In this document: in pieces, positions 1 through 64,000 of the stretch
Position numbering within the stretch: position 1 is the first letter of the stretch
Layout: each line of letters starts with the position of its first letter
Assembly: GCA_973895155.1 (NCBI GenBank)
Contig: OZ316893.1
Location: 10,359,660-10,423,659, forward strand
Reading direction: 5' to 3'
Length of the DNA: 64,000 nt
DNA from: Marsupella aquatica
Taxonomy: Eukaryota > Plantae > Marchantiophyta
Notes under the pieces: model-generated
What the model was told of the DNA's origin: nothing
Databases searched by the model: none
Seen by the model: the letters and a program-made list of their open reading frames with translations, nothing else
Position numbers and translations under genes: made by a program

Positions 1-188
1 GTGTAGTAGTTAGAGATACAGACATGTGTGGAGGGACGCAGCATAGCAAAACTATGATTTAGCGGCAATCCCTACTGCTCAGACGATGGTCGATAACATT
101 GTTTCAAGCTTAGAAGTTAGACTGAATTATATAGTTTGAGCAGAGGGTCTGGAATTTTGACAGTCGTGACTGGGGATGATGGTCGCAG

Positions 189-953
189 TCGCACATTCCT
201 GTCAATTGTGGGAGGGATCATCGCCGGAGTGCTTGGCCTCACTGCTTTGCATGGCTTTTCTTTCTACTTCCTCATCATGGTCGTGCTGTCTGGAGCTATT
301 GCTGCTAAGACGAAATTCGATGTCCTTTCCTACTTCGATTCTTGGCAACGAATCACAATAGATGGCATTTATGCAGGTTTTATGGTAAGGATTATTTTTC
401 TTCTCCGTTTGGTTCTAGCATTTAACTGGATCATCTAGTTTGTGTCAAGCTTCTTTAGGGTTTGGTCCTCTTCGATTAAGGTTTTTTTATATCTAACAGC
501 TTCAAAGCTTTGTTTTGTTTACATTGTTCGGTCATACTCTGTTTAAGAGCAATTGACCAATAGCTCAGTTCAGTGTAGGATACGTTTAGGAAACGCGTTT
601 GACTACACTCCGAAAAATTTGTTAACTTATAATTTTGCTTCTTTTTGGAGGGCTGCTAACTATTGGATGTTGGTTATCATGTGAACTGTGGCTGCAGTCG
701 TTTGTTCTCTTCTGGACGTATCCTTGTAACAAATCATTCGCTTTGTCACGTTCAGTTCATTTTATTAGTAATATTCACGAAAATCTTACCTGGTTACAAG
801 GTTCATTATTGGCTTCCGAACATACTGAAATGTGGCATAGTCAGTTTTATAAGAGATCACCAATCGCCTAACTGTTGCTGTTGTTTTTTCCTTCCTGGAC
901 TTTAACCTTGACCTTTCTTCAGATTTGCATACGACATTGTTCATATCTTTTGA
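189..953 (+). CDS. EMC6: ER membrane protein complex subunit 6, 3' part (5' exon(s) lie upstream of the window)
   Basis: Exons 189-384, 698-717 and 923-953 splice in frame to ...RTFLSIVGGIIAGVLGLTALHGFSFYF...YFDSWQRITIDGIYAGFM-SFVLFWT-FAYDIVHIF*. This matches the plant EMC6 C-terminus, and all splice sites are GT-AG. Confidence 0.93.
718..922 (+). other. U12-type (minor spliceosome) GT-AG intron in EMC6
   Basis: The donor is GTATCCTT (718-725), the U12 consensus. A CCTTGAC branch-site-like motif (906-912) lies 10 nt before the AG at 921-922. Confidence 0.8.
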
Positions 954-2729
954 GGGGTTCCGAATAGAGGGTCTGTTCTTTCAAAGCAGGGGACATCTTT
1001 ATGTGTTAGGCATACTCACCAGGTCCAATTCGTGGGTTTATGCTGCTGGAGGAAGGAAGCACAAGTCTCCACTTCGAACTGATATCAAAGTGGGAGCGGA
1101 GTAGTTTTGCCCGCGCTTCTCCCTTATTCAAAGTCTGGGTGTAAGTGCAGATCCAGGACAACATACCCCCACAACTTGTTATGAGTATCTGCAAGGGAGA
1201 ATTGTGACCTTTTTCCTTGCATTTCTTGGACTCCAGTTGTAGAGGTCATTCATGTACTTATGGGATTGGAGCTACATGTTTTGGAAGCTGTTGATATGGA
1301 CATTAGTCGGTCAGCTACATTGATGGCGCTGAGAAAGTACTTTCGCCCAGATCCTGGAAAAAGTTGTAAACTAGATGAAAATTCAAAAGAGTTAACTACA
1401 AAGGTGAAAAGGATTTGTACAAGGTAATAGAATATCCATTGTGAGCGGAGCAGCTTTGAGACGGGATATCCTTATTGCTCATTCAATTTTGGGTAGGTTT
1501 TCTAATTGAGTATTGTCGTGAACACTATGCGGGGACCAACTTGTGTACAATGTGTTCTCCAGTCTGGATAAGTCAAGTCTTCAGCGAAGCCTGATATCCA
1601 CTGGTCGAGTATCATACTTGAAATTTCCTTTTAACTGAATTAGATGGCATTTTTTATTGTCAGGAAAGTCACTAAATGGGGAATGTTATGCCATTTGGGA
1701 AACTTGTCTGTCCTCCAATTGTACACCATGTTTTTGCGAGAATTCTCGATCTAGTCGTATTATGAGTGTAGTCACATCCCTACCCCATCTCTAAAAGTGG
1801 TGACCTGGGAGTGATGATCTGTTGGGCTGGTCACCACAGCTTTTCTTCTCGTTTTGCCAGAATTTATACAGGGTTGTGTAGTATAGGGTAACCTATCCGA
1901 GGGGGTCGAAGCTCATCTCCCCAAGCAAGGGATGTTTTACCATGTGGAGACTATTTTTCGAAATTTTCTCTCATTTCTTTGTATTCTCACACATAGATTC
2001 GACTAGCCTGAGTGCATGAGCTTTGCTCAGGTCCGGGGTGGCCTTCCCCAGCTGTTGCCTCAGCCTGAAATTATCCCCACCCAGAGTCACGTCTAGAGGA
2101 TTCATTCCAGACCATAGGCTCTAGAGTGTAGTTCTCGATCAATTATTAGTTGGATTTTACCTGACGGTTGTGAGCCAATTCTCTACCGTGGCTACACAGA
2201 AAAATCGAAGCTGAGAAAAATTGCAGGTTTTCATTGACATTCGGCTTAAACAGTCATGGCTCAAGCGCATCTGTAATTTATCAGCATTTTGGAGTATACC
2301 CCACCAGTGACACTTTGTACTGTAGGAGTTAGATTTAACGATACTTCTTGACAATAGTCAACTGCGTAGTAGGCAGAACCTGGTCATCTGCCTGGGCTAC
2401 AAAGTATTCCTAGAGGATTTTCAACACCGCAGTTGAGATGGGCGAAAGAAATCTTGCAGCATGGAAAGAAGATGCATTCTCTGAGAAGTTGGCTTGCAAA
2501 GAGAGATGACTTGTTGTAAGCTGCTGAAGAAGCTTTGTTTGTCAATTGGGCACAGATTGGCTTACGAAGACTGATGACTAGTTGTACGCTGCTCTGTTGC
2601 TTTTATTTACTGGAAAATGAAATGTGCAAGTCTCCTGTCTCAGACTATACTGGAGATGTTACATCTGTTAAAATTGTTTAGTTGATACAAGTTTGTGCTC
2701 AATGTAGAACAGTTCAGGGTCAAAACTCA

Positions 2730-2860
2730 ACATAACTTCCAACTGGAGCACACAACGCCAATGTATTCAAACACAACTTCCAACTGAAGCACACAACGCC
2801 AAAATATTCAAACACAACTTCCCAAGGGGAGCACACATGGCCAATATATTCAAACACAAT
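2730..2860. repeat. ~41-bp tandem repeat, about 3 copies
   Basis: The unit ACACAACTTCCAACTGAAGCACACAACGCCAAAATATTCAA is repeated with decay. Confidence 0.8.
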
Positions 2861-5114
2861 GCCCAGGGTTGTGTTAAAAAGATGTGTTTGACTTCAAAGG
2901 TGTTTTTTGTCTCAGGACCCAAAGAATTCCATTTTTGAACACAATTCCTGGCACTGTGTTCAGGGGAAGACTGTAGCTGTTTAGTGGAGTCAACTTGTCT
3001 GGAAGTACCCTCACAAGGAGTATGAATTTCAATACAAAAGCAGCTTTGGTTGAATGGAAATTGTGTTGGAAGGTGAGGTGTTTAGAAAACCTCCAGACAA
3101 GTTGAACCCACAGTTGCATGGCTCCATGGCACAGTTTCTACCAGTCTTTTTTTGTGGCAAAAGATACCACCTCTCCAATTTTTGTGTCACTTTTGGCAAA
3201 AAATCATTAGGTTCTATGTGTCCTATTAGGCAGTCCCACCTTGTCACAAGCCCCACAAGCCAGAATGTAAGGGTCACCAATAAATCTAGGGAGATGTAAC
3301 CGTCAGAAGTAATTCAGGACAATTAGCTAACAAATATTATTATAGCAATTCTCTTTCAAAAGCTGACATTCCCAACTCTGGCAAAAAAGGGGAAACTAGT
3401 GTTAACCATGATCACTCCTAGACTGGCCTCTCAAGTTGGTCGTATTCCAGCCATAGCAATGCCCCTAGACCTGGTCTCCTCCCAGTCCTTCGGGCAGTCA
3501 GCCCACAGCCTGGCCGGTACCACCCTCCTTTTTGCTGGCAAGAAAACAAGGCAGCATAAAGTCCACCAAAGAATTCTTCTCCTTAGCTTCGAGAAGATGC
3601 TAGGAAGATTCCAAATCAACTTTATTAGACTAATTTATTATCGCCAGATCTACCTAAATACTGATGCTACAGGCCAAGGAAGAATAAACAAAACCTCGAA
3701 GAGCTTTGAATATTGGGACAGGTGGACGGGCTACTAGACAAAATAGCCTCATGTAGCTAATTTTTCAGAGAGGTGAAATGCAGCGAATTTTGGGCACTGA
3801 GAAAAATGCTGCCCAGGTTAGGGGACTGCCCGAGCAATGGACGGTTGGTCGCATGCCTGTCAACTCCAAAAGCATCTACGGCACACATCGTCCCCCACTG
3901 CGAGTCGAAATCCAGAGCCGTCAGATGAATCAAGCATCTCTTGCAATAATGGATGTTTGCTTTTTGCCCCCGGGCAGGAACTGGGTGCCCGAGCAACGAG
4001 CTGACATGGTGCAGGAGTAGCTTTTTGCTCCTTTTGCTCCTTTTGCTCCTCATCTCTCGTCTTCTGCTGCATTGACTCCATCAATACCTTTTTGCGATGA
4101 AAGATTTCTGCACTGCAGTGATGACCCTCCTCTCCATGACCGTCTTGTCCGAATTATCGCTGAAAACTCTATCCGGAAAGACAATATATTGTTGAATCGT
4201 TGTCCGAAGTCCAGTGGCCAGTCGTCATCTTTTTTGCGGAGAAAAACCCTTCCGGCTTTCTCGGTCAGACACTCGAGAGAGGATGGTAGCTCAATTGCGG
4301 CGTGAGAGTGTGATGATAAGGTGCGCAGCTGCTCGAAACGTAGTTTGACAGCTGAGCACGACGATGATGAATGAGCTTCGTCGATCGGGGATACCTTCTT
4401 CAGTGCATTCCGCGATTCCACTTCAGCTCCCGAGCTGATCCGTTGACGGATTCGTTTTGCTGGCGTATTTGTGTCCGTGCTTCCTGTGTAGATCGGGTGG
4501 GAATCTGCATCTCGGCTTGAGCTGAGCTGAGGTGGGGTTCCGGATCACGGTTTTACAGTGGATCACGGTTATAGTGGTCGCTGCTGACTAGAAGAAGAAG
4601 ACGAAGAAGCACCGCCCTGGTTGGCCAGATTCCTCATGCTGTGCGTGAATTGTCAGGGATTTACTATTTAATTAGAAACTGCCCGCAGAAAGAGTGAGAA
4701 ATTGCAGTCCATTTTGTTGATGTGGGTTAGCGGTTTGGTCCACGAGGCAAAATGTAATGACCGATTTGGCACTGTAAGCGCAGGTGTGGAATTTGAGATG
4801 GGCTGGTGACTAGTTGTTGAAGGGCAGACTTCTTAGATTACTCAAAATCGGTGGGCGGGTTTGGGGATTGTGGCTCCGAGTTCTCGTTGTTGTGTGAAAC
4901 CTCGGATCGCAAGTTGGTGGGGACGGAGGATAAACAGTCGTCCCATACTGTTCATAGTCAGAGAAATTCTTCGTCGTTGGTGCTGTTGAAGGATCCATCT
5001 ACCTTACTGTGGTTGCAGTTGACCACCGTGAAATCAATAGCTTTGAGCTAGACCAGAAACTGTGGTGTAGTTCGTTTTGGTTGCAGAACTTGCCTATTAG
5101 AATTATTTGGCGTT

Positions 5115-8100
5115 ATGGGGAAATGGTGGATGAGATGTGTCTGCCTTGAAACCAAAGTGACGAAGCCGAGGCAGCTGCCGCTAACGGAAGGCACTGTGGA
5201 TGCTACTGCCAAGGCTTCCCCAGGGACGGTGCAGATTTCGCCTTTGGAATCCAAAGATGAAGCAAGTGCATTTTTCAAGGATGTTAGCGACCTTAAACAC
5301 CTCGAGGAGCTTCTGGAAGAGATTACTAAGGTGTGTACTGATAGTTTAAATTAGGACATTATTCGTCTCCTCCGCTCTCCAGTTTTTATACTACATTATT
5401 TTCTGTTCATGTTCTGTATACTGCCATGGCGGATTGCAACTGAATTAGCTTAAACAAACTTTCGGCACCATCGATTGAGATGCGTGGTAATGGAGGATCT
5501 CCTCGGAGCAGCGATGAGACAGTTTGATGTGCCAATTTTCAAAGTCGGAGCCCCCTCCACTTCAAATTTCGACCACTTCACTTCCGATTGGAGGTCACAT
5601 CTACTGACTTACTCTAACAGAGAGTGAAATGGGCTGTCTGTGTATGCTGAAGATGAAAACCCGTTGTTGGATTGCGGTGTGGTCAGGCAATTGTCAGAGC
5701 TCGCAGCCGAACGGCTCGGAAGGATCTCGCTCCGCCGATGGTCACCAGCAACCTCAATGATGCAGGAGCAGTACTTAACTCAATTAGTCAAAACTGTCAA
5801 GCTTTTAATGTCACACAGGTACACACTCTTGGGTTCTTTGATTTCGTTTACTCTGACATTGGTCTGGCGGAGGACCTTTTTGCATCAATCTGCCAGCTGA
5901 ATTGTTTACTTTAGTTGCCTTCTGACGACGCCGAAAACATTTTCTCACTCGGTGCTCAGCCAAAGTGGCCATGGAAACTGATGTAAATTGGAGGAGATGA
6001 CTCTGCCAATGCTTCGAAGAATTCCATGTACTTCGGAAGTTGATCAAAGTAGCAAACGTTTACAAAAAGGAGGACAACCGTTTACTGTTATGATCTAGAA
6101 TTCTGGTATTCAGTCAGACTGAGCCTGGGAGCTACTGACTATCTGTACATGGTACTGACAGACTTCTGGAACCAAGGCTGCAAATGAGTTGTATAGCGTA
6201 CTGTGTGCCGTTTTGGAAGGGGTTGGAAACCTGCACTGGGCTGCTGCAGGACTTTCCATGGTCGCATTTGTTTTAAATCGGGTAGACCTAGTAGGGAAAA
6301 ATCTGGTTGACTGCCTGAATCTTCTGGAAACTATGCGTGATCTAGGGAAGCATGTTATTACTCTGTATCCACAACTCCCAGAACAGGATGAGAAGCTGCG
6401 GCGTGCTATTTGTCTCATTACCGAAGGGGCGATGATGTGTTGTGATCACACGAATTCTGGGGTTGTGGGCAGGTAAGCAGATTTTGTGGGAACCTGATGT
6501 TGTGGGAAGTGATCATCGCTTTCACATCCGCTAATAGCTTTTCAATAGTAATCCAGGAATTTTTGCGATACTTAAACTGCAATTTGGGAATAATTTGCGC
6601 GCAAGAGGTCAGGCAACTTCTGATGGTTTCCATTTGATGTCGTGGACTGCCAGGTTTGGCCTTGCGAATGCAAATAGGGACAACTTTGTCACGATCCAAA
6701 AACAGATAAATAACCTATATCCAGAAATCACTTTGACAGTTAACGAGACCATCCTGGCACAGAATATTGTTTTACTGCGGCAGAGCAGCATGCCATTGTC
6801 TCCCCTCAAACCTGAGTATCCCACCAATAAAGGCAAGTCGAAGATTCGTAATTCCCAGATCTTCATAGAAAGCGTGCTTGAATGGATGGATAACATACTT
6901 TGCCATTTGTGACAATGTATTGGCTCCCTAGTACTTGGAGATAGATGTCTTTTGTGTGCGTATACTACATTATTGCAAGTTCTCTTCTAATTCTGCCTAA
7001 TTCCTCGACAAGCTTGCATTTTTGACGTATATTTTGAATTGCCTGTGAACTGCAGTTGGACTTGTTGAGAGGGTCGACGCTGTCTTGCAAATTCTAGGGG
7101 TCGCTAATGAGGAAGCCCTAGAGACAGGCGTTCGAGCTGTCGTCTTGCATGGAATGGGGGGCATTGGCAAGAGCACACTTGGAATGGCTCTCCATGCAAG
7201 CCTACCTTTCAAGGGCCGTGCTCATGCCAAGGTGGAAATCGGGGAATACCCGACAAATGAAAAGATTAGAGATTGCCAAAAGGACATCCTTGAAAGATTA
7301 TCTGGTCAGAAGCCGGCAATTGGAAACTACTCTGAGGGCCAGCAAAAATTGAAATTCTACTTGGAGGAGTGCACTGACCCTATATTGTTGTTTATCGACA
7401 ATATTTTCAAGGGGGAAGATTTAGAGAAGCTGCTGCCAGAAACCCTAGTCCTTCCTGACCGCAGCCGTATAATAGTAACATCTCGTGATGCGAGTGTTTG
7501 TGCAGTCCTTTTAGAGAAAGGTGTTACCTGCCACCCATATCCTGTAGCGGAGCTTGGGCAAGACCAAGCAAGGGAACTTTTATGCCTACAGGTTTTCAAC
7601 GGTGGTCCACCCCCACTAAGCAAGGAAAGGCTAGTCAATGATTTGCTCGGCGTCTGTGGAGGTCTGCCTCTAGCCCTTGAAGTGGTTGGCCGGTACTTAA
7701 GGCGGCACAATACAGAGGGCGCATGGAATTTAGCTATAAAGTCGCTTCAAGAATGTCGCCCTGTGAGTGGTAAAAAGGAAGACCAATTGATTCAGAGCCT
7801 CATGTTTAGCTACAACCAACTGTCAGAGGATTACCAAAAAGCATTCTTGGATATCACCTGCTTGCTTGCGGATACTCCATGGGACTGGCTGGAACCCATT
7901 TATGGAGAAAAGCTGGTGACTTTGGAGGAGCTAGCATTGGTAAATAAAATAAATGAGGGAGATGGTTTTGTGAGGCTGCAGGTTCATGATCTGCTTGTTG
8001 CCCTAGGCCGAAGTATACAGCAGGGAACTCGAATTCGTTCAGATGCCTTAGACTCTCTACCGCCGTTGTTGCAAGAAAATCATATGGTTGGTCAAACTAA

Positions 8101-9715
8101 AACCCTTCTCTTTACCCTCTGCTACTTTGTGCAAGCTTGAACAAACACATAAGTAGTTTCTATTCCCTCAATAAATGGTTTAACAATTTTTTGGTAAATT
8201 TTTGTCAAGGCTTAGGATATGTTCCGAAAGTCGTTCGGACATGCTCGCTGACATCGGGAGCATTGTTGTGCAGGAGAATTGTGGCATTGTGGAAGGACTA
8301 AATGTACAAAACTGCTCAAAACCTGTTCATGCAGAGAAATTGGATGCTATGCATAGATCTCTGCGCATTCTTATTCTCCAGAATGTGCCAGTGTGGGGCT
8401 TATGCACCAAAAACGCTCATGGCCTTCAGCTGCTATGCATAGCGTCTGGAGGGCTGCCTTACAAAGATCTTTCCAAATTCAGTCAACTACAAGTTCTCAT
8501 GATACACAATCCAACTGACTTTGAGTTCGAAAATATGGAGGTATCTTATATTTTCCGGAAACTTCTTGAATAGTTGGTTTCTCCTGTTTAGGGACAAGAA
8601 ACTCAAATCCGTTTGTTTGGGAACAGCTCTGCAATTTCAATAGCGAGGCCTGGTTGGTTTCGCACAAATGGTGCTCTCAATATCTGTATGTGGAATTGCT
8701 GAGATGTTACGGCTGAAGCTTGTTAATGCTTAATCCAGATGATAACAACAAGTTTATTAGTTGTATTATCTTGCTAACTTGTAACGATTTAGTAACTTGC
8801 TACAATCCATGGTTATTACAGTTTCCTAAGCATCTCAAGGTGCTTATCCTGGACGAAGTCAGATCATTGAAGTGTCTTCCACCTGCGTTTGGAGAACTCA
8901 CTTCTGTGCACACGCTGCAACTATCGTGGTGCCCCAACGTTCTAGCGCTACCGGAAAATTCCTGTCAACTAAAGTCTCTGCATACTCTGATCCTCACGGG
9001 CTGTGGAAAATTGAAGAAATTACCGAAGGATTTTCAGCGATTACGGTCCCTACAAATATTGGATCTGTCCTATTGTCATCAGCTGCATGGGCTTACCAGT
9101 GGATTTGGACAGCTGGTTAGTCTTCAGCGACTTGACCTTTGTGGTTGCAAAAGTCTCAGAAAGCTACCGGATGATTTTTCTGAACTCAAGAAGCTAGAAT
9201 TTTTACACCTTGGGGACTGCGAAAGTTTAGAAGCCCTCCCGGAAGCTTTTGGCAACTTGGTGTGCTTACGAGATCTAAATCTTACTAGATGCAAGAGTCT
9301 CGAGCAACTTCCTCAGGGGTTTGAAAACTTAGTTGCCTTGCAGGTTCTTTCTCTTGAACATTGTGACAAGTTGTCAACACTACCCACAGAGTTTGGTCGG
9401 CTATGCTCCCTTGCAACCCTCAGACTCTCAAACTGCCCTTCTATAGTAGAGCTCCCTCAAAGCTTCTTGCATCTCAGGCGACTGAGCTCACTCGATGTGT
9501 CAGGCTGCCCACTGGCAGACAAGGATTTGCTCCAGAAGATTGAGCAACAAGGATGTCGAGTTGTGTGTGAGAACATCGACTTAGAAGACTTCGAAAACTT
9601 TGAGGACTTTGAATACCCTGATTCTCCAGACCATGAAAGTAATCCGTATGCTTACAGTGATTCTACTGACCTCGAGGCGGAACATGACTTTGAGTACGGC
9701 ATGGTGGCCAGTTAG
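5115..9715 (+). CDS. NLR immune receptor (helical non-TIR N-terminal domain, NB-ARC, LRR), ~965 aa
   Basis: Exons 5115-5330, 6162-6472, 6654-6832, 7056-8086, 8274-8540 and 8822-9715 sum to 2898 nt, in frame. Motifs: VG, P-loop GMGGIGKST, Walker B LLFIDNI, RNBS-B SRIIVTSR, GLPLAL, VHD (MHD), and ~10 LxxLxLxxCxxLxxLP LRRs. Confidence 0.92.
6833..7055 (+). other. GC-AG intron of the NLR gene
   Basis: AAG|GCAAGT donor and TGCAG acceptor. This junction puts EYPTNK in frame with VGLVERVDAVL, the start of the NB-ARC domain. Confidence 0.75.
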
Positions 9716-12053
9716 AAAGCCATGGGACCGTTTGGGACAGGATCACATGGTAAGTTGAGTATTTTGATCCCATGTAAATCCTCAGCTCCAGAATGGATCG
9801 ATGGGTTCTTCATCAGTCAATCTCCCCCACAATCCTCATCACAACTGTACTGTTAGCGAGAAGTGTTTCTAGTATGTCTTCTTGGTCATGTTGTCAGCTG
9901 ATGAATGTTTACGTTGTTCGAATGTTGTTTTGTCACCTGAAATAATGATTTCATGCGAATACTAAGCCCAATTCTGAATTCAGGTGTCATTGAACACCTA
10001 AACATTTCTTCCGTTGCCGAGCGCAGTTCAGAAATTCTCTGCGTGCAACAGCTGGACTGAAGTTTGTGGACTATGCGTGACAGCGGTACTATTCAAACCT
10101 CTGTTGTGAAACCAGTCAATGGTTTTTTTTTGGTTAGAAGTAAAATGCTCATAGTACTCGGTTTCTTGTCATGCTTTCAAACTCAATATCTCCGAGTAAA
10201 CAATTTTTAGTATAAATCTATCCAGAGAATTCTAAGTTTATACGTTCGAAGTGATCTGCCTGTTTGCTACTCGAATGGAACAAGCATAACGGCACGTCCT
10301 GCTCTCTGTGTAGTACGTTCTGAACCTGCAAAGGCCTCCGGAGCTATGAGACCCACCGGCGACGAGAAGTCTCCGACTGGCGAACATGTTCTGCAATTTT
10401 AGGTACTTAACGGCGCCAGGTATTATTAATCCTCTGATTGACCCTAGGTTAGTCATGTTGGTGGTTTGTACTGGTTTCTCCCAGGTAGATTGTCAGGTCG
10501 TTGTCACACGGTACATGAATGGTAGCAAATCTGGAAGATTGTCAAGGGTATTCCTTTCAATTTTGGAACAATGTCTTCTCCTCTTAGTTATGCATACAGA
10601 TTTCAGTGGTCATTTAATCACACTCTAGGAACGTGTTCCGTTCTGCTTCCAAAGTGCACAAGCCTGTAAATAATTCGAATCAGGCAACACGTTTTGAGCA
10701 ATTATTTTCTTACCGCGCCTCGAAGAAATTTGGTGGCCATGCTATATGGTGGACAATGATTAATCCTTCGAGTCTGTTCCCTCCGAGGAGTCCCATCTAA
10801 GGACAAACAACACACATGCCCACATCAGTATGAATGAAAACAAGTTGAGTTTCATCGATGCTGGCCCCGGAAATGCGAATGACGCCTGCTACCCGAGAGG
10901 CAGTGACTGGAGCTTGAAGATTCACACCATTTCATTCTTGTGCAGAACTGTCTCCATCCAGGCGTAATGCTCTATCTGACCTCCGTATTCAGTTCAGAGG
11001 TTGACGATCATATCATGTGCTCATCCTTGACTTCCCAAGTTTATCATTCAGTAGTTTTGCATAATGAAAATCGGTGGTATCTGTCCTGATATTTTAATGA
11101 GGACAGGCGAAACCTCCATTGTAGGAAGAGATTGAGTGCTGTTGTTGGGAAAAGATGGTCTCATCAGTTATTCGACTGGGATCTGAAAATGGGAAAACCA
11201 TGAAGCCTTACTGTTTCATGATTCTTGTTTAGAGGATAAGAGACTTGACATCTTCGTGACAAAATAGGGACAAGTAGGACGTGACCGAAGACAGCTGAGC
11301 TGGAAGGGTTGAAGTACAGGGTGACCAAGCTTGAGACGAGCATGGAAAATGTTTCCATTGATCACTTATAAAAACTATTGAGGCCTCAACATTTAACCAT
11401 CAAGGATATTAAATTCTGACAATTTCTCTCTACACACAAGGCAACATGAATGCGACGCAAATCTGGATTTCTTGTTTTGTTTATCTTTTCAAAAGTGAAC
11501 TACCCCGTGTCAATGGCTACCGAGGCAAATTACTTGAATACAGCTGGCGTTTACCGTCCGCTGCCCATTCCAGTGAAGAGGGAGTCACTGGGTTCCGCCT
11601 AGAGCATGTCCATCAAGGATGCATTCAGTTTGATTTCGCAAAGATTTGCCAGTTTAACTGGCACCTTCAATGATGGTCGCTTTGATTTTGATTGCATAAT
11701 CTTCACGAAAAACCAAGGTGACTTGGCTAAGCTTGGTAAGTATAAAGCTTTTTCAGCATACCTTGTAATCAGATCAGCTACATGCGAGACTGAACGGCTT
11801 AACAGGGTTCAAAGGCAAGTTGTGAGGAAAATACATTCACAACGCCTCGTCTCGTAGTAGTCTGGCCCACTTTGAAGTAGAAAAATGCACAGCCCCTGTG
11901 CGACGGTCTAGACAGACAATTCAGATACTTCGGACGGTAACAGACCATACCACATTTGGCCAGAGACACGAGTAGCATATACAATTCGGAGAAATCATTG
12001 TGCTCAAACTTCAGTATTCCAATCGCAATACTTGATTTCACTGTATTTCTTTA

Positions 12054-15000
12054 TCAAGTTCTCTTGCCTTTAGACCCATTCATCCCTTTTTTTGACGGAC
12101 CTTTAGCCATATTGCCTTTCTTTTTCATAGGCTTGCCTCCTCTACCAACTTTCCCATCTCCACGCTGCCGAAGATCTTTTTTCATTCTTCTATCAACTAC
12201 AACTCGGCCTTTACCACCTTTGGCACCTACACCACCTTTCTTGGCGACCACAATTTCCCGCTTCACCTTCTTCGGAGCAGCACTTGCTTTGGCGTATAGT
12301 CTCTCCATCTGTCTACCCTTTGCCTTTGATGACAAGTCATCTTGGTCTGCAATTGCAGTTGCCTTCTGACGAACCTGCTCTAGTTTCTTCACGGCCCTCC
12401 GTTTCTTCCTGGCTTTAGCCTCAGCCACCTTTCTTACAGGGCGGGCATTGATTTCCCTAAACTGGACTTTCATAGCTTCAACCTCCTCTTTCGTGACAGG
12501 TTTCATTGGTTGTGAATGCTTTCTCTCATCTTCGGCAAACCATCGTGGTAAATTGTCATCATCAAAGGTAAACCTATTGTAAGCATCATCCAAAATTGAT
12601 TCCCGGCTCTTCTTGCGAAGCATTTTCTTGGCATAAGCAAGAGTCTCAGCTTTTGCATTGTCGTTCAAATCACTATCATCATCTGAAGACGAGTCATCAG
12701 AACCACTGGCCTCCGCAGGGACAACCTCAAAACCAACATCATCCTCAGTTACTCCCGCACTTGGTTCCCTCCTATCTGACTCTGAGCTCTTAGTAGTCCA
12801 ATTGCTTTTCAAAATTTCGGCCTTTTTGTCCTTCCTTTTCGCTATCTCCTCTAGCTGTTTATCCTCAAGTCGCGCATTCAAGTCGGCAAAGATGTCTTGA
12901 CTGAACCATTTGTCAACCACTTGATCCTTGGTAGGCTTCATTTCATCCATAAAGTCCACCAAGAGTGGATTTTTCTCATCAACCGAGGGTTTTGCAGCTC
13001 CACGTTTCTGTATGCTTAAAGGTATCTCTCCTTCTTCCTGAAATAGACGAGTCAAAATCAACGATCAAAAGGAAATCAAAGTATCTAAGCATCCATCTCT
13101 CCTGAAAATTATGAACTCTAATTTCACAGATTCAACCTCTTTGCTTTGGAGAATAGAACTCATCAAACAACAAACTGGTCAGTGGACAAACCATATTGCC
13201 TACCAAAGCTTAAAACAAGCTTCCTCATCTGGAAAGCTAAGTTCTAGTTCAACAAACAATCACATACCTCCCAAAGTTCTCCATTCTTGTCTGCATTTGC
13301 CAGCTTAGCACGCTTCCGACGAGCCGTGCTCCCATCCGTGGACTTACGGTAGACATCATAGGCTTCTTCTAGGTATTCGTCAAGCTCCGCATCATACCTA
13401 GATTACAGCAGCACATGCAAGCGATAAGAGTTTTACATTTGCTGTCACAGGCCTGGACTGTAAGATCTAATCAATCATCACAAATTTCCATGGTAATTAT
13501 CGATGTAACAACACAATAGCGCTTGGAAAGGTAAGTGTTTTGGACTGAAAAATAGAAGAATGAAGGTCAAAAGTTTGTAGTACCTTTGCCGTTCCTCCTC
13601 GGAATCATAATCACTGTCGTCTTCAATCCCACTTTTTGCAGAACGTGAGTGATTTAGAATATCATCATCACTAAAGTACTCTTCCCCGTCGTCCTCTGAT
13701 GAAGGAGCATCTTCAATGCGAGCCAGATCCTTCTTAGCCTGCAGTAAAAATCTCCAGTTATTATGCCCTTTCATGAATCATATTTCATTGTTAAGTAATT
13801 CGTCACTGTGAGCGTGCAAGTGATGAGGCCATGGAAGAAACGAGTCTTTATCCAATAGGACCAGTATGGAACATCGACACATCCAGGCAATCCATTAAGA
13901 TCCGTCCAAAATGGACACTCCGACGACTACAGGCACTTTATAAAGTGTACGCTCCAAGCAGACACCTGGAGAGAATTGCCCGAAATGCCATGAGTGCCAA
14001 TCTGGTCAAGAAAACAACAGCCAATACCTTTATCGCAGCCAGGCCAAAAAGATCTTCATCACCATACTGATCCTCCATGACATCGACTTGCATCCCTGTC
14101 GATGTACGAGCCTTTGCCTACCAGAAAACAGACAAAACAACCACGAAAGATTTGAGACAACGCCAAACTTCATACTCAACACAGCAAAACACCAATGTTG
14201 GTACTCATTCGATTTGTTCTGTATTCAATCAAAAATCGCTAGAGTCAACACTAACGAGGATCAGAAGGAACAGTTATTACTATTAGGAGTTGTTAAGGTT
14301 AGGCTAAGCACACAACTAAGAAAGACGATCCCATGGTATTGTATATGTCATTCTACCTTGGCCTTGCGCTTTCCAGCCAACTTTTTGGCTTTCCGCTTTT
14401 TGGCTTCCATGGCTTCTCGAAGTTCTTCCATTTCTGTAAGCAGAGTCTCCTCATCGTCAAGCTTTGGGGCTTCCGCTGTATCTTTAGGTTTCTTGACATC
14501 ATCTTCGTCCTCCGAGGGTTTGAGATCATCCCGGACCTTTAAGCGCCATCTATATATTTCCCCAAATGTCACAAAGTTGGAAATTGGAGAACTGATTCGT
14601 CCTTGCCGAACAATAACCGAAATCAAAATTGAAACAATAGACAGATACAGAAAAAAGTATGTAGTTTGAACAATCGTAGGACTCAATAGCATGTCCAAAC
14701 AGCAGTCACCAAGTAGGAACAACCTCTTCTGGAGCTTCAAAGCTAATCTCTCTATGGAAAGAAGTGTGCAAAGTTGCACTTTCACTCACTTGAGGATCTG
14801 TTTAAACTCTTGCTTTCCTAAAACACGAAGGTCCTCGCACAATGTTTTAACCTGGAAAATGAAGCATGCCAGTCAATTGAAATGTCTTGGAATACAGCAA
14901 TTTGAAAATATTGAACACCACCCGTACTTCTCATTCTACTACAGTAAGCTATCGGAAGAGCTGAACAAGAAGCTCACGACATTTGCTAATAGAAATTATT

Positions 15001-17593
15001 GAGATTCTTATGTGACACCGAGAAAATCAATCGCTCACACGCAAGCGTGGCAAAACTGCTCCTATCAATCAATTCTATTCCTCATCGAAGAACGAAATGT
15101 GTAAATCTGATTGACAAACACAGCAGATACTAGCTGAATCAAATTACCGAACACATGACAACGCGCAGTCTGTTACCCATAACATACGGTTTGGCCTAAC
15201 GGGCGGGCAGATCTCGAAGTTCGTAGCATACCTCCTTCGTTGTCAGAGGATGGTCCCTGATTGGCTGAGAAGAGTCGTCTTCAAATGTTATGGAATTGAT
15301 AGTTCCCAGCAAATCCAAAGGCTTTTCAGCCAATACAAATTCGGAGGCCGTGCATTCTTTAAAAAGAAGTGTTTTCCCATCTTCGTATCTGGAACCAGGA
15401 GTGAAACAAAATCCATCACATACGAGTTGCTAGATTCACGTACAAGCAAGTCATTCAAAATTGAATTCCCTTCACACTTCAGTCTTAGCTCAAGCATACC
15501 GGATTCAGAGGTTAATTCCAACTGCTCTACCGATGTACCAGTCATTCTATATACTCTCTCGACTTTCTGATAAAACATTCATACCAATTCTGGACGCTTC
15601 TCAAATATAACACCTTACCCTTCTCTGTGGCGTTTTTGTTTACTCCCTCGGAGGACATCCACCACCTAGCCACGAAAAGAATGTCAAATTCTCAGTTTGC
15701 CACAATCGACTAATCACCCAAGTTTAGGGAGCGAAATACAAGACTCGTGGAGAGATAAAATACTACAAATCAAACCGTGAGGATCTAGCACCTAAGGGGC
15801 GTCCAAAGAAGAGAGACCACTCAAACGATTGTCGTTAATGACTAGTAGTAATTGCAGAGAAAGCAACGGAGAAGCAGGGTTGTACCTTTGGAGCCTCAAC
15901 CACTTCTTGAAAAAGATGACGGGAATCCAAAAGCCGTGGATCAATTTTACCAGGAGCTCGATATTTCAATCCAATCACATAGATTTCTGCTGATGTTGCA
16001 CGACTGGCAACTGGCTTTGTAACTTCTACTTTATCGAACAACTGTAATAGATTCGAACACATTAGCTCGAGAAACGCATCAAAGAATGGGGTAAACCTTG
16101 CAATCTTGTAAGAAACCTCAAGAAGAAGAGCTAGGGGCCGCTAACAAGAAATGAAGAACTGGGATTCAGATCAAGCATCCAAAATCTGTGTATGATGAAA
16201 GCCTGTAGAGAGAAGATGATGAGTTGACCTGTTTAAAGGCATAGAGAAGGGCAGTGTAATCTTGGGAGCGAAAAACCTGCATAGCAACAAACACTCCATC
16301 TCAGCAAAGGTTTGCAAGTAGTTGCCAGAAACTGAAAAGTTCTTAAGCCGGATACCGAAATTGTATTGTATGACCTCACAAAACGATCTCATCCACGTTA
16401 AAGTTCCAGAAAATAGAATTATAGCCCGTTATTGATGAGGGGAATTCATACCTTGGTAACAAAGGTACCCCCAGGTGCAAGAAACTCGACTGCAAGCTTG
16501 AGAGAATCTAGCACCAATGCTGCCTGCAGCAGTGTCCAATAAATTTCCATGGTCAATGATGTCACCAGATACAAAGCAAGTGAATCCAATATTAATTCAC
16601 TGCTCACCGCTCGACACAACTCTATCAAAGTCCCCACATATACATTCTGCTACAAGTGGCACCCTTAATTTTATGCTTTATCAATTCTGATAACTAAAAT
16701 GTAGACTAGGAACTGGAAACTGGGATACTCCGACCTGACCCTAAAGTCGATTGACACAAACTTCCCAACGACTTCTCCGCCTTCCGACTGTAGGTTCACC
16801 TTCATCAGACTACGACATCGGCTACACTCTGGTTCCCACTTTCAGATGCTTGAGAACTAAAACATACAGAAAATTTACAGGACAGGGTGCAACTCATACC
16901 AGGCCAATATACCAGAAGAAAGCTTGGCCCATGCTAAGCACTTTAACCTCCCTTTCCCACGGAAAAACAAATCTAGAAGTGAACCGCCCCATAAAGCTTG
17001 ACATGGTCAAAGAGATTGGAAGAGGAAGATATGCTGAATGAGGCATGAACGCAGCAAAAGGCGCAACCATCTCCTTCACCGCAAACCTGTACACTAAACC
17101 CTAGATCCCAAACCCTAAACCCTAAGCCCTGCCGCTGAACCGAAGACCCCAACCCCTCCTAATCAATTTTGGCCGTTACCTGAGACGTCGCCTCGGAACT
17201 CCATGCACCACCAACATTAGGTGATCCGTCGTGCAAAACGACTTGTAAGACATTATGCCCTTGTTCTTTCATCAGTTTTTTAATTGCAGCCTTGCATTTG
17301 ACTGTAGTAATATCTTCCTGGAGAGTAAAAGCCCCCCGAATTGGCCTGATGGGCACCAAATCTACCCCAATAATGAGGCTTCCCACCGGCATATGCTTCG
17401 CAGCGACTTGCATCCATCCTCCTGGCGCAGCACACAAATCTAGAACAGAGTGCGCCTTCTCTAGAATGCGAAATTTCCGATCTAGCTGTACCAGCTTGAA
17501 GGCGGCTCGCGACCTAAAACCCTGCTCCTTTGCCAAAAAGTAAAATTTATCCAACCGCCCCTTCCCCGTCGTCTTCGTCTTATGCTTACCCAT
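12054..17593 (-). CDS. SPB1: AdoMet-dependent rRNA 2'-O-methyltransferase Spb1/FTSJ3, ~835 aa
   Basis: Twelve exons (17593-17180, 16523-16452, 16276-16229, 16041-15886, 15665-15619, 15388-15232, 14851-14790, 14549-14357, 14117-14028, 13738-13584, 13397-13268, 13037-12054) total 2508 nt, in frame. FtsJ motifs: [37 protein letters not shown]. Spb1_C motifs: [33 protein letters not shown]. Confidence 0.96.
17096..17124. promoter_or_regulatory. Telo-box cluster (AAACCCTA x3) at the 5' end of SPB1 intron 1
   Basis: AAACCCTA occurs at 17096, 17110 and 17117. Telo-boxes are typical of plant ribosome-biogenesis and translation genes. Confidence 0.55.
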
Positions 17594-20500
17594 CTTGCCC
17601 ACCGTCCGTAAACACTACGTATGTATTCAACAAGATAAGACTCTCACTCTGCAAGGTAGATCAAAGACTCGGAAAATCAATTCACGGAAATAAGAAATCC
17701 GATACAAGCAGATTTCCTCGTCAACCTACATTTCCCATCTCTGGTCGGATTTGTTTCTTGCACTGGTTAAATAACTGTGATCGGCATCTCGCCTCGTCAC
17801 GCTCACTAATTTCTGAGGTTTAATCATTATCCCAAATTCGGTCTGACTGGGAAAAATTTACAATCGCGTCTACCAGACGAAAGCCACAGTAGCGAAAACA
17901 CAAGATGGAGAGAGCGTGAGCAGAAAACGGAACGAGAAAGACAGCGAGATAAAACCTCACACGAATTTTAGGATCAGCGAGGCCACAATCGAAGACCTGG
18001 TCTGTCACTGAGAGCGAGAAGGTGCACATGGAATCATTCATGAGTGATACTTACCAGAATGAGTTGGGGAACTTCCTCAGGAGGTCTGTGGACGGCTGGC
18101 CTTCATGAAAGGTGCATTCACGATGCCCAACCTCTACAAGGAGCTCACATTACACACCATTGCAGCGTAAGCTCTGGTGCTCGGGCTGCAAGCTCTCGTC
18201 CCCTGCATTCTTTTCCTACTGTTGCTTCAGCCGCCAACACACCAAGACGGCGGATGGTGGCGGTGGTGGTGGTGGTAGGCTGAGGCCAGGGTTCCTTGGG
18301 AGAGGGGACACTCGACCCTCAGCTCTCCTACAATGCAGGAGCCCTCAAAGTACCTTACAGTCCTGTAAAGGGTGTCAAAGGTGCTACTGGCACCGGGAGT
18401 GTGTCAAGGATTATGGCAGTATGGTACACTGTTAGGTTCTGACCAGCTGTAGCCGAGAGCAACTGTGGAGGAACCCGGGAAGGGCTGGTAGAGAGTAGTA
18501 AGGGATGGCCAAGATCAATATTAATTTACAAGCCCTATGCCCGTGCCTTGCATGGTGCAAGGAGGGCTAGCCCATAGGGAGTTAGGCTGGGGCATTTATG
18601 GGGCAGCGGGAAGCACATATGAGCCAGGAGTGCACATTTCTTCCATCAATGGTCAGGGAAAACAGCTGATCGAATCCAATGGCTGCGGATCTTTAGGGTA
18701 TTGTATACCATGCCATATCGAAGATGGCTTGTCCGGGTGCTTGTCTACAAAAAACAAAAAAGCCGGGAGCAAATCCTACCTTTACCAAAAAATAGGTTCT
18801 TTTGCATAGTCAAATTTATCCACACAATGCTCCTGCCTCACTTGCCTGCCTGAGGTGCCCTATGCCGCTGCCTACCGCAATGAAAAAAAATTTAAGATTA
18901 GATATATTATTACAGAACAGAGAAAAACAAAGAAAAAATAATCGAAAGGTAGAATTCTCCCTCCTATTGCGTGACCTTGTAATTTGGACTCCACAACATC
19001 TTGGGCACCACTCCCCAGCAACAACAACCAACACAAATCCTCCTCACAACTAGTCCCAACTGCCAAGAGGACATCCAAGATGCCTAGGCCAGGGAAGGGT
19101 CCAGCATCAAACCCCATGACTTGAATAAGTTAAGCAGATGCCCTGCAATGAAGAAAGTTGGCCCTAAGAAGGAGAACCTCACTGTTCAAGCATATGTGAG
19201 GGGAGCAAAGCTTTGGTGGGCTATATCACTTCATTTGATAGGCGAGGTGTAGACCCTTTATCTTGGTAAAGCACTAGAGGAGGCTCGTTAATCAACAAGT
19301 ACCACCTCTAGGCCGTGGTCAGTCCTAGAATGCTTGGACCTGCTGTGGTAGGAGTAGAAACACAGACTCACCCAACCATAACTGAAGTTGTGGGTGTGAT
19401 CTCAAAGGAGATACCACAACAAATTGTCAATCTTACAACAAGGACTTTAAAGCACCATTGTCCATCACAAAATCTGCATCCACCAGGTTTCACCATTTTT
19501 AGTACATTTTTCCTTAAATTGTGGACCAGGTTTCACCATTTTTAGTACATTTTCCCTGAAATTTTTGGAGCAAAGTTTCATCCTAGAGGAGAAGATTGTG
19601 AAAAAGGGAGAAATATTGGACACTTCTCCTTTTTATATAGCCAGTGGTGGGTTATCGTGAGGTAGCTATGGTACACTCCTTGAGTTGGGGACGTTGTGCC
19701 ACCACAGTTAATCTCATATGCCTTGAAGTATCTGAACACAAATCTACATTTTGTGGCAGGCTTTTCGCATTTGAAGGAATAATACTAGTACTTGGAAATG
19801 AATGGCCACCATGATTGTTAGTGAATGATGGAGTTGAGGAGGACTCCGCCACAATTATAGCTATGGTCTCGACAGATGACCTTGCCATCCAAGACCGTGT
19901 CATCCTTTCGCACCTATGGAACGTGAAGTTGTTACCCAGGTCTATGGGACATGAAAGTATCAGCTCTTGCAATCTTCATCGGTATGGTCTTGAAACGTCT
20001 ACTCGGAGGAATTTGGGGATTTTTGAAACACGTATTTGTTCAAATTCATTAGAAACTGGCCTGCCTTGAACCGTGTCAACATTACTTGTGTGTCACGCTC
20101 TAGAGCTTGCCTGTGACATTTGGCAGTCTGCACAACTTCAGAGGATCTTCAATCTGAAAAATTGCTTGGGTACCCAGGTTCCTCAATCTTTAGTTACCTA
20201 TCTGCACTGAAACACCTTGAGTGCGACCATTGGGACAAACTGCCCTTCCCTTCCCTTCGCCTGCCTGTCTGTTTTGAAGGATCTAACAACTGAAATTTGT
20301 CGCGGCAGTGCACACCCTTTAACTCCACAATTCGGTCATAAACTCAAGATGCATTGAGCACCTTCAGTTCCACCTTTGTGACCAGTGTCGTTACTGATTC
20401 ATTTAGAATGCCATTTTATGTGTTGCCTGACTCGTCTGGAAACTGCCTTGTTTAGGCATCTTGAGTTGATCGATCGTGGCAATTGGACCTCCATGACTAC

Positions 20501-20649
20501 CGTTTTCACGGAGTTGCAAGTTGGGAATCAGTGGATATTATCGTCTTACTCAAATCAAGGAGCTGCCCGACTCTCTGGAGAATCTCACTGCTCTTTGTCA
20601 TTTCAATTTTAACTTTGTTAGTAGTTAATAGGTAGGATTCCTGACTACA

Positions 20650-21006
20650 TGAAGAGTATGTAGTCGTTGCCAACTGTGGAGCTCAATTGGCTCTCTAAAG
20701 ACAACTAGAATCTTGATTCAATGAATGAATGTTTAAGGGAAACGGGGGTCCCACATATATACCCGTTGAGTGACAATCGATCAAGATACATCTAAGGGTA
20801 GAAGACAAAGACCTAAAGATCTACGGTACAGGCTAATAGCGTACATACAAGGAACTAGTGAATCATCACAATAGACGTACATCCGGATAATAAGGCGTGA
20901 AATCCGGGGAGTGGACTCAGATACATGTCTGAGTACAATCATGTATTAACACTTAGAAGCGCATGATACTTTGCACAATAGTCATGGGCCAAAGTAACTG
21001 TCAACA
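20650..21006 (-). repeat. Probable 3' LTR of a Ty1/Copia element
   Basis: On the minus strand a purine tract AGCGAGGGAGGG (21018-21007) abuts TGTTGA, and the segment ends ...CTCTTCA at 20650. The left boundary is less certain because the partner LTR is not in the window. Confidence 0.65.
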
Positions 21007-21087
21007 CCCTCCCTCGCTCTAAGTGTACACACGATCACATTGGAATTTCAGGAAAGATTCAATGGAGCCCAAATGTGATAGAATCAC

Positions 21088-21588
21088 GTGGGCAGCTTGG
21101 CTATACACAGGGATGTGGTTGTTGCTGACAACCCTGATAGAAATTGTACACGTTTTGATCGTAAGCTGTGGCAGCTTGAGAAGGAGTTGTCTGAGAAGGT
21201 AGGACATGAAACCAAACTAGATAGAAGTGTACGAAAGCTGGAACCATTGAGAGATGTCACAATAATAGAGCAAATTCTCAATCGATTGAGAAAGCAGGTA
21301 GAGCCATCGGAGCTGCTGTCGTATAGACGAATTAGTAGAGCCTGGTATCAAGCAGTGAATCATACAGCGGAATGGATGGCCTTTGCTTGGGTGAAGTGGG
21401 AAATTGCACATGGTGAATGTAAAACTAGGCAACAACAAATTTGATTGTACTGGCTGCATCTCAAGGATATTCGAAAGGAGATAGACAACCAAGAGGACTC
21501 CATAAGAACCAGCATGAGTGATAGGAACGCAAGAAGTAAGAAGTGTGATGTTGGTACTCAGTATGATCTTCGTCGGGAATACAGCTAA
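21088..21588 (+). pseudogene. Antisense accessory ORF with an F-box-like motif in the Copia 3' region (one internal TGA at 21442)
   Basis: LRDVTIIEQILNRL...ELLSYRRISRAWYQAV resembles an F-box. The frame stays open for 47 more codons after the TGA, to TAA at 21586-21588. Confidence 0.45.
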
Positions 21589-21936
21589 GGTCCAGGACTC
21601 CAATGGCAGAACGGTGTCTTTCAAAATGAGGTCGGGACAAGGCCTTGGTTAGTACATCAGCAGGTTGAAGATCTGTTGGGATGTACATAAGGTTGATTTC
21701 CCCCTCAAGGACGCGTTCCCGAACAAAGTGATGATGGACTTCTATATGTTTCGTTCGAGCATGGAAAACTGGATTTCGGGCAAGCTTGATGGCGCCTTCA
21801 TTGTGACAATGAAGGGTTGGTTGAGATGAAGGAAGAGCATCAAGAATGTGGTGATCCTTACATTTTAATGTGACTTCAATATCGGGGATGAGCCGAAGTT
21901 CAAGAAGCAGACGGCGGATGTAAACAGCTTCTTGTG
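21461..21936 (-). mobile_element. Ty1/Copia pol C-terminus (RNase H), truncated by the CACTA-A insertion
   Basis: Reads AQEAVYIRRLLLEL...HNEGAIKLARNPVFHARTKHIEVHHHFVRERVLEGEINLMYIPTDLQPADVLTKAL. The frame is cut exactly at CACTA 21937. Confidence 0.92.
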
Positions 21937-23543
21937 CACTAGTAGGATTTCAGCATTTAATGACTACAAGAGTAATGACTCATTGTCATATATGACTTTA
22001 TGGCAAGGTGAATGACAGCTTAGTTTCAAAGTCATTTGTGTTTGTAACCAATGACTTCCATGAATGACTTACGCAATGAAATGACATGCTTAAGTCATTG
22101 AAGACAAAACAAAGTTGACTGATCCCAGGTGTCAAAATGAAGTTATTTAGGACACATATTGGTCTTGGAAATTGTGTGCAAATGGAAATATCTACCTACA
22201 ACAACAAAGGCCGTCCGAAGCTAAGGCAATTCATCTTGGATAAACCCCGGGATAAACCCAAGTGTACAAGGCCAGACAAAACCCAATTGCAGTGAGGTTG
22301 AAATAGTTTGGGCGTAGGGAGTGGGTAGGGGGTCTATATTGGAGGGAGGCCTTATCCTGGTGTCATTTGCACAGGTATTCCTGGCCAGTGACTCATTTGA
22401 CTAAACCACAAGGAATTCGTAGACTTCAATAATATTTAATACCTATGCAATCAATCGTGCCCGTGAAGAGTTCTATGCGAAGGGTTAAAATTGAAAAGGT
22501 TTCCCACTTTTATTATGACCATAAATTCCTGTGAACATTATTAAGCTACTGTAGAATAGACTCTATAATAGTTTGTCTACTTAGGCTGAGTTTGGTCTAT
22601 TCACTTTCAGCTGTCTAGGTTACATTGTCTTCAGCTGTCTAGACCAAATATTGTCTTCAGCTATGTACACTAACTAGATTGTGCCCAATTCACTTTTTCT
22701 GAAACTAGAAACTACTGAATGATTCTGAAGAACAGAGGAATCCATTTACACTTTCACTTCTGACATTGAGAAGTTCCCAGGTATGATCATGTAAAAAGTT
22801 CTTGCACTTTATTGAAGAGAAAACTGAGAATGATCCGGGCTCATGTGACAGAGGAATAAACGTCATCATTCCACCAGCCTATTCTTGCAACTTGAAATTG
22901 GAACCCTAATCTATAATTCCACGCAAGGCTATAGCAAATGTCTAGCTAGGTCTATTCTAGCAATCTAATTTCAAGTCGTCATGCATCATATGGATGAACA
23001 TGAAGAATCTACTCTGGCTACTATAATCATTACGTACTCTGCCTACCATAGTCTACTACTTAATCTGGCTGCTTTCTTCATAATTGACTGATTGCTGAAT
23101 TACTATGTCCAGCAGTCTCCCTTGCTCCCCCATACTTTTTTCAGGGATGAATACAATTTTACCTGCGCGCAGGCAATATAGAACAAAAGAGAGAAGGTGC
23201 ACGAAAGAAATTAAATGACGGCCAGGCTTCACAAAAACCAAACTAAAAGGGACGAATGTCCCAACTACTCCTTCAATTCACAACACCTGTGAAACAAACA
23301 CCAGCTTGACTGCCCACTTTGACTCCATTCCTCAACGCGCGGGGGGGGAGGGGACGCAGGGCGGTGGTGCTCCAGAAATTAGAAAATAGTAGCAATCTCA
23401 AAAGAGACCAAGCCATAGCTTCACTTCTACTACCATAGGCAGTACCTACTGTCTACTGGGCCACACTCAAAATGCAGTGTAGATTGAAACATCCCCGAAT
23501 TCTGTTAAAAGCTCATACCAAAAATTGATTGTCAAGCGAGATG

Positions 23544-24383
23544 TCAAGTGTTGCTACAGAAAATCTCCTCACAACAAATGCATTGATAGACTTCATGGCC
23601 AGCTCGATCAATGCCAAGAATCTCCAAATTATATCTATGTGGCGTTGGGGCCCCTTCGTCCACACGCTGTTGTATAGCAGAAGTTGCAATGTCAAACTCC
23701 CTTTCGAACCATTCAATTGCAGCTAATTTTGTCTTGAAAGATTTGTGTTTTTGCCCTGGGTAGCCATTAACCTGTCGTTCAGCTTCTGGCCAAGTCCTGT
23801 AAATGCCTGGATTGCGTCCAATTGGAACCGCATAGTATTTGGTTCTTGAAATAATTCCTAAATTGCAATTGTAAGGATGCGAAATAGCCAATGCTGGGCA
23901 AAATTGAGAGTTGATGCTCATAAATGATGTTGCAGCATCCTTATTTCTTGACTGTAGATGTTGGAATCTAGTTTGAGTAGCAGCGTAAGAGTAATTAGAC
24001 CTACATTCCACTTGAACATGCTCCTTCACTTGGAGACTCTGACCTCGAACATGGGAACGGTCCGTCTCTCCGTGTAGAGAGCCTACTCTCTGACAAAAGT
24101 CACTATCCAAGGACTCTAGGGCGGCATGGTCCTCAAATTTCATTGCCAGAACTCTCTCACGGGGACCCTGGACATGGGAATGCTCTGTCAGGTTGTGGAC
24201 ATCGGGGACTCCAAAGAAAAATTCTTTCTCACCGGAATCGCCAAGTTGAGCAGGCTTCTTCTTCTTCTTCTTCAATGCCGGGGTTGGCGGAGCTTCCTTT
24301 CTCACTACTGCAGGAGCGTTCTCCATGTGCTCTACCAGCAGATTGCAAAGCCCATCTAAGTGTTCATGCAAAAATCGCAACAC
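23544..24383 (-). CDS. CACTA-A-borne ORF with an RNase H1 N-terminal hybrid-binding (Cauli_VI-like) domain and a basic NLS-like run
   Basis: KYYAVPIGRNPGIYRTWPEAERQVNGYPGQKHKSFKTKLAAIEWF matches the YAVxxGRxxGIYxTWxExxxQVxGYxGxxHKSF consensus. A KKKKKK run lies upstream. Exon structure is unresolved. Confidence 0.7.
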   Translation of the reverse strand: MLRFLHEHLDGLCNLLVEHMENAPAVVRKEAPPTPALKKKKKKPAQLGDSGEKEFFFGVPDVHNLTEHSHVQGPRERVLAMKFEDHAALESLDSDFCQRVGSLHGETDRSHVRGQSLQVKEHVQVECRSNYSYAATQTRFQHLQSRNKDAATSFMSINSQFCPALAISHPYNCNLGIISRTKYYAVPIGRNPGIYRTWPEAERQVNGYPGQKHKSFKTKLAAIEWFEREFDIATSAIQQRVDEGAPTPHRYNLEILGIDRAGHEVYQCICCEEIFCSNT

Positions 24384-27300
24384 ATATAGCCTCCCTCCAA
24401 CATAGACCCCCTTCCCAACTTACCCCCTTGGCCCAAAAATACCGTTTGTAACCTTGACAATCCCTCCATATGTTGCCAGGGCCACAAGGACATCAGGATG
24501 CTTGCATTTGTCAAGCGCCACCACCCACACACCCATACTTACATGACCTTGGCATTCTAAAGTGTGGCACATGGGGGGCAAGTTCCACCGGTTTATGCAA
24601 ATCACTCCAAAGTCATACAACTTTGGAGCATTTTGCCCAAACTTGTGCCATGGCCTCAATACATGTATAAATGTGGCTTCAAATAAGTCTTTAAGATTGA
24701 AGTGGTGCAACTAGTGGTCCAGGGTTGATGGTGTCTCCGCCCTACTCCCTGTTGGCTGGGTAGACCACTTAATGTACGGCTCCATCCCTCCTAAGTAGGC
24801 AACCATAGGCCCAAGGATGCACCCAGTCATAACCGGCCCCACATCAATGACACCATCTTTGACAACTTTAATGACGCCTTTTAGAGTCATGGGCACAAAT
24901 GACAGCATTGGGGACTCACTAAATGACGCAAAAATGAGTTTACAAGCCTGGTACGTGATTGGGGTGAATGACTATCAATTACGTCATTCCAGGAGTAAGG
25001 CCAATAGTCATGGAGTGCAATCACTTGAAAGGGAGTCAATTTTGGAGTGGCTGGTATGTCATTCCAGTCAGTGGAAGTCAAGTCAAGGCATAACTTTACT
25101 AGAGTCTTATCAAAATTATATGGCTGGACTCAATGGATAATTGGTGCTAATGCTCCCTGGCACAATGTTGAGGTGAAATCCAATGTTAGTGTTGTCATCC
25201 TTCCAATCTAATATATGTTATTGCCTCTGAAGAGTGTAGGGTGAGATGTAGGAGCAAAAATTTATTCCCAAGCGGTAAAGGCATTCTCAAGCATAAATTC
25301 CTAAGTCAAAGGATTTTATGCATAAAATTTAAGCCATAGGTCATTCCTAAGAACATCATATTAAAGGTCATTCCTAGGTTAAAGGATATATACCCTAAGG
25401 CCTTAAGTCTTCAATATATTCTTTGGACTGAACCTTTCTCATATCACCTACACGTACAAACAAAAGGCATTTGCAAGTTGTTTACATAGGCCACTTAAGT
25501 ATGTAAATATCCCCGACTACAATGAGGGCATGGTTCATCAAACCAAGGTGTCATGAACAGTGTATACCATGAGGCCATTTACTAATGACTCAATTAGTAA
25601 ACCATAATTAAACAAATTAACTTCTAAACGCGTAATGAAGGGTTAGGAACCAGGTAGTGAACGAAGGAAAGCAGGGACGCGGAGGGATTGCTCTGCTCTG
25701 CTGTCGTCTAATCTCCTCTCTTCTAGTCTTCGCGCTCTTTTCTGTGCGCACATTTTTGCGACGATATATCCTTCGCGCTCGTTTCTGTGTGTAGATTTTC
25801 GCGACGATATATCCTGACGAGTGATCGATGAACTATCTTGAGAATGGCTCTTCATTCTGCTTAGAGATGATGCAAATGTTTGTTCATAGTAGTCACTAAG
25901 TGAGACGTGCATTCAATGGTATGTCGACGCAAAATTAGTACTCACTTGCCCAATGTTCCTTTTGATTGATGAAGTTTCTTGAAATCTGTAAGCGCATAGT
26001 TTTGGCTTCACAATTTCATGGACTTAGTTCTTGACTTAATTTAGGGTTCAGGTCATTCTCGGTGTTCATCAGGATATTTTCCACTCTTACGGTCAAGCAA
26101 TGGATTCACGGGTTTTCTAGCAGGAGGTGAGGTGATTGTTTAGGGTTTAGGCGACAAGACATGTGCCCAAGTGACGCAAGAGGAAGAGGGAGGAAAGGAG
26201 CAAGTTGCTATGACTATTGAGGTGACAGTCTGCGCTGATCTACTAGCTCCATTGTGTAAGTAAAAAAACTATTGCTATTGTTAGTGATTTGGTGTCTTTG
26301 ATTGTGGCAGTATATCCTCACTGAAGTTTTGCTGAAGACATACTTTGAAAGGCCTAGCCCTACAGAGCCGAACCATTCTCCCCAGTCTTAGACAGAACTC
26401 TAGTGATTGCAATTCTATTTTGTGGTGGGGTCTCGTTTTGAAGTGGGCTAGCTAGCGATCCCAACTTTTGTGCTTGTATGTATATCCTCCCGATATACAT
26501 TGCAGTGTTCTTGGTTGAATTGTGTCGCACCATTGTGGTCGTCGGAAGCAATTTTTTGAATCGCTTACCTTACATTCTTCGATAATAGAATTTTTGGTGT
26601 TCAAAGTTCCGCAAATTCTTACCCTTGGGAATGGGGGGATTGACATTATCTTCCTATATTTACCATTCTGGTTGTTAGTTATACCAGAGGTTGGCTGCAA
26701 ATTCTTTTAGTGAAACTGTTAATCATCTGGACTAACTTATTTAGTCATTGCAATTTTTTTATTGTCTGGATTCTCTACGGAGCTGTATTGTGAGAGACTG
26801 GAATAAAAAACGGAGCCAAATCACTAGTACATTTTGAGGCATTTTACCGATTGTATTTAGATCGGACGCCTTCAGGAAATCTGACGCGGAAATCTCACCT
26901 GTCCGATACCAAAAGAATCGCAATTTCCGATATAAATTTTATCGGAAAACGACATCGGAAACTAATCGGAACTACCGATACCAAAACATTTGGGAGTTCC
27001 GTCGCCTAAACTGTCGGGAAACACTATGTCCGATGCCCGCATAATTGGATGTCTGTTTCACGCATTTTCTGTTAGTGGAGGCGTCCGATTCTAGACCAAT
27101 ATTCTGGACATGGAAATGACCGATTGGTTTAACATCGGAAATGTCCGATGTTATTTGGAACGGAAATTGCGATTATAGTAGAATCGGACTTTGCGATACG
27201 TTTGGGATGGAAAAGTACGATGATTGTGGCATCGGATATGGATCGGTATCTACCCGGAAACTATTTGGCAAGCTTGATTGGGCCTATTTTAAATGGGGGG

Positions 27301-27615
27301 CTAATTGGGGGTTTAATTGGGGTGCAATTTAATTCTTTAACTGAGTTTTTATCTAGGGTTTAGAGAGGTCATTTAGTCAAGAGAGACTATCAATTTTGAT
27401 TGCACACTATGTACCTTGAAACCCGGGCATGACACGGCATAACTATATCTTATATACAAAAATGAAATATCGAGGGCAAAAGTACAAAAAATGGAGAACA
27501 TCTCCATGCATAGTGCTAGCTATGCTAAAGGCTGGGCATATCAAATGGACATAATGCCCTCCAACTATCCACCTCGCTAGCCTGGTACTAGATCTATACA
27601 TGTCTACCTAGTCCA

Positions 27616-30536
27616 CTATCCATACAAGCTATGTCGCGTCTTCCTCTTCTTCACACGGGAACGACTAGGCTGCTCTGCTCTATGAGTCTCTACCGCTGAC
27701 ACACCAGGTAGCACATCATGGTCGTGGCTACCTGATCTGCCTCCATCGTCATGTGGATGAGGTGCAGAAGCAATCTCTGGTACTCCCCCACCTCCAGATG
27801 CGCCTGAACCATGGGAAGGCACTCCTTCCCCGACACAAGTGTGGAAAGAAGCCCCTCCAGCACCACCACCACTACCCCCCTCAGGCCGAGTCTCACCTCC
27901 ACCACTATGACGGGAACCTCCCGACTGGGTGCCTACACCACCACTATGAATAGGATATGGTGTGGGCACATGACCACCAAGGCCCCCCCCGGACTGTCGC
28001 AAACCAGCTGGTACACTACCAGGGCTAGCCCTAAACTGATGAGGTGCAGCAACTCCACCACTACCCCCCTCAGGGCGAGACTCACCTCCACCACTATGGC
28101 CGGAACCTCCAGACTGGATGCCTACACCACCACTATGAACAGGAGATGGTGTGGGCACATGACCACCAAGGCCTCCCCCGGACTGTCGCGAACCAGCTGG
28201 TACACTACCAGGGCCAGCCCTAAACTGACGAGGTGCAGCAACTCCACCACTACCCCCCTCAGGACGAGACTCACCTCCACCACTACGGCCGGAACCTCCA
28301 GACTGGATGCCTACACCACCACTATGAATAGGAGATGGTGTGGGCACATGACCACCAAGGCCTCCCCCGGACTATCGTGAACCAGCTGGTACACTACCAG
28401 GGCCAGCCCTAAACTGACGAGGTGCAACAACTCCACCACTACCCCCCTCAGGGCGAGACTCACCTCCACCACTATGGCCGGAACCTCCTGACTGGCCAAC
28501 GACATGACCAGTATGAACACCAGCCCGTTGTCGAGACCCACCTGGTACAACACCAGGGCCAGTCCTCACTCGACCACCTGCTGTGGCTAGAACTCCAGAC
28601 TCACTACGAACCCCTTGGTTGTGACCTACTTTGGCTGGAACCCGGGACTCACTCCGTCCACTCCTACCGGCTAATCTCTGACGAGAAGGAGGCATATCAC
28701 CTGCTCTATGCTCCATCCGGCGAGTGGAGCCACCTACACCCCGACCAGACTGGTGACGTCCACTCTCTCGGGGTCCTGACCGGCCACGTGCACCAGTAGA
28801 ACCTCGTACTGGAGCCTCGGCCACACTCCCCTCTGAAGCACTATCATCCTCCGCATCCTCCTCATCCTCCTCCCCCTCACCATCCTCCTCACTCTCCAAG
28901 TCCTCCTCACCCCCTGACTCATCCTGCACATAGTAACAATCTCCAATCCATATGTCATTCCGCAACATACGTACCAGCATGAAGCCATCTTTCAAATCAT
29001 TCTAATATCCGCACTTACCGAGGCCAACATGTCGTCCATGTGAATCTTTAGCGCCCGAGCACCATGCTCCTTTGCCAGCTTTCTCTCTGCCGGCAACAAT
29101 GGTCGTCCGTGCTCTTTCTCCTACACACCCAAACCATATGCCACCCCCAATACTAAGGTCAATTATAGCAACCCTACCCTGGCCTAATTAAACACCTATA
29201 TAAACCCTTCACCGTCAAAGACCCATAAGAACACTTAGCCGTTCATGCACAAGCTATTCAAAAATTTGAATATGTCCGATACTAATAGAATCGGTACCCT
29301 CGACAGTTCCGATTCTTTTTTATTGTCCGATGCTGCATCCGATACTTAGAGGATCGGACTAGAATCGGACCTTACATGCCGAAAGCAAAAAAAACTAAGG
29401 CATGATCGACCGACCTACGGGCATACAAAGACCTGTCCCGGGTTTGGAAGGGTTAGGCATTCGTCAATTGGCCTCAGGTGATTAGGGAGGAGGAATGCTG
29501 CTGAAGGAATGCATGGAGAGGAGGGGAATGGAGCACTTACAAAATCGGCCTTGAGACGCTGTGATCCGCCTTGCCCCATTCTGTGAGTAACCTTTGGCCT
29601 CTTTGTTACTCTCAACAGAGCTTTCATTAGCCAGGATGGTGGGTCTCCAAGCAGGGCTGATTTTGCTGACCATTGTTCAAGTTCTTGATGCATGGGTGCA
29701 GTATTCACCATCTCTCCTTGTTCAATCTTCTTCTGAGCTGCTTGAATTTCAGCTTCCCAGCGTTGTGTGGCTTGCCAAGCTCGAACCTGCAACTCTTCTT
29801 CAAGCCAGGCACACCAAGCATTCTCAGGAATCTCACCAGTTGGGCTTCCCCCTTTCCTGATCACCTCCTCATCCAGTTTGCATTCAGCCAGGTACTTTCG
29901 CATCTTCTCTCGTACATGATTTCGCATGTCTGCAAGTGAGACTGAGATCTTTTTGTTTAAGAATCGATCGTCCACAAACGACCCATTCAAAAATCTCTCT
30001 TTGATTTGCTCTCGAATTCGAAATCTCTCATCCTGCTTCTTCTTCCCCCAGTAGTCCATCGGGCCAAAATGAGACCTCACAATCTGCCTAACTTGACTCC
30101 CAAACAAACGATAACTCCTGGAGAGTGGAGCACCTCCCTCATTCAGAAACAATTTTGGCCTCTTGGCCCTATCCTCTGCCTTCTTTCGTTCCTCCTGAAT
30201 TCTCTGTCGTTCTGCAGCCCGAGCCTCCCTCCTTAGGCTCTTCTCCTTTTGTCTTGGTGATAGGGCTTCCATTGGCATCTCTCTCTCGTCCTCCCTAGTG
30301 TTACGTTTCCTCTTCCTCTGCAATCTCTCCTCCTCGAGTCTGGCTTGGAAAGCTTTTTCTGCATCAGTGATGGCTACCTTCTGGGAGCTGTCGATCAGTC
30401 CTTGAGTGAGCTGGGCTACCTGCAATGCAACCTCCGGCGAGAGCCCCACCTTCTCCCTAAACAATTGAGCCATGACTTCACCATAGCTGCTTGATGGCCC
30501 GGCACCATCTCCCATCCCTCCCGCATTCCCTTCCAT
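27616..30536 (-). pseudogene. CACTA-B accessory (TnpA-position) gene with a Gly/Ser-rich repeat tail; one premature stop
   Basis: Exons 30536-29541, 29120-29019 and 28923-27616 are in frame, with an HRMGQGG motif at the end of exon 1. The TAG at 28374-28372 sits where sister repeat copies have CAG. Exon pattern and sequence are homologous to 53131-51076. Confidence 0.75.
27865..28490. repeat. 189-bp (63-codon) coding tandem repeat, ~3.3 copies
   Basis: TGTGGGCACATGACCACCAAGGC recurs at 27961, 28150 and 28339. Confidence 0.9.
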
Positions 30537-31600
30537 CGCTACGAGCTCTGCAAAGGTATCGTGAAATGCTCCCGATGCTTTTCCGACTAGAGTGCCTTCG
30601 CACTTTAGTCGGGTGACCTAAAAACCCAAAATGCATAACGTCCGATACTTTCTGCATCGGAAACTCCGATTCTAGGTCAATCGGACTTAGTATCGGACCC
30701 CTCCTCCAAAGTATCGGACTTAACCCTCCCAATGTATTTTCTGATGGTTTGTGAATCGCATGACCTTGGCATTTGGACTTTGGCATTTGGATCCCATGTA
30801 TACTATAATGACCCCCTTTATGTTAGTTGGGGGTTAATTATGCTATATTGTGGGCTTATTAGGTGTGCGGCGCAAAACGGGCATATCAACGTACAGTTGC
30901 CGTGACAAAGCTAGCACACTATTTTTTGGTGGGTATGGATGATCATTGAATGTATGTACCCAGATCTATTTTCAGTTTGATTTTAAATGATTCCCATTTT
31001 GACCATGAGGCAATGCTATATGCATGGTGCAACTTTTGGGGACTATAAGAAGTCACAAATTAAATTAACACTCTAGTGCCGTTTTGTGCAGTTTTGTATT
31101 TTTTGTTTTTGGAGGGTCGGGTCGTTGCTTTTCCTTGGTTTTCTTAGTAGGGTTTATTTTTGCCAATGCATTATGCACAGCGAGAGTACGCGCATCCAAA
31201 AGGTATGACATATATGATCCTCCAAAATGTATTGGAAATATTTGACATGATATATGCGTTACTTGTGGGAGTTTATAATTGGACATCCAACTCATCATTG
31301 ATTTTTATTAATTTCATTAATTATTGGTTTGTTACTTAGGTTTGCATGTATGTCATCTCATCTTTCAACTTCCCCACCTAGCCTGTATGTGCAGGTTTTT
31401 TTGGATTGGCCTTAGCATATAGTCTAAGGCTTAGAGCCTAGTAGGCACTGTAGAGCGCGGATATCATTCAGGTACTAATTAAGTCCAACACTGCAAATTA
31501 TTAACATACTATATATTTCCTGTTTGGGTTTACCTCAAGTTAGGGTGATGAATCAATCTTGCATTTTGGTAAAGACTTGTTTGTGTGTAATTGGCAGACA

Positions 31601-32904
31601 ATGTCGACTTCTGAGAGTTTGGATACAGATTCCGACTCTGACTTGTCTTCCTCTGAGGGGGACATTCCTCCTCCCCCTCAACAGCCTCGAGCACCCCCTC
31701 CATTAGGCCCTATTCCATGCTGGTGTCTTAGATGTAAAGGACTGGTGGTTCGTCAAGCGTGGCAGTCCATTGAACACATCGAAAACTATGGTCGACATGA
31801 GGGTGATTTACCGGGATATTCAGCTTGCCAGGTATTGCTTGACATGAACTCCGCTATATATGATACACTATCATAATAGTTGGCTGGTTTGAGACCTTTT
31901 AGGAGACAAGTATTAATTTTTGTTTGTTTATGATTGAATAGGTGCGTTGTAGGGCCCGTCCTCCATTGGTCTCTAGTCAACTATGGCATGATGCATTCCT
32001 AGCTGGTGCTAGACAATTGCTTGCATCATCAGTTGAAGACCCCGAGCAATCATGTACCCCCGCACATGTTCAGGCAGATGTTGTTCATGAACCCATAGTG
32101 GTAGAGTTGGGGCATGGTAGGGATGATGCACCGCCCCCTACTAGGGTTCTACGCACAAGACCACGTTCTCATAGACGTCGACAACAGCATGTAGTTCTAG
32201 ACACAGACCCATCCCATGAGCACTTTAGAAGGAGTGTTATGCCTCCACCAGGGGAGGAGTACATAGAAGTTGAAGGGAGGTTGGGCTTGTCATATGTGAC
32301 GGGAAAGGCAATCAGTGTCTTCAAGGATTTTGACCCTGAGAGTTTTGCGATTCCTCGTGGCCTAGCCATTGACATCCCTGTACATATATGGGGTCGGCAA
32401 TGGATAGTGAAGGCATCGACCCTTGGCGGGGAGGTTGGGTTAGGCTTATTTGCTTTGGAGGACATTGAGGTCCCTCCAAAGCCTTGGCGTCGTGGCTATG
32501 ATGGGGAACACCTTTTCCCTTACATTGGGCCTGTGTATACATCCAAGAGTTGGAACATCCTCTTGCGCCAACATCCAGCTTGGGGGGTATATGCATTGCA
32601 GATGGACTCAGACCCAGATGAGGTCCTAAGGAGGCCTTGGCATTGTAGGATGATTGATGGGGACCCTGTCCGTTCAGATAACATAGTTGGGTACATCAAT
32701 AGTACACATGGTAGAGGGAGTGGACTCTAGCCTAATGTAGAGTGGGCTCAGATTTTTGGCCCACCCACTCCGCCTTACTATGTCACACATATGGATGATC
32801 ATGTTATGACAGTAGCCATACGGACCATTAGGGCGGGTGATGAGTTGTTTTGTGACTATGAATGGAACGCACCCACGATGGGCATTCGATCTGGCCACAC
32901 TTAG
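31601..32904 (+). pseudogene. CACTA-B zinc-finger + SET-domain protein (short isoform); one premature TAG at 32728
   Basis: Exon 31601-31831 (acidic tract, CWCLRC...H..YG.H) joins exon 31942-32904 in phase 0. SET motifs: GLGLFA, YIG, NIVGYINS, PNVEW, VAIRTIRAGDELFCDY. Confidence 0.8.
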
Positions 32905-33013
32905 CACATATGTGTATTCCCCATTTTTGAAGTAATATAAGAATATTGTAGTTTTTTTAGGAACCCATGGGCTAACTCAAATGTATATATCTGTTTTGTG
33001 CGTTGTATGATAG

Positions 33014-36000
33014 AATGCATATGTTGAGCCGGATGTTGGGGTGTTACCACGAGCTATGCGCCAACACCTTGTGCAGGCCATGGAAGATTGGCGACATGCC
33101 TCTCTACCACCAGATGGCGATCCGGATGTTCCAGAGCAGGAACCAGATGCCTCCCAATCAAGAGTTGATGAAGATAGGGCCATGGATGACTTGATGCACC
33201 AATTCTATGACATAGAGGATGGTGATCATGACATGGCTGATGGGGAGAACATTGAGGTCCCACTTCCACATCAAGAAGGTTCAAGGAGTTCAGCCTCCAA
33301 ACAGTGGGAGGAAGCACGTCAACATGCGCAAACTCGGATATTTGATGGATCACGCTTGTCTCGTCTTTCAGCAATAATGTTGTTGTTGAACTTGCAGCAA
33401 AGACATGGAGCAAGCAACCTACTTCTTGATGATCTCTTTCGGACATTGCATGATTGTATCTTGCCAGAAGGAAACAACTTGCCAGACTCTTGGAAAGAGG
33501 CAAAGAAGGTGTTGAAGTCCATAGGTCTGCAGTACGAAGTCATACATGCTTGCGTGAATGATTGCGTTCTGTTTAGAGGCACTTATAAAGATGCAACGTC
33601 ATGTCCTACATGTGAGAAGCCTAGGTATCGTGAGGACATGTTGACGGGAAAAGTTCCTCAGAAGGTCATGAGGTACTTTCCTCTTATACCTCGTTTGCGC
33701 CACCAATATAGATGTGCTGAGTTGGCTGAGTATATGGTTTGGCATTCCCAAAATCGCTCAGATATGAGTTCACAACCACCCACCATGCGCATGATGGTTG
33801 ACTCCCCTACAAACAAGTTTGTGGAGGAGAGATGGGGTGAGTTCCGAACTGACCCACGTCATGTTCGCCTAGGATTGGCAGCGGATGGCATCAGCCCATT
33901 TGCACTAGCAGGTAAGGCCCAACCATATTCACTATGGCCAGTGGTCCTTACTAATTACAACATCCCTCCATGGATGTCCATGAAGAAGGGTCATTTGCTC
34001 CTTTCCATGATTATCCCTGGTCCTAAGCAAGTGAAAAAAATTGATGTGTACTTGCAACCATTGATTGAGGAGCTACAAAAGCTTTGGAGTGGTGTGGATT
34101 GCTATGATGGTCGAGTGCAAACGGGGGGCTTACGTCGAGAATTTAAGTTGAAGGCCATTCTTATGTGGACCATACATGATCTTCCAGGTATGAATCTTTG
34201 TTAAATTATCCCTTCCCATAGCTAGGCAACCGTACCTAGCATACTTTGTTATGTATTGAGTTAGCTAGAAGCACATATATCTTTTAATAAACTTATTTAC
34301 TTATGCATGGGATATATATTTATATGCAGGGTTTGGATATATTTCTGGCCTGACCACATCAGGATATCGAGCTTGCCCAACTTGTGGACCTGATTTGGAA
34401 GGAATAGCGCGGCCAAAGTCAAAGACCTTGAGGAAGATAGTGTATATTGGTCACACCAAGTACCTCCCTCCAGACCATGATTGGAGGAGAGACCCCTTTT
34501 TATATGACACTGAGGATGGCCAACCAGACAGACGACCACAACCTATTCCAAAAGATCCTGCATATTGGAAAGAGGTATGGGAGAGAGTATCTAATCCAGA
34601 TGACCCATTGCAATATGCCTGGTGTGGCATGACTTGTTTGTCTGCATTGTCACAACTGCCTTATTGGGCTGAGATGCCACTTAACCATTTATTTGACCCT
34701 ATGCACATTGAGGGAAATGTTGGGAGGTCCTTGATTCGCCACCTATATGGAGAGAAAGACAACAACTGGAGAGAGAGTTGTGAAGAGATGGGGATGCATG
34801 GCCCTCATGGTTTTTGGCCATCTATGGATCCCGATAATGCCCCCCTTACTATTCATCCTCCTTGGGTTTTGACACGAGGTGAGCGGACCGAGTTTCGCAA
34901 ACGCATAGGGTCTATGCGATTTCCTACAGGGTATGGTGCCAATCTTCGCAAGGCATTTGGTGGACTTGACTCTCCAAAATGGCCAGCTTTCTTGAAGACC
35001 CATGATTATCATCGCTTATTGCAACATGTTATTCCAATTGCTATTATTGGATTGGGTAGTGAGGATCTTCGTGATGCCCTTTGGTCGTTGGGTAAGTTGT
35101 TGAGATGGGTGTGTCAAAAGGAGGTGAACGAGGATGAGGTTGCAGCAATGGAGGTGTTTGGAGTGGAGGTTGTGTGCAAACTTGAAAGGGCCCTTCCTCC
35201 TTCATTTTTTGATGGTCAGGTTCATTTTCTACTACATCTAGTGCGTGAGGTTGGTATTGCAGGCCCTGTACATTGTCGTTGGATGTACTGGGTAGAGCGG
35301 TACATGGGAGTGATGAAGTCCTATGTTTCAAATCGCGCAAGGGTGGAAGGTAGCATTGCAAAGCGTCATCTTGGAGCAGAGAGCATGTTTTATTGTACAA
35401 ACATTATTGCTACACTTGATTCAAATGCTCCAAGCGGGTGGATAGATGAGGCATCAAGAGAAGCAGACTATGAGGATGACCGTTTGACAGGTGCAAAGGG
35501 AGAACGGCTTCTTGACCCTAGTGAGCACACTAAACTCACTGCATTCATGTTGTATAACTCTCCAGAGATTGTTGGGGAGTGGACCACATTTTATGAGGAG
35601 GATAAGCACAATAGTCGACGACCACGCTTATTTCCCAAATTCCACATGTACATGAAGGGGAAGTTGTTAGAAGTGGATGCCTTGGTGGTTGTTGGGGAGA
35701 GTGTATCACACTTCCCAATGGTGACTGATAAGTTGCGCACCTTGGTTCATGGACCTCTACTTACAGTTACAACCAGGACTGCCATGTGGTCCAAGGGGAG
35801 ACACTTTCGTGTGGAACGACTTGATGACAAGAGGGCAGCTACACAAGATTGTGGGGTGATGGGTTGGTTCACCCAGGATTCTGTAAGTAGCAGATCTGAC
35901 ACAAATCCCATCCGTTCTACTATAGCTCACTATGGAAAGATAGAGGAGATCCTTGTTGTAAAATACCATGCGCATACAACATTGGAAGAGGTGGTGCTGA

Positions 36001-36281
36001 AGTGCAAATGGTTTCGGATGAATCTTGTTGGCCACAATCGAACATGTGAAGAGGATGCTTGCGGCTTCACAAGACTGAAGACAGGGGCTGTCATCAGCTC
36101 AAATTGGAGGGCCTCAGATCCTTTTGCATTTCCTCATAATCTTGAGTAGGCATTCTATCTCCCTTATCCAGATGATCCTGAGTGGTCCATTGTAATGCCT
36201 TACATTCCACGATCCCGATCCATAGTCCAAGAACAGCCAAATGTAGTTGTTGTGGAAGATTTGGAAAATGAGAACAACTAG
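33014..36281 (+). pseudogene. CACTA-B TnpD-like transposase (Transposase_21, DUF4218, DUF4216 regions); shares first exon 31601-31831
   Basis: Exons 33014-34187 and 34330-36281. Motifs: IHACVNDC, RHVRLGLAADG, WPVVLTNYNIPPW, HDLPG, DPMHIEGN, KTHDYH, FFDGQVH, RWMYWVER, DPFAFP. One late TAG at 36147. Confidence 0.92.
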
Positions 36282-38459
36282 CTACTTAGGAATTTCATGG
36301 TAAAAGCTAGGTAGCTAGCACTAGCTAGACCTAATTAATGACCACTTCCCTCCATGTATTGACTTTTTCGGCATATATATGTTATCTACATTGTCATTAC
36401 CATTTTTTTGTTGCATGTTACTTTACTTATATATACCACTTAAATCTTTGGGCTCTAGCTGTGGCTATATATTTGTGCTTTTTAATATATATGAAATGAA
36501 AGCTTCCAATTCATTTCAAGTTGACCCTAGTTGAGTTCCCACATACTTCAAATGGATGTGGAGTCAAAAACCTATCGGAAACACAACATGCCTTAATTAG
36601 AAGCTAGGAAGATGATAAAACCCTCAAAAAACCCCGGCTCTACTGAAAACCGATATTTCCGATATTAAAAGAAACGGAACACATATGCCATACTACAGGT
36701 ATCGGGAAACTTTTCCATCTTTATCACATCGGAAATGACGTCCGTTTGTAATGGGTTCGGACACAAGTCGGAACATATTTCCGATTCCAAAAATATCGGA
36801 AATGTTTCATCCCTAAGTTCATCGGAACCAACATGCGATGTTTTATTTATCGGACGCCTCTTGCGTCGCGGTAGTCTCATTGTCCGATGCAGGTAGAATG
36901 GGAAATTCTCCGATAGTTTTTACATGGGAAACTATTTCCGATTCTAATAGTATGGGACAGTATGTGTCCGATGTAGAATTTATGGTAAATCCCCGATGCG
37001 GGGACAATCGGAGAGTACCGATCTTCTCTGTATCGGAAAGTGTTGCCGACCGAAAGAAGAGCATCGGAAAAACCCAAAATATGTACCAGTGAATGAACAT
37101 TGATTACACTGAAAAGATTGAAGCTCTGAAAATATTCCCTCTTCTGTTTGTGGATTTTCAGATGGACCATATTGCTGTCTATATACATCTGGCCAAGTGC
37201 GCAACGCAAGGCTCAACACAAAGGGAAGAGGAAGGAAAGGAGGAGTTGTGACGGTTCGCGCTCGACGGCATTGAGTAAGTAAGTAAACACAGAATGATGG
37301 GCATTTCAAGTATAGATTTTTGTGCGCCTCGAATACCAAGGCCTTCTTTGTTACATGTTCATAGACAAATTGCTCGTGATGACAAGTTGTGGCGCCGAGA
37401 GAAGATGGCAGCTTTGCAAGTTGGTGCTACTGTGAATCGATGCCCTTGCAACTAGTGTGCAGGAATTCGTAATGTTAGTGTCATGAATGTCCAGAAGCAC
37501 TTAGTAAGATATGGTAGGCATCCTTGGCATCGGGTTTGGCGAGGTGAGGAACATGATTCCTCAGATAATGAGTGGAATAGTGAATATATCCCAGGGTACT
37601 GTCATGGAGAACATATTCTGACCGAATCTCCAGATGCCATGGAAGAGGTCAATCCAGTCCTTGATGTTGGCATTGATGTCGACCGATTTTTAGGTGATCC
37701 CTTTTCTACGCCTAGTCCATTGAATGAAGCAGAGGAAGTTCGGACAGATTTTGTTGAAGAGGAACCTGAGAATGACCACTTTGACTTTGATTCGCTGTTT
37801 GACACCGATAACTCTAGTCCACCCACTGCCGAGCGGGGTGCTGAGAGCAGTAGCCCTCGGGGGTCTCACTATATGGAGGACCCCCCATCACCTGCGACGT
37901 TTTCATGCCTAGACCCCCATACTTATTAAGTTGAAATTTTTTTCCTCCCTCTTTCTTTCTTCTAAGAGTCTAAAATCCAAATTGTATTGCCCCTATAATT
38001 TGTGAAGTAAAGTGTCACATATCAATATAAAATGCCTAGAAAGAAAAGATAAGTCTATGTCAGTACCTTGTGAAGTCGTATGTCAGACATGGCACGCCCT
38101 GCAACAGTTCTTGCACCTTTGTCGACCTTAAACTTTGATCATTTCAATGCATCATTTATATTGTGTACCTAAAAGGTCATCCCAATATAAACCTTACGTG
38201 CATAAGTGGGATGGCCTTTAAGGTCACAACATAAATAATCCATTCCACCCATTGATCACCAATCCCATGCTCCATCCATACTCCATTTAAAACTTATGTT
38301 GAGAGATGTAACATGTGACGGAGGGGAATTGAACCCCTAATTGAGAAAGGATCTCAAGTTGCCAATCCGTCACCCCCTATCCTATCCCACTACACCCACT
38401 AATATTAACAAAATAAAACATATATACAGACTCTCAAAAACTAAACAGTAACATGATAT

Positions 38460-41400
38460 TTATACCATTGTTTGAAGATACTGATCCAAAGCACGTCTAT
38501 CTATTGGATCCAACACATAGATACGATCCATAACCCCTTCTTTCATGGTTAAACTAACACTAGCAATGACCATTTCAATATCCATCCATTTCAAATCAGT
38601 GGTATCATATCTGAATTCACTTTTGCTCTTACCAATAGGACTATACCAATTTAACAACAGTTCACAAATGTTACCTGATTGCCCTGCAAGTGGAGTTGGC
38701 CTATCCATCAAATCAATTGGTGACCGACAATTGCCCCACCTACTGCCATACTTCTGTCTCATTTGGACAATCCGACCCAACCAAAAATATTTCTTACCTG
38801 CTGAGATTGCCTCCACCACAACCTTATTCTTTCCTCCCTTTCTTTTTCCAGATCTAGTACTTGGAGCAGGACTATCATCAGACTCAAATGCAATTGCACA
38901 ATCAGTGCCAACATCAACAAAACATGAGTTAGGATTGACTTCTTGCACTTTTCTCTTGCCAGTACTATAGTATAGCACTTGTTTCACCCTTGTCAGCCTA
39001 TCTTTTGACAAATGCGGATTTCCTACCAACTGGCTTACCAGAGTGGATTTGTAAATCACCTTGCCTTCATAAGTAACAGTAGGCACTACCTTGGTACGAT
39101 TCTGTACATTAGTTACATCATGGACAACTGATCCAAACACATGCCAAACTTCATGACCTAATGTCTCAAGCTCATCTGAGGGGTCTACATCAAACTGTAT
39201 ATCATCTCTGTGTACATCATCTGAATGCATCTCAGGAACAACAATGGGATCTGGTTCTGTTAACCATGCATCTATTCTATTCAGATCATCCTCAGGATCT
39301 TCCAATTCATGAAAATCTCCAGTTGGGCGAGGACCTATGTCTGGTGGTTGGTGCTCTACTTGCTCCTCAGAATCATTGCAAACAATTGCTTCCTTCAGAA
39401 CCACCTCTAGTGGCCAGGTCTCACTTTCCACAACCCAAGGACATGTCCACCATCTCTTTCTAGCTGCTGGTAAGGAACTTCGTGGAGACATCTGCAATTG
39501 ATGCATAAGATCCTTAGCAGCAACAAAACCTTCTTTAAGGGCTGCAACCACTAATTCATTAGTCTCAATGAGAGAATAGTCAAGTAGATTTGGTGCTTCC
39601 TCCCCTTCCCCTATAGGATGAATCTTCCCCCATACATGATCTTGTTTCTTATGTGAACGACCTATCTTCAAGCCTTCTGGTCCATATTCTAGGGCAGCAA
39701 GCCGGTTCAGTCCAACAGCACTATCCAACAGAGAGCCAAAATCATAATTCCGCTCATGGCCACTCATGCCTCCTACCTTGCTGAAGAAAATCTCACAACA
39801 ATCTGAACCTAGCAAGTGGAAGGGAACACCTAGATGTGGGAACTTATCTCGAAAGGCACAAATTAACAGCACAATGAAATGACATGACATGTTAACATCA
39901 TGAAAAGCCTGAATAGACATCATGTCTTTCTCAGTGTGTGCTGCAAAGTTCCCACCCACTGAATGGTCACCAAACCTCAACCACAATCTCCACAAACGTA
40001 GAAAGAATGAAACCTTGGATGCTAACACAATACGGGACCTCAAATCATGAACTGGAGAAAAGAAAATATCTAAGTAATCTGCACAAATCTCCAAGTACAA
40101 CTGAGTTCCTAAACTTCGTTCATGTTGTACATCTCTCCTCTCATACATATCTTTCAGACATTGCTGCACTCTTCTTGCTGCTATTCGTTGTGGACCTGCC
40201 CAATTCTGCCGGTCAGTCCTATTCACATCATCCCAAGCCATGCCATGTTCATGAATTGGATAATGATTGTAGACATTAGCTACATAAGATAAAGATGCAT
40301 GTTGATCTCCTAGCACCAGTAAAGAAGACACTCTGTCTAAGGGGTTTATCATCTTTTTCCCATTATGAGGTTGGTCTTGGTCACCAAAGCCATACAAATC
40401 TCCATTTGGTAGAATTGAAACAGAGTATGTCCACCCTTCCCACCCAACTCCATACCTTGGGTATGATCCATTCTGCCCTCTGTAATCTTCCAGCATCAGC
40501 TTTCGGCGACGTGCATCACCATCACTAGCATGTCCAAGCAAAGGGCCTACCATAGCTCTACAATATTCATCCCAAAAAGCCTTTAACTGGACCCAATGCT
40601 CTCGTACCCAAGAAGCTGTGAACTTATTACAAGTTGGAAGTGCACACACAGCCAATTTAGGTAAGGACTCATGCAGAGGATTCACAATCACAACTCGGGC
40701 ATACATGCACTTGGGGCATTGTTCAAATGTACTTACAATTTTATCATACCCCTCATCACCTTCACCAACTAGAATTTCCAAACCATAGGAGCATACATGC
40801 TGCTCTGAAGGTCCACAGAAACCAATGAGAGTATCATACTTTGCCTCCCACCTGAAACACAGACATGCAATTTTTCAATATCACAGCAATTCCAGCCAAG
40901 TGCTACTTGTAAAGTCATTAAAAAAACAATTGGAAAAATGTCCAGTTCCAATTACCTAGGGCGTTCTTTGATCCTTGTTTCATCCTCAGCAAAGATAACA
41001 GGCACATCCCCCTCAATGCCCAATGAGTGCTTTGCAGCAGACAACACTCTAGCAATCTCCTGAAAGGTTTCCTTCCGTAACCCGGTTCGAAAAGGTGTGA
41101 GTTTTGCTCTATCACGTTTTAGGGTCACAAGGCTAGGGGCTATCAAGTTTCGTGCAAAACAATGAGCAACTTGACGGCCCCCAAATTGGAACATAGCCTG
41201 AGCAATAGCTCGAGTCCTATTACTGTAACGATTACCTTTTGGCTTCCTGCCTAAATTGCGAGCTACATCCTTCAAGAAATCCCACAAACCCTCCTTACCA
41301 CCAAATGCACCATTCCTGTGTCCATTCAAAATACTCCTAAGAAACAATCTCAAATCCTTCCTGTCTGCTGCAACTCCTAACAACTCCTCTAGTTTTCGTT

Positions 41401-43036
41401 TCCTGGTGCTCAAGGCACATACTTTCTGAGCCTGCAAAGCTAACAACCAACGCTCTTTTTGTCGCACAGAGTTCAGGTTGTGCACTTGATCTCTTAACTC
41501 TGTGTTGGTCAAATAATCCAAACGTATACCACCAGCAGTGGTTCGGCTCCCTCTGTGGACTACTGCTTCCGCTTCCCTGTGCACCCGTCCACGAAAATCA
41601 TCTTCTAGTGTTATAGAATCACATTCACTACAAGTTAGATTTTCAAATCCTCCTCCATTCTGTGATAACCTCAAGCAATCCTTGTGTCTAAAACAGCCTG
41701 CTATACTCACAACACTCTCTCTACTTGGATGGAAAACATCCAAGCAACAACTTGGCTCACAATGCCATGTAATTCCCCCAGACTGATCATCTAAAATGCC
41801 AGAAATATCATAAGATATACCCTTCCATAACAGTCGAGGCACACCTCTCTCTACCCATAATCCCCAGCAAAGCAAACTCAGACCAAGATCAACAGATTCA
41901 CACACACCTGAACCTGAACCTGAACTGCTGCCTGTCCGGGACCCATCATCTTTAAAGAACTTCAAAATCCCGCTCTGACCAGGATGTAGGTCCCTAGAAT
42001 CAGTCCTCTTTGGCCTGCCCCTCTTCCCAGACCTCAAGGCAAGCATTTTTGTGTCATGCCTAGTCTCCAATGCATCCAAGTGATCTCGACTCACTAAGTG
42101 TGTCCTCAAATTGGGCTCCAAGGTAAGCTTCTTGGGGCACAAGGCAGTGTGAAGCATTCCACAGACAGTACAGCTAACCTTAAACAGGAAAGACCTGTTT
42201 ACATACTCAGGAGTACTGGGATCAGGAACAATAGAGAATAGTTTGTCATCATCCCCAAGCTCAGCATTCAATCGCTGAACTATCTCAACACCTACTTTGA
42301 TGGCGTCTGCATGATCATATTCTGGCTTCTCAGAGATGTCTGCTACCTGAACCAAAGTAGAAGGAATGCCCCTTCTCCGACAATAGTTATCCTTATGCTT
42401 ATTGAAGACCAAGTGTTTGGTCTTAAAATTACTAAAGCAATTGGAGATGGATTTAGGGTTTTGAGAGTTGTCTGCATTGCCATAAGTTTCCCTACATTCA
42501 AGACACTCCAGATGCCCTCGAACATCTGTCCCCTCATCCCAGGTACGAATTCTCCAATTGTGATCACCATAACCCTTCTTATGTACCCATTTCTCTAACC
42601 TCATCCACTCATCTTTCCATAGCTTTGATGGGACATCTCCCATCAATTGTGACTCAAAAGAAGCCCTTACAGGGGAGGGTGCTAGTGCTGTTGGCCTCAG
42701 TTGTGGTGTCTCAGTATTTGGACCCAATGATGCAGGAGTGCAAGGATGACAGGGTACTGGTGGGATCCTCCCACCATCTCCAAGTTCTTGTTGTACAACA
42801 ATAACTCTTCCATCCAGCTCAGACAGATCAATTAATTTCTCATGTACAAGTTTCACTCGACCAGGAAGTCTCTCATCCCAAAAATCGAAGTCAAAGTCTA
42901 GAGTAGAGGCAATACGAGCCCTAAAATCATGTAGGGTGTGTCCTTCTTTGAATGACAAAACACAGATTGGTAAATCAGCCTTGTCATCCCCAACTTTGCG
43001 TATTAATTTAACAGAGTTGGGTTTAGGGGCTGCCAT
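38460..43036 (-). CDS. Intact ~1490-aa P-element/THAP9-like DDE transposase with N-terminal C2H2-like zinc fingers
   Basis: Exons 43036-40956 and 40851-38460 total 4473 nt with no stops. Catalytic-type motifs: FAEDET, HASDGD, DQPHNGKK (DxxH), DRQN, GSDCCEIFFSK. Two CxxC...HxxxxxH fingers lie N-terminal. Confidence 0.75.
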
Positions 43037-43535
43037 TGCAATACAAATCTAGAACATGCATAGCACCATTGCTTTTGGAGTCGATAACAGAAAGACCTGC
43101 ACAAATACATTTGAAATACACACAAGGGAAACACATTAGGATCTTCAAGAGATGCAATGACAACATACACATTCTCATGTCAGTAATGTACATAATGTCA
43201 GCATACATTTAACAATAGAAGTGCTAATAGGCCAAAACACTTTATAATGCAATCCATCATACATGCAAATGTATTCAGTGAAAATCATGATATACCGTTA
43301 AAGTTGGATAAAATATCTTTAGAAAAAATATCCTTTTTGCCTGGTTTTCTAACAATTCCCGAGGTTTAGTGGTTTTGCTCATCAAAATGCAGCACTATTA
43401 GTGATCGTAATTATGACAAAATGTCAACACTAATAAAATTGGGTACTACCACCCATGATGCAGCTTAAGTATATGCCTTGCTCATACCCCACTAAGACGT
43501 TGAAACCTAAGTAATAGGTTTATTCATTATTCAGA

Positions 43536-44285
43536 TCACTGGAGCCATGAAATGTGGTCCCTGATTGGAGTCTTCAGGTGTGGATCAATAGGATGACGGG
43601 GGCAATAAAACATCTGTCGCTGTTGTCCATGTGCTTCATGTTCCCAGATGTCCCTATCATGAGCAAACCCTTTGCTTTTGATCATCTGGAGACAATCTGT
43701 ATGCCAGGCATTTGGACATCGTAAACATTGTACCATGTTCTTGACCATCTGACCCTCAAGACTCTGATAACATGTCACACATGTATGCAGTGGGCAGGAC
43801 TTTGCAGCAGCTACCAAACACCCAAAGCAATAAAATCGTACACAAAAATGATCAGAGCATTTTCGCACAATTGTAGGTGACGGTCCCACAGTGCGGCACC
43901 CATAACACATGGCCTGGTCCTGGTTACAATTTGGGCAAAACCATGGCTTCCCTCCATGATGGAGGGGAAGGACTACACAGGGGCAAGAGTCATTAGGGGC
44001 TTCATCTCCAACCACATAATGAAATTGCCTGTGACATGGCCCATCACAAATTACCAACTTCCCACCATGCTCACAAATTGCACAAACATGAGGGCTGGTT
44101 TGTAGAATCTCTTGCTCAGAGAACAAGGGAATACACAATACCTCTTCTAAAGAGGACTGTGTTGCTTTCTTTATGTTTGAAGTCCTTGTCGGCATGGTTA
44201 CAACTGAAATCATCACAAAGCACATCACATATGAGAGGGACATGTATGATACTGGGCAATCCATAGAACTTGGAGAAATCCACAT
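43536..44285 (-). CDS. EDM2-like composite PHD-finger cassette carried by the P-like element (start likely ATG 44195 or an upstream exon)
   Basis: CAICEHGGKLVICDGPCHRQFH...FCPNC...CYGC...CPLHTCVTC...CLRCPNAWHTDCL...YCPRHPIDPHLKTPIRDH is collinear with the EDM2 PHD region as I recall it. Confidence 0.8.
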   Translation of the reverse strand: MWISPSSMDCPVSYMSLSYVMCFVMISVVTMPTRTSNIKKATQSSLEEVLCIPLFSEQEILQTSPHVCAICEHGGKLVICDGPCHRQFHYVVGDEAPNDSCPCVVLPLHHGGKPWFCPNCNQDQAMCYGCRTVGPSPTIVRKCSDHFCVRFYCFGCLVAAAKSCPLHTCVTCYQSLEGQMVKNMVQCLRCPNAWHTDCLQMIKSKGFAHDRDIWEHEAHGQQRQMFYCPRHPIDPHLKTPIRDHISWLQ

Positions 44286-44537
44286 TTGAAGTAGTTACAA
44301 ACCTGCTCCAATGATCTGCAAACCTCCCTCCCAGATGAAGTCAACTACACAGTGCAGCCTGGACACCCACCAACCAAGACATACATAAATACAATGCCAG
44401 CTTGCGAAACTTTGCCACATAATGGGAATGAAAATTATTCTCATATATCATGGATGGTACAATTGCAGCCTTGCAAACAAAGGCCTAGTCATCCCGGACC
44501 TCAAGTCATGAACAACGCATCCATGTACTATCAGGGA

Positions 44538-44936
44538 CTACAATGTCAAGCATCCATGGGCTGTAACCTTAGCTTGACCTGGAATACTATCTGGGGCTAC
44601 AATATCAAGCTCAGTTATATGTGGAATACTATCTAGGACTACAATGTCAAGCGTGTCCGGGATGACAATCTTGCGTAAAAGACACTCATTTTGAGGCCAA
44701 ATGGTTGGCCTTATACAAGAGCACCTCCAGCGACGTGTGACAACTTTGCCATGCTTTCCCATGTATGTCCTAGTAACAAGTCTTCCACGCATTTTCAAGC
44801 AGAAGCAATGGAACCATTCAAAATTGCCATCACCAACCCTGCACTTCACACAAGATTCGCACCAGCAGCATTCATCTGGATGCTGCAAAAGGAGCTTCTC
44901 ATAATTCGCTTCTAATGTAATGCCCAATTTAGCCAT
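44538..44936 (-). CDS. Cys-rich ORF of unknown function, possibly an upstream exon of the PHD gene
   Basis: ATG-initiated with CCWCESCVKC...HCFC...H...CSC. It is on the same strand as, and directly upstream of, the PHD ORF. Confidence 0.35.
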   Translation of the reverse strand: MAKLGITLEANYEKLLLQHPDECCWCESCVKCRVGDGNFEWFHCFCLKMRGRLVTRTYMGKHGKVVTRRWRCSCIRPTIWPQNECLLRKIVIPDTLDIVVLDSIPHITELDIVAPDSIPGQAKVTAHGCLTL

Positions 44937-46168
44937 GGCACTATTTTTTTTACTCGGTGAATGGCCAGGCGATCAGACGTGCAATGACAGGCAACTTACA
45001 ATTCACTAGGTACAGTATGTGCTCTAGCAAACTGCTTCACCGCAAGTGCTGGTGCTCACAGCTGCAAGCACTGATTTCTTTTGCAACCTGTGAACAAAAT
45101 TAAAACCACCAGTTCAATAAGTTTCAAATGCTGCAAGCGCTGAAGACAACCAATTGGCCATGATGCATGTTACGACAGCAATAAACAAATAATTGGGCTC
45201 AACAGACCTGAATAGCTAACCTGAATAGCTAACCTGAATAGGATCATGGACCTCTCATAGCTATGGTGTCCTTCCTACATTACACATTGGTCTAATTTAT
45301 GCAGTGTTTCACTATGATTGTGTTCCATAGAAGAGCATCCAATCTGGCTGACCATTGGAGGAAGCTTGGGCTGGGTCATAGCTACAGCAATTACTCCTCT
45401 GCAAATGCTATTTGTTGGTAACACATGTTTACTCATCAGTAGACGAATGAAGCATCTGAGGTTTTTGAAACTTGTGCTCTGATGAGGGAGTGAGTGACGT
45501 GGGAGCCATGATAATCATAGATTCAGTGCAAAAGCAAAATCCATGCTCAAAGGCAAACGTGGCAAAATTGGGTATATGTTCTTCACTGCCAAAGCTTCTG
45601 TTTGCGCAGCAAAATCCACGAAAGGAATGAAGGAACAAGGGGGAACTCCAGACTCAAGAGCCTCAATTGCTGCATTGTGGAAACACGTTGCGTGGGAGAA
45701 GTCGTTGGCTTGTAGAAGAAGTAAAAGTGTGCTGGTGAAGGATTTTGTGGTCGGGGTGCATCATAAGGTTGACACAGAGAAGAGAGAGGTGTGGAGAGGC
45801 GAGGAGAGGAGCAGAAAAGTAGGAAAGGCCGTGTAAGGCAGTCGATAAAAAGCGAGTTAGGTTTGGAGTGTCCTCTCGACAGCAAAGGATTTCGTGTGTG
45901 CTGAATTTGTTGCTGGTCCAAATTCCAGGAGCCAGTCAGTAACGGAATAGTGGAATTTTGGGAATAGCAGATGACCTAGGAAGTCAAAAATGGATCTCAG
46001 TAGTGGCTCCAAACCATAGCTGCAAGGGCATGGCGAGCTCTAGAGGACAAAAAACTGAAAGAGCTTATTGCCATTCACGGAGCTCAAAACTGGAATTTTA
46101 CTTCTGATAAGCTAAACGGGCAGATCAGGTACCACATCGTCTATGACCGCTACTAGATAAGGTGTGCC

Positions 46169-46775
46169 ATGCGTGGCCTGTCTAGACCAACATTGGTGCA
46201 TGACTTGGCAATTACCCGTGACTATGTCGTCTTCATGGACTGTCTGCTGCGTCTCGATCCAAAGCGGATGGTCATGAAGGATCAATTTGCAATCGCTCAC
46301 AGCACAAGCACACCTTTCCGTTTAGGTCTACTGCCAAAATATGCCAAGGATGAAACGGAGATGTGCTGGTCCAACTTTCCTTCAGCCATCAATTTCCACG
46401 TCGCAAACGGATGGCAGGAAGGAGATGAAATCGTTTTAGTTACGTGGCGAATGCCAACAACGGATCTACTTCGGATCACTGACGTTTGCCCGTGATTGCA
46501 CGAGTATCGGATCAACTGGAAGACTGGAGAGACTACGGACAGAAGGCTGGGGGAGTTCGATACTGAATATCCCGTGATTAACAAGAATTATATTGGCAAG
46601 AAGACCCGATACATCTACACAGCTACTCGTTCAGCTGGAGTTGACAGCCAATCTAGCAGATATGGAATCATTAAATTTGATTTGAGTAACGGACCTGAGT
46701 TGGGTAAAGAAACACTGCAGGTCGGAGGGAATGTGGGAGGTGTCTTCTGGCATGGGCTTCAAACAATAGCAAGCA
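46169..46775 (+). pseudogene. Intronless fragment of a carotenoid cleavage dioxygenase (CCD1-like) captured in the P-like element
   Basis: Reads PTLVHDLAITRDYVVFMD, RLGLLPKYAKDE, FHVANGWQEGDEIVL, EYRINWKTG, EYPVINKNYIGKKTRYIY, GIIKFDL, LQVGGNVGGVF. It has an internal TGA at 46493 and lacks both ends. Confidence 0.85.
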
Positions 46776-47109
46776 ACCAAGCACGATCGTCAAAGCAGGA
46801 AGCGCCCACCTCCCGGTTGAGCAACGTACATAGCAATGCTGGCAGTAGCCTTGGCACTCCTGTTTGAGCAAGCATTGAGAGAGAGCAGCAACGTAGCACT
46901 CTCGCTCCCATTTCAGCAAGCTAGCATGCAGCTCCCATTTCAGCAAGGTAGCAGCTTCCGTTTCAGCAAGCAGCAATGCCACACTCCCGGCACCCACCCC
47001 CTGTTTGAGCAACAACACAACAATCACATAAACTTTCCTATCATTTCAGCAAGAAGGAACGTAGCACACTCCCTCAACCACAGACAGTAGCGCACCTATA
47101 CACTCCAAC

Positions 47110-47610
47110 CTTGCAGCGCAGCCAACACTCTTGCCCGATCATTCACTCCAAGCAGCGCGCGCAGCCGAGAGTGCAACACTCTCACTTGATCCTTCACTCC
47201 CGGGTTCACTCCAAGTAGCAGCGCATCCGAGAAGTCTTGCTCTCCCCTTCACTCTAAGCAGCAGCGCAGTTGAGAACTCTCGCTCTCCCCTTCACTCTAA
47301 GCAGCAACGCAGCCGAGAACGACCTTGATCCTTCACTCCAAGTAGCAGCGCGCAGCCGAGAACACTTGGTTGATCCTTCACGTCAAGCAGCAGCGGCAGT
47401 AGCGCAGCCAAGAGTGCAACACTCTCGCTCTCCCCTTCACTCCAAGGCGCAGCCGATAACTCTTCAAATCCCTTCACTTCAAGCAGCAGCGACAGTAGCG
47501 CAGCCAAGAGTGCAACACTCGTTCTCGATCTCCCCTTCACTCCAAGGCGTAGCTGACAACTCTCGCTCAATCCTTCGCGAGCAGCAGTGCAGCCGTAGCA
47601 GCAGCACACT
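47110..47610. repeat. Degenerate tandem repeats (GCAGCC(A/G)AGAGTGCAACACTC / CCCCTTCACTC blocks)
   Basis: The blocks recur at ~47160, 47240, 47285, 47405 and 47500. Confidence 0.7.
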
Positions 47611-50600
47611 TGTTTAGACCCCCGTTTACACCATTTTCTGCAAGGTACAAACAAAAGAGTCTCTCGTCCCAAACAACGGGTGGGGCCAAAGGGATAGTGG
47701 AGGGAAACCACACGGGAGGAGACTGACAAGGGCCAATTGAGGGAAATGAGACATGTTAACGGAACAATTCAAACTTAATCCCGGTCAAACCCTAAACATG
47801 AGTCCCCCAAAACCAGACCCACTTAAATCATTCTCAAATTCTTGCCATGTTAAACATGACTTAGGAAAATATATTGGGAATGTTATGTGTGCCATGTGTA
47901 CCAATGATATAGTGCCACGTGTAATTTACATAGTCCGATTCAAGGACCCCCTAACTTCCTTGTATGCCTTCCATCTACATAGTCAAAAATATTAATATCC
48001 CTATTGTTCTTACAAGTTGTCCAACATATAAAGTCGACCCTATTGTTCTTACACAAATCTTCTTAAGTCTTCCGAGAAACCCAATTAACGGACCCTATAC
48101 TTAGTCGCACGTGATATGAGATTTTCGCGAAGTGAGACCCCCCTGCAGTAGCCAAGACATGGATGATCCCATGGATCTTGCATTTACAGAGGCATGCACT
48201 CCATTGTACGAGGGATCAACAACTTCACAATTAGCTTTTGTGTTGTCTTTTTTGAACATTTGCCACAACAATGGCTTTTCCAATTCGGGAGTGGACAAAC
48301 TCTTGAGTGCGATGGGGGAACATCTTTTACCACCTAACAATTTGCTACCTCAGAACATCTACGCATGTAAGAAGCTGATCAAAAAGGTTGGATTGGATTA
48401 CATTAAGATTCATGCTTGTAAGAATGGTTGTATCCTGTTTAGAGGAGATCAATATAAAGATTTACAATAGTGTTTAGAGTGTAAGGAGCCCAGGTATAAG
48501 CAAGTGGGAAAGTCCAAGCAAGCTGTGAAAGTCCTGCAACACTTTCCTCTTATTCCATGTCTTCAACGGATGTATAAATGCCAACCAAGCTATTTCAAAG
48601 TTGATGACATGGCACAAGGAGAACGGCAGTACTGATGGCATGGTCAGACACGTTGCAGATTCAAAGGCATGGAAGTGGGTGGATAATGAGATTGACAAGG
48701 ACTTTGCTGCAGAACCACGCAACATCCGCCTTGGTTTAGCACTTGATGGTGTCAATCCATTTGGAAACAACAACCTGAAGCATTCCACATGGCCATTAGT
48801 CTTGTTGAACTACAATCTTCCCCTTGGCTATCTACAAAGAAGTTCTTTGTAATGCTGTCATTGTTAATTCTAGGGCCTGAGTCCGTGACAGACATAAATA
48901 TAGATGTATACATGGCTCCTCTACTTGAAGAGCTGTTGGAGTTGTGGAAAGGAGTGAACTGCTTTGATGTGGTAGACCGGCCAGGCAAAGATAAAGTCTT
49001 TACTTTACGAGCTGTGCTTTTATGGACTGTCAATGACTATCCAGCATATGGGCTAATCTCTAGACAGGTGACCAAAGGATATAGAGGGTGTGTTGTATGT
49101 GGTCCTGATGTGGAGGTCCGAAGGTCAAATGCTCTGAGCAAACAGGTTTTCCTAGGTCATCGACGATACTTAAGATTGGATCATACGTACAGGAACATAA
49201 ATTATGCAAAGTATTTCAATAGGAGATGTGAAGTACGCCCGGCACCACAACCAATGACATGCACAGAGAGGATGAAGTATGCAACTGACGTAGAAACTTA
49301 CTTGAAGAAACAAGGGGCTAAATTTGGAAGCAAGAATTGTCCTTCAAAAGTGCATGGAGTGAAGCGAAAGCCAACTCTGACTCAACTACCATACTGGGAG
49401 GTACAATTCTTGGAAGGGTCCATGATGTTTTGATTAATTGATAGCAATTGAAACAATCATGCCACTAAATTGCTTTTCAGTCCTGGCGTTCAGACATACT
49501 TCTAAGGGTGCTAATGTTTGATTTTCTGCAATGCAGAAGCTACTCATCAACCACACCATTGATCCAATGCACACTGAGAAGAATATTTCTGCAAATATAG
49601 TGCACACAATCAGCGGCAGAAAATATACTACAATTGTTCGGCAGGATATGTGTGCTGAAGGCCTTCACAAGAAGCTATGGCTTACTCCACACCCAAAGAA
49701 GGCAGATGCAATGTTAAAGCCCAATTAAAGCTCCTTATGTTTTGAGCCCTGGTGAGTTGATGTCATTCCATGACACGTTGAGGACATTGAAGGTTCCAAC
49801 CGATTTTGGCAGTTCCTTTGCCAAGTGTGTGAGTGCCAATAATAAGTTGGTTGGGTTAAAATCACATGATTACCATCAATTGATGCAGCAGATTCTCCCT
49901 TTAGCCTTAAGAAACCTTCTGGCCACGGGTCCTCGACTAGCTATCCAATGGGTATGCCGGCTATGGCGCAAGATTTGTTCAAAGGGTTGGGACCCATCTC
50001 AATTTGAATCATTGAAGCAGGATGTTGCATTCACTCGATGTGCTTTGGAAATGCACATTCCACCCTCGTTCTTTGATGTAATGACCCATTTAATGGTTCA
50101 TATTGTTGAAGAGCTTGACATTTGCGGCCCTGTAGCTCAAAGGTGGATGTATCCGGTTGAGAGATATCTTAAAGTGTTGAAGGGCTACGTTCGGAACAAG
50201 GCTTGTCCTGAAGCATCCATGGCAGAAGGTTACGCTTTCACTACTACACTATTGGCCCCTTTTGCGAACCCATACACATCGCAATCAACAAAGGCCCGAT
50301 AAACAGAATTCCGGCACTTGCGAACTAACATGCATCGCTACACCATCCCAAATTGCGAAGTTAAAACCTTCGCACGTGGACCATCGCAACGCCATCGCAA
50401 CACCATCACAATTTCCTAACCAAATTCCCTCGCAACTTGTCGAACACTTCCGAGTTCAAAATCGTTGCAAACGCTTCGCATTATGCCGCACGGTCCTTTG
50501 TTACCGATGTTGGTTTTTGTGAAGCTGGAAGGTTCGCTACGTGTTTGTGATGGGAATGAGTTTGATATTTGCGATGTCGTGGGGTTGGCAACTAGCGAGC

Positions 50601-51075
50601 CTTATAAGATCACTCTTATGCGAAATAAATTTGATGGGGACTTCTGATCTAAATTGGATCGGAACTTGTGAGTTGGTTTAGGCCAGAAGTTGGGAACCAT
50701 TTGACTTTGCAACTTGTGATGTTACTTGGTTCTATAATAGCGATCCGAGTCATTTTAGTATTTCCTAGTTATCCAAGTTTGCAATGGGTTCGCACTTTCA
50801 TGGGAACACGACTTTCAATCAATGTTTTGCAAGGGATTTCTCTTGGCAGTGGACCCAATGTGGAAGGCAAATGTTTTTTATAAGATCCATGCAAGTATAT
50901 AGGTGGATATACCAAAATGTTAGGGCTTGAATTAAGGAACCCAATACACAAGAGGGGTGGCATATCTGATGCCGGCCAAGTCACCCTACTCAACATATGC
51001 TATCCTAGCTAAGCTCCAACACGGCTAGTCATGACATGTATCTCATGAGCCCGATCATGAGATTCTACAAGCTAA

Positions 51076-53131
51076 CTAAAATGGACTCTTCCGACCCCGC
51101 TTTGTCAGCTTCTTTGCCGGCTTCTTGCCCTTATCCTTCTATGGATGTACAGCCTGGTGCTGACGGGTGCGCGGTGCCTTTCGGCGCTGCTGCTCCTCCT
51201 GCTCCTCCTCCTCCTCCTCCTGCCCATCCTCCTCCTCGTCACCTCCCTCCTGCTCCCCCTCATCATCAACCTGTCTTGATGATGCACGACTACTACCACT
51301 ACCGCGATGGGATGAACCTACCTCCCGGCTACTGCCCCTCTCCCTAGAATCGCTGGTAAGAGGAGTAGCCCCCTCATCCTCATCATCACTACTACTTGCG
51401 TCAGCACCCAACCCCTCAGGCTCATCCGAATCCTGCATCCGTACACTTAATCAGTTTCTACAAATTAAAAAGGGTCATCCACAATGTTGGCATCACAATT
51501 AATTAAACCTTGAACACCTAGATACTTACAGTAGCCAACTCGGCATCCACCATCTGAAAGAGGTACTTTCTCCCATGCTCCATCCCTATCTCAATATGTT
51601 TCTTGGATATCTTCCTCTTATATTTCCGGTACTGCCATGCACCATAAAACCAAAAAGTAAACCCATAGGCTAAACCAAAATTCACAATGCGAGAGGCCTT
51701 AGGCCTAGAAAAGTTAAACTACTTTGAAAACAACTCAAATTCACATTTGCAAAGCTAATGCGTTCACAAAATATGAAGCCCTAATTTTTGCGAAGGCATT
51801 GCGATGGCTTTTGCGATGCGCGTACCTTCGCAATAGCATCAGAAAATCCAAAAAGAAAAAAGTGCATAATAGAGTTTGCGAGGCTCTTGCGAACGAATAC
51901 GCATCGCAATGGGATTGCAAACTGTGATCCCGAGAGGTTTTTAAAAATGCGCAAATTTCTAAGTGTCAGTCGTGACCTAAAACAATGCACAAGCAAGCAC
52001 ATGAGAGCATGGACATTCATGACATTCCATTCACTTGCATTACCTCAACTGAGAAAGTAAGGAGGAAAGAGCTTAGGGAGGAGAGGAGACACTCACAAAG
52101 TGGGCCTTGAGACCGGGGAGCCCGCCTTGACCCAGCTTGTGGACTGGATTGGGGGTGGCTTTCACTCGCTTGGCTGCATCCATGAAACATTTGGGTGGTC
52201 TTCCTTCTTTGTCGACCACCTTTTGCACATCAGCTACCTTCTGCTCGAGTCCCTTCGGGTCATGGTCAAGGGGGAGCTTCACGGTCTCCTTTGCTTTCAG
52301 GGATCGAGCTAGTGTATCCTTCCATTGTTCCAACTCGCGAGCTGCTTTGATTTGCACCTCAATCTTGTAAAATGCATTCCAGATGTCCTCAGTGAATTGG
52401 AGGGGCCTGCGCAAATTCCTGTACGATCTCAAGTCTCTCAGGTGGGCTCTAATCTTCATCCTATCATGGTATCTCATTTGAGACATGGAATTAGAAATCT
52501 TGTCTGCCAGCCATTGCTCATCTATGTCAGCTCCATTACGAAATCCATCCTTGATCTGATTCATCACTCTCTTTCGCTCTGCCTTCTCAACCTTTCCCCA
52601 TTGCATGCCTCGTGAGAAATTGCTTGTGATGATTTGTTTGATGGTGCTCTTAGCCCCTGCATAGGCTAGCTCAGTTGGAGTCCCAGTTGTCTCCAAGGCA
52701 ATGAATGGAAGCTTTTTCCTTGCATCCTCTTTCTGACGTTGCTCATCTCGTTGTTTTCGAATTGCATCCCTCTCCTCTCTTCTCTTCTGTTTTTCTATGG
52801 CTTGAGGAGAGGCAACTCCCGACTTAGCCCTCTCCTCCCTCTTCCTTCTTTTCTCTCTAGCCTTCTCCTCAGCTGTGACCCTCTCTTCCTCGTCTCTAGT
52901 AGCTTGCCCTGCCACAATTCCTGTTTGCAAAACCTAGCCTAAAATGGCACTCAAGGAGGCAAGCCCTGCTGGAGTATTCAAATTTACTTCACCCAACTGT
53001 GCAGCACTGAGATGTTGGGCTACTAAGTCGCTCCATGCATTCTGTTGCTTCTCCTGATTTGCCCCATTGCCACTACCACCAGCACCATGTCCTCCACTCC
53101 CACCGTGCTCTCCACTCCCACCGGTAGCCAT
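51076..53131 (-). pseudogene. CACTA-C accessory (TnpA-position) gene; in-frame TAG stops at 52936-52934 and 51141-51139
   Basis: Exons 53131-52097, 51631-51530 (102 nt, the same length as in CACTA-B) and 51432-51076. HKLGQGGLPGLKAHF is homologous to HRMGQGGSQRLKADF. Confidence 0.72.
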
Positions 53132-53898
53132 AGCTCAATCCCTCTCAGGTCTCTCTCGATCTTCTCCCCGCGGCCCCTTCTCCTCTCGCTCTCCCGATCA
53201 AACAAGGAATGAGCTTGATGCGAGCTCCCGCCGACACTTACGCATTTCAAAAAAACCTCTTTGCGATCACATTCGCATCACAAACTGCCACCCTATTACC
53301 TTCGCAAACAGTCTTGCAACTTGCGATACTTTTGTGAAGAATATACCCTCGCTAATCCATCGCAACCCGTAGAAATGCCCAAAAATTGTTCTCGGCCTCT
53401 GTATTTGCGAAGATGTTGCAAACCCGGGAGGTTCGCAAAATGCATCTCTAATTTGTGAAGCAATTTGCGAGGCAGGTGATCTCGGTTTAGGGTGGGAAAC
53501 TATCCCAGGTGTTTAAACGGCTTTACAAGGGTATGGCCTATTTAAACCCTTTTAACTCAACATGGATTTGTGAATGGCCAATTAGTTTGAAGAAGAGGAT
53601 TTTAGGTTGTAGTTGGGCTTTGTGTTTTTGTTTTTGAATCTTAATTGGGTTCTAATTTAACAAAGGGTTTGAGTTTTAATTTGGGGTTTGGATTTAGAAA
53701 GGGTTTAGTTTAGGGAGGGTTGTGTTTCAATTGAAGGGGTTAATTTGGGTTTAGGTTTTAATGTAAGGGTTGGGTTTGACTTTTCACTGATTTCATATTT
53801 TTTGCTCTATACATATTTCAGTTTAGGGACATGGTTTTAATAGAGGGCTTTAAGTTAGGGTCTAAGGTAGAGGTTTGGGTAAGGTTGTAATTGAGAAG

Positions 53899-54256
53899 TT
53901 TGGGTTAGGGTTTAGGGTAGGGGCTTGATTTTGGTTTAAGTTTAGGGGTTTGGGTTAGGTTTAGGGTAGGGGCTTGATTTTGGTTTAAGTTTAGGGGTTT
54001 GGGTTAGGTTTAGGGTAGGGGCTTGATTTTGGTTTAAGTTTAGGGGTTTGGGTTAGGTTTAGGGTAGGGGCTTGATTTTGGTTTAAGTTTAGGGGTTTGG
54101 GTTTTTTTTAGGGTAGGGGCTTGATTTTGGTTTAAGTTTAGGGGTTTGGGTTAGGTTTAGGGTAGGGGCTTGATTTTGGTTTAAGTTTAGGGGTTTGGGT
54201 TAGGTTTAGGGTAGGGGCTTGATTTTGGTTTAAGTTTAGGGGTTTGGGTTAGGTTT
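53899..54256. repeat. 49-bp tandem array (~7 copies) containing TTTAGGG, within a ~1.1-kb G/T-rich telomere-like tract
   Basis: GGGCTTGATT recurs at 53921, 53970, 54019, 54068, 54117, 54166 and 54215. Confidence 0.93.
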
Positions 54257-55150
54257 TAAGTATAGGGGTTGGGTTCCATTTTAATTCTAAGTTGTGTTTC
54301 ATTTTTAATTGTGGGGTTTGGGTTAGGATTTTTGGGTAAGGGTTTGATACGTAATGAGGGAATATGGATAGGTAACTTAGGATGGAGTTTGAGTTAGGGT
54401 TTAAGGTAGGGGTTTGAGTAAGGTTTTAGCTGAGGGGTTTGGGTTAGGTATTGAATATAGGGGATCGATGGGTTCAATTATAATTCAAGCTTGTGTTTAA
54501 TTTTTAATTTAGGGATTTGGGTTAGGGTTTAGGGTAAAGGCTTCATAGGTAATGAGGGAGTTTGGGTTATGGTTTCAGATGGGGTTTGAGTTAGGTTTTA
54601 GCTGAGGGATTTGGGTTAGGGTTTGAATGTAGCAGTTGGGTTTTTAGCGTAGGGGTTTTGGTTAGCTAGGGCTTTGGGTAAGGGTTTTATATGTTCATGT
54701 TTAGGGTAGGTTTTTTTTCTAATTGAGGGTATGCTTTCTTTATTTCATTAACATGAAGGGGTAGAACACTCTAGGAGTTATAGGGCACTTCCCCATCGTT
54801 TTGAGAGTTTTGGCTAATGCATATGCATTGCGAGAGCTCGGGCATCTGAAAGGTAAAGCTTGTTTTCCTGGCATTTTTTATTTGTACTGTAACTTGAGGG
54901 TCTATCATCCCTTTCTATAGTTTACCATAAGTCATTGCTTAATTCATTGTATATTTGCAGATTTCTCCCTCCTACTTCCAGATTGGGTTCATCAAGTTTG
55001 GACCAAAAGACCTATAGGCATTGCTGAGCCCGGGTCTCATAAAGGTATTTTTTCCTTTCATTTCAGTTTAATATGTCTACTTAGGGATTACAAATGATCG
55101 TTTTAGCTATTTGTTTACTAACTCGCTATTCCAAATCTTCCACTTGCCAG

Positions 55151-56307
55151 ATGTCTTCATCCTCTACAACTTCCCCCACATCAGACTCCTCCTCTGATGA
55201 GGACATAGATCCTCCTCCTCAGCCTGAAACAGCCGCTCGTCGACCTAGTGGTCCACCACGCCAACTTTGCAGTTGTAAAAAATGTGTGGGGATGGTTGTC
55301 CAGAAGTCATATGTATGTGCAGACCATATTTCTCGATATGGACAACATCGAGGTCTTACACCCGGAGCCTCTTCATCCCATACGGTGAGTTGTAAACTTA
55401 CTATGGTTTATTTTTTATTCAATAAATATTGCTAGCATGATAAGTTGGGGAAGTTTACAATCACTTTGTTGGATTTGTTCCCTATAGGTATCTAATAGGC
55501 CTACACCCATGGCACCAGCACCCTATGTTCCCTCACAAGGAGTTCTAGATGCTATAGGCTCGGCCCTTTCACAAGCTTTCCGTTTAGTTGCAGCAGAGGG
55601 AAGTGGTGTTGGGACAGTTCAGGGTGATGGTATTGTTACACGAGGGAAAAAACGGTCTAAAAGGCAACCCAGAGGGGAAGTTGATCAGTACACCTGTAGG
55701 GTTGATGGTAGGTGGGGACCTTGTACATTCACAGGGAAATGTGAACATTCCTATCATAAAGGATTGGAATCCTGATTGCCTTGGTTTGCCATGTGATATA
55801 ACCTATGGTGAGGAAATAGAGGTTTGGGGAAGACATTGGATTGTCAAAAGTTCTACACTAGGGGAGAGACATGGGTATGGAATTTTTTCTTGCCAGGACA
55901 TCATTGTGGATGATATGGGTGGAAAAGGGCGCTCTCAAGATGGACCAACGTTGTTCCCCTATGGTGGACCCATTTACAAGCGAAGACATTGGAACATGCT
56001 CCTTGTACAACACCCTGAGTGGAAGACTTATGCATTGGACATGGATACTTTTGATGGTTGCACTAGGAAGTATAGTGAACAACGTATAATTGATGGTGAT
56101 CCCATCCGTAGTGGAAATATAGCCGGTTTCATTAACAGTACTGTGGGGACCCGGCCTAAGCGTAGGAAAAACTATGAATGGGTTTTTGTTGATGGTCCCC
56201 CTCCAGCACCATATGGGCAGAGATATCATCATGACCATTGTCTAGTTGTAGCTACTAGGACCATCAAGGCCGGAGAGGAGTTGTTTACACATTATGAGTG
56301 GGATTAG
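55151..56307 (+). pseudogene. CACTA-C zinc-finger + SET-domain protein (short isoform); frameshift near 55740, SET domain itself uninterrupted
   Basis: Exon 55151-55384 (CSCKKC...H..YG.H) joins exon 55488-56307. SET motifs: GYGIFS, YGG, NIAGFINS, VATRTIKAGEELFTHY. Confidence 0.82.
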
Positions 56308-56503
56308 GCTTATTTTAGGGATATGTATTATTTATATGTTCCTTCATGCTTTGTGAACATATATTTTGTAAGTTAGGGTTTACACCCTAAACCTATGATG
56401 TTCTTTCACATTGTATGTTAATAATATGTGTCGATATTGTTTTTGTCTTATGAGGGATTTAATTTGGAGTTTGATTGTGAATGCTTTATTGTATTGTCCA
56501 TAG

Positions 56504-57704
56504 AATGTGCGACCTAGCCAAGATATGTTGCCAAGGAGGTTGAGAGCTACATATGAAGAAATGGGCATGCCACAAGACGGAGTCACATCATCAACAGATT
56601 CTTCATCCAATGACAGTGACAATGAGGGTTTGGACGAAGGGGCACCTAGGACAGATTTTGAGGTCATGCAGGACCAGGAGACAGCCATGGATGACTTCAT
56701 GACAGATTGGTTTGGTGTGGACGCCCGTGTGGACGTTGATGGTGAAGGACGTGGACCACCCAATGAAGGAGCTCCTCCACCAAATGCTGCACATGACCCC
56801 CGACCTCAACATACACCAGAAGGTCAACAACAATGGGAAGAAGCGGAGGCACATGCTAGAACACCTATTTATGGAGGTGCTCGTTTGAATAGACTCTCTG
56901 CCATCTTGGCATTGATGAATCTTCAGGCAAAACACAAGGCAAGCAATGCCCTTTTATCGGATTTGTTTGCAATTTGCCATGACCTCATGTTACCTAGTGA
57001 CAATGTATTGCCAGGAACTTGGAAGGAGGCAAAGAGAGTTCTATCATCCATTGGTATGGAATATCATATCATTCATGCTTGCGTGAATGACTGCATCCTA
57101 TATCATGAGACCAATGCCAACATAACTGAGTGTCCAATTTGTCATGAGCCTCGATATGACAACAACATGTTGACGGAAAAGGTGCCCAAGAAAGCTGTCC
57201 GTTGGTTTCCCATTATTCCTCGATTGTTGCATATGTATCGATGTTCTGACTTGGCAGAATTGATGGTATGGCATAAGACACATCGATCAGAGGCCGGTGT
57301 CATGCGGTTGTCAGTTGACTCCCCTGCTCACAAGCATGTGGAGGCACAATGGCCAGAGTTTGCACATGACCCTCGTCATGTGAGGTTGGGGTTGGCATCG
57401 GATGGGGTCAGCCCACACTCCCTTGGTGGGAAAGGATGCCCAACATCAGTTTGGCCGGTGGTTGTTATGAATTACAATCTTCCACCATGGTTGTCCATGA
57501 AAAAGGGCTTCTTATTGCTATCATTGATTATCCCAGGTCCATCTAAGGTAAAAAACATGGACACCTATTTGGCACTATTGGTTGGGGAACTCCAAAAATT
57601 ATGGGACGGTGTGTGGGCCTATGATGGTCGAAAAACTACAGGGGGATTACCACGTGTCTTCAAATTGAAGGGAATCAATATGTGGACCATGCATGACTAT
57701 CCTG
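56504..57704 (+). CDS. CACTA-C TnpD-like transposase exon (Transposase_21); remainder displaced by the next insertion
   Basis: Motifs IHACVNDC, RHVRLGLASDG, WPVVVMNYNLPPW and HDYPG end at a GTAAG donor in the same position as in CACTA-B. Confidence 0.9.
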
Positions 57705-58393
57705 GTAAGGGGTATGGATTGGTGTTTTTTTTATGTAATAGAGAGTTTGTTTTAAAAGAAGTCCCTCATATTTATGTATGTACATGAACTTTTTAAATCC
57801 TTTGACTCTAATTGAGAAAATTATTTTGGTTTGAACAAGAAGCCTTAAATGATGAGTAACAAGCCCATACTTTAGGAACTCTAGCCAAAAAATCAGAAAA
57901 ACAACGAAAAAGTCAAAAAAAGTGCAAAAATTAGCACCTATTTTAGAGCAAAAATATGGAGCGAACAAAATATGACATAAACTAGCTATGTTTTGACACC
58001 TAAAAATGACCAAATTCATCTGAAGTTACATTCCACCAATAAATGATCTCAAATACAACACTATTATCTACAATGGTCTCACAATTACACGAGGTGTCTT
58101 TTGAAACAACAACTAAATCACCTCCAAAAGCCATTGTCATTTAAAAACCAGAAAATAAATTACTACAACTTAACCTGATACACATTATTGTGAAAAGAAG
58201 ACAAGGAGAATAGAAATGACACCATCTAATTGAATTGAAACACAACCCACTAAGATAATATTAAACTACAAATTTCTCAAGAAACTTTAACCATGAATTC
58301 ATGAATAAGTGGTAAAGGCATTTTGAAAATTTGTAAATTTTCAAGTTATCCATGTTTTTCAATGGTAATGTCACAAACAATAACTACTTTTCA

Positions 58394-61300
58394 TTACTCA
58401 GATCCAGAAGTCCTCAATTCTTGAAACGAAATATCCCTAGATTTATCTTCTAGCGGGGTTCTAGTTGATCCATTCTCTTGTTCTTGCTCTTTCTCTTCTG
58501 CCAAAAATTCAGTCAATCGGATTTTGATTCGATCTACTGTCTTTTTGTACAATGTATCAGATTTTGTCAACATGAAGTTGTAAGCAAAAACAGTCGTTGA
58601 AGATAAATCAAGCTCTTGGTGAAACCATATTGGTTTCAAAGTTCCTTTCCCACGACCACTTTTCTTCTTTTCGTAGTTTAAGACTTCTGGTAAGTACTTG
58701 GCTTTCCAAGGATCTGACCCGGTTTTTGGAGCATGCCATAAAACATAAATCATTTTTGGAATGTTGAACTCGTCGCGCTGGTCAATTCTTTCCACCTTGG
58801 CCACCCAAAATGTTTCCGATTCTTCTCCAGCAACAGAAATATAAGTGTTGACTTCAAGATCCGAAAAGTCTCCTTCCATATTCTCCTTCTCTGCATCTAT
58901 CTTTCCTTGATTCCGATAAGGACCCACGTATATATCTCTGGTAGGTCCGTATACTCTCTCTTCAATTTCCTCTTCATTGACAAGGACTCTCGGAACTTCA
59001 GCAGCAACAACAATCTCCCTTTGGGAGCGTGGCCATTGAAAAGGGAAAATCAATGGTCTTTGATCAAGGAGCAAAGATTTATTCAATTCCCGTTGCTCTT
59101 CAAAAAACATTCTCCACCAGTTCACTTCCTCTTCTGAGAATAAAGTTTCAACTGCAAGTATTCCCTTTTGAATCTCATTTAACGAATCATCCATCTCCTT
59201 CAAAGTCATTCTTGAAGAACTAGACATATTTGGTTGAGTCCTTGTAACGTTCTTATCCCCCTTTTTGAAAAGGGGTAATCCGGGAGCACAACCCATCACC
59301 TTTTCTGGCTCCTCTTCCCTCAAAAATTTCACGCCTCCGTCAGGTTTCCAAGTTGAGTCCGTGGAAAACTTCTTCCCCCATTGGGTTGGAACTTGATTTT
59401 CCAACTTGTCAAATGCAAATTTGTACTGGTGGTGGAAGGTAACATTTCGAATCCTTTCAATGACTAAAGGTGGATCTGAGAAGGCATATTGACGGAAATC
59501 ATATGTTTCCTTTAAAAGAGTGATATTTGGTTGGGGTTGATATGATTCACAAATAATATCACATAGGCTTTCGTATGTGAATGCCTTAAACCTTGCTAGT
59601 CGTTTAGAAAATCGACTGAACATTTGATCTATTTGGTCGTGTGTGTGTCCAACCAACAAGAATCCTAGTTTGATTTTCCGAAAAACCTTTCTTCGAATCA
59701 ACATATGAAGATAGGCAAAGAGTAAATTATTTTTATTTTCTCTACTGGTATTATCAAGTTGAAGATAGAGAACAGGCGGCAAGCCACCAGGCTTTTCTTC
59801 CCATTCGTGAAACACCCTTTGCAGGATTGTGACTGTCAAGTTTCCATCATTATGCAATACAGTATAATTAAGAAACACTCTTGAAAATAGTGCACCATTG
59901 AAAACCATGCATCCGACAACGTGCATTTGGATCAAACATGTTTCGTCCACCGATTTTGGGGGCCGCGGCCAATGAGGCAACCTTGTCTTCTTCTGATCCA
60001 TCCCATCAATGACAACTCCCAAATATTTATCAGAATTTGAAAAACATTTCTTACGATGCTTCGCGAGTTTCTCACATTCTTTGGATTGTTGGTCTCTATG
60101 TTTTTGTAACATAATTTCCCCTCGCCCTGGAAAAACAACTTGTTAGTTTCTTCAAAAAAAATTAGAAATCATGTGTTAAGCCATATTCTTGAAACAAAAA
60201 CTTGTCAAACTTGTAAGCAACTTACTCTTTTCGGTCTCCGAACAGCTTTGTCCCGAATTGATTTGAACTCCTCGCAATCCGCGCAAGCACTGAATCGATT
60301 GACTGGAGGAATCTTCACATGACCAAATTCTTGAACCCAAACTTTCAAGAATTGTCGATAGGATATTTTTGAAGATTCATCAATCTTGGCATAGTTGGAT
60401 TCGTAGATCTTCCATACCTCCAGCTTTGAATAATTATCCGGTAAATGTGAAACTTCTTTATTTGGCAATGTTTCCACGCGTGTCTCAAAAAACGACCTAA
60501 GCCAACTGACCAAGACTAATCTTTTAACAGATGGAGGGCGTCCAACTGGTTTAGAATATCCTAAGTCTTGGTTGTCTAATTTCAAAATTCTATTTAATCT
60601 ATGATTGCCAACGCAAAATATAAGCTTGAAAGCTTTCCGACAAATACTCTTTTGACCAAACGTGTAAGATATAGTCTGCCTCCCTCCTTCATTTCCGTCT
60701 CGCTTTATAAGCCACTGCAAAGATAAAGATCGATCCTGAGATTTCTGCCTCAAAAATTTAGAACGCGCCTCACGAATTTCTTTTGGAGATAGACTTAGGA
60801 GACAATGACTCTGACAACAGTACTTACTATTTGTTTTCTTGATATCCTCCTCTTTCAACTTTGTTTCACACAAAGTGGCGTTGCTCATACGTTTGTAACG
60901 ACTAGATGCCACCGGAACATCATCATCCTCCCCACTCTCCGAAGACTCGCTTTCATTCGATGATGAAATGGTCACCAACATTTGCTTATGAACATGCCTA
61001 GATTCCAGACCTGCAGCCTTCGGAGATGGAGGCTCTTCCTTCACTCTATGCACCCTTGGAATACCTGGGCGTATTTCAGAAATCCCTCCATTACCGTGTA
61101 GGGACCCTTTCAATATTTTCCTAGGGTCCCTCTCCACCAGGTTGGTTTCCCTGTTTGAGTTTCCGTGACTTGATCCGCTCCCTGCCCCAACACCATGACT
61201 CCTAGGTAAAACTGAGGAACGCACATTAGAATTATTTTCTGGAATACTTTTCAATAACACTGGTCGTCTAGTTTCTTCCCTCATCCCCCTGTGAAATGTT

Positions 61301-61791
61301 TCCGACGTTGGCTTACCAAAGGTTTTACTTTTTGGCATTTGCTTCAGCCGCTGAACACTTTGCAGACTGCAAAAATCTCTGTCATTTTCCCCACTTAGTG
61401 CCTTCTTCGTCTTTCCAAATCCAGTCTTCATGAATTCATGAGACCGTTTCCCAGACATCCAAATAGGCATTGAACCTTCCAGATTACTCCCCAATTTGTC
61501 CTTTGTTGGTGACAAAGGAGATACAACTTGACGTCCAGGGGGACCAATACTCTCCAAGGAGTCAGAGGAGCTCCCTGACCTCTCTTTACCACCGACCAAT
61601 GATTTCTTCCCACTAATTGCAAGTCGTAAAGGACTACGTTTTAACTTGCTCATAGGGGTGGGGGGTGGCATATCTAAAACAATAGTTATTCCAGGGATAT
61701 CTGGGCCAACCACTGTGCAGGGGCCATCCGGCAATGAAACATCATCAGAAACTCCATCTGAATAATCATCTGATTCGTAACACGCCGCCAT
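58394..61791 (-). pseudogene. Sola-like / DUF7869-type DDD transposase; apparent 1-nt frameshift near the intron (60225-60127)
   Basis: Motifs: CCQSHC, CRKAF, CADCEEF, IDGMDQ, QLDNTSRENKN, FLLVGHTHDQIDQMFS. The donor after 60226 and the acceptor before 60126 are out of phase by one base. Confidence 0.72.
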
Positions 61792-62348
61792 TGGAAAAAC
61801 TAGTGCAAATTGACAAGAAACTCAGAAAATCAGTAAAATCTAACAAATGTTCTCAAAATAATGACCAAGAGTCATGAATAAACGAGCCTATTTATAGTTT
61901 TTCATGGATTGTTGGGACTTTTTAACTTCAAAAATATCAAATATTCATGAAATTTGCAAGCTTTTTCCCGTTAATACCCCGAAATATTCATGAATAATTG
62001 GCCCAAAAACATTGATTTATCATGATTCTGGGTTAATTTTACTAAGTCGCGCCTGATCCGTGATTAGTATGTATAACCAAGGAACACGGGGCAGCCCATT
62101 CATTTTCACTCAATGTCATTTGGATTTCCTTTGTAAAAGAGTGAAAAACAATCTCGCTATCCAATTTCGTGCCATTTTCAGCACTCATCGGCGACGTGTC
62201 GCGAGTTGTCGCGGTCGCACTTCATTTCGACCCTGTTTTAGGTAGTAATTTAGGCCCTGGGTGATTTCTTCACGTCACCCCCCTCCGAACCCTATTTTAA
62301 ATACCCTTCTGCATCACCGAGGTGTACAAGCAAAGAGAGAGGAGACTC

Positions 62349-62405
62349 CCTTCATGAATTCATGAAGGTCGGAGCGAGAGGGAGACTCCCTTCATGAATT
62401 CATGA
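62349..62405. repeat. Duplicated palindrome: CCTTCATGAATTCATGAAGG (perfect, 20 bp) plus a second copy 40 bp downstream
   Basis: GGAGACTCCCTTCATGAATTCATGA occurs at 62341 and 62381, in the divergent promoter region. Confidence 0.85.
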
Positions 62406-62570
62406 TAGGAGTCCTGGGGTGGCCGAGAGCGTTGTTAGATCCGTAAGGACACGGTTTTAGTAGCCATTTGTTGGCACATTCCTTGGTTCTGTGGCACTTT
62501 GTCTCGCAGGTTGGGGTTGAAGTGGACTGATTTTGTGGTATGTTCTCAGGTTTGAAGATCAGGCAAAAAC

Positions 62571-64000
62571 ATGACAATGTCGTAGGAAGAGCTGGTGGAT
62601 GACATCTTTTCGCGCCATCCTTTGACGGACTTCCACAACTCATCCTGGACGATTTCCTTAGGGATGGAAACATGGAAGAAGCCCTTCCTAATGCTGTGTG
62701 TATTTGAGGGGCTTCCATCGGGGGCATTAGGGTGGGTAAATTACGGCCGCATCGATGTATTTCGACGGGGCGACGAAGTTGTGAACATGTTGATCACAAC
62801 GAAGGAAACATCAACTTTGATTGTCGTGGATGTGGAGAGGTTTTCTGGAACGGCTGCCACCTGCTATCTCGATGAGGACATCGATAGCATCATTGAGACT
62901 GTCAAGTCTCTTTCGAGTGAGGAACGTTACCACGACGTCGTGGGAAAGATTTCCGGTTTTGTGTTTGAATTTCACGCTAGCACTTTAAAGAGTGCAATCC
63001 GAAAATCAAGAGAGATTCTCCGGAAAAGGTCGGCAGAGAAGGGAGTAAGTCGTCCACCCAAATCTGGGGCTTCCGGTGTTCCTTCTGGATCGAGGCCTAG
63101 CATTTTACCCGATGATATTTTGACCGTGGTAGCGCCTACAACCTCCCGGGAAGCAGCAGCATCTGGAGGGGGATCTCAAGTTGGCAGATCATCCCAGGGA
63201 ACGGCTTTGACTGGTGGGTCGGCACAAGGTACGACTGGAACTCGCATTTCTTCAAAGAAGCGACCTGCTATGACTCCTGAGCCTACCGAGCCCAGTGCTA
63301 CAAAGTCAAAAAAGAAGACTTTGGAGAAAATTCCAACGCATTTGGAGCAAAAGGCTCAATCAATGTCAATGGATGCACGGGTATTGTACCAGGAGGAGAT
63401 TCTGGGAAGATGTGGTGTTCAAGAGGAGACCGTGACCGTTGACATTGGTCAACTTTACCCTCCAGTGAGAGAGAAGGCTGTGGGCTTGCCCATTTACCAG
63501 GTCCGACACATCCAACCATATTTCTTGACCCAATTGACCTTGCGGATGAAGACTGTAGGTGCCAGTCCACTTGCAGCTCCGTTTGTCCTCTTGGTGGATC
63601 CGAAGGAGTGTGCTACTAGGCAAGACTTTGATTTTTCAAGGAAAGCTGATTACCATTATTATGTGATTGGGGGCAACCATTCAGCCTGTGCCAAAGCAGA
63701 CCTTGCTCTTCAGTTCCCTAACAACAAGGCATTTCGGAGAGTGCAATCTTGGATATTTGCGGGATTGAGTGTGCAAGAGGCAAGAAACCTTGCGTGGAGT
63801 CACAATATTGATTCTGAATTTCGACAACAGATGACGACAATCCAGAGAGTAAATTATATTCACATGAGATTTGTTGAGAATGGATTGTCGTCCAACCAGG
63901 ATTTCAAGAAAGAGTGTGCTACTGAAATCAATCTCAAGGATTGGGGTGTACGAAAGGATGCTGAGGTTCTTAATGCCAATGATAACCTATTTCAGTTGGC
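62571..64000 (+). CDS. Long ORF running off the window with a ParB/Srx-like domain (absent from the supplied ORF track)
   Basis: ATG at 62571, TAG at codon 5, then >470 open codons (next ATG 62664). Reads VDIGQLYPP...YQVR...PFVLLVD...YYVIGGNHSACA...LSVQEARNLAWSHNID...MTTIQRV. Confidence 0.65.

Follow-up and report, generated by a model that had tools for sequence, protein, structure and literature searches.

SET-domain exons in the first intron of CACTA transposase genes of a liverwort: an old element gene with a predicted, possibly chromatin-directed product

Two CACTA transposons that lie within one 64,000-nt stretch of the Marsupella aquatica genome (GCA_973895155.1, contig OZ316893.1, positions 10,359,660 to 10,423,659; hereafter the window) each carry an exon for a SET-domain protein, and the question is whether this exon is a gene of the elements and what it might do for them. 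A first-pass annotation of the DNA had drawn attention to the two exons, which are indeed present where it placed them (Table 1). It had missed their setting: in both elements, CACTA-B and CACTA-C, the SET exon follows a short Cys/His exon 1 and precedes the transposase exons, i.e., in the first intron of the transposase gene, with which it likely shares exon 1.

Table 1. Features of CACTA-B and CACTA-C, in positions of the window.
Feature	Position	Strand	Remarks
CACTA-B, complete element	26822..37091		TIRs at both ends and target duplication
CACTA-B accessory gene (ORF2)	27616..30617	-	divergent from transposase; main ORF 29415-30617
CACTA-B exon 1	31601..31831	+	acidic/Ser-rich start, then CxCxxC...H knuckle; phase-0 GT donor
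CACTA-B SET exon	31942..32904	+	phase-0 AG acceptor, own stop codon; Pfam SET ~32437-32859
CACTA-B transposase exons	33014-34187 and 34330-36281	+	Transposase_21, DUF4218; phase-0 acceptor in frame with exon 1
CACTA-C, left part	50239..57790		left terminus; TCGCA/TGCGA subterminal motifs
CACTA-C accessory gene (ORF2)	52073..53131	-	start approximate
CACTA-C exon 1	55151..55384	+	CxCxxC...H knuckle; phase-0 GT donor
CACTA-C SET exon	55488..56307	+	phase-0 acceptor; protein stops 3 residues past terminal Tyr
CACTA-C transposase exon	56504..57704	+	Transposase_21 E 4e-38; phase-0 acceptor in frame with exon 1

CACTA-B has TIRs that match at 12 of 14 positions, CACT ends, and an AAT 3-bp target duplication on both sides. 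Its subterminal motif, TCCGA/TCGGA, is clustered at the two ends (12 and 16 per 0.6 kb, vs. 1.9 per kb window-wide). The accessory gene continues after its main ORF into a tail of 189-bp repeats with one stop (28372-28374); the repeats (27858-28519, minus strand) encode Gly/Ser-rich units of 63 aa that are 91–94% identical. A Pfam scan of this ORF2 gave no significant match, and its position would suit a TnpA-like role. The exon 1 knuckle, which is Transpos_assoc-like, has no Pfam match. The SET exon is a single frame interrupted by a premature TAG (32728-32730), and exon 1 and the transposase exons together make a predicted 1118 codons, with a premature TAG at codon 1075 (36147-36149) and Pfam matches to Transposase_21 (plus DUF4218) at E 1e-40 and 1e-28. 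The earlier statement that each copy carries one lesion is thus correct for the SET exons and too low for CACTA-B as a whole, which also has the TAG in its transposase and the stop in its minus-strand gene.

CACTA-C sits inserted within the transposase of a third element, CACTA-A, and keeps the gene order of CACTA-B (ORF2, exon 1, SET exon, transposase). The left termini differ (CACTAGTACA in CACTA-B vs. CACTACTACA in CACTA-C), as do the subterminal motifs, which in CACTA-C form a cluster of 12 in 0.66 kb (vs. 1.4 per kb window-wide). Past ~57790 CACTA-C gives way to unrelated DUF7869-bearing DNA, and its right end was not found within the 64-kb window, so that the comparison of the two families, and with it the claim that their ends differ, is limited to the left ends. 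The ORF2 proteins are 34% identical across 253 aa, and an Atlas search with that of CACTA-C returned no usable match. Exon 1 of CACTA-C scores 16.4 bits against Transpos_assoc, under the 27.7 cut-off, and the SET exon is broken by a single frameshift near 55745-55752. An array of ~49-bp units made up of telomere-like TTTAGGG variants (53650-54700) lies in the stretch from ORF2 to exon 1. The DNA that follows CACTA-C holds two long minus-strand ORFs (58394-61821), one with DUF7869 (E 4e-51), which start inside the CACTA-C transposase intron and are probably an inserted transposon of another kind.

CACTA-A itself is decayed and lies in two pieces: the probable first exon (37405-37929) is ~10 kb away from the transposase body, and we infer that the two belong to one element; this knuckle exon (Transpos_assoc E 6e-5) continues directly into an acidic linker without SET. 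A family profile search of the window in six frames found the CACTA-B and CACTA-C copies and no third, in agreement with the claim that CACTA-A has no SET exon, but CACTA-A is a weakened negative control, because it is decayed and CACTA-C is cut off after ~57790. The DNA between the two CACTA-A pieces (38460-44294, minus strand) contains an ORF with an NSD-like PHD finger (E 1e-7), followed by ORFs of 698 and 804 aa with no Pfam or NCBIfam match, and resembles a further mobile element that has a chromatin reader. Other features of the window are an NB-ARC/LRR gene (6538-9715, plus strand), an Spb1/FtsJ rRNA methyltransferase gene (12054-17614, minus strand), an ORF with an RNase H1 N-terminal domain (23544-24419, minus strand), a broken carotenoid-oxygenase (RPE65 family) gene fragment among transposons (46157-46867, plus strand), and an open frame of at least 471 aa (62586-64000, plus strand) that has no Pfam or NCBIfam match and whose IGGNH motif we take to be reminiscent of ParB-like domains.

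Read through their lesions, both SET exons pass the Pfam SET profile (PF00856; gathering cut-off 22.4 bits): CACTA-B, with X at the stop, scores 27.9 bits (E 3e-6), and CACTA-C scores 26.5 bits (E 9e-6). Cut at its premature stop, the CACTA-B SET gives no PF00856 match. The two domains, from two families within one stretch of DNA, are 46% identical. All four SET motifs that had been quoted for them (GLGLFA/GYGIFS, YIG/YGG, IDGDPxRSxNIxG(Y/F)INS and RTIxAGxELFxxY) are found in that form, and the other details described earlier hold for the family at large, namely Ser in place of His in the NH motif (79 of 82 rows of the family alignment), the catalytic terminal Tyr (65 of 67 rows), and the absence of a Cys-rich post-SET. 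On visual inspection, the first part of the SET exon (31960-32030 and 55520-55590) encodes an amphipathic helix that recurs across subfamilies and may, together with the knuckle, serve as an interaction module.

In both elements exon 1 ends in a phase-0 GT donor, and the SET exon and the first transposase exon each begin at a phase-0 AG acceptor. One phase-0 donor fits two phase-0 acceptors, so that two products are possible from the shared exon 1, and we consider it very probable from this layout that alternative splicing would yield either a knuckle-SET or a knuckle-transposase protein. The same signals recur in metagenome loci, with a GT donor of exon 1 in 20 of 20, an AG acceptor of SET in 19 of 23 motif matches, and an AG acceptor of the transposase in 20 of 23 loci with a mapped site. 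Gene models in which exon 1 is spliced to SET are annotated in five species of Sphagnum and in Calypogeia and Riccia, and some other models fuse part or all of SET with the transposase (P0097, P0121, P0131 and P0194). Because the SET exon has its own stop, each transcript that includes it would be lost to transposase production.

The family to which these exons belong is large. A query with the CACTA-C SET returned 51 relatives among 60 candidates, and a profile search of 1.84 billion representatives gave 124 clusters at 50% identity. Host names, drawn from 30 proteins looked up and from search match lists, are several Sphagnum species (annotated 343-aa SET models occur in several of them), Calypogeia fissa, Riccia sorocarpa and, distantly, Ginkgo biloba (Gb_21150); one member carries the label “bacterium” (metagenome assembly). 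None of the 30 relatives looked up is named as a canonical host enzyme. Domain scans of 65 family proteins and 8 more showed SET alone or SET plus Transposase_21, and 10 proteins scanned against NCBIfam gave no match. Three Riccia gene models hold SET plus Transposase_21 (P0097 and P0121 are named as Riccia; P0131 was assigned through its likeness to P0060), and with them the linkage reaches lineages ~45–50% apart. Two queries of viral contigs found no relatives, and three short haloarchaeal matches in GTDB were rejected as chance. Longer SET relatives (882–2515 aa) were absent among 3089 candidates, which is weak evidence.

The suggested linkage of SET to Transposase_21 is upheld by 35 metagenome loci: the transposase lies just downstream of SET in 21 of the 24 with at least 300 bp of flank, exon 1 lies upstream in all 18 with at least 600 bp, and, where the flank reaches 2200 bp or more, ORF2 is present at 10 of 12. 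At the three exceptions (L023, L030 and L031) the transposase is missing because the exon is cut there, and two of these share a break. Nearly all 35 loci represent one peat-moss-type family and are not, therefore, independent captures; five that share one terminus have four different left flanks. A tree of 72 rows (four added ones and all rows of the 87-row alignment that cover 130 or more of its 179 columns) contains a starred clade of 22 rows in which CACTA-B and CACTA-C belong to different starred subclades; this clade nests in a starred 48-row clade with Riccia lineages. The tree holds family rows only, without a host-SET outgroup, and so cannot give the origin. A distant, high-copy and often fragmented SET group on long metagenome contigs (P0196-P0255 and P0166) branches with the group of Ginkgo Gb_21150.

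Judged by sequence comparison, the SET exon is an old, selected gene of the element and not a recent host fragment, as had been proposed; dN/dS is near 0.2, divergence tracks that of the transposase, and the number of family clusters agrees. By the Nei-Gojobori method, SET dN/dS is 0.20–0.24 for CACTA-C against 15 of 15 loci (dS 0.8–0.9), 0.26–0.35 for L003 against 14 loci, and 0.22 for CACTA-B against CACTA-C, the last ratio being rough because dS is saturated (2.4). The transposase gives 0.14–0.23 (CACTA-C against 7 loci). Differences between the SETs of CACTA-C and L001 fall most often at third codon positions (0.19/0.14/0.42), and DNA similarity of introns is lost where the SET protein stays conserved. 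Pairwise identities of SET and transposase go together (46/55, 73/71, 90/94, 45/50 and 49/51%), and the SET exon is in the same position across families that are 45–55% apart. Within the peat-moss-type family, pN/pS is 0.81 for SET (91 pairs) vs. 0.51 for the transposase (21 pairs), and 4 of 14 full-length SET exons are open and 10 broken. SET is near neutral there, as expected of mostly dead copies, yet this is a caution. In the pairs of CACTA-C with L001-L016, dS of the SET exon (0.8–0.9) is below that of the transposase exon (1.25–1.6), possibly because of splicing signals or recombination.

That the domain has a real SET fold, as first proposed, follows from the PF00856 scores together with the predicted structure of an intact homologue, P0005 (~75% identical to the CACTA-C SET; pLDDT 94, pTM 0.88, 87-row alignment). 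The fold of the CACTA-C fragment itself, from a 16-row alignment, was unusable (pLDDT 46), and the same profile matched nothing in the PDB. With the P0005 model, the best Foldseek rows were SET8, LegAS4, MLL and ATXR5, with EZH2 also among the fold matches, and in VIA-align SET1, SET7/9, EZH2 and SET8 were tied (Z 11.5–12.1, rmsd 2.3–2.8, 124–135 residues; top match Z 12.1, rmsd 2.5 over 124 residues), so that the fold matches contain no signature of a histone class. Viral SETs match structurally at a similar level. A PDB profile search placed LegAS4/RomA best (E 1e-7), with host enzyme classes at E 1e-3 or worse, and in the Atlas LegAS4/RomA is the first structure outside the family; haptophyte SET clusters are listed there by features.

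The catalytic motifs are conserved in family rows down to 26% identity. The GxG SAM motif is kept in 74 of 78 and 78 of 79 rows, the motif-III Asn148 in 75 of 82 and Tyr/Phe90 in 81 of 81, and the terminal Tyr described above is residue 201. The NH motif has the canonical form RFINHS, and it is the His of this motif that is replaced. Two positions before the terminal Tyr the residue is small in 64 of 65 rows; by the Phe/Tyr switch, the family SET is presumably not restricted to monomethylation. Plant histone methyltransferases of the SUVH, ASHH, ATX, E(z) and ATXR5/6 classes have class-specific flanks (SRA, pre-SET, AWS, PHD and CXC); none of these was found in the 65 family proteins and 8 more, and the family proteins scanned have no pre-SET, AWS or reader domains. 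Past the terminal Tyr, 46 of 65 rows have a tail of 2–8 residues; the median is 5, and the tail has 3 residues in the CACTA-C type and 14 in CACTA-B. In SAM-bound SET structures, the post-SET contributes to the cofactor site, according to the accessible text of PMC3868588, and its near absence here places catalytic activity in doubt. A conserved extra N-terminal hairpin and helix (residues 7–50, pLDDT ~95 in the P0005 model) or a partner might, judging from the model, substitute for it. A homodimer prediction of P0191 residues 33–343 with SAM, in which the alignment was not used, scored 0.00 and is evidence neither way.

Our preferred reading, to which we give a probability of roughly 0.4, is that a knuckle-SET lysine methyltransferase produced through the alternative acceptor acts on the chromatin of the element and favours its activity. 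The shared Cys/His exon 1 would be spliced either to the transposase or to the SET exon, the latter giving a short knuckle-SET protein; the predicted activity of this protein is lysine methylation, for which histones at the element are the likeliest target, and the methylation would help to keep the element transcribed and mobile, by analogy with anti-silencing of the TnpA type. We lean towards a catalytically active protein, which may need a partner to fill out the SAM pocket. The histone substrate and the activating effect are putative, as is targeting through the shared knuckle or ORF2, and since both window copies are broken, the process would depend on intact copies elsewhere. A more far-reaching version, which we think unlikely, is that an ancient land-plant transposon lineage (mosses, liverworts, perhaps gymnosperm relatives) encodes a histone writer as the splice alternative of its transposase, and that this lidless SET would stay inactive until its active site is completed, at the element, by a partner that the element itself encodes, which would make it a self-targeted enzymatic anti-silencing switch.

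Other explanations differ in whether the SET matters to the element and whether it is an enzyme. A captured host gene fragment of the Pack-CACTA type, carried as a neutral passenger, would be at home with the broken state of both window copies and of most full-length peat-moss-type exons (10 of 14), but this reading is very improbable: it is largely refuted by dN/dS between families (0.2–0.35) and by co-divergence with the transposase, and it also sits badly with a protein that is conserved where introns have lost similarity, with the constant exon position across distant families, and with the lack of a canonical host enzyme among the relatives looked up. Somewhat unlikely, in our view, is a SET that is catalytically dead or crippled and works as a reader, shield or decoy, binding histone tails or a host silencing factor with no methyl transfer. 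It draws on the near loss of the post-SET, which normally completes the SAM site, on the exchange of His for Ser, and on the weak PR-domain scores of distant members, and the N-terminal hairpin and helix could be the binding surface. However, GxG, Asn148, Tyr/Phe90 and Tyr201 are held throughout the family, and the exchange is not disqualifying, because RomA is active with Phe at that position.

Activity might also be directed elsewhere. We regard as rather unlikely an active methyltransferase that acts on a substrate other than histones (the transposase of the element, its ORF2 protein or a host silencing protein) and so tunes transposition or stability. Such a role would agree with the exon shared with the transposase and with a SET that is free of pre-SET, AWS or reader domains, and SET enzymes that methylate non-histone targets are described in the accessible text of PMC10653858; against this, the nearest solved sequence relative, RomA, is a histone H3 enzyme. 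Distinctly unlikely is a SET that writes a repressive mark or restrains the element, the splice choice being a brake on transposase output. The cost of the SET exon to the transposase transcript, the H3K27me3 reported on green-alga CACTA elements in the available part of 10.1101/2024.09.22.614159, and the presence of EZH2 and ATXR5 among the fold matches speak for it, but these matches do not separate the SET classes, and the published element-encoded regulators VANC and TnpA, as far as the available accounts go, activate.

If the preferred reading, an element-encoded histone writer, is true, it would be a direct enzymatic counter-measure to silencing, in contrast to VANC and TnpA, which are DNA-binding anti-silencing factors. 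A strongly conserved SET that is almost without a post-SET would be a structural oddity in its own right. The question can be put to the test, since intact copies exist, the small protein should fold well according to prediction, and bryophytes lend themselves to such work. Moreover, the Sphagnum and Riccia annotations list members of the family as host proteins (“SET domain-containing proteins”), and these would inflate counts of bryophyte chromatin enzymes.

SETMAR is a host fusion gene and was rejected as a model, the CACTA SETs being multicopy elements. The claim of novelty needs to be narrowed. A literature search found no description of a land-plant CACTA with SET (Repbase Reports and preprint supplements being outside its coverage), but SET accessory genes have been published for other transposons: HarbingerS and oomycete MuDR in the accessible text of PMC12730594, and Helitrons and the red-algal Plavaka PAG2 in that of bioRxiv 10.1101/2025.02.11.637652. 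HarbingerS, oomycete MuDR and Helitrons resemble CACTA-B and CACTA-C in that they are DNA transposons that encode a SET-domain protein; they belong to other superfamilies and hosts, and their SETs are accessory genes, for which the accessible passages mention no shared-exon layout. Membership in HarbingerS is ruled out by Transposase_21 and the CACTA ends. Plavaka is closer, as it belongs to the EnSpm/CACTA superfamily (bioRxiv 10.1101/2025.02.11.637652), and PAG2 is described in that portion of the source as a long-conserved PF00856 SET with a proposed chromatin role. PAG2 is, however, an accessory gene of its own: its SET is fused with a DNA adenine methylase, and it belongs to a cassette of three genes that travels from one type of element to another. 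Here, in a comparison with PAG2 by description only, the SET exon is part of the transposase gene, whose enzyme is a Transposase_21, and would be spliced to a Cys/His knuckle. An N6-adenine methylase of the PAG2 type (PF01555) was absent from the family proteins scanned, and their transposase scores as Transposase_21.

For the protein, the best solved sequence match is Legionella RomA/LegAS4 (PDB 5czy, 8sr6 and 8swi; E 1e-7), which also has the highest VIA identity (28%). Like the family, RomA is without the NH His, and its lysine-channel residues Tyr148, Met174, Phe204 and Tyr233 (PMC10653858, accessible text) match Y/F90, L115, W/F163 and Y201 of the family, in numbering counted on the alignment. 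The same text reports that RomA, with Phe at the usual His position, trimethylates H3K14, and that its post-SET spans 19 residues and its ankyrin repeats bind the tail of H3; the CACTA SET family has neither such a post-SET nor ankyrin repeats. For the gene, the nearest parallel is En/Spm, including Arabidopsis Spm3, in which one CACTA gene gives both a transposase and an anti-silencing regulator (TnpD and TnpA) by alternative splicing (bioRxiv 10.64898/2026.08.24.746577, accessible part). TnpA is DNA-binding and transposase-derived, and that part of the account makes no mention of SET; in CACTA-B and CACTA-C, the predicted alternative product has the fold of an enzyme, and a separate ORF2 exists beside it.

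What the first reader, a model, noticed from the sequence alone, without database searches (positions are those of the whole stretch)
31601..36281. The SET exon is an alternative terminal exon inside transposase intron 1: one zinc-finger exon, two possible proteins
Seen: in CACTA-B, exon 31601-31831 ends in phase 0 and can join either the SET acceptor (AG|31942) or the transposase acceptor (TAG|AAT at 33014), both phase 0. CACTA-C is the same: donor after 55384, acceptors at 55488 and TAG|AAT at 56504. The SET exon has its own stop and an AT-rich 3' tract. The shared exon holds the CxCxxC..H..YG.H finger, which in CACTA-A is contiguous with the transposase. Inference: a splicing/polyadenylation switch produces either ZnF-SET or ZnF-transposase. 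The shared finger could target the SET domain to the element, and intronic chromatin state could feed back on isoform choice.
Basis: partly seen in the sequence, partly recalled or inferred. Interest (0 to 1): 0.78.

Follow-up and report, generated by a model that had tools for sequence, protein, structure and literature searches.

The report
Transposon finger exon, two alternative partners
A family of "CACTA" jumping genes, with relatives in mosses and liverworts, carries an exon for a histone-methyltransferase-like (SET) protein inside its transposase gene, and one zinc-finger exon is likely spliced to either partner, which would let the element switch between jumping and marking chromatin; both copies in this window are broken and no RNA was available to test the switch.

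Summary
B has a stop inside SET and a late transposase stop; C has a 4-base insertion in the SET exon and a truncated transposase. Public DNA runs show family copies without the three point lesions. The order divergent ORF–finger–SET–transposase recurs in metagenome loci. SET-bearing transposases form one branch among relatives whose finger is contiguous with the transposase, so the SET exon was likely inserted once into an intact gene. Finger–SET is supported by 22 database gene models (peat mosses, Calypogeia). Finger–transposase has no database protein, but the TAG|AAT acceptor is conserved and codons before the first ATG are constrained as protein. SET folds as a true SET domain and is under purifying selection. 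No RNA run was listed, so junction use, the poly(A) site, finger targeting and chromatin feedback are untested here. Transposon-borne SET genes and spliced CACTA isoforms are known; I did not find this nested shared-exon layout in print. The scan noted it before in peat moss; one unchecked note reports both junctions in RNA. New variant; interest 0.55.

The parts
26822..37091 (.). CACTA-B, whole element, 10,270 bp, ends CACTAGTACAT / CACTGGTACAT, 3-bp target duplication AAT; TCCGA/TCGGA motifs clustered at both ends and around the divergent ORF
29418..30536 (-). Divergent ORF of B (largest exon; first ATG 30536). No Pfam family; likely the TnpA-like accessory protein (inferred from position). 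Further GC-rich minus-strand frames at 27616-29001
   Evidence: conserved in C (33-34%) and in 6 loci; dN/dS 0.14 for C vs L021
31395..31471 (+). Predicted non-coding leader exon of B (AG| ... |GT); C has a matching one at 54961-55044
   Evidence: sequence only; inferred
31598..31831 (+). Shared finger exon of B (ATG 31601; 77 codons; CxCxxC..H..YG.H; phase-0 donor)
31942..32904 (+). SET exon of B (linker plus SET domain); premature TAG 32728-30 in this copy
32905..33013 (+). AT-rich spacer: candidate SET 3' end and 3' end of the long intron, with CTAAC branch-like site 42 nt before the acceptor
33014..34187 (+). Transposase exon of B after TAG|AAT (Transposase_21, E 1e-40)
34330..36281 (+). 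Last transposase exon of B (Transposase_21, DUF4218); premature TAG 36147-49 in this copy
37441..37855 (+). CACTA-A finger and acidic linker, in frame with its transposase (48154 to about 50238) across a nested insertion; no SET
50239..57704 (.). CACTA-C, left end CACTAC, inserted in A's transposase; right part cut off by another element; TTGCGA motifs at the end and around the divergent ORF (52076-52933, minus)
55151..55384 (+). Finger exon of C (78 codons; weak Transpos_assoc match, E 0.011, below cut-off)
55488..56307 (+). SET exon of C (Pfam SET E 9e-6), frameshifted by a 4-base insertion near 55744
56504..57704 (+). Transposase exon of C after TAG|AAT; later exon missing

Best explanation
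This is a CACTA transposon lineage with a SET-fold exon lying between its zinc-finger exon and its transposase exons, and the finger exon is likely spliced either to the near acceptor (finger-SET, about 400 aa in B, ending at its own stop) or, skipping the SET exon, to the far acceptor (finger-transposase, about 1,120 aa in B). Shown: layout, phases, conservation, purifying selection, SET fold, one branch of SET-bearing transposases. Inferred: an intron with the SET exon was inserted once behind the finger of an ancestral one-frame finger-transposase gene, and both junctions are used. Most likely the SET protein methylates a histone lysine on the element to keep it transcribable, as other transposon accessory proteins counter silencing (about 0.4; substrate not assignable). 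The SET transcript ending at a poly(A) site in or just past the spacer is about 0.45; chromatin feedback on the choice about 0.15. The 0.72 below is for the two-junction model only.
For: (1) Donor at the same codon boundary in B, C and 11 of 11 loci holding the finger (GTG|GTAAGT in 10); TAG|AAT in 14 of 15 loci holding the transposase start. These loci are mostly near-copies, so about two lineages besides B and C. (2) The acceptor's TAG is an in-frame stop, yet the six codons between it and the first ATG are conserved as protein between C and L001: VRPSQD vs IRPSED, 8 base changes in 18, including AGC/TCT serine; simulated P about 0.01 for identity, about 1e-5 by BLOSUM score. In B the invariant P and LP lie before the first ATG. 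One relative has a Gln codon in place of the stop (IAQ|NIW, P0283), as expected of a YAG acceptor. (3) No donor scoring 5 of 7 or more in phase 0 inside the SET exon or spacer of B, C, L004, L006, L020, apart from the GT that opens B's SET exon. (4) 29 of the 150 best transposase relatives carry the finger in the same protein. A profile from 27 of them scores the B and C exons 12.2 and 17.5 bits, above 200 of 200 shuffles each. Splicing gives finger-to-HAC spacing 215 and 229 aa, against 224 in CACTA-A, 212 and 228 in its kin. (5) SET-labelled transposases lie on one side of a 100/99 branch, with contiguous-finger rows in both other main branches. (6) 22 database gene models join finger to SET, from Sphagnum species and Calypogeia fissa; P0001 and P0008 use the same junctions as C and B. 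(7) dN/dS C vs loci: finger exon 0.29, SET core 0.20, transposase exon 0.12. (8) Model pLDDT 85; SET-fold Z 12.7, rmsd 2.2 A over 124 residues. (9) Lesions are not family-wide.
Against: No junction read was seen here. 0 of 367 proteins held join finger directly to transposase, though one search also missed known finger proteins such as P0001, and single-isoform gene finders would favour the near acceptor. The gene models are predictions whose RNA support I could not see. C-type elements keep an ATG at codon 8 of the transposase exon, a usable independent start. The pre-ATG test is one pairwise comparison on a region picked after seeing it. Five gene models fuse a SET piece to the transposase (P0039, P0090, P0116, P0119, P0124). 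The spacer has no AATAAA and is only 110-196 nt. Motif III reads INS, not NH (S in 42 of 48 rows), and C-type proteins end right after motif IV, so catalysis is uncertain.
Confidence: 0.72

Rival explanations
1. Two separate genes in tandem: a two-exon finger-SET gene, and a finger-less transposase that starts at its own ATG from a promoter in the SET exon or spacer, or is spliced from the non-coding leader exon.
For: All finger-bearing gene models go to SET; ORF calls of the transposase start at internal Met. ATG at codon 8 is conserved in C-type elements. Arabidopsis CACTA families have moved between spliced and split-gene layouts (PMC13547354, passages).
Against: Protein-level constraint before the first ATG; B's first ATG is codon 15, after invariant residues. 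The acceptor is conserved. The finger is the usual transposase N-terminus. Starts of ORF calls on unspliced DNA carry no information on splicing.
Confidence: 0.15
2. One fusion protein, finger-SET-transposase, made through a donor inside the SET exon.
For: Five gene models have this form (P0039, P0090 from Sphagnum; P0116, P0119, P0124 from Riccia sorocarpa).
Against: Their joins differ from one another; four lose SET motif IV and several lose conserved transposase residues. No strong phase-0 donor lies in the SET exon. The stop after motif IV is conserved in the loci.
Confidence: 0.06
3. Both junctions exist, but the SET isoform is mainly a brake: it diverts transcripts from the transposase, and its protein is a non-catalytic binder or a finger-sharing competitor rather than a chromatin writer. 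This is compatible with the best explanation's splicing and differs only in function.
For: Missing motif-III histidine and no post-SET segment. Splicing as a brake is known for P and Ac elements (PMC4158355, passages).
Against: GxG (47 of 48), motif-III N (47 of 48) and motif-IV tyrosine (42 of the 43 rows that reach it) are kept; dN/dS 0.2. PR-type SET enzymes such as PRDM9 lack that histidine and are active (recalled, not checked).
Confidence: 0.3

Closest known systems
En/Spm (CACTA) TnpA and TnpD from one gene by alternative splicing: maize Spm, Arabidopsis EN/SPM3 and 7 (PMC13547354, passages and section 11; bioRxiv 10.64898/2026.08.24.746577, passages)
   Same: Same superfamily; a transposase and an accessory protein from one transcription unit; TnpA of Spm3 has anti-silencing activity.
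   Different: There the accessory product is a DNA-binding protein derived from the transposase. Here it is a captured SET enzyme fold lying upstream of the catalytic exons and sharing the finger exon, and the TnpA-like candidate is a separate gene on the opposite strand.
Plavaka (EnSpm/CACTA superfamily) accessory gene PAG2 of red algae (bioRxiv 10.1101/2025.02.11.637652, passages)
   Same: A CACTA-superfamily element carrying a SET domain, proposed to act on chromatin.
   Different: PAG2 is a separate gene, SET fused to an adenine methylase; no shared exon with the transposase is described in the passages read.
HarbingerS and MuDR families of Phytophthora, and Helitrons, with SET genes (PMC12730594 introduction; same red-algal preprint; the Repbase Reports themselves not seen)
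   Same: SET methyltransferase genes as transposon cargo.
   Different: Other superfamilies and hosts; described as accessory genes, not nested exons.
IBM2/ASI1-EDM2 control of proximal poly(A) sites in heterochromatic introns, Arabidopsis (PMC10241880, abstract and passages)
   Different: Shown for host genes with intronic transposons in flowering plants; nothing here tests it for this element or host.

Membership tests
CACTA (En/Spm) transposon | CACTA/G terminal inverted repeats with 3-bp target duplication | tested here: met
   B 26822-37091, 12 of 14 terminal bases match, TSD AAT; C has only its left end
CACTA (En/Spm) transposon | Tnp2/TnpD transposase | tested here: met
   Transposase_21 E 1e-40 and DUF4218 E 1e-28, above cut-offs
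CACTA (En/Spm) transposon | Subterminal repeats | tested here: met
   TCCGA/TCGGA 6-14 per kb at B's left end and last full kb vs 1.5 per kb outside; TTGCGA 7-8 per kb in C vs 0.3
CACTA (En/Spm) transposon | TnpA-type second protein | tested here: inconclusive
   Conserved divergent ORF, but no match to a TnpA family or solved structure
SET-domain lysine methyltransferase | SET fold | tested here: met
   Pfam SET in 42 of 48 aligned members at E up to 0.1; Foldseek 294 PDB matches at E<=0.001; Z 12.7. Model is of homologue P0003, 72% identical to C's SET
SET-domain lysine methyltransferase | Motifs GxG, NHS, ELxxxY (motif names recalled) | tested here: inconclusive
   GxG 47 of 48, N 47 of 48, E-L 42 and 39 of 48, Y 42 of 48; the histidine is replaced by S in 42 of 48
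SET-domain lysine methyltransferase | Methyl transfer and substrate lysine | not testable with these tools
   Set1, EZH2, ASH1L, SET7/9 and SET8 tie within 1 Z
Transpos_assoc (PF13963) finger | Score above Pfam cut-off | tested here: not met
   C 16.4 bits vs 27.7; B none; a partial piece of A's finger also none
Transpos_assoc-like N-terminal finger of CACTA transposases | Homology to fingers contiguous with transposases | tested here: met
   Own profile: 8 of 8 test sequences above all 200 shuffles each; the training set was picked by a similar Cys/His pattern, which favours a match
Alternative terminal exon | Both junctions in RNA, and a poly(A) site before the far acceptor | not testable with these tools
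   No RNA holder listed; the five runs laid behave as DNA

The most novel reading that the evidence does not exclude
A bryophyte transposon made its own chromatin writer by hanging a captured SET exon on its transposase's finger. The finger brings both proteins to the element, SET writes an activating histone mark there, and the mark shifts the splice/poly(A) choice: a self-contained epigenetic switch between hiding from silencing and jumping.
Probability: 0.12. Interest if true: 0.88.

Novelty: new variant of a known kind. Interest (0 to 1): 0.55.

Why it matters
Known transposon anti-silencing factors in plants (VANC, TnpA) bind DNA; none in the papers I read is a histone-methylating enzyme of a land-plant element. 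If finger-SET is active, mosses and liverworts hold a transposon-encoded chromatin writer whose dose is tied to transposase dose by one splice choice. That is testable by RT-PCR, long reads and an in vitro assay. Two subfamilies (B and C, SET cores 46% identical) coexist here and in Calypogeia, so the layout is old and maintained.

Tried and rejected
No whole genome is held. No RNA holder listed; none of the listed joints and 53 matches a predicted intron, and contigs run through the introns, so these runs say nothing on splicing. A 20-base probe for the spliced finger-transposase junction found 0 of 34 loci; the loci are genomic, so this is uninformative. First fold (2-row alignment, truncated B SET) failed, pLDDT 29. 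Single-sequence PDB search with C's SET: no match; profile search only E>=0.011. The complex prediction of finger with divergent-ORF protein was not available, so whether the finger docks on that protein is open. The protein Atlas gave no answer. Viral SET structures match no better than cellular ones (best E 6e-7), so a viral origin is not supported; distant hits L033/L034 are weak (E about 1e-4). Three of the dN/dS pairs were out of frame and were redone. Close copies give dN/dS 0.47-1.13 (7 pairs), as expected of decay after insertion. (PHD ORF vs SET profile) was uninformative. Assembly error as cause of the lesions was considered: the two stops read T where family copies read C in a CAG context, which fits methylation decay, but error is not excluded, since the T at 36147 is absent from all laid contigs. 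Literature: searches found no description of this layout (0 papers with 5 of 6 terms). Repbase Reports, subscription journals and supplements were not seen and may hold annotated bryophyte EnSpm families with SET. bioRxiv 2024.09.22.614159 and PMC4749557 (passages) gave nothing relevant.
Full report
Setting. The window is eukaryotic, with host genes (an NB-ARC/LRR gene, Spb1) and a nest of DNA transposons. No genome is held and the host is not established; the closest named relatives of the element's proteins come from the liverworts Calypogeia fissa and Riccia sorocarpa and from peat mosses.

Observation. CACTA-B spans 26822-37091 with CACTA/G ends and a 3-bp target duplication. On the plus strand it has a 77-codon finger exon (donor after 31831), a SET exon from 31942 to a stop at 32902-04, a spacer of about 110 nt, and transposase exons 33014-34187 and 34330-36281. 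On the minus strand, head to head, lies a conserved ORF of no known family. CACTA-C has the same order (donor 55384, acceptors 55488 and 56504). All joins are phase 0. CACTA-A has no SET, and its finger reads in frame into its transposase once a 10.3-kb insertion with a 9-bp duplication is removed.

B has TAG at 32728 inside SET and at 36147 in the transposase; C has a frameshift in the SET exon and loses its last transposase exon. In four public runs laid on B, C replaces T at 32728 in 336 of 486, 2131 of 3864, 1432 of 1661 and 17 of 17 units of contig depth (the rest is T or a letter not listed), and at 36147 in all depth in 4 of 4 runs. On C, four bases at 55744 are absent from all covering depth in 3 of 4 runs; the fourth has no cover there. 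So the family is intact where these copies are not. The runs behave as DNA and contigs drop rare variants.

Conservation of layout. A scan of metagenome contigs gave 34 loci, 22 of them close relatives (62-79% to the query). Where long enough they show divergent ORF, finger, SET and transposase in the same order. The finger donor is at the same codon boundary in 11 of 11 loci that hold it, and TAG|AAT in 14 of 15 that hold the transposase start. Most are near-copies of one family and count as about one witness. Finger exon, SET core, transposase exon and divergent ORF give dN/dS 0.29, 0.20, 0.12 and 0.14 between C and these loci.

Finger to SET. Of 367 proteins held, 22 join the finger to SET, from several Sphagnum species and Calypogeia. 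P0001 continues VSSRP where C reads VSNRP, and P0008 joins at the position predicted for B. These are gene models; I could not see their RNA support.

Finger to transposase. No protein held shows this join. The indirect case is good. The acceptor's TAG closes the frame upstream, yet the six codons before the first ATG are kept as protein (VRPSQD vs IRPSED; 8 of 18 bases differ; P about 0.01 by identity, 1e-5 by BLOSUM score; one pair, chosen after inspection), and in B invariant residues precede the first ATG. No strong phase-0 donor lies between the finger donor and this acceptor in five sequences. The finger is the usual start of CACTA transposases: 29 of 150 relatives carry it in the same protein (many others are fragments), the B and C exons match a profile of 27 such fingers above all shuffles, and splicing restores the spacing seen in CACTA-A. 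In a tree of 47 transposase cores (2 candidates dropped as too short; midpoint root), 8 SET-labelled rows are one side of a 100/99 branch and contiguous-finger rows fill both other main branches. Three of the 8 labels were given by likeness to the loci's transposases, not by seeing SET beside them, and 3 unlabelled rows fall inside the branch. This fits one insertion of an intron plus SET exon behind the finger.

The SET protein. A model of intact homologue P0003 (pLDDT 85) has the SET fold; Set1, EZH2, ASH1L, SET7/9 and SET8 tie (Z 11.7-12.7), so no substrate follows. GxG, the motif-III asparagine and the last tyrosine are kept, the motif-III histidine is not, and C-type proteins end just after motif IV. 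Activity is plausible, not shown. B- and C-type SETs form separate groups, each with a Calypogeia member.

Mechanism. I judge it most likely (0.72) that one transcript is spliced from the finger donor to either acceptor. Whether the SET form ends before the far acceptor is open: the spacer is short, no richer in AT than the introns, and lacks AATAAA. The likeliest role of finger-SET is to methylate histones on the element against silencing (about 0.4, by analogy). Family-specific motifs at the ends and around the promoter suggest a sequence reader; by analogy with TnpA that is more likely the divergent ORF's product than the finger, which could dock on it. This could not be tested. Feedback of chromatin on the choice has a precedent in Arabidopsis (PMC10241880) but no evidence here.

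Comparison. SET cargo is known in HarbingerS, MuDR, Helitrons and red-algal Plavaka, and CACTA elements are known to make two proteins by alternative splicing. Eight answered literature searches found no SET exon nested in a transposase gene and sharing its finger; Repbase Reports and supplements were not seen. The scan recorded the same layout at least six times in peat moss: one note reports both junctions in RNA, two say the transposase join was untested. I could not check the RNA claim. This window adds a second subfamily, a SET-less relative beside it, and the evidence that the lesions are copy-level.

Verdict. Real layout, family-level and conserved; two-junction model likely; switch, targeting and feedback unproven. 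New variant of a known kind, interest 0.55.

Noticed in passing
window 37856-48144: Insertion in CACTA-A with a 9-bp target duplication and GGGGGTCTCAC-type ends. It holds 804-aa and 698-aa minus-strand ORFs without a Pfam match and a multi-PHD ORF (43539-44294; PHDvar_NSD above cut-off, NSD2 PHD region E 5e-5). It may itself be several nested pieces.
   Followed up: partly
window 57900-61821: Minus-strand DUF7869 ORF (582 aa, E 4e-51) and a 538-aa ORF interrupt CACTA-C in its second transposase intron; probably another transposon.
   Followed up: no
window 53832-54640: Array of about 49-bp units rich in telomere-like TTTAGGG between C's divergent ORF and its leader exon; absent from B.
   Followed up: no
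window 27858-28495: 189-bp unit repeated about 3.4 times (93-95% identity) in a Gly/Ser-rich minus-strand frame of CACTA-B.
   Followed up: no
window 23544-24419: Minus-strand ORF with an RNase H1 N-terminal (Cauli_VI) domain, E 4e-17, just left of CACTA-B.
   Followed up: no
L024-L032; proteins P0056-P0064: A distant SET group (about 30% identity) with the same G.P...NIAG.INS motif; no transposase similarity in their short contigs.
   Followed up: partly
window 55753-56304 vs L004: Synonymous distance to the peat-moss-like loci is 0.9 in SET, 1.5 in the transposase exon and 2.1 in the divergent ORF. If the host is a liverwort, 0.9 is low and might hint at transfer between bryophytes; host unknown, so only a lead.
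   Followed up: no

Follow-up and report, generated by a model that had tools for sequence, protein, structure and literature searches.

The locus examined here raises the question of whether a land plant can harbour a transposon of the P superfamily, which is absent from the six or seven TIR superfamilies that two reviews recognize in plants (PMC9033089, PMC10741241). Screening of 1,007 green-lineage genomes with the Pfam P models at E<1e-5 revealed no P clusters with recent activity (PMC12973397), and P elements are known in Chlamydomonas and in the fungi Pucciniales and Allomyces (PMC4438587, PMC5751038). The present analysis concerns an insertion in the window, a 64,000-nucleotide stretch of the genome of the liverwort Marsupella aquatica, which a first-pass annotation had read as an apparently autonomous P-type element. 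The family to which it belongs is very probably a multi-copy DNA transposon of the P superfamily, with a transposase predicted to adopt the fold of the Drosophila P enzyme. In the papers searched, no description of this family was found; the Marchantia classes in Table S2 of bioRxiv 10.1101/827881 may include P-labelled repeats.

The Element and Its Insertion Site

Table 1. Features of the transposon and its host locus (window positions).
Feature	Position	Strand	Remarks
Host 5' part, interrupted CACTA transposase frame	37456..37855	+	In frame with right flank after element removal
Target-site duplication (TSD) CAGTAGCC	37848..37855 (left), 48146..48153 (right)	.	Exact 8-bp match
Whole transposon	37856..48145	.	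10,290 bp; TSD/TIR, and left boundary common to many contigs with unrelated flanks
Terminal inverted repeat (TIR), starts CT	37856..37870	+	End downstream of transposase gene
Two subterminal GACCCCC motifs	37879..37918	+	Further ones at 47617 and 47945
Transposase exon 2	38460..40851	-	Rest of RNase H (D804, E1047), DxxH, helical insertion domain, acidic linker, C-terminal beta-rich domain
Predicted intron, 104 nt, GT..AG	40852..40955	-	Not in relatives L001 and L002
Transposase exon 1	40956..43036	-	Predicted ubiquitin-like fold, C2H2-type fingers, GRP basic motif, Cys/His domain, long helix, HTH region, D685
Accessory ORF, NSD-type PHD zinc fingers	43536..44294	-	PF23004, E 1.1e-7, above cut-off
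Cys-rich ORF	44538..44972	-	PHD-like by eye only, no Pfam match
Captured MYB DNA-binding repeat fragment	46004..46153	+	PF00249, E 2.4e-5
Captured carotenoid cleavage dioxygenase (RPE65 family) fragment	46157..46867	+	Stop-interrupted; PF03055, E 3e-17 and 8e-10
Degenerate direct repeat arrays	46857..47612	.	26-50 bp
TIR, starts CA	48131..48145	-	Opposite end of element
Host 3' part, decayed CACTA (Tnp2) transposase gene	48154..50302	+	Transposase_21, DUF4218

The element is flanked by an exact duplication of CAGTAGCC and, among the lengths of 5-13 bp that were tried, only this 8-bp direct repeat fits the boundaries, its chance at fixed boundaries being about 4^-8. The left TIR (CTCGGGGGTCTCACT) and the reverse complement of the right one (CAGGGGGGTCTCACT) are identical at 13 of their 15 positions, so that both the 8-bp TSD and the short TIRs of the first-pass annotation are borne out. 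The TIR pattern matches seven times in the window against a mean of 4.5 expected, which is within chance, and no second copy of the element was found there. GACCCCC occurs 12 times in the window, and six of the occurrences are inside the element, each at most 530 bp from an end and two of them within the TIRs; the subterminal ones are candidate transposase-binding sites.

Removal of the element and one TSD copy joins the host flanks in frame, as had been claimed, but the host ORF that is restored belongs to a CACTA transposase gene (Transposase_21, E 5e-40; DUF4218, E 6e-31), whose frame runs on for about 105 codons to a stop of its own. An NB-ARC/LRR gene lies near the element. The transposon nature of the host gene had been overlooked in the first-pass annotation, as had the PHD ORF and the captured MYB and carotenoid dioxygenase fragments.

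The Transposase and the Accessory Sequences

The predicted spliced transposase comprises 1,490 aa from two exons with a terminal stop only, and contains the motifs formerly listed for it, namely EDET at 684, SDGD at 803, DQPHNGKK at 853, DRQN at 907, and SDCCEIFFS at 1043. The splice is a prediction, backed by the intronless ORFs of L001 and L002, which align across the joint as one HSP. Exon 1 encodes two C2H2-type fingers (C178/C181/H208/H214 and C289/C292/H313/H319) and a Cys/His domain with C390, H451, C454, C469, and C472. A model of the N-terminus predicts a ubiquitin-like fold at aa 5-87, with weak VIA matches (Z ~6) to ubiquitin and HPF folds, no THAP row in VIA, and no Foldseek match at E<=0.001; the VIA outcome applies to aa 5-228. 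The first two catalytic aspartates are separated by 119 positions, versus 73 in P, and the interval holds the near-invariant C706, H712, C714, and C768. No Pfam match was obtained with the window transposase, and neither RWNS, ERxFS, nor a THAP-like C2CH pattern occurs in it, in agreement with the earlier view that hAT motifs are missing and that C2H2-like fingers stand in place of a THAP domain. The intact frame and triad make it plausible, as far as sequence can indicate, that the element is autonomous.

The read depth of the PHD ORF is close to that of the transposase, and the neighbouring Cys-rich ORF is possibly an upstream exon of the PHD accessory gene. The carotenoid dioxygenase fragment is missing from other copies, as seen from a joint of 46176 to 46752 in four of four runs.

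Fold and Superfamily Placement

The protein modelled for its fold was the Riccia homologue P0006, which is 49% identical to window exon 2 in alignment A1, and not the spliced window protein. In Foldseek, this model found P transposase at the top (6p5a/6pe2, E 2.7e-9, TM 0.73 by target), with RAG1 (0.35), ISCth4 (0.28), and Hermes (0.26) far worse, and the comparison with P transposase that the first-pass annotation had proposed thus came out in favour of P over hAT and Mutator-type enzymes. In VIA, the model was aligned with the Drosophila P transposase over 400 residues (Z 25.8, rmsd 3.4 Å), covering P residues 148-569 with the HTH, RNase H, and GTP-binding insertion regions. The next best were Transib (Z 11.0), ISCth4 (Z 8.5, rmsd 7.3), and Hermes (Z 8.5, rmsd 7.8), and by these values an identity as hAT, Mutator-type, or Transib element is rejected. 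Six of the seven ESM Atlas matches listed were P (TNP-like) families, with a best score of 0.95. A Basidiomycota cluster ranked third in the same resource and is a lead only.

Sequence identity to P transposase amounts to 12-14%. PDB sequence searches with P0001, A1, and the fern protein returned nothing relevant, and a profile search with alignment A3 placed 6p5a at rank 7 (E 0.12). Among the P models of Pfam, PF21787 matched two of 18 scanned relatives, weakly in the fern protein (E 2.6e-4), PF12017 matched three of 41 (one above cut-off), and the RNase H and GTP-binding models matched none of the 41. A THAP domain was found in none of these 41 relatives by Pfam, nor a THAP-like pattern in any of 104 proteins of at least 900 aa; a loose hAT pattern occurs in six of these 104 and is absent from the window protein.

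CA...TG termini are typical of canonical animal P elements, and DxxH, located after the second Asp, is a motif label of the P superfamily, for which a GTP requirement and end cleavage staggered by 17 nt are further hallmarks. The family shows the DDE triad (D685/D804/E1047), DxxH, the 8-bp TSD, and, in the homologue model, the P-type core fold; an HTH ahead of RNase H is indicated by the structural alignment starting at P residue 148 and by the PF12017 matches. Uniform CA...TG termini and an N-terminal THAP, features of canonical animal P, are absent. Since THAP is restricted to animals (PMC7776569), it cannot define P elements elsewhere. Together with the 8-bp TSDs of three of four elements described below, the homologue-model fold and the ESM Atlas look-alikes uphold the placement in the P superfamily.

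In P transposase, GTP is contacted by D528, K385, K400, V401, S409, F443, D444, and N447 (PMC7776569). These positions were compared in a motif register that is inferred and is not a tool-made residue-level alignment. In this register, the D528 equivalent is D in 58 of 69 sequences, S409 is S in 31 of 69, V401 is W, V, or F, D444 is E in 19 and D in 11, K385 is G in 54 of 68, K400 is N in 39 and D in 24, and N447 is hydrophobic. Most contact residues are thus apparently changed and the pocket remodelled, and conserved Arg residues near it might substitute for the changed contacts.

Relatives, Termini, and Copy Number

A family search returned 909 representatives at E<=1e-30 and 5,255 matches at E<=1e-3, the named relatives being two Riccia species, Calypogeia, the fern Adiantum, and a coral. 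In alignment A3, the triad is conserved as D in 68 of 68, D in 68 of 69, and E in 69 of 69 sequences, and DxxH (DQPH 853-856 in the window) as D in 67 and H in 69 of 69. None of 12 candidate viral contigs was confirmed as a relative, and only two of 81 prokaryote candidates were, both on short MAG contigs that are probably eukaryotic contamination. The 20 sequences that cluster with the named plant proteins fall into a single clade (SH-aLRT 100), in which the window protein groups with Riccia (99.5) and which also includes Calypogeia and Adiantum. In this tree, built without canonical P sequences, a long stem separates the plant clade from the animal proteins, and since the deep branches are weakly supported (52-69), no donor or transfer is claimed.

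Scans of 35 and then of all 80 long loci gave no convincing TIR pair at most of them. Among the four two-ended elements, exact 8-bp TSDs, each of a different sequence, flank the window element, L001, and L040; the expectation of such TSDs in other copies failed at L002, which has both TIRs and no TSD. The termini are CT and CA in the window element, CT/CT in L001, CC/CC in L002 and L040, and CA at the single ends of L026 and L054, leaving a 5' C plus a G-run as the sole constant. The CT at the left end is the family norm and no lesion. The earlier suggestion that it makes this copy immobile in cis is rejected, because L001, flanked by an exact TSD, starts with CT at either end and because 37856 is the joint for 52 contigs of run X1 whose flanks are unrelated; 33 further X1 contigs are clipped at 37859, as loose ends with a consensus ending CTT. 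In one run, 110 contigs join the left end to unrelated flanks.

Single-contig depth in X1 is 454-526 inside the element and 19-21 in the flanks, and the X1 element contigs differ from the window copy at two positions in 1,130 bp and six in 1,075 bp; the read data thus suggest about 25 near-identical copies. Among the 40 of 498 differences between the window copy and the majority reads that were listed, 19 fall in coding sequence and ten are non-synonymous, none in the catalytic core. The right junction is bridged by an X1 contig at flank-level depth (48099-49200), and no empty-site joint occurs among the 15 of 44 joints listed. Since the left-junction contigs in X1, X3, and X4 reach just 28-29 letters into the element, short of a 31-letter minimum, it is only suggested that organisms A and B have this insertion in common. 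A high-copy, likely non-autonomous family has the left TIR as well and departs from the element after 37903-37910.

Proposed Mechanism and Alternative Readings

The ends, TSDs, numerous junctions, intact predicted frame, conserved triad, and homologue-model fold match are shown, whereas every biochemical step set out below is inferred. Given the predicted Drosophila P-element fold, movement is likely of the P cut-and-paste type. A transposase dimer would bind the ends through its C2H2-type fingers and HTH, which would replace THAP; the probable binding sites are the TIR with its G-run and the subterminal GACCCCC motifs. D685/D804/E1047 would catalyse both the cleavage of the ends and their joining to target DNA, with a stagger of 8 bp. 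Positioning of the terminal G would fall to the helical insertion domain, probably aided by a nucleotide cofactor in a remodelled pocket. The element would likely mobilize the high-copy non-autonomous family that shares its end, and the PHD accessory protein may read chromatin for targeting or silencing evasion.

A more far-reaching reading, put forward tentatively, is that of a deep, Pfam-invisible P branch that has resided in land plants since before the liverwort/fern split, became lost or rare in seed plants, and is still amplifying in bryophytes. Its THAP would have been replaced by ubiquitin-like and C2H2 domains, and it would transpose without the canonical GTP contacts, as a native plant P transposase that is GTP-independent or uses an altered cofactor. 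The family could instead be a sister superfamily to P, i.e., a separate ancient lineage of the same fold with another end recognition and no GTP requirement. The 12-14% identity, the longer D1-D2 interval with its near-invariant Cys/His, the non-CA termini, the missing THAP, the mostly different GTP-contact positions of the inferred register, and the 909 representatives, with no match to the P RNase H or GTP-binding models among the 41 scanned, all point that way. Nevertheless, this is unlikely, as the structural match spans the whole core including the insertion domain, the TSD length is equal, and sequence links to the P Pfam models are graded; moreover, the Repbase rule merges groups that converge in iterative searches (PMC4455052), and the 5,255 matches at E<=1e-3 may include canonical P.

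A hAT, Mutator, Transib/RAG, Kolobok, or Novosib element is very improbable. TSDs of 8 bp are likewise typical of hAT and Novosib, and the SDGD motif is reminiscent of the xDGD of Kolobok; however, the VIA scores of Hermes, ISCth4, and Transib lie far below that of P, and RWNS and ERxFS are missing. No Kolobok or Novosib structure appeared in the fold-search lists, so that the rejection by fold applies to hAT, Mutator-type, and Transib enzymes; no confirmation of an RNase H domain in Novosib was found in PMC5751038. Least credible, to the point of being negligible, is an origin outside the plant by contamination, mis-assembly, or recent animal transfer. Relatives do occur in a coral and other sources, but this origin is largely refuted by the CACTA host gene near an NB-ARC/LRR gene, the contig bridging the right junction, and the grouping with Riccia among Calypogeia and Adiantum, on a long stem from the animal proteins.

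On the placement within P, the gap in plants gains a concrete reason, since the family would not pass the Pfam filter of E<1e-5 applied in PMC12973397, and a bona fide TIR superfamily would be added to the mobilome of non-seed plants. No transposase other than that of P is known to use GTP as a cofactor (PMC7776569), and a distant but intact member that has apparently amplified recently, and whose pocket is apparently changed, opens a way to test if the use of GTP is ancestral and necessary. The element could also serve as a tagging tool in bryophytes.

Comparison with Known Systems

The resemblance to the Drosophila P element and THAP9 is closest in the superimposable predicted HTH, split RNase H, and helical insertion, in a DDE triad with a D three residues before the catalytic E, and in the 8-bp TSD and short TIR with 5' C. 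Unlike both, the window protein has 1,490 aa, no THAP, and an extra C-terminal domain, and the element adds a PHD accessory ORF and captured gene fragments. Compared with Drosophila P, the TIR is 15 bp with a G-run instead of 31 bp, the D1-D2 region is 46 aa longer, with conserved Cys/His, and most GTP-contact residues are apparently replaced in the inferred register. The P elements of Chlamydomonas and of the fungi Pucciniales and Allomyces, compared by description only, likewise represent the superfamily outside animals.

hAT elements such as Hermes and Ac/Ds share 8-bp TSDs and short TIRs, whereas their fold match is far weaker and their motifs are absent from the window protein. Mutator/IS256 elements, with ISCth4 matching as poorly, have long TIRs, and Kolobok duplicates TTAA, in contrast to the three different 8-bp TSDs found here. 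Pack-MULE and Pack-CACTA are gene-capturing elements that likewise enclose pieces of host genes between their TIRs, variable among copies, but here they are carried by an element of P type whose transposase frame is still intact.

Ends, Insertion Site and Transposase Gene

The element occupies 37856-48145, as the first-pass annotation had placed it: CAGTAGCC borders both sides exactly, and 8 bp is the sole target site duplication (TSD) length that fits. Its terminal inverted repeats are 15 bp long and imperfect (13 of 15 positions identical), one end beginning with CT and the other with CA. Restoration of the host frame on removal was likewise confirmed, with excision of the element and one TSD copy joining the flanks in frame; the interrupted gene encodes a CACTA transposase (Transposase_21, DUF4218) and is decayed, and its own stop lies shortly downstream of the junction.

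The proposed two-exon protein, with every motif named for it, was also borne out, being encoded on the minus strand with a predicted length of 1,490 aa and a 104-nt GT..AG intron. Two intronless family loci in other sequences, L001 and L002, match without interruption over the predicted splice point, which supports the splice. A Pfam scan of both transposase exons gave no match. Across 69 diverse members, the catalytic triad (D685/D804/E1047) and the histidine of DxxH show little or no variation, and frame and triad are intact in the window copy. Among 40 listed of 498 read differences, 10 of the 19 in the CDS change an amino acid, none of them in the catalytic core. Exon 1 encodes a pair of conserved C2H2-type fingers, a basic GRP motif and an additional Cys/His domain, and modelling weakly suggests a ubiquitin-like fold (Z about 6).

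Superfamily Placement

Placement by fold relied on a structure model of P0006, the Riccia sorocarpa homologue (49% identity to exon 2 in family alignment A1; whole core included; mean pLDDT 77). The top Foldseek match was Drosophila P transposase (E 2.7e-9, TM 0.73), in agreement with the P assignment made earlier; RAG1 scored TM 0.35, ISCth4 0.28 and Hermes 0.26. The structure comparison VIA aligned 400 residues of the model to positions 148-569 of Drosophila P with Z 25.8 and rmsd 3.4, against Z values of 11.0 for Transib and 8.5 for both ISCth4 and Hermes, and the ESM Atlas independently returned P-type clusters (best score 0.95). The Pfam model PF21787 matched 3 of 33 family proteins (best E 0.012) and both fern proteins (best E 2.6e-4), PF12017 matched 3 of 41 family proteins, and a PDB search with family alignment A3 gave the Drosophila P structure 6p5a at E 0.12; at the sequence level, the links to P are faint, yet all run in its direction. 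The element is a real, structurally complete, multi-copy P-type transposon in a non-seed land plant, part of a large lineage overlooked by Pfam, and very probably would work like P in its mechanism.

Family Members, Copy Number and Mobility

Of 359 candidates in a metagenome scan, 117 were confirmed; 80 loci were kept, three of them with both ends (L001, L040 and L002; see table). The expectation of 8-bp TSDs in other copies was largely upheld, exact duplications flanking three of the four two-ended elements, the window element included, but not L002. What stays constant at the termini is a 5' C, then at least five G, then [C/T]ACT. Two further members, L081 and L082, come from two bacterial MAGs, on contigs of 4.5-6 kb, and are probably eukaryotic contamination. 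Tudor, C1 or SAP domains occur at the C terminus of the distant members P0150, P0151, P0213 and P0223, which suggests that modules binding chromatin or DNA were gained repeatedly.

In sequencing run X1, single-contig depth was 454-526 within the transposase versus 19-21 in the flanks, a rough ratio that gives roughly 25 copies; summed contig depth does not equal copy number. Relative to the window, transposase contigs of X1 showed 2 changes in 1,130 bases and 6 in 1,075, a low divergence that suggests recent amplification, although contigs lose rare variants. At the left end, at least 110 X1 contigs (11, 52, 33 and 14 at 37855-37861) run on into unrelated flanks, with a similar pattern in X2 and X4. 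In these three runs, the loose-end consensus of contigs clipped at 37859 terminates in CTT; thus, the family itself starts with CT here, and the earlier suggestion that this end may mark an immobile copy is not supported. The first 45 bases of the element are covered at very high depth, and many contigs diverge past 37903-37910 in all four runs compared, pointing to a high-copy non-autonomous family that shares this end, probably a MITE family mobilised by the element's transposase.

Range, Phylogeny and Published Records

Named relatives come from Riccia sorocarpa, R. fluitans, Calypogeia fissa, Adiantum nelumboides, the coral Desmophyllum pertusum and an entry in EukProt with the tag D3Y31, presumably a jellyfish; no seed plant appears among the named matches listed, which is weak evidence in a word-limited search. 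A family profile search yielded 909 representatives at E<=1e-30; at E<=1e-3 the number was 5,255. Two core trees, one of 135 dereplicated sequences (from 167 with at least 85% coverage, out of 374) and one of a hand-picked 44-sequence subset, contain family members and no canonical P. In the phylogeny called for by the first-pass annotation, the named plant proteins and the sequences that group with them make up a single clade (FastTree 1.0; SH-aLRT 100), within which the window transposase groups with Riccia (SH-aLRT 99.5). This plant clade is in keeping with a long presence in land plants; support for deep branches is weak. Together with an NB-ARC/LRR gene and the plant-type cargo, the placement points to a liverwort-like plant as the host.

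A full-text search, covering titles and abstract starts, found no paper on bona fide land-plant P elements; an entry for the family may already exist in Repbase or Dfam. P is missing from the plant TIR superfamilies in the relevant sections of two reviews (PMC10741241, PMC9033089), and a survey of 1,007 genomes included P in its Pfam screen, yet its pertinent passages give only seven other superfamilies as recovered (PMC12973397). A literature compilation counts against novelty, since it has P marked as annotated for flax, Gossypium raimondii, neem, coffee, kiwifruit and Chlamydomonas, with no such mark for Selaginella; its entries are presence marks gathered from genome publications, and the part concerned gives neither TIR nor TSD evidence alongside (PMC4438587).

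Cargo and Neighbourhood

The element contains an ORF with an NSD-type PHD, at a depth about equal to that of the transposase; it also contains fragments of MYB and carotenoid-dioxygenase genes, whose depth is lower. A joint bracketing the dioxygenase fragment was seen in all four runs, which indicates that this cargo varies between copies; these ORFs are absent from L001 and the other family loci. CpG observed/expected is 0.26-0.31 in the transposase and PHD regions versus 0.61-0.76 in cargo/repeat regions, a difference that could reflect a core methylated for a long time and cargo captured later.

Elsewhere in the window, CACTA elements may bring their own SET genes, and two ORFs that resemble each other, each divergent from a CACTA transposase, are probable accessory genes. 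The DUF7869 ORF pair is probably another rare DNA transposase, which we take to be Sola-like.

Features of the window and of other family loci
Feature	Position	Strand	Ends, TSD or domain
Host genes	7049-9715 and 12054-17614		NB-ARC + LRR resistance-type gene; Spb1/FtsJ rRNA methyltransferase
ORF	23544-24419	minus	RNase H1 N-terminal (Cauli_VI), E 4e-17
Similar ORF pair	29415-30617 and 52073-52933 (minus)		no convincing Pfam match
ORF resembling the SET ORF, preceding CACTA	31942-32730		no Pfam match
CACTA transposase	33014-36149
Shared left end	37856-37910
Low-CpG region	38460-45100
Dioxygenase joint	46176 to 46752
SET-domain ORF, directly upstream of CACTA	55588-56307		PF00856, E 9e-6
CACTA transposase	56504-57787
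Two long ORFs	58394-61821	minus	DUF7869 in one, E 4e-51
L001			CT at both ends; TSD GTTTTCAT
L040			CC ends; TSD GTTACAGC
L002			CC ends; TSD absent; assembly possibly collapsed
L081 (own contig)	2802-4478
L082 (own contig)	3465-3881

Comparison with Known P Elements

Unlike known P transposases, that of the window lacks THAP and has the C2H2-type fingers in exon 1. The catalytic D230 and D303 of Drosophila P lie 73 residues apart (PMC7776569), whereas the corresponding D1-D2 distance here is 119. The near-invariant C706, H712, C714 and C768 lie in this region and could form a zinc site. In a register inferred from motif order rather than from a tool's residue-level alignment, only the D528 equivalent among the eight GTP contacts of Drosophila P is well kept in the family, S409 and V401 are kept partly, and both contact lysines and N447 are apparently replaced; nearby conserved arginines could stand in for them, so the pattern does not establish GTP independence. 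Because its termini and DNA-binding module differ, and its GTP pocket may as well, the element counts as a variant of P and not as a canonical member.

Follow-up and report, generated by a model that had tools for sequence, protein, structure and literature searches.

A 219-aa reading frame that resembles the multi-PHD cassette of EDM2 lies next to a transposase gene in the DNA analysed here, a stretch of 64,000 nucleotides from the liverwort Marsupella aquatica (the window). This raises the question of whether a chromatin gene can belong to a transposon as one of its own genes, or is host DNA that the element carries along. In plants, to our knowledge, only a small number of chromatin factors encoded by transposons have been described. 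The best reading of the evidence assembled below is that the frame belongs to a P-superfamily element, on which it has long resided as an accessory chromatin gene.

The transposon and its second gene

The first-pass annotation had described an uninterrupted open reading frame over 43536-44936. This has to be corrected, since translation of the minus-strand frame of 44936-43536 meets in-frame stops at codons 133, 163 and 214, so that the stretch is not a single frame. The real gene runs from 44195 to 43536 (43536..44195, minus strand) and encodes a stand-alone zinc-finger (PHD) cassette, intron-free and putatively EDM2-derived. The stop-to-stop open stretch around it is 44294-43536 (252 aa), within which the ATG at 44195 gives a protein of 219 aa; at the stop frequency of the element, 219 open codons would occur by chance with a probability of about 1e-5. 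The protein has 37 residues before its first Cys and its C-terminal end is YCPRHPIDPHLKTPIRDHISWLQ, the EDM2 tail YCxxHxIDxxLxTPxRDH being present and then followed by the stop codon. Just past this stop there is an AATAAA (43519..43524, minus strand), the only one between 44300 and 43000, which may act as a poly(A) signal. As had been noted, the gene is found just upstream of the transposase, on the same strand, with a spacer of about 500 nt between them.

The upstream part of the formerly annotated stretch corresponds, in the ORF list, to a separate Cys-rich ORF of 132 aa (44538..44936, minus strand), a possible 5' exon of the PHD gene, for which no Pfam match and no homologue among 56 candidates could be found. 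Joining a donor at 44578 to an acceptor at 44203 gives an open candidate of 341 aa, one of seven such joins. Splice sites were scored by a crude count, which rated the real transposase donor low; with this scoring, no well-scoring join puts the whole PHD cassette in frame with the transposase. The contig depth over the 132-aa ORF (44538-44936) is like that of the transposase, and copies differ by deletions just downstream of it (44490-44550). In addition, two distant relatives of the PHD gene show a good splice-donor-like site 28-41 nt ahead of the start codon (L001:501 and L002:713); the start codon of the PHD gene analysed here is preceded instead, at a distance of 8 nt, by an acceptor-like site.

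The whole transposon comprises 10,290 bp (37856..48145, minus strand). It is flanked by two identical copies of an 8-bp target-site duplication, TSD (37848..37855 and 48146..48153), and bounded by 14-bp terminal inverted repeats, TIRs, in which 12 of 14 positions match (37856..37869, plus strand, paired with 48132..48145, minus strand, the latter starting 5'-CA). A second TSD and TIR pair (56912, 60383) passes the same filter, but lies inside open coding frames and was taken as chance; because of this, the limits of the element also rest on loose contig ends and on the frame at the empty site. In fact, run X1 has 40 contigs with a loose end at 37856. When the element and one TSD copy are removed, a CACTA Tnp2 frame (left part 37456..37855, plus strand, resuming at 48154) is read with 0 stops in 239 codons; this interrupted frame is 37% like the Tnp2 at 33014. 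Since the Tnp2 frame is open across the reconstructed empty site, the P element lies inside another transposable element (TE), in agreement with what had been proposed. A subterminal array of repeats of about 43 nt (families D8-D11 and D15) occupies 47108..47592.

The transposase is encoded by two coding exons on the minus strand, the first of them (40956..43036) comprising the N-terminal block, two C2H2-like fingers and the first catalytic Asp in AEDET, and the second (38460..40851) the second Asp, the D-x-x-H motif and the Glu. The spliced protein has about 1490 aa, and its homologues continue straight across the intron position. Residues D111/D113, D160-x-x-H163 and E354 are invariant in 15 aligned rows, the DDE triad being assigned by this conservation. 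Among 54 matches, the homologues that carry names are mostly from Riccia, plus one Adiantum and one Daphnia protein, a composition from which a liverwort-like host was judged likely. Sequence searches of the transposase against PDB and Pfam gave no significant P-type match, and the P-type identity therefore rests on fold, as seen in a Riccia homologue (P0165; 46% identity over exon 2 of the window; model pLDDT 82.5) and not in the window's own protein. The model of this homologue has only two matches at E<=0.001, the Drosophila P transposase 6p5a (E 1.2e-7) and 6pe2. According to PMC3698922, the DDE, the D-x-x-H and a TSD of 7-8 bp with TIRs are criteria for the P superfamily. By the modelled fold of the homologue, the DDE with D-x-x-H, the 8-bp TSD and the TIRs, the stretch 37856-48145 is assigned to the P superfamily, as the annotation, which spoke of a P-like transposon, had anticipated. 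A THAP domain was not found, exon 1 being without any Pfam family at E<=5. The transposase N-terminus shows a conserved block of about 85 aa that recurs in the Riccia homologues; it also has two C2H2-like fingers and another cluster of Cys residues, and Pfam has no match for any of these parts.

Other features of the window deserve mention. A SET-like ORF is placed just upstream of Tnp2 in two CACTA/Tnp2-type elements (55588-56304 and 31942-32727, both plus strand; the former with Pfam SET at E 9e-6 and 47% like the latter over 135 aa). The genome has in them another example of DNA transposons that bear genes of chromatin type. Both SET-bearing elements have in common an ORF on the opposite strand (29418-30617 and 52076-52933, minus strand; 34% over 253 aa) without a significant Pfam match, and a G/T-rich tandem array with a 49-nt period and telomere-like units (53645-54690) separates, in a CACTA element, the opposite-strand ORF from the SET-like one. 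Two long ORFs at 58394-61821 (minus strand), one of them with DUF7869 (E 4e-51), are probably another DNA-transposon gene and adjoin a Tnp2 frame ending abruptly near 57787. At 28 kb from the P element, NB-ARC-like and LRR frames (7049-9715, plus strand) look by eye like an NLR-type gene.

The PHD cassette and its descent

Pfam identified PHDvar_NSD in the PHD protein (E 1e-7, above the cut-off), while PHD-1st_NSD, PHD and PHD_NSD were weaker and all below the cut-off. The best PDB sequence match was NSD2 648-801 (E 1.7e-12). The predicted structure (pLDDT 70.5) found its best fold match in 9gbf, the PHDvC5HCH tandem of NSD2 (Z 7.8, rmsd 2.6 over 75 residues), which was the only chain at Z>=5 of the 48,161 compared, in a comparison that barely probes the residues before 94; Foldseek with the same model returned nothing at E<=0.001. 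The RFD-like N-terminal domain of EDM2 was absent from the protein in the Pfam scan (DNMT1-RFD appeared in 2 of 17 scanned matches, both long host proteins), as was the C-terminal methyltransferase-like domain, since the stop comes right after the tail. That the gene stops without the rest of EDM2, as had been reported, is borne out by this stop, but the feature is less singular than it had seemed, liverwort host paralogues also ending at or after the cassette.

Six relatives of 213-304 aa, with 45-82% identity to the PHD protein, were found among 50 candidates, and the clade to which the protein belongs consists of old, unnamed short proteins, 36-80% identical. In a profile search unlimited in length (522 matches, of which the best 150 were considered), the top five were short proteins and EDM2-like ones came next. 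Nineteen sequences were labelled "short clade" in this analysis. In trees built without fragments and most angiosperm EDM2s, the short clade forms a single branch, both in a quick tree (15 of 70 rows, SH-aLRT 96) and in a careful one (10 of 40 rows, support 100/100); the long-branched P0120, its sister in the 70-row tree, was dropped from the 40-row tree. Short-clade proteins start mostly some 30-45 residues ahead of the first Cys and terminate, when complete, at HISW or close to it; the zinc-ligand columns are nearly invariant (13 rows). The G-L/M-N-P-P-F motif, here labelled methyltransferase-like, is missing in every short-clade row. Three other short proteins of EDM2-like type (P0039, P0045 and P0073; 320-386 aa) start with M-A-R-x-K close to the cassette, and P0039 groups with seed-plant-type EDM2 rows in the tree, possibly a parallel truncation.

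The first-pass annotation held that the gene reproduces the EDM2 multi-PHD cassette with its tail. The PHDvar_NSD match and the tail with its stop agree with this, but the cassette is not a plain copy. In finger 2, a Cys replaces the His ligand in 16 of the 19 short rows, compared with 5 of 143 others, and the insert of about 20 aa present in finger 2 of EDM2 is missing from the short clade. Moreover, the Asp that 72 of 143 other rows have at three residues ahead of the first Cys occurs in none of the 19 short ones (0/19). The tail pattern was recognized in 10 of the 19 short rows (the others being cut or diverged), in 91 of 137 other matches, in 55 of the 63 matches bearing the methyltransferase-like motif, and in 0 of 6 unnamed rows to which the label "NSD-like" was given here.

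In the phylogeny against host EDM2 and NSD that the annotation had suggested, the best 40-row tree nests the short clade among EDM2-like rows (100/99 against NSD-like), with a long stem (1.64), and the best sister group is that of liverwort EDM2-like paralogues ending near the cassette (85/89, unstarred). An AU test disfavours descent with the full-length Marchantia-type EDM2 (p 0.037), but a clade of the short proteins with the NSD-like rows is not rejected (p 0.36). Because the tail pattern is absent from the NSD-like rows and the search scores point to EDM2, we favour a derivation of the short PHD cassette from the EDM2 family, the AU test leaving an NSD-like placement beside it.

Residence on the element and selection

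The PHD gene is not limited to this copy, which is indicated by contig depth and by the short-clade relatives. Besides this gene, the element holds a captured Myb-repeat fragment (46004..46153, plus strand; Pfam Myb_DNA-binding, E 2.4e-5) and a captured, broken carotenoid-cleavage-dioxygenase (CCD) fragment (46157..46867, plus strand), the decay of which, already remarked upon, is confirmed by a Pfam RPE65 match with an internal stop; it lies on the strand opposite to the PHD gene and varies among copies. The Myb-repeat fragment abuts the CCD fragments in the 5' part of the element (46004-46867) and forms with them a chimeric cargo.

Contig depth, which is no copy number, was summed in four runs with three organism labels. 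In run X1 it amounted to 492-681 for the PHD gene, 460-812 for the transposase and 113-227 for the CCD stretch, and in run X3 to 25,000-28,000, 22,000-40,000 and 759-1,874, respectively. The PHD gene and its spacer have the depth of the transposase in X1 and X3, and in X2 a depth of the same order. The CCD stretch is covered several-fold less, and contigs of X1-X3 skip 575 nt of it; no contig piece among those listed bridges the PHD gene and the transposase. The observed/expected ratio of CpG is 0.23 in the PHD gene (8 of 34.9) and 0.22-0.31 in the transposase, compared with 0.79 in the CCD piece and 0.49-0.94 in four non-element frames, and we infer that such a CpG loss fits a long residence of the PHD gene in a methylated element. 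Both depth and CpG thus match between the PHD gene and the transposase and differ in the CCD piece, and the description of the gene as diverged yet open, unlike the CCD cargo, can be maintained. In fact, the CCD and Myb pieces are fragmentary, decaying and copy-variable, as is Pack-type neutral cargo, and the PHD gene is not.

Over 215 codons, the PHD gene and L001 are identical at fractions of 0.55, 0.64 and 0.34 of codon positions 1, 2 and 3, with a pS of 0.84 (saturated) and a pN of 0.39. From these saturated synonymous sites and this pN, the short form is judged to be under long purifying selection. Within the family, a 1130-nt contig of X1 differs from the element of the window at 2 places. 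Among 40 listed of 683 variants, the PHD gene has 1, a non-synonymous one, whereas 18 fall in the transposase, half of them (9) synonymous and half (9) not; none of 12 listed of 95 indels lies inside a coding frame, an indel count that has no power for the PHD gene alone.

As regards more distant occurrences, none of 216 compared proteins matches both the PHD cassette and the transposase, and the viral and prokaryote collections held no relative of the PHD protein. A metagenome scan gave four loci, two of them short-clade on contigs of 1.5-1.9 kb and two NSD-like SET proteins. No transposase similarity was found around L001 (670 nt downstream) or L002 (65 nt), and the 670 nt of L001 barely exceed the 500-nt spacer between PHD gene and transposase in the window. 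L001 is interrupted by a stop and L002 carries a frameshift, and the CpG ratio of the two is 0.34-0.35. Damage of this kind is frequent in TE copies.

Possible functions and known systems

The function we put forward, tentatively, is that the 219-aa frame, as the second gene of a P-superfamily transposon and with an EDM2-family cassette, works in trans as a chromatin adaptor or decoy which keeps copies expressed or mobile under silencing. The protein would be translated and enter the nucleus, would bind histone tails or tail-reading proteins, and might in this way ease host silencing of element copies; without the N-terminal and methyltransferase-like domains, it would bind, but compete or bridge rather than perform the job of EDM2. 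The short relatives in one clade, their conserved ligands and the matching depth and CpG count for this proposal, as do the damage in L001 and L002, the H3-like spacing seen in most members and the precedent of vanC (PMC6446971). Against it count that no distant relative is tied to a transposase, that no listed contig piece bridges the two genes, that the related NSD1 tandem is reported to barely bind H3 (PMC4838375), that the window copy is without the H3-like spacing considered below, that the Asp before finger 1 is absent, and that the sole listed variant of the PHD gene is non-synonymous; moreover, anti-silencing and targeting are not separated by these data. The annotation had been more specific: the protein could read H3K9me2, or act as a decoy within the ASI1-AIPP1-EDM2 pathway. 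In that form the idea is not supported. The Asp before finger 1, absent in 19 of 19 short rows, is a hallmark of unmethylated-H3K4 readers according to the NSD2 paper (PMC11724302), and related NSD tandems are reported to differ widely in their ligands (PMC11724302, PMC4838375). Because of the finger changes and the varied ligands of NSD tandems, reading of H3K9me2 cannot be assumed.

It is also conceivable, although unlikely, that the PHD protein is a targeting cofactor which binds the transposase and a histone mark and steers insertions to heterochromatin or other TEs, in a partnership like that of the PHD-bearing RAG2 with the RAG1 transposase. The PHD gene and the transposase are head-to-tail on one element, and this copy is inserted in a CACTA Tnp2 frame. 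In addition, the transposase N-terminus has two C2H2-like fingers, and the related tandem of NSD1 is reported to bind a zinc finger (PMC4838375); transposons with RAG1L and a Kelch-PHD RAG2L have been described (PMC4411706). Nevertheless, a single insertion site in a TE-rich window says little, and neither a PHD-transposase fusion among the 216 proteins nor a well-scoring in-frame splice join was found. A complex prediction with PHD residues 20-219 and transposase residues 1-520, run without alignments, scored 0.00 and has no weight either way.

A further proposal starts from the N-terminus, since most short-clade members begin with small-R-x-K-x-x-A-basic-K, which is the spacing of histone H3 residues 1, 2, 4, 7, 8 and 9. 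In H3, positions 7 and 8 are A7 and R8. The residues A1, R2, K4 and K9 are given in PMC11724302. At least 4 of the 6 positions match in 12 of the 16 members with an N-terminus; in a script test, the sole measure of this likeness, applied to kin members after the pattern had been noticed, shuffles averaged 0.74 and none of 5000 reached 12, and the spacing ranked first of 252 spacings of the same letters. No more than 2 of the 6 positions match in the window PHD protein and in its closest relative, several members carry three residues ahead of the motif, and a basic nuclear signal could resemble it. The pattern may also be partly inherited, because the N-termini of liverwort host EDM2 (P0025, P0018) match 4 of 6, without K4. 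It is doubtful that plant P elements carry an old accessory gene in which an H3-tail mimic, lost by the window copy, is joined to a remodelled EDM2 reader cassette, baiting H3K4/H3K9 writers or readers or gating its own finger to blunt silencing; if true, this would represent a novel way of countering silencing and would give access to the P elements of land plants.

It is rather improbable that the short protein represents a family of host genes in liverwort-like plants, from which only this element family captured a copy, carried without serving the element. The distant relatives not being seen on TEs would suit such a family, as would the Myb and CCD cargo of the same element and the sister position of the liverwort host paralogues ending near the cassette (85/89, unstarred). 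However, none of the examined short-clade matches comes from the annotated Marchantia, Riccia or Calypogeia proteomes, which do contain the longer paralogues; both L001 and L002 are damaged and CpG-poor, and the CpG decay of the PHD gene matches that of the transposase, unlike recent cargo. Very improbable is neutral cargo, that is, an old captured EDM2 fragment which is open only because the copies of a young family are recent. Although the copies are young, as the 1130-nt X1 contig with 2 differences illustrates, ligands, start and stop are conserved across proteins 30-65% identical with saturated third positions, and for this reason long selection on the short form is required. Finally, little credit can be given to the specific ASI1-AIPP1-EDM2 decoy, reading H3K9me2 and shifting poly(A) choice, perhaps between the single AATAAA that follows the PHD stop codon and the downstream transposase: EDM2 PHDs are reported to bind H3K9me2 and the EDM2 complex to favour distal poly(A) sites in Arabidopsis (PMC7472560, PMC7529245), but fingers 1 and 2 are changed clade-wide, descriptions of the complex come from Arabidopsis and rice, and it is not plain how a downstream transposase would profit if a complex promoting read-through were blocked.

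For the accessory gene that we favour, comparison with known systems shows likeness and difference in each case. With EDM2 (Arabidopsis; Selaginella XP_002976689; Marchantia Mp2g00350) the PHD protein shares the finger spacing and the C-terminal tail, and it is 31-37% identical over the cassette to EDM2-family host rows (12 rows); unlike EDM2, it is without the RFD-like and methyltransferase-like domains, has the His-to-Cys change in finger 2, neither the insert of about 20 aa nor the Asp before finger 1, and sits on a transposon. The short liverwort paralogues (Marchantia Mp1g03210, Riccia R1sor_003797, Calypogeia) likewise stop with the cassette or soon after it and have the highest host identity to it (33-37%), but they are annotated host genes of 619-768 aa, with a long N-terminal part, which keep the His ligand and the insert. 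The PHD modules of NSD1-3 (PHD1-3, PHDvC5HCH) provide, in NSD2, the best PDB match by sequence and fold; the PHD protein is without SET or PWWP domain, the NSDs are without the EDM2 tail, and ligand specificity is reported to vary even among NSDs (PMC11724302).

A survey of titles and abstract openings gave nothing on an EDM2-type transposon gene or on P-type elements of liverworts; Repbase and supplements may hold the family. Among transposon-borne genes, VANC of the VANDAL/Hiun Mutator elements is likewise an extra gene and is thought to counter silencing; it belongs to another superfamily and is not described as a PHD protein in the text consulted of PMC6446971, and for the gene presented here anti-silencing is a proposal. 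RAG2L is a PHD finger encoded by a cut-and-paste transposon (PMC4411706), but it combines a Kelch propeller with one PHD, whereas here a stand-alone multi-finger EDM2 cassette is carried by a P-type element. Rehavkus also encodes a PHD finger, placed, according to PMC6446971, within the transposase and not in a separate gene as here. The Drosophila P element and THAP9 share the transposase fold (6p5a, E 1.2e-7), the DDE with D-x-x-H and the 8-bp TSD, while the present element measures 10.3 kb, has a 1490-aa transposase without a THAP match and a second gene, and lives in a plant. If a P element has indeed retained a remodelled fragment of a heterochromatin reader of its host, these 219 aa would provide a directly testable means of studying the encounter between transposons and H3K9-based silencing in early-branching land plants, as well as the choice of other TEs as insertion targets by certain elements.

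Follow-up and report, generated by a model that had tools for sequence, protein, structure and literature searches.

The 3' end of the window (the whole 64,000-nucleotide stretch of Marsupella aquatica DNA that was analysed) falls inside a Sola-type DNA transposon, the left end of which lies at about 57838. The features, in window coordinates, are as follows.

56504..57833, plus strand: CACTA/En-Spm Tnp2 transposase gene of the host element (PF02992, E 4e-38)
57838..64000, no strand: left part of the two-gene Sola-type DNA transposon, right end beyond the window
58290..58305, no strand: palindrome copy between the left end and the transposase stop
58394..60126, minus strand: transposase exon 2, DUF7869 catalytic core and C-terminal part (stop 58394-58396)
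59627..60007, minus strand: candidate DDD triad, IDGMD (60007), QLDN (59755) and GHTHDQID (59629)
60127..60225, minus strand: transposase intron, 99-nt GT-AG (GTAAGT ... TTTTTCCAG)
60226..61791, minus strand: transposase exon 1, low-complexity N-terminus and Cys-rich region
60241..60242, no strand: 1-nt deletion that shifts the frame immediately ahead of the intron (4/4 runs have one extra base in their covering contigs)
61427..61442, no strand: palindrome copy within the 5' part of the transposase coding sequence
61792..62570, no strand: divergent intergenic region, 779 bp from start codon to start codon
62351-62366 and 62391-62406, no strand: palindrome pair TTCATG-AATT-CATGAA(T), 40 bp apart, candidate operator
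62571..64000, plus strand: accessory gene, 5' part (N-terminal domain, low-complexity linker, ParB-fold domain, helical domain)
62583..62585, plus strand: premature TAG (C, not T, at 62583 in the covering contigs of 4/4 runs)
63396..63830, plus strand: ParB/Srx-fold domain, from the predicted model
63495-63506, plus strand: Box I-like YQVR in this domain
63669-63683, plus strand: Box II-like GGNHS, Ser at the position of the ParB Arg
63804, plus strand: conserved Asn in the same domain

The minus-strand frame 58397-60142 matches DUF7869 (PF25273) in Pfam with an E-value of 4.2e-51, in agreement with the initial annotation, which had named a Sola/DUF7869-like transposase. Exon 2 reaches 41% to the Riccia sorocarpa homologue P0161, and exon 1 is 51% identical to P0171 over 234 residues (E 4e-74). 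The three Asp residues of DGMD, QxDN and GHTHxxID, motifs that we take to be those of Sola1, are invariant in 8/8 aligned transposases and presumably serve in catalysis. The frameshift that had been proposed for this gene is mostly the 99-nt GT-AG intron (60225-60127), at which point four homologues (P0171-P0174) diverge from the window transposase and the spacing of which agrees with P0161; a true 1-nt deletion does lie at 60241/60242. A non-canonical donor at 60221, which would explain the change of frame without mutation, was rejected because the contigs of all four runs carry the extra base, with which the canonical donor fits.

On the plus strand, the frame 62586-63998 has 471 codons without a stop and continues past the window edge, with an ATG at 62571 and the TAG at 62583-62585. 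The open reading frame of more than 470 codons without a stop, its early TAG and all the peptides quoted from it were thus correctly described, as was the head-to-head divergence across about 780 bp. The intergenic region is likely to be a bidirectional promoter. Sigma-70 promoters were rejected, two being found against 1.7 expected. The N-terminal domain of the accessory gene has no Pfam family match.

Insertion site and state of the family

The left boundary of the element is uncertain by a few bases (57834-57839). A 38-nt contig, 57838-57875, is common to sequencing runs X2, X3 and X4, the flanks before 57833 being unrelated, and the bins over 57838..64000 are all covered in contigs of 4/4 runs. 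Contig mapping therefore places the start near 57838, 550 bp further left than previously assigned. The left end reads AGAAGCC; the four bases before it, at a boundary known to within a few bases and with the right flank beyond the window, are AACA, unlike AWWT. The 4-bp target site duplication of Sola1 is described as biased to AWWT/AWDT (PMC3845634), and that of Ectocarpus Sola1-1_Ec32 as biased to end in A (PMC12477816). The insertion interrupts the CACTA Tnp2 gene in an apparent intron, and behind 57828/57833 the contigs of the host element go on into different sequence. An inverted repeat (40103-40133 and 57851-57881, 71%) was rejected as a terminal pair, given a boundary that maps to about 57838 and genes that face the opposite way. 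The CpG observed/expected ratio is 0.67-0.83 in the Sola-type element and 0.40 in the host CACTA frame, a difference explicable by age alone and therefore not counted as a sign of protection.

In run X1, contigs of the element body have a depth of about 550 compared to about 17 for flank and variant contigs, which suggests about 30 nearly identical copies. A contig of 1821 nt shows seven letter differences and one gap relative to the window. The suggestion that this copy is decaying holds for the window copy, which is damaged, and not for the family, which looks intact, the TAG and the 1-nt deletion both being missing from the covering contigs in 4/4 runs. The transposon is apparently young and multi-copy.

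The accessory protein and its methyltransferase

The distal domain of the accessory gene, previously likened to ParB from its sequence pattern, is predicted to have a ParB/Srx fold, a claim supported by structure prediction (pLDDT 94, pTM 0.80) and by two fold searches. The top Foldseek rows are all Noc or ParB with E-values of 4e-5 to 5e-4, at TM-scores over the query of only 0.35-0.45, and the top eight VIA rows are all ParB/Srx-fold proteins, PadC being the best (Z 9.4, rmsd 3.7, 130 aligned); KorB is also among the fold matches. Searches of Pfam, PHROG and PDB gave no ParB sequence match for the domain, and DUF6551 matches it weakly in 5/102 rows (best E 0.003). Pattern scans with alignment A1 found no relatives among 38 candidates from viral contigs or 13 from prokaryotic genomes, nor did tblastn in phages, all of these searches being insensitive at this distance. 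The helices that follow (160-212) lie inside the alignments with KorB and PadC, the model ranges of which run to 211 and 195, and match no HTH family.

With the register based on the GxxRxxA pattern, which we take to be that of ParB Box II, rather than on structural alignment, the Box II Arg column holds Arg in 0/102 aligned rows (Ser in 60, Thr in 11, Gly in 8, others in the remainder); the Ala of the pattern is present in 87/102. CTP binding or hydrolysis, as suggested in the initial annotation, is doubtful because the Arg is replaced in every row, and we propose that the ParB fold is probably a dimerising scaffold rather than a CTP switch. It could still be a nucleotide switch that binds ATP or another ligand via the His and Asn and controls the methyltransferase, a role proposed for ParB-methyltransferase fusions of phages. 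Conservation is at least 90% for GG-x-H and Asn149, and the Box I Arg49 is kept in 59/68 rows, so a pocket is under selection, and orphan ParB folds are described to bind ATP or GTP (10.1101/2025.10.10.680097). The same source states that changing the Box II Arg to Ala abolished NTP binding in the ParB-fold binders tested; given the loss of this Arg here, in the register stated above, we regard a retained switch as rather unlikely.

The accessory gene runs on into a beta-class DNA methyltransferase region in 4/5 related loci, and the fifth ends too early. A methylase had been suspected downstream; it is present in relatives, and in this copy it is cut by the window end. The gene of the window family very probably continues into the methyltransferase beyond 64000, which, extrapolating from the related locus L001, is expected about 0.8-1.4 kb past the window end. 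Spliced at two GT-AG introns, L001 gives one open 781-codon frame with GGNH, DIPY, QKP and DxCxGxGT, and locus L002 does likewise but for one internal stop; the window protein groups with the L001 gene in the starred 17-row clade. Of 29 homologues picked for length, seven pass the PF01555 cut-off and one falls below it. The model of homologue P0053 matches CcrM, M.BceJIV, M1.HpyAVI and M.RsrI (E 1e-11 to 1e-8), and N4CMT is also among its fold matches. Motif IV precedes the SAM-binding motif I, with a fold match, in L001, L002, P0040 and P0053. The methyltransferase part matches phage methylases at about 25% identity, which names no donor.

As motif IV begins with Asp, we consider the chances slightly better than even that the enzyme is active and makes N6-methyladenine. 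Alternatively, the accessory protein binds DNA at the palindromes described below with a methyltransferase domain that is dead or only reads DNA, acting as a repressor, synapsis helper or anti-silencing shield without methylation. Motif IV is D-[I/F/A/L]-P-Y (DIPY, DFPY, DAPY, DLPY) in most members rather than DPPY, its first Pro being replaced (DIPY in the two closest related loci), and the animal homologues P0120 and P0141 have a degenerate form of it; the ParB domain, too, is already without its Box II Arg. On the other hand, members from Chara, Ginkgo (DIPH) and metagenome contigs retain the Asp, Pro-Tyr, QKP and SAM-binding DxxxGxGT, DPPY is kept in P0148, P0169, P0170 and P0194, and active methyltransferases with NIPY or NLPY are known. 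We judge this alternative, a protein that binds without methylating, unlikely.

A recurrent palindrome and the proposed mechanism

A 16-bp palindrome, TTCATG-N4-CATGAA, new in this analysis, occurs at matching positions in three diverged elements, those of the window, L001 and L002, and is a candidate operator. In each of the three a pair lies upstream of the accessory gene, deep inside the element, 40 bp apart in the window, 42 bp in L001 and 40 bp in L002. L002 has two copies in the 5' transposase coding region, where the window has one, and both L001 and L002 carry one in the methyltransferase intron. CATG-N4-CATG counts are 4, 3 and 6 in the window element, L001 and L002 against 0.12, 0.06 and 0.12 expected, with a maximum of one in 300 shuffles of each, counts that are post hoc since the palindrome was chosen after viewing the sequences. 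Out of 13 spacings tested only N4 occurs, except for one N12 in L002. There is no enrichment in L003, L004 or L005.

In the mechanism that we propose, the element moves by cut-and-paste as a Sola-type transposon, and its second gene likely specifies a single protein that joins a predicted ParB-fold domain to a helical domain and a beta-class DNA methyltransferase. This protein would bind the element's own palindromes and methylate adenine near them, regulating the element. We consider this self-binding, self-methylating arrangement reasonably likely as a whole; that the palindromes are read by the helical domain or the methyltransferase is, for its part, fairly probable. The mark or the bound protein may shield the divergent promoter from 5mC silencing by the host and leave it usable, rather than repress it, a role to which we give somewhat less than even chances.

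The palindromes could instead be sites of the transposase or of a host transcription factor, with a methyltransferase that acts widely across host DNA or at some unrelated sequence. Subterminal repeats are common binding sites of transposases, one palindrome is 450 bp away from the left end, and both genes contain copies. The pairs deep inside, upstream of the accessory gene in three elements, and the copy in the methyltransferase intron argue against such sites, and a 16-bp dyad suits a dimeric ParB-type reader, parS being 16 bp (PMC8494293); we find this explanation quite unlikely.

The head-to-head layout recurs in L002, as the initial annotation would have it: the minus-strand frame of this locus begins like the window transposase (15/21 identical) and is 63% identical to P0171, the homologue matched by window exon 1. 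Transposase linkage is observed in this one of the five related loci; no transposase appears in the 2.7 kb upstream or the roughly 4 kb downstream that L004 offers, and the remaining three loci are not long enough to show one. That the genes are chance neighbours, as nested or adjacent unrelated repeats, is very improbable: the right end lies outside the window with no terminal repeat or target site duplication in view and none of the listed contigs spans both genes, yet L002 repeats the layout at about 67% nucleotide identity to the window in the conserved coding part, the palindrome is common to both genes and contig depth in run X1 is similar over both (484-586).

A broader and more speculative version of the self-methylating transposon, which we hold to be somewhat unlikely, takes in Chara, liverworts, fern, Ginkgo and marine invertebrates. 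It would be an old transposon-borne family of adenine methyltransferases, steered to its own element by an Arg-less ParB-fold dimer on a 16-bp parS-like operator. As a self-addressed epigenetic anti-silencing system with a phage-like origin, it would give land-plant genomes a defined enzymatic source of site-specific 6mA and would have been active recently in this host.

In land plants it is debated whether 6mA exists and where it comes from. Should the enzyme be active, land plants would have in it a writer of 6mA (or 4mC) that is encoded by a transposon, and it would be a methyltransferase with natural targeting. The replacement of the Box II Arg throughout the family raises the thought that the ParB fold may be reused in eukaryotes without the CTP switch. 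As a young multi-copy element with intact alleles and a complete gene model from relatives, the family offers material for tests.

Comparison with known systems

ParB, Noc, KorB and PadC CTP clamps resemble the accessory protein in the predicted fold, the helices after it, the Box I-like Arg and the Box III-like Asn; the accessory protein differs in its Box II, GGxH[S/T] without Arg, in having no ParA and in being the product of an intron-containing eukaryotic gene. Phage fusions of ParB with N6_N4 methyltransferases, described as common, share the fusion to PF01555. Unlike either group, the domain has no match at sequence level in phages or prokaryotic genomes by the insensitive searches above. 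MpDN4MT1 of Marchantia and the bdelloid N4CMT are likewise prokaryotic-type beta-class amino-methyltransferases in eukaryotes, yet they are described as belonging to the host and making 4mC (MpDN4MT1 has TSPPY), and they either lack an extra domain or have a chromodomain, whereas the window family is transposon cargo with ParB and an Asp-type motif.

The Plavaka (EnSpm) genes PAG2 and PAG3 of Bostrychia are described as a transposon-borne PF01555 methylase and ParB-like domain, the combination also seen here, with inverted-repeat arrays beside the ParB gene proposed as ParB binding sites (10.1101/2025.02.11.637652). In that account the transposase is of another superfamily, and two separate genes carry a ParB fused to a 2OG oxygenase and a methylase fused to a SET domain. 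Our literature search, Repbase being outside its scope, found no paper on this element type in land plants; Supplemental Table 6/Fig. 13 of the Bostrychia work may describe similar motifs.

The closest counterpart in layout and domain description is Sola1-1_Ec32 of Ectocarpus, with a Sola-type transposase and an opposite-strand accessory gene for a ParB-like domain and an N4C/N6A methyltransferase, for which self-binding and self-modification are proposed (PMC12477816). In the window and L002 the accessory gene likewise lies on the strand opposite the transposase, and the ParB-like and methyltransferase parts are fused in L001 and L002. Sola1-1_Ec32 comes from a brown alga, spans 21.5 kb and has AACCG termini, whereas the window element is from a land plant with the left end AGAAGCC. 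The passages of that paper available to us mention neither a binding motif, for which the palindrome is the candidate here, nor a missing Box II Arg such as the window family has; where the algal cases, as described in those passages, name no site, this family gives a specific 16-bp candidate. The design of Sola with a ParB-methyltransferase is thus already published, for seaweeds in 2025, and what is new is its land-plant example.

Layout, copies and host of the element

The window is plant DNA rich in repeats and contains, besides three CACTA Tnp2 genes, one NB-ARC/LRR gene and one Spb1/FtsJ gene. The nearest named relatives are from the liverworts Calypogeia fissa (64%) and Riccia sorocarpa (41%), which makes a bryophyte host likely.

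Features of the window
7049-9712, plus strand: NB-ARC/LRR resistance-type gene
12057-17614, minus strand: Spb1/FtsJ rRNA methyltransferase gene
23547-24419, minus strand: frame with RNase H1 N-terminal (Cauli_VI) domain
33014-36146, plus strand: CACTA Tnp2/DUF4218 transposase gene
48747-50299, plus strand: further CACTA Tnp2/DUF4218 transposase gene
60205-61821, minus strand: first transposase frame of the Sola-type element
58394-60142, minus strand: second transposase frame, DUF7869 match (E 4e-51)

At 38463-44294 (minus strand) two long frames of 804 and 698 codons, both without Pfam match, follow a frame that carries NSD-like PHD fingers and are possibly another cargo-bearing transposon.

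The DUF7869-like transposase and the divergent plus-strand gene described in the initial annotation were both recovered. The accessory gene has an ATG at 62571 followed by a TAG at 62583, its frame stays open for 471 codons (62586-63998) and runs out of the window without a stop, as had been reported, and the two start codons are 779 bp apart, as against the ~780 bp first estimated. Three Asp motifs of the transposase (IDGMD, QLDN and GHTHDQID), which we take to be the Sola1 signature, are invariant in all eight aligned transposases. Its frame break, originally read as a frameshift, includes a 99-nt intron (60225-60127, donor GTAAGT, acceptor TTTTTCCAG); four homologues, found using the frame of the metagenome locus L002, lose similarity at the same point, and the spliced spacing agrees with the Riccia protein. 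Yet the intron is not enough to restore the frame, and at 60241 the contigs of all four sequencing runs have one base more than the window, which points to a one-base deletion in the window sequence. Contigs of the same runs have C at 62583, so that the TAG, too, is confined to the window copy or to its assembly, two sources that are indistinguishable because contigs drop rare variants. The proposed decay of this copy stands in so far as both lesions are present in the window; neither occurs in the contigs of any of the four runs. A TAG also occupies the same codon position after ATG-TCG in the related locus L001 (627-635; window 62577-62585), and L002 has one within the ParB domain (2851-2853); deamination of methylated C in CAG context would fit these stops.

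When contigs were placed on 57760-58060, one contig, 57838-57875, proved to be shared, flanks before 57833 were unrelated, and contigs of the host element ran on past 57828 and 57833 into different sequence. The element therefore lies within a CACTA element and begins at ~57838, not at 58394 as first drawn. In run X1 long contigs over both genes reach a depth of 484-586 and flank and divergent contigs about 17-19, which suggests ~30 copies, a rough figure as contig depth is no copy number. A 1821-nt contig departs from the window at just 7 letters and one gap, from which the copies are close to one another and their spread appears to be recent.

A second repeat family agrees with the element over the 56 left-terminal bases (57838-57893) and then diverges (record 5 of run X1, at depth 49, and record 20 of run X3); it could represent a related non-autonomous family, or else the right end that some copies have. 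Directly upstream of the host's Tnp2 transposase (56504-57833, plus) lies a SET-domain frame (55588-56307, plus) that matches PF00856 at E 9e-6, slightly above the cut-off, and may be cargo that modifies chromatin. Upstream of this frame, telomere-like repeats (T-rich GGG) of 49-bp period extend over ~1 kb (53640-54720), and GGGTTT-rich sequence also follows in the host-element contigs at the insertion site.

The ParB-like domain and its probable methyltransferase partner

A search of 1.84 billion representatives with the ParB-like domain (residues encoded from 63360 onward) gave 151 relatives at E ≤ 0.001; of the 30 looked up, those with a name are from Chara, Riccia, Calypogeia, Adiantum, Ginkgo, Exaiptasia, Ptychodera and Holothuria. 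The sequence libraries gave no ParB match. A structure model built from the 102 longer and better-covering relatives (pLDDT 94) placed Noc and ParB on top in Foldseek (E 4e-5 to 5e-4, TM 0.35-0.45), and in an independent search of 48,161 chains the top eight were ParB/Srx-fold proteins (Z of 9.4 for PadC, 7.8 for KorB, 7.4 for SerK and 6.9 for Srx; unrelated rows from 4.8 down). The window domain is thus predicted to have the ParB/Srx-type fold, as the first reading held. G104, G105, H107 and N149 are conserved and Arg49 is kept in 59 of 68 rows. The column after the Box II-like GGxH, whose register we presume from the GxxRxxA pattern, has the arginine of ParB's GxxR in none of the 102 rows, and in this alignment the domain would fail the GxxR-Arg test for a CTP clamp.

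The methylase expected downstream is present in relatives, whereas the window copy itself is cut at 64000. Ten of the 11 closest homologues extend ~140 residues further and end at F-x-x-W-V, an exon end. Among the five related metagenome loci recovered, L001, L002, L004 and L005 run on into a stretch that matches the homologue P0040 in its methyltransferase region, and the sequence of L003 ends inside the ParB domain. Spliced at two GT-AG introns, L001 yields a single open frame of 781 codons with GGNH, DIPY, QKP and a SAM motif; L002 spliced likewise gives the same but for one stop. In 29 homologues selected for length, seven passed the PF01555 cut-off and one fell below it. A full-length model of the homologue P0053 (pLDDT 80) best matched the beta-class N6-adenine enzymes CcrM, M.BceJIV, M1.HpyAVI and M.RsrI, and P0040 DIPH aligned with DPPY of RsrI. 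A tree was built from 73 of the 102 rows, those of <120 residues (29) being left out; it groups the window protein with the L001 gene in a starred clade of 17 rows, and most other clades include methyltransferase-bearing rows. As the fusion occurs in relatives and the clade is shared with L001, it is likely in the window element's family as well. In the animal homologues P0120, P0141/P0168 and P0064 (Ptychodera, Holothuria, Exaiptasia) the ParB-like domain is kept and methyltransferase motif IV is degenerate.

Linkage of the two genes, which the earlier note wanted checked in other copies, was seen in one of two testable loci, L001, L003 and L005 being too short. In L002 a minus-strand frame begins ~1.0 kb from the accessory start; at its N-terminus 15 of 21 residues agree with the window transposase (E 5.7 when taken alone), and the homologue P0171 bridges the two, with 63% identity to the L002 frame across 230 residues and 51% to exon 1 of the window transposase. 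L004 had no transposase among retroelement fragments.

Candidate binding sites and proposed mechanism

CATG-N4-CATG is present four times in the 6.2 kb of element sequence, three times in L001 and six times in L002, against ~0.1 expected each and a maximum of one in 300 shuffles; the counts are post hoc, the palindrome having been picked after viewing the sequences. Elsewhere in the window (57.8 kb) there are three against 1.5 expected, and L003, L004 and L005, none of the close group, showed no enrichment. The full palindrome is TTCATG-N4-CATGAA with centres AATT, CTAG or ATAT/ATTT. A pair spaced 40-42 bp lies upstream of the accessory gene in the element, L001 and L002, whose best coding stretch is only 67-68% identical in nucleotides; the window and L002 have further copies in 5' transposase sequence, and L001 and L002 in one and the same intron of the methyltransferase. 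The palindrome is a candidate operator, or binding site, of the element.

We propose that the accessory protein acts as a self-addressed methylase, which would dimerise through its Arg-less ParB fold, bind the TTCATG-N4-CATGAA dyads and methylate adenine at or near the divergent promoter; we favour the view that this may help the element stay expressed against host 5mC. Alternatively, the methyltransferase part could be dead, or the palindromes could be sites of the transposase. A further alternative is that the fold keeps a nucleotide switch; against it, the GxxR arginine is missing in all 102 rows, and changing this arginine is reported to abolish nucleotide binding (10.1101/2025.10.10.680097).

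Relation to known systems

Our literature search found no land-plant description of this element type. Among the works cited here, Iyer 2016 (PMC4738411) lists ParB-HTH fusions of another methylase class, the host 4mC enzymes MpDN4MT1 and N4CMT (PMC8885841) differ in being without ParB, and Plavaka elements of Bostrychia carry a PF01555 gene, a ParB-like gene and adjoining inverted-repeat arrays (10.1101/2025.02.11.637652). Sola1-1_Ec32 of Ectocarpus (21.5 kb), as described in PMC12477816, encodes on the strand opposite the transposase a 1104-aa ParB-like and N4C/N6A methyltransferase protein, for which binding to and modification of the element that encodes it were proposed. It shares with the window element a ParB-like gene opposite to the transposase, the methyltransferase fusion being known for relatives of the window gene. 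The window element joins this known design of a ParB-methyltransferase-bearing transposon, itself a proposal on function, and adds to it the land-plant range, the family-wide loss of the arginine, signs that the element was active recently, and a specific sequence as candidate binding site.
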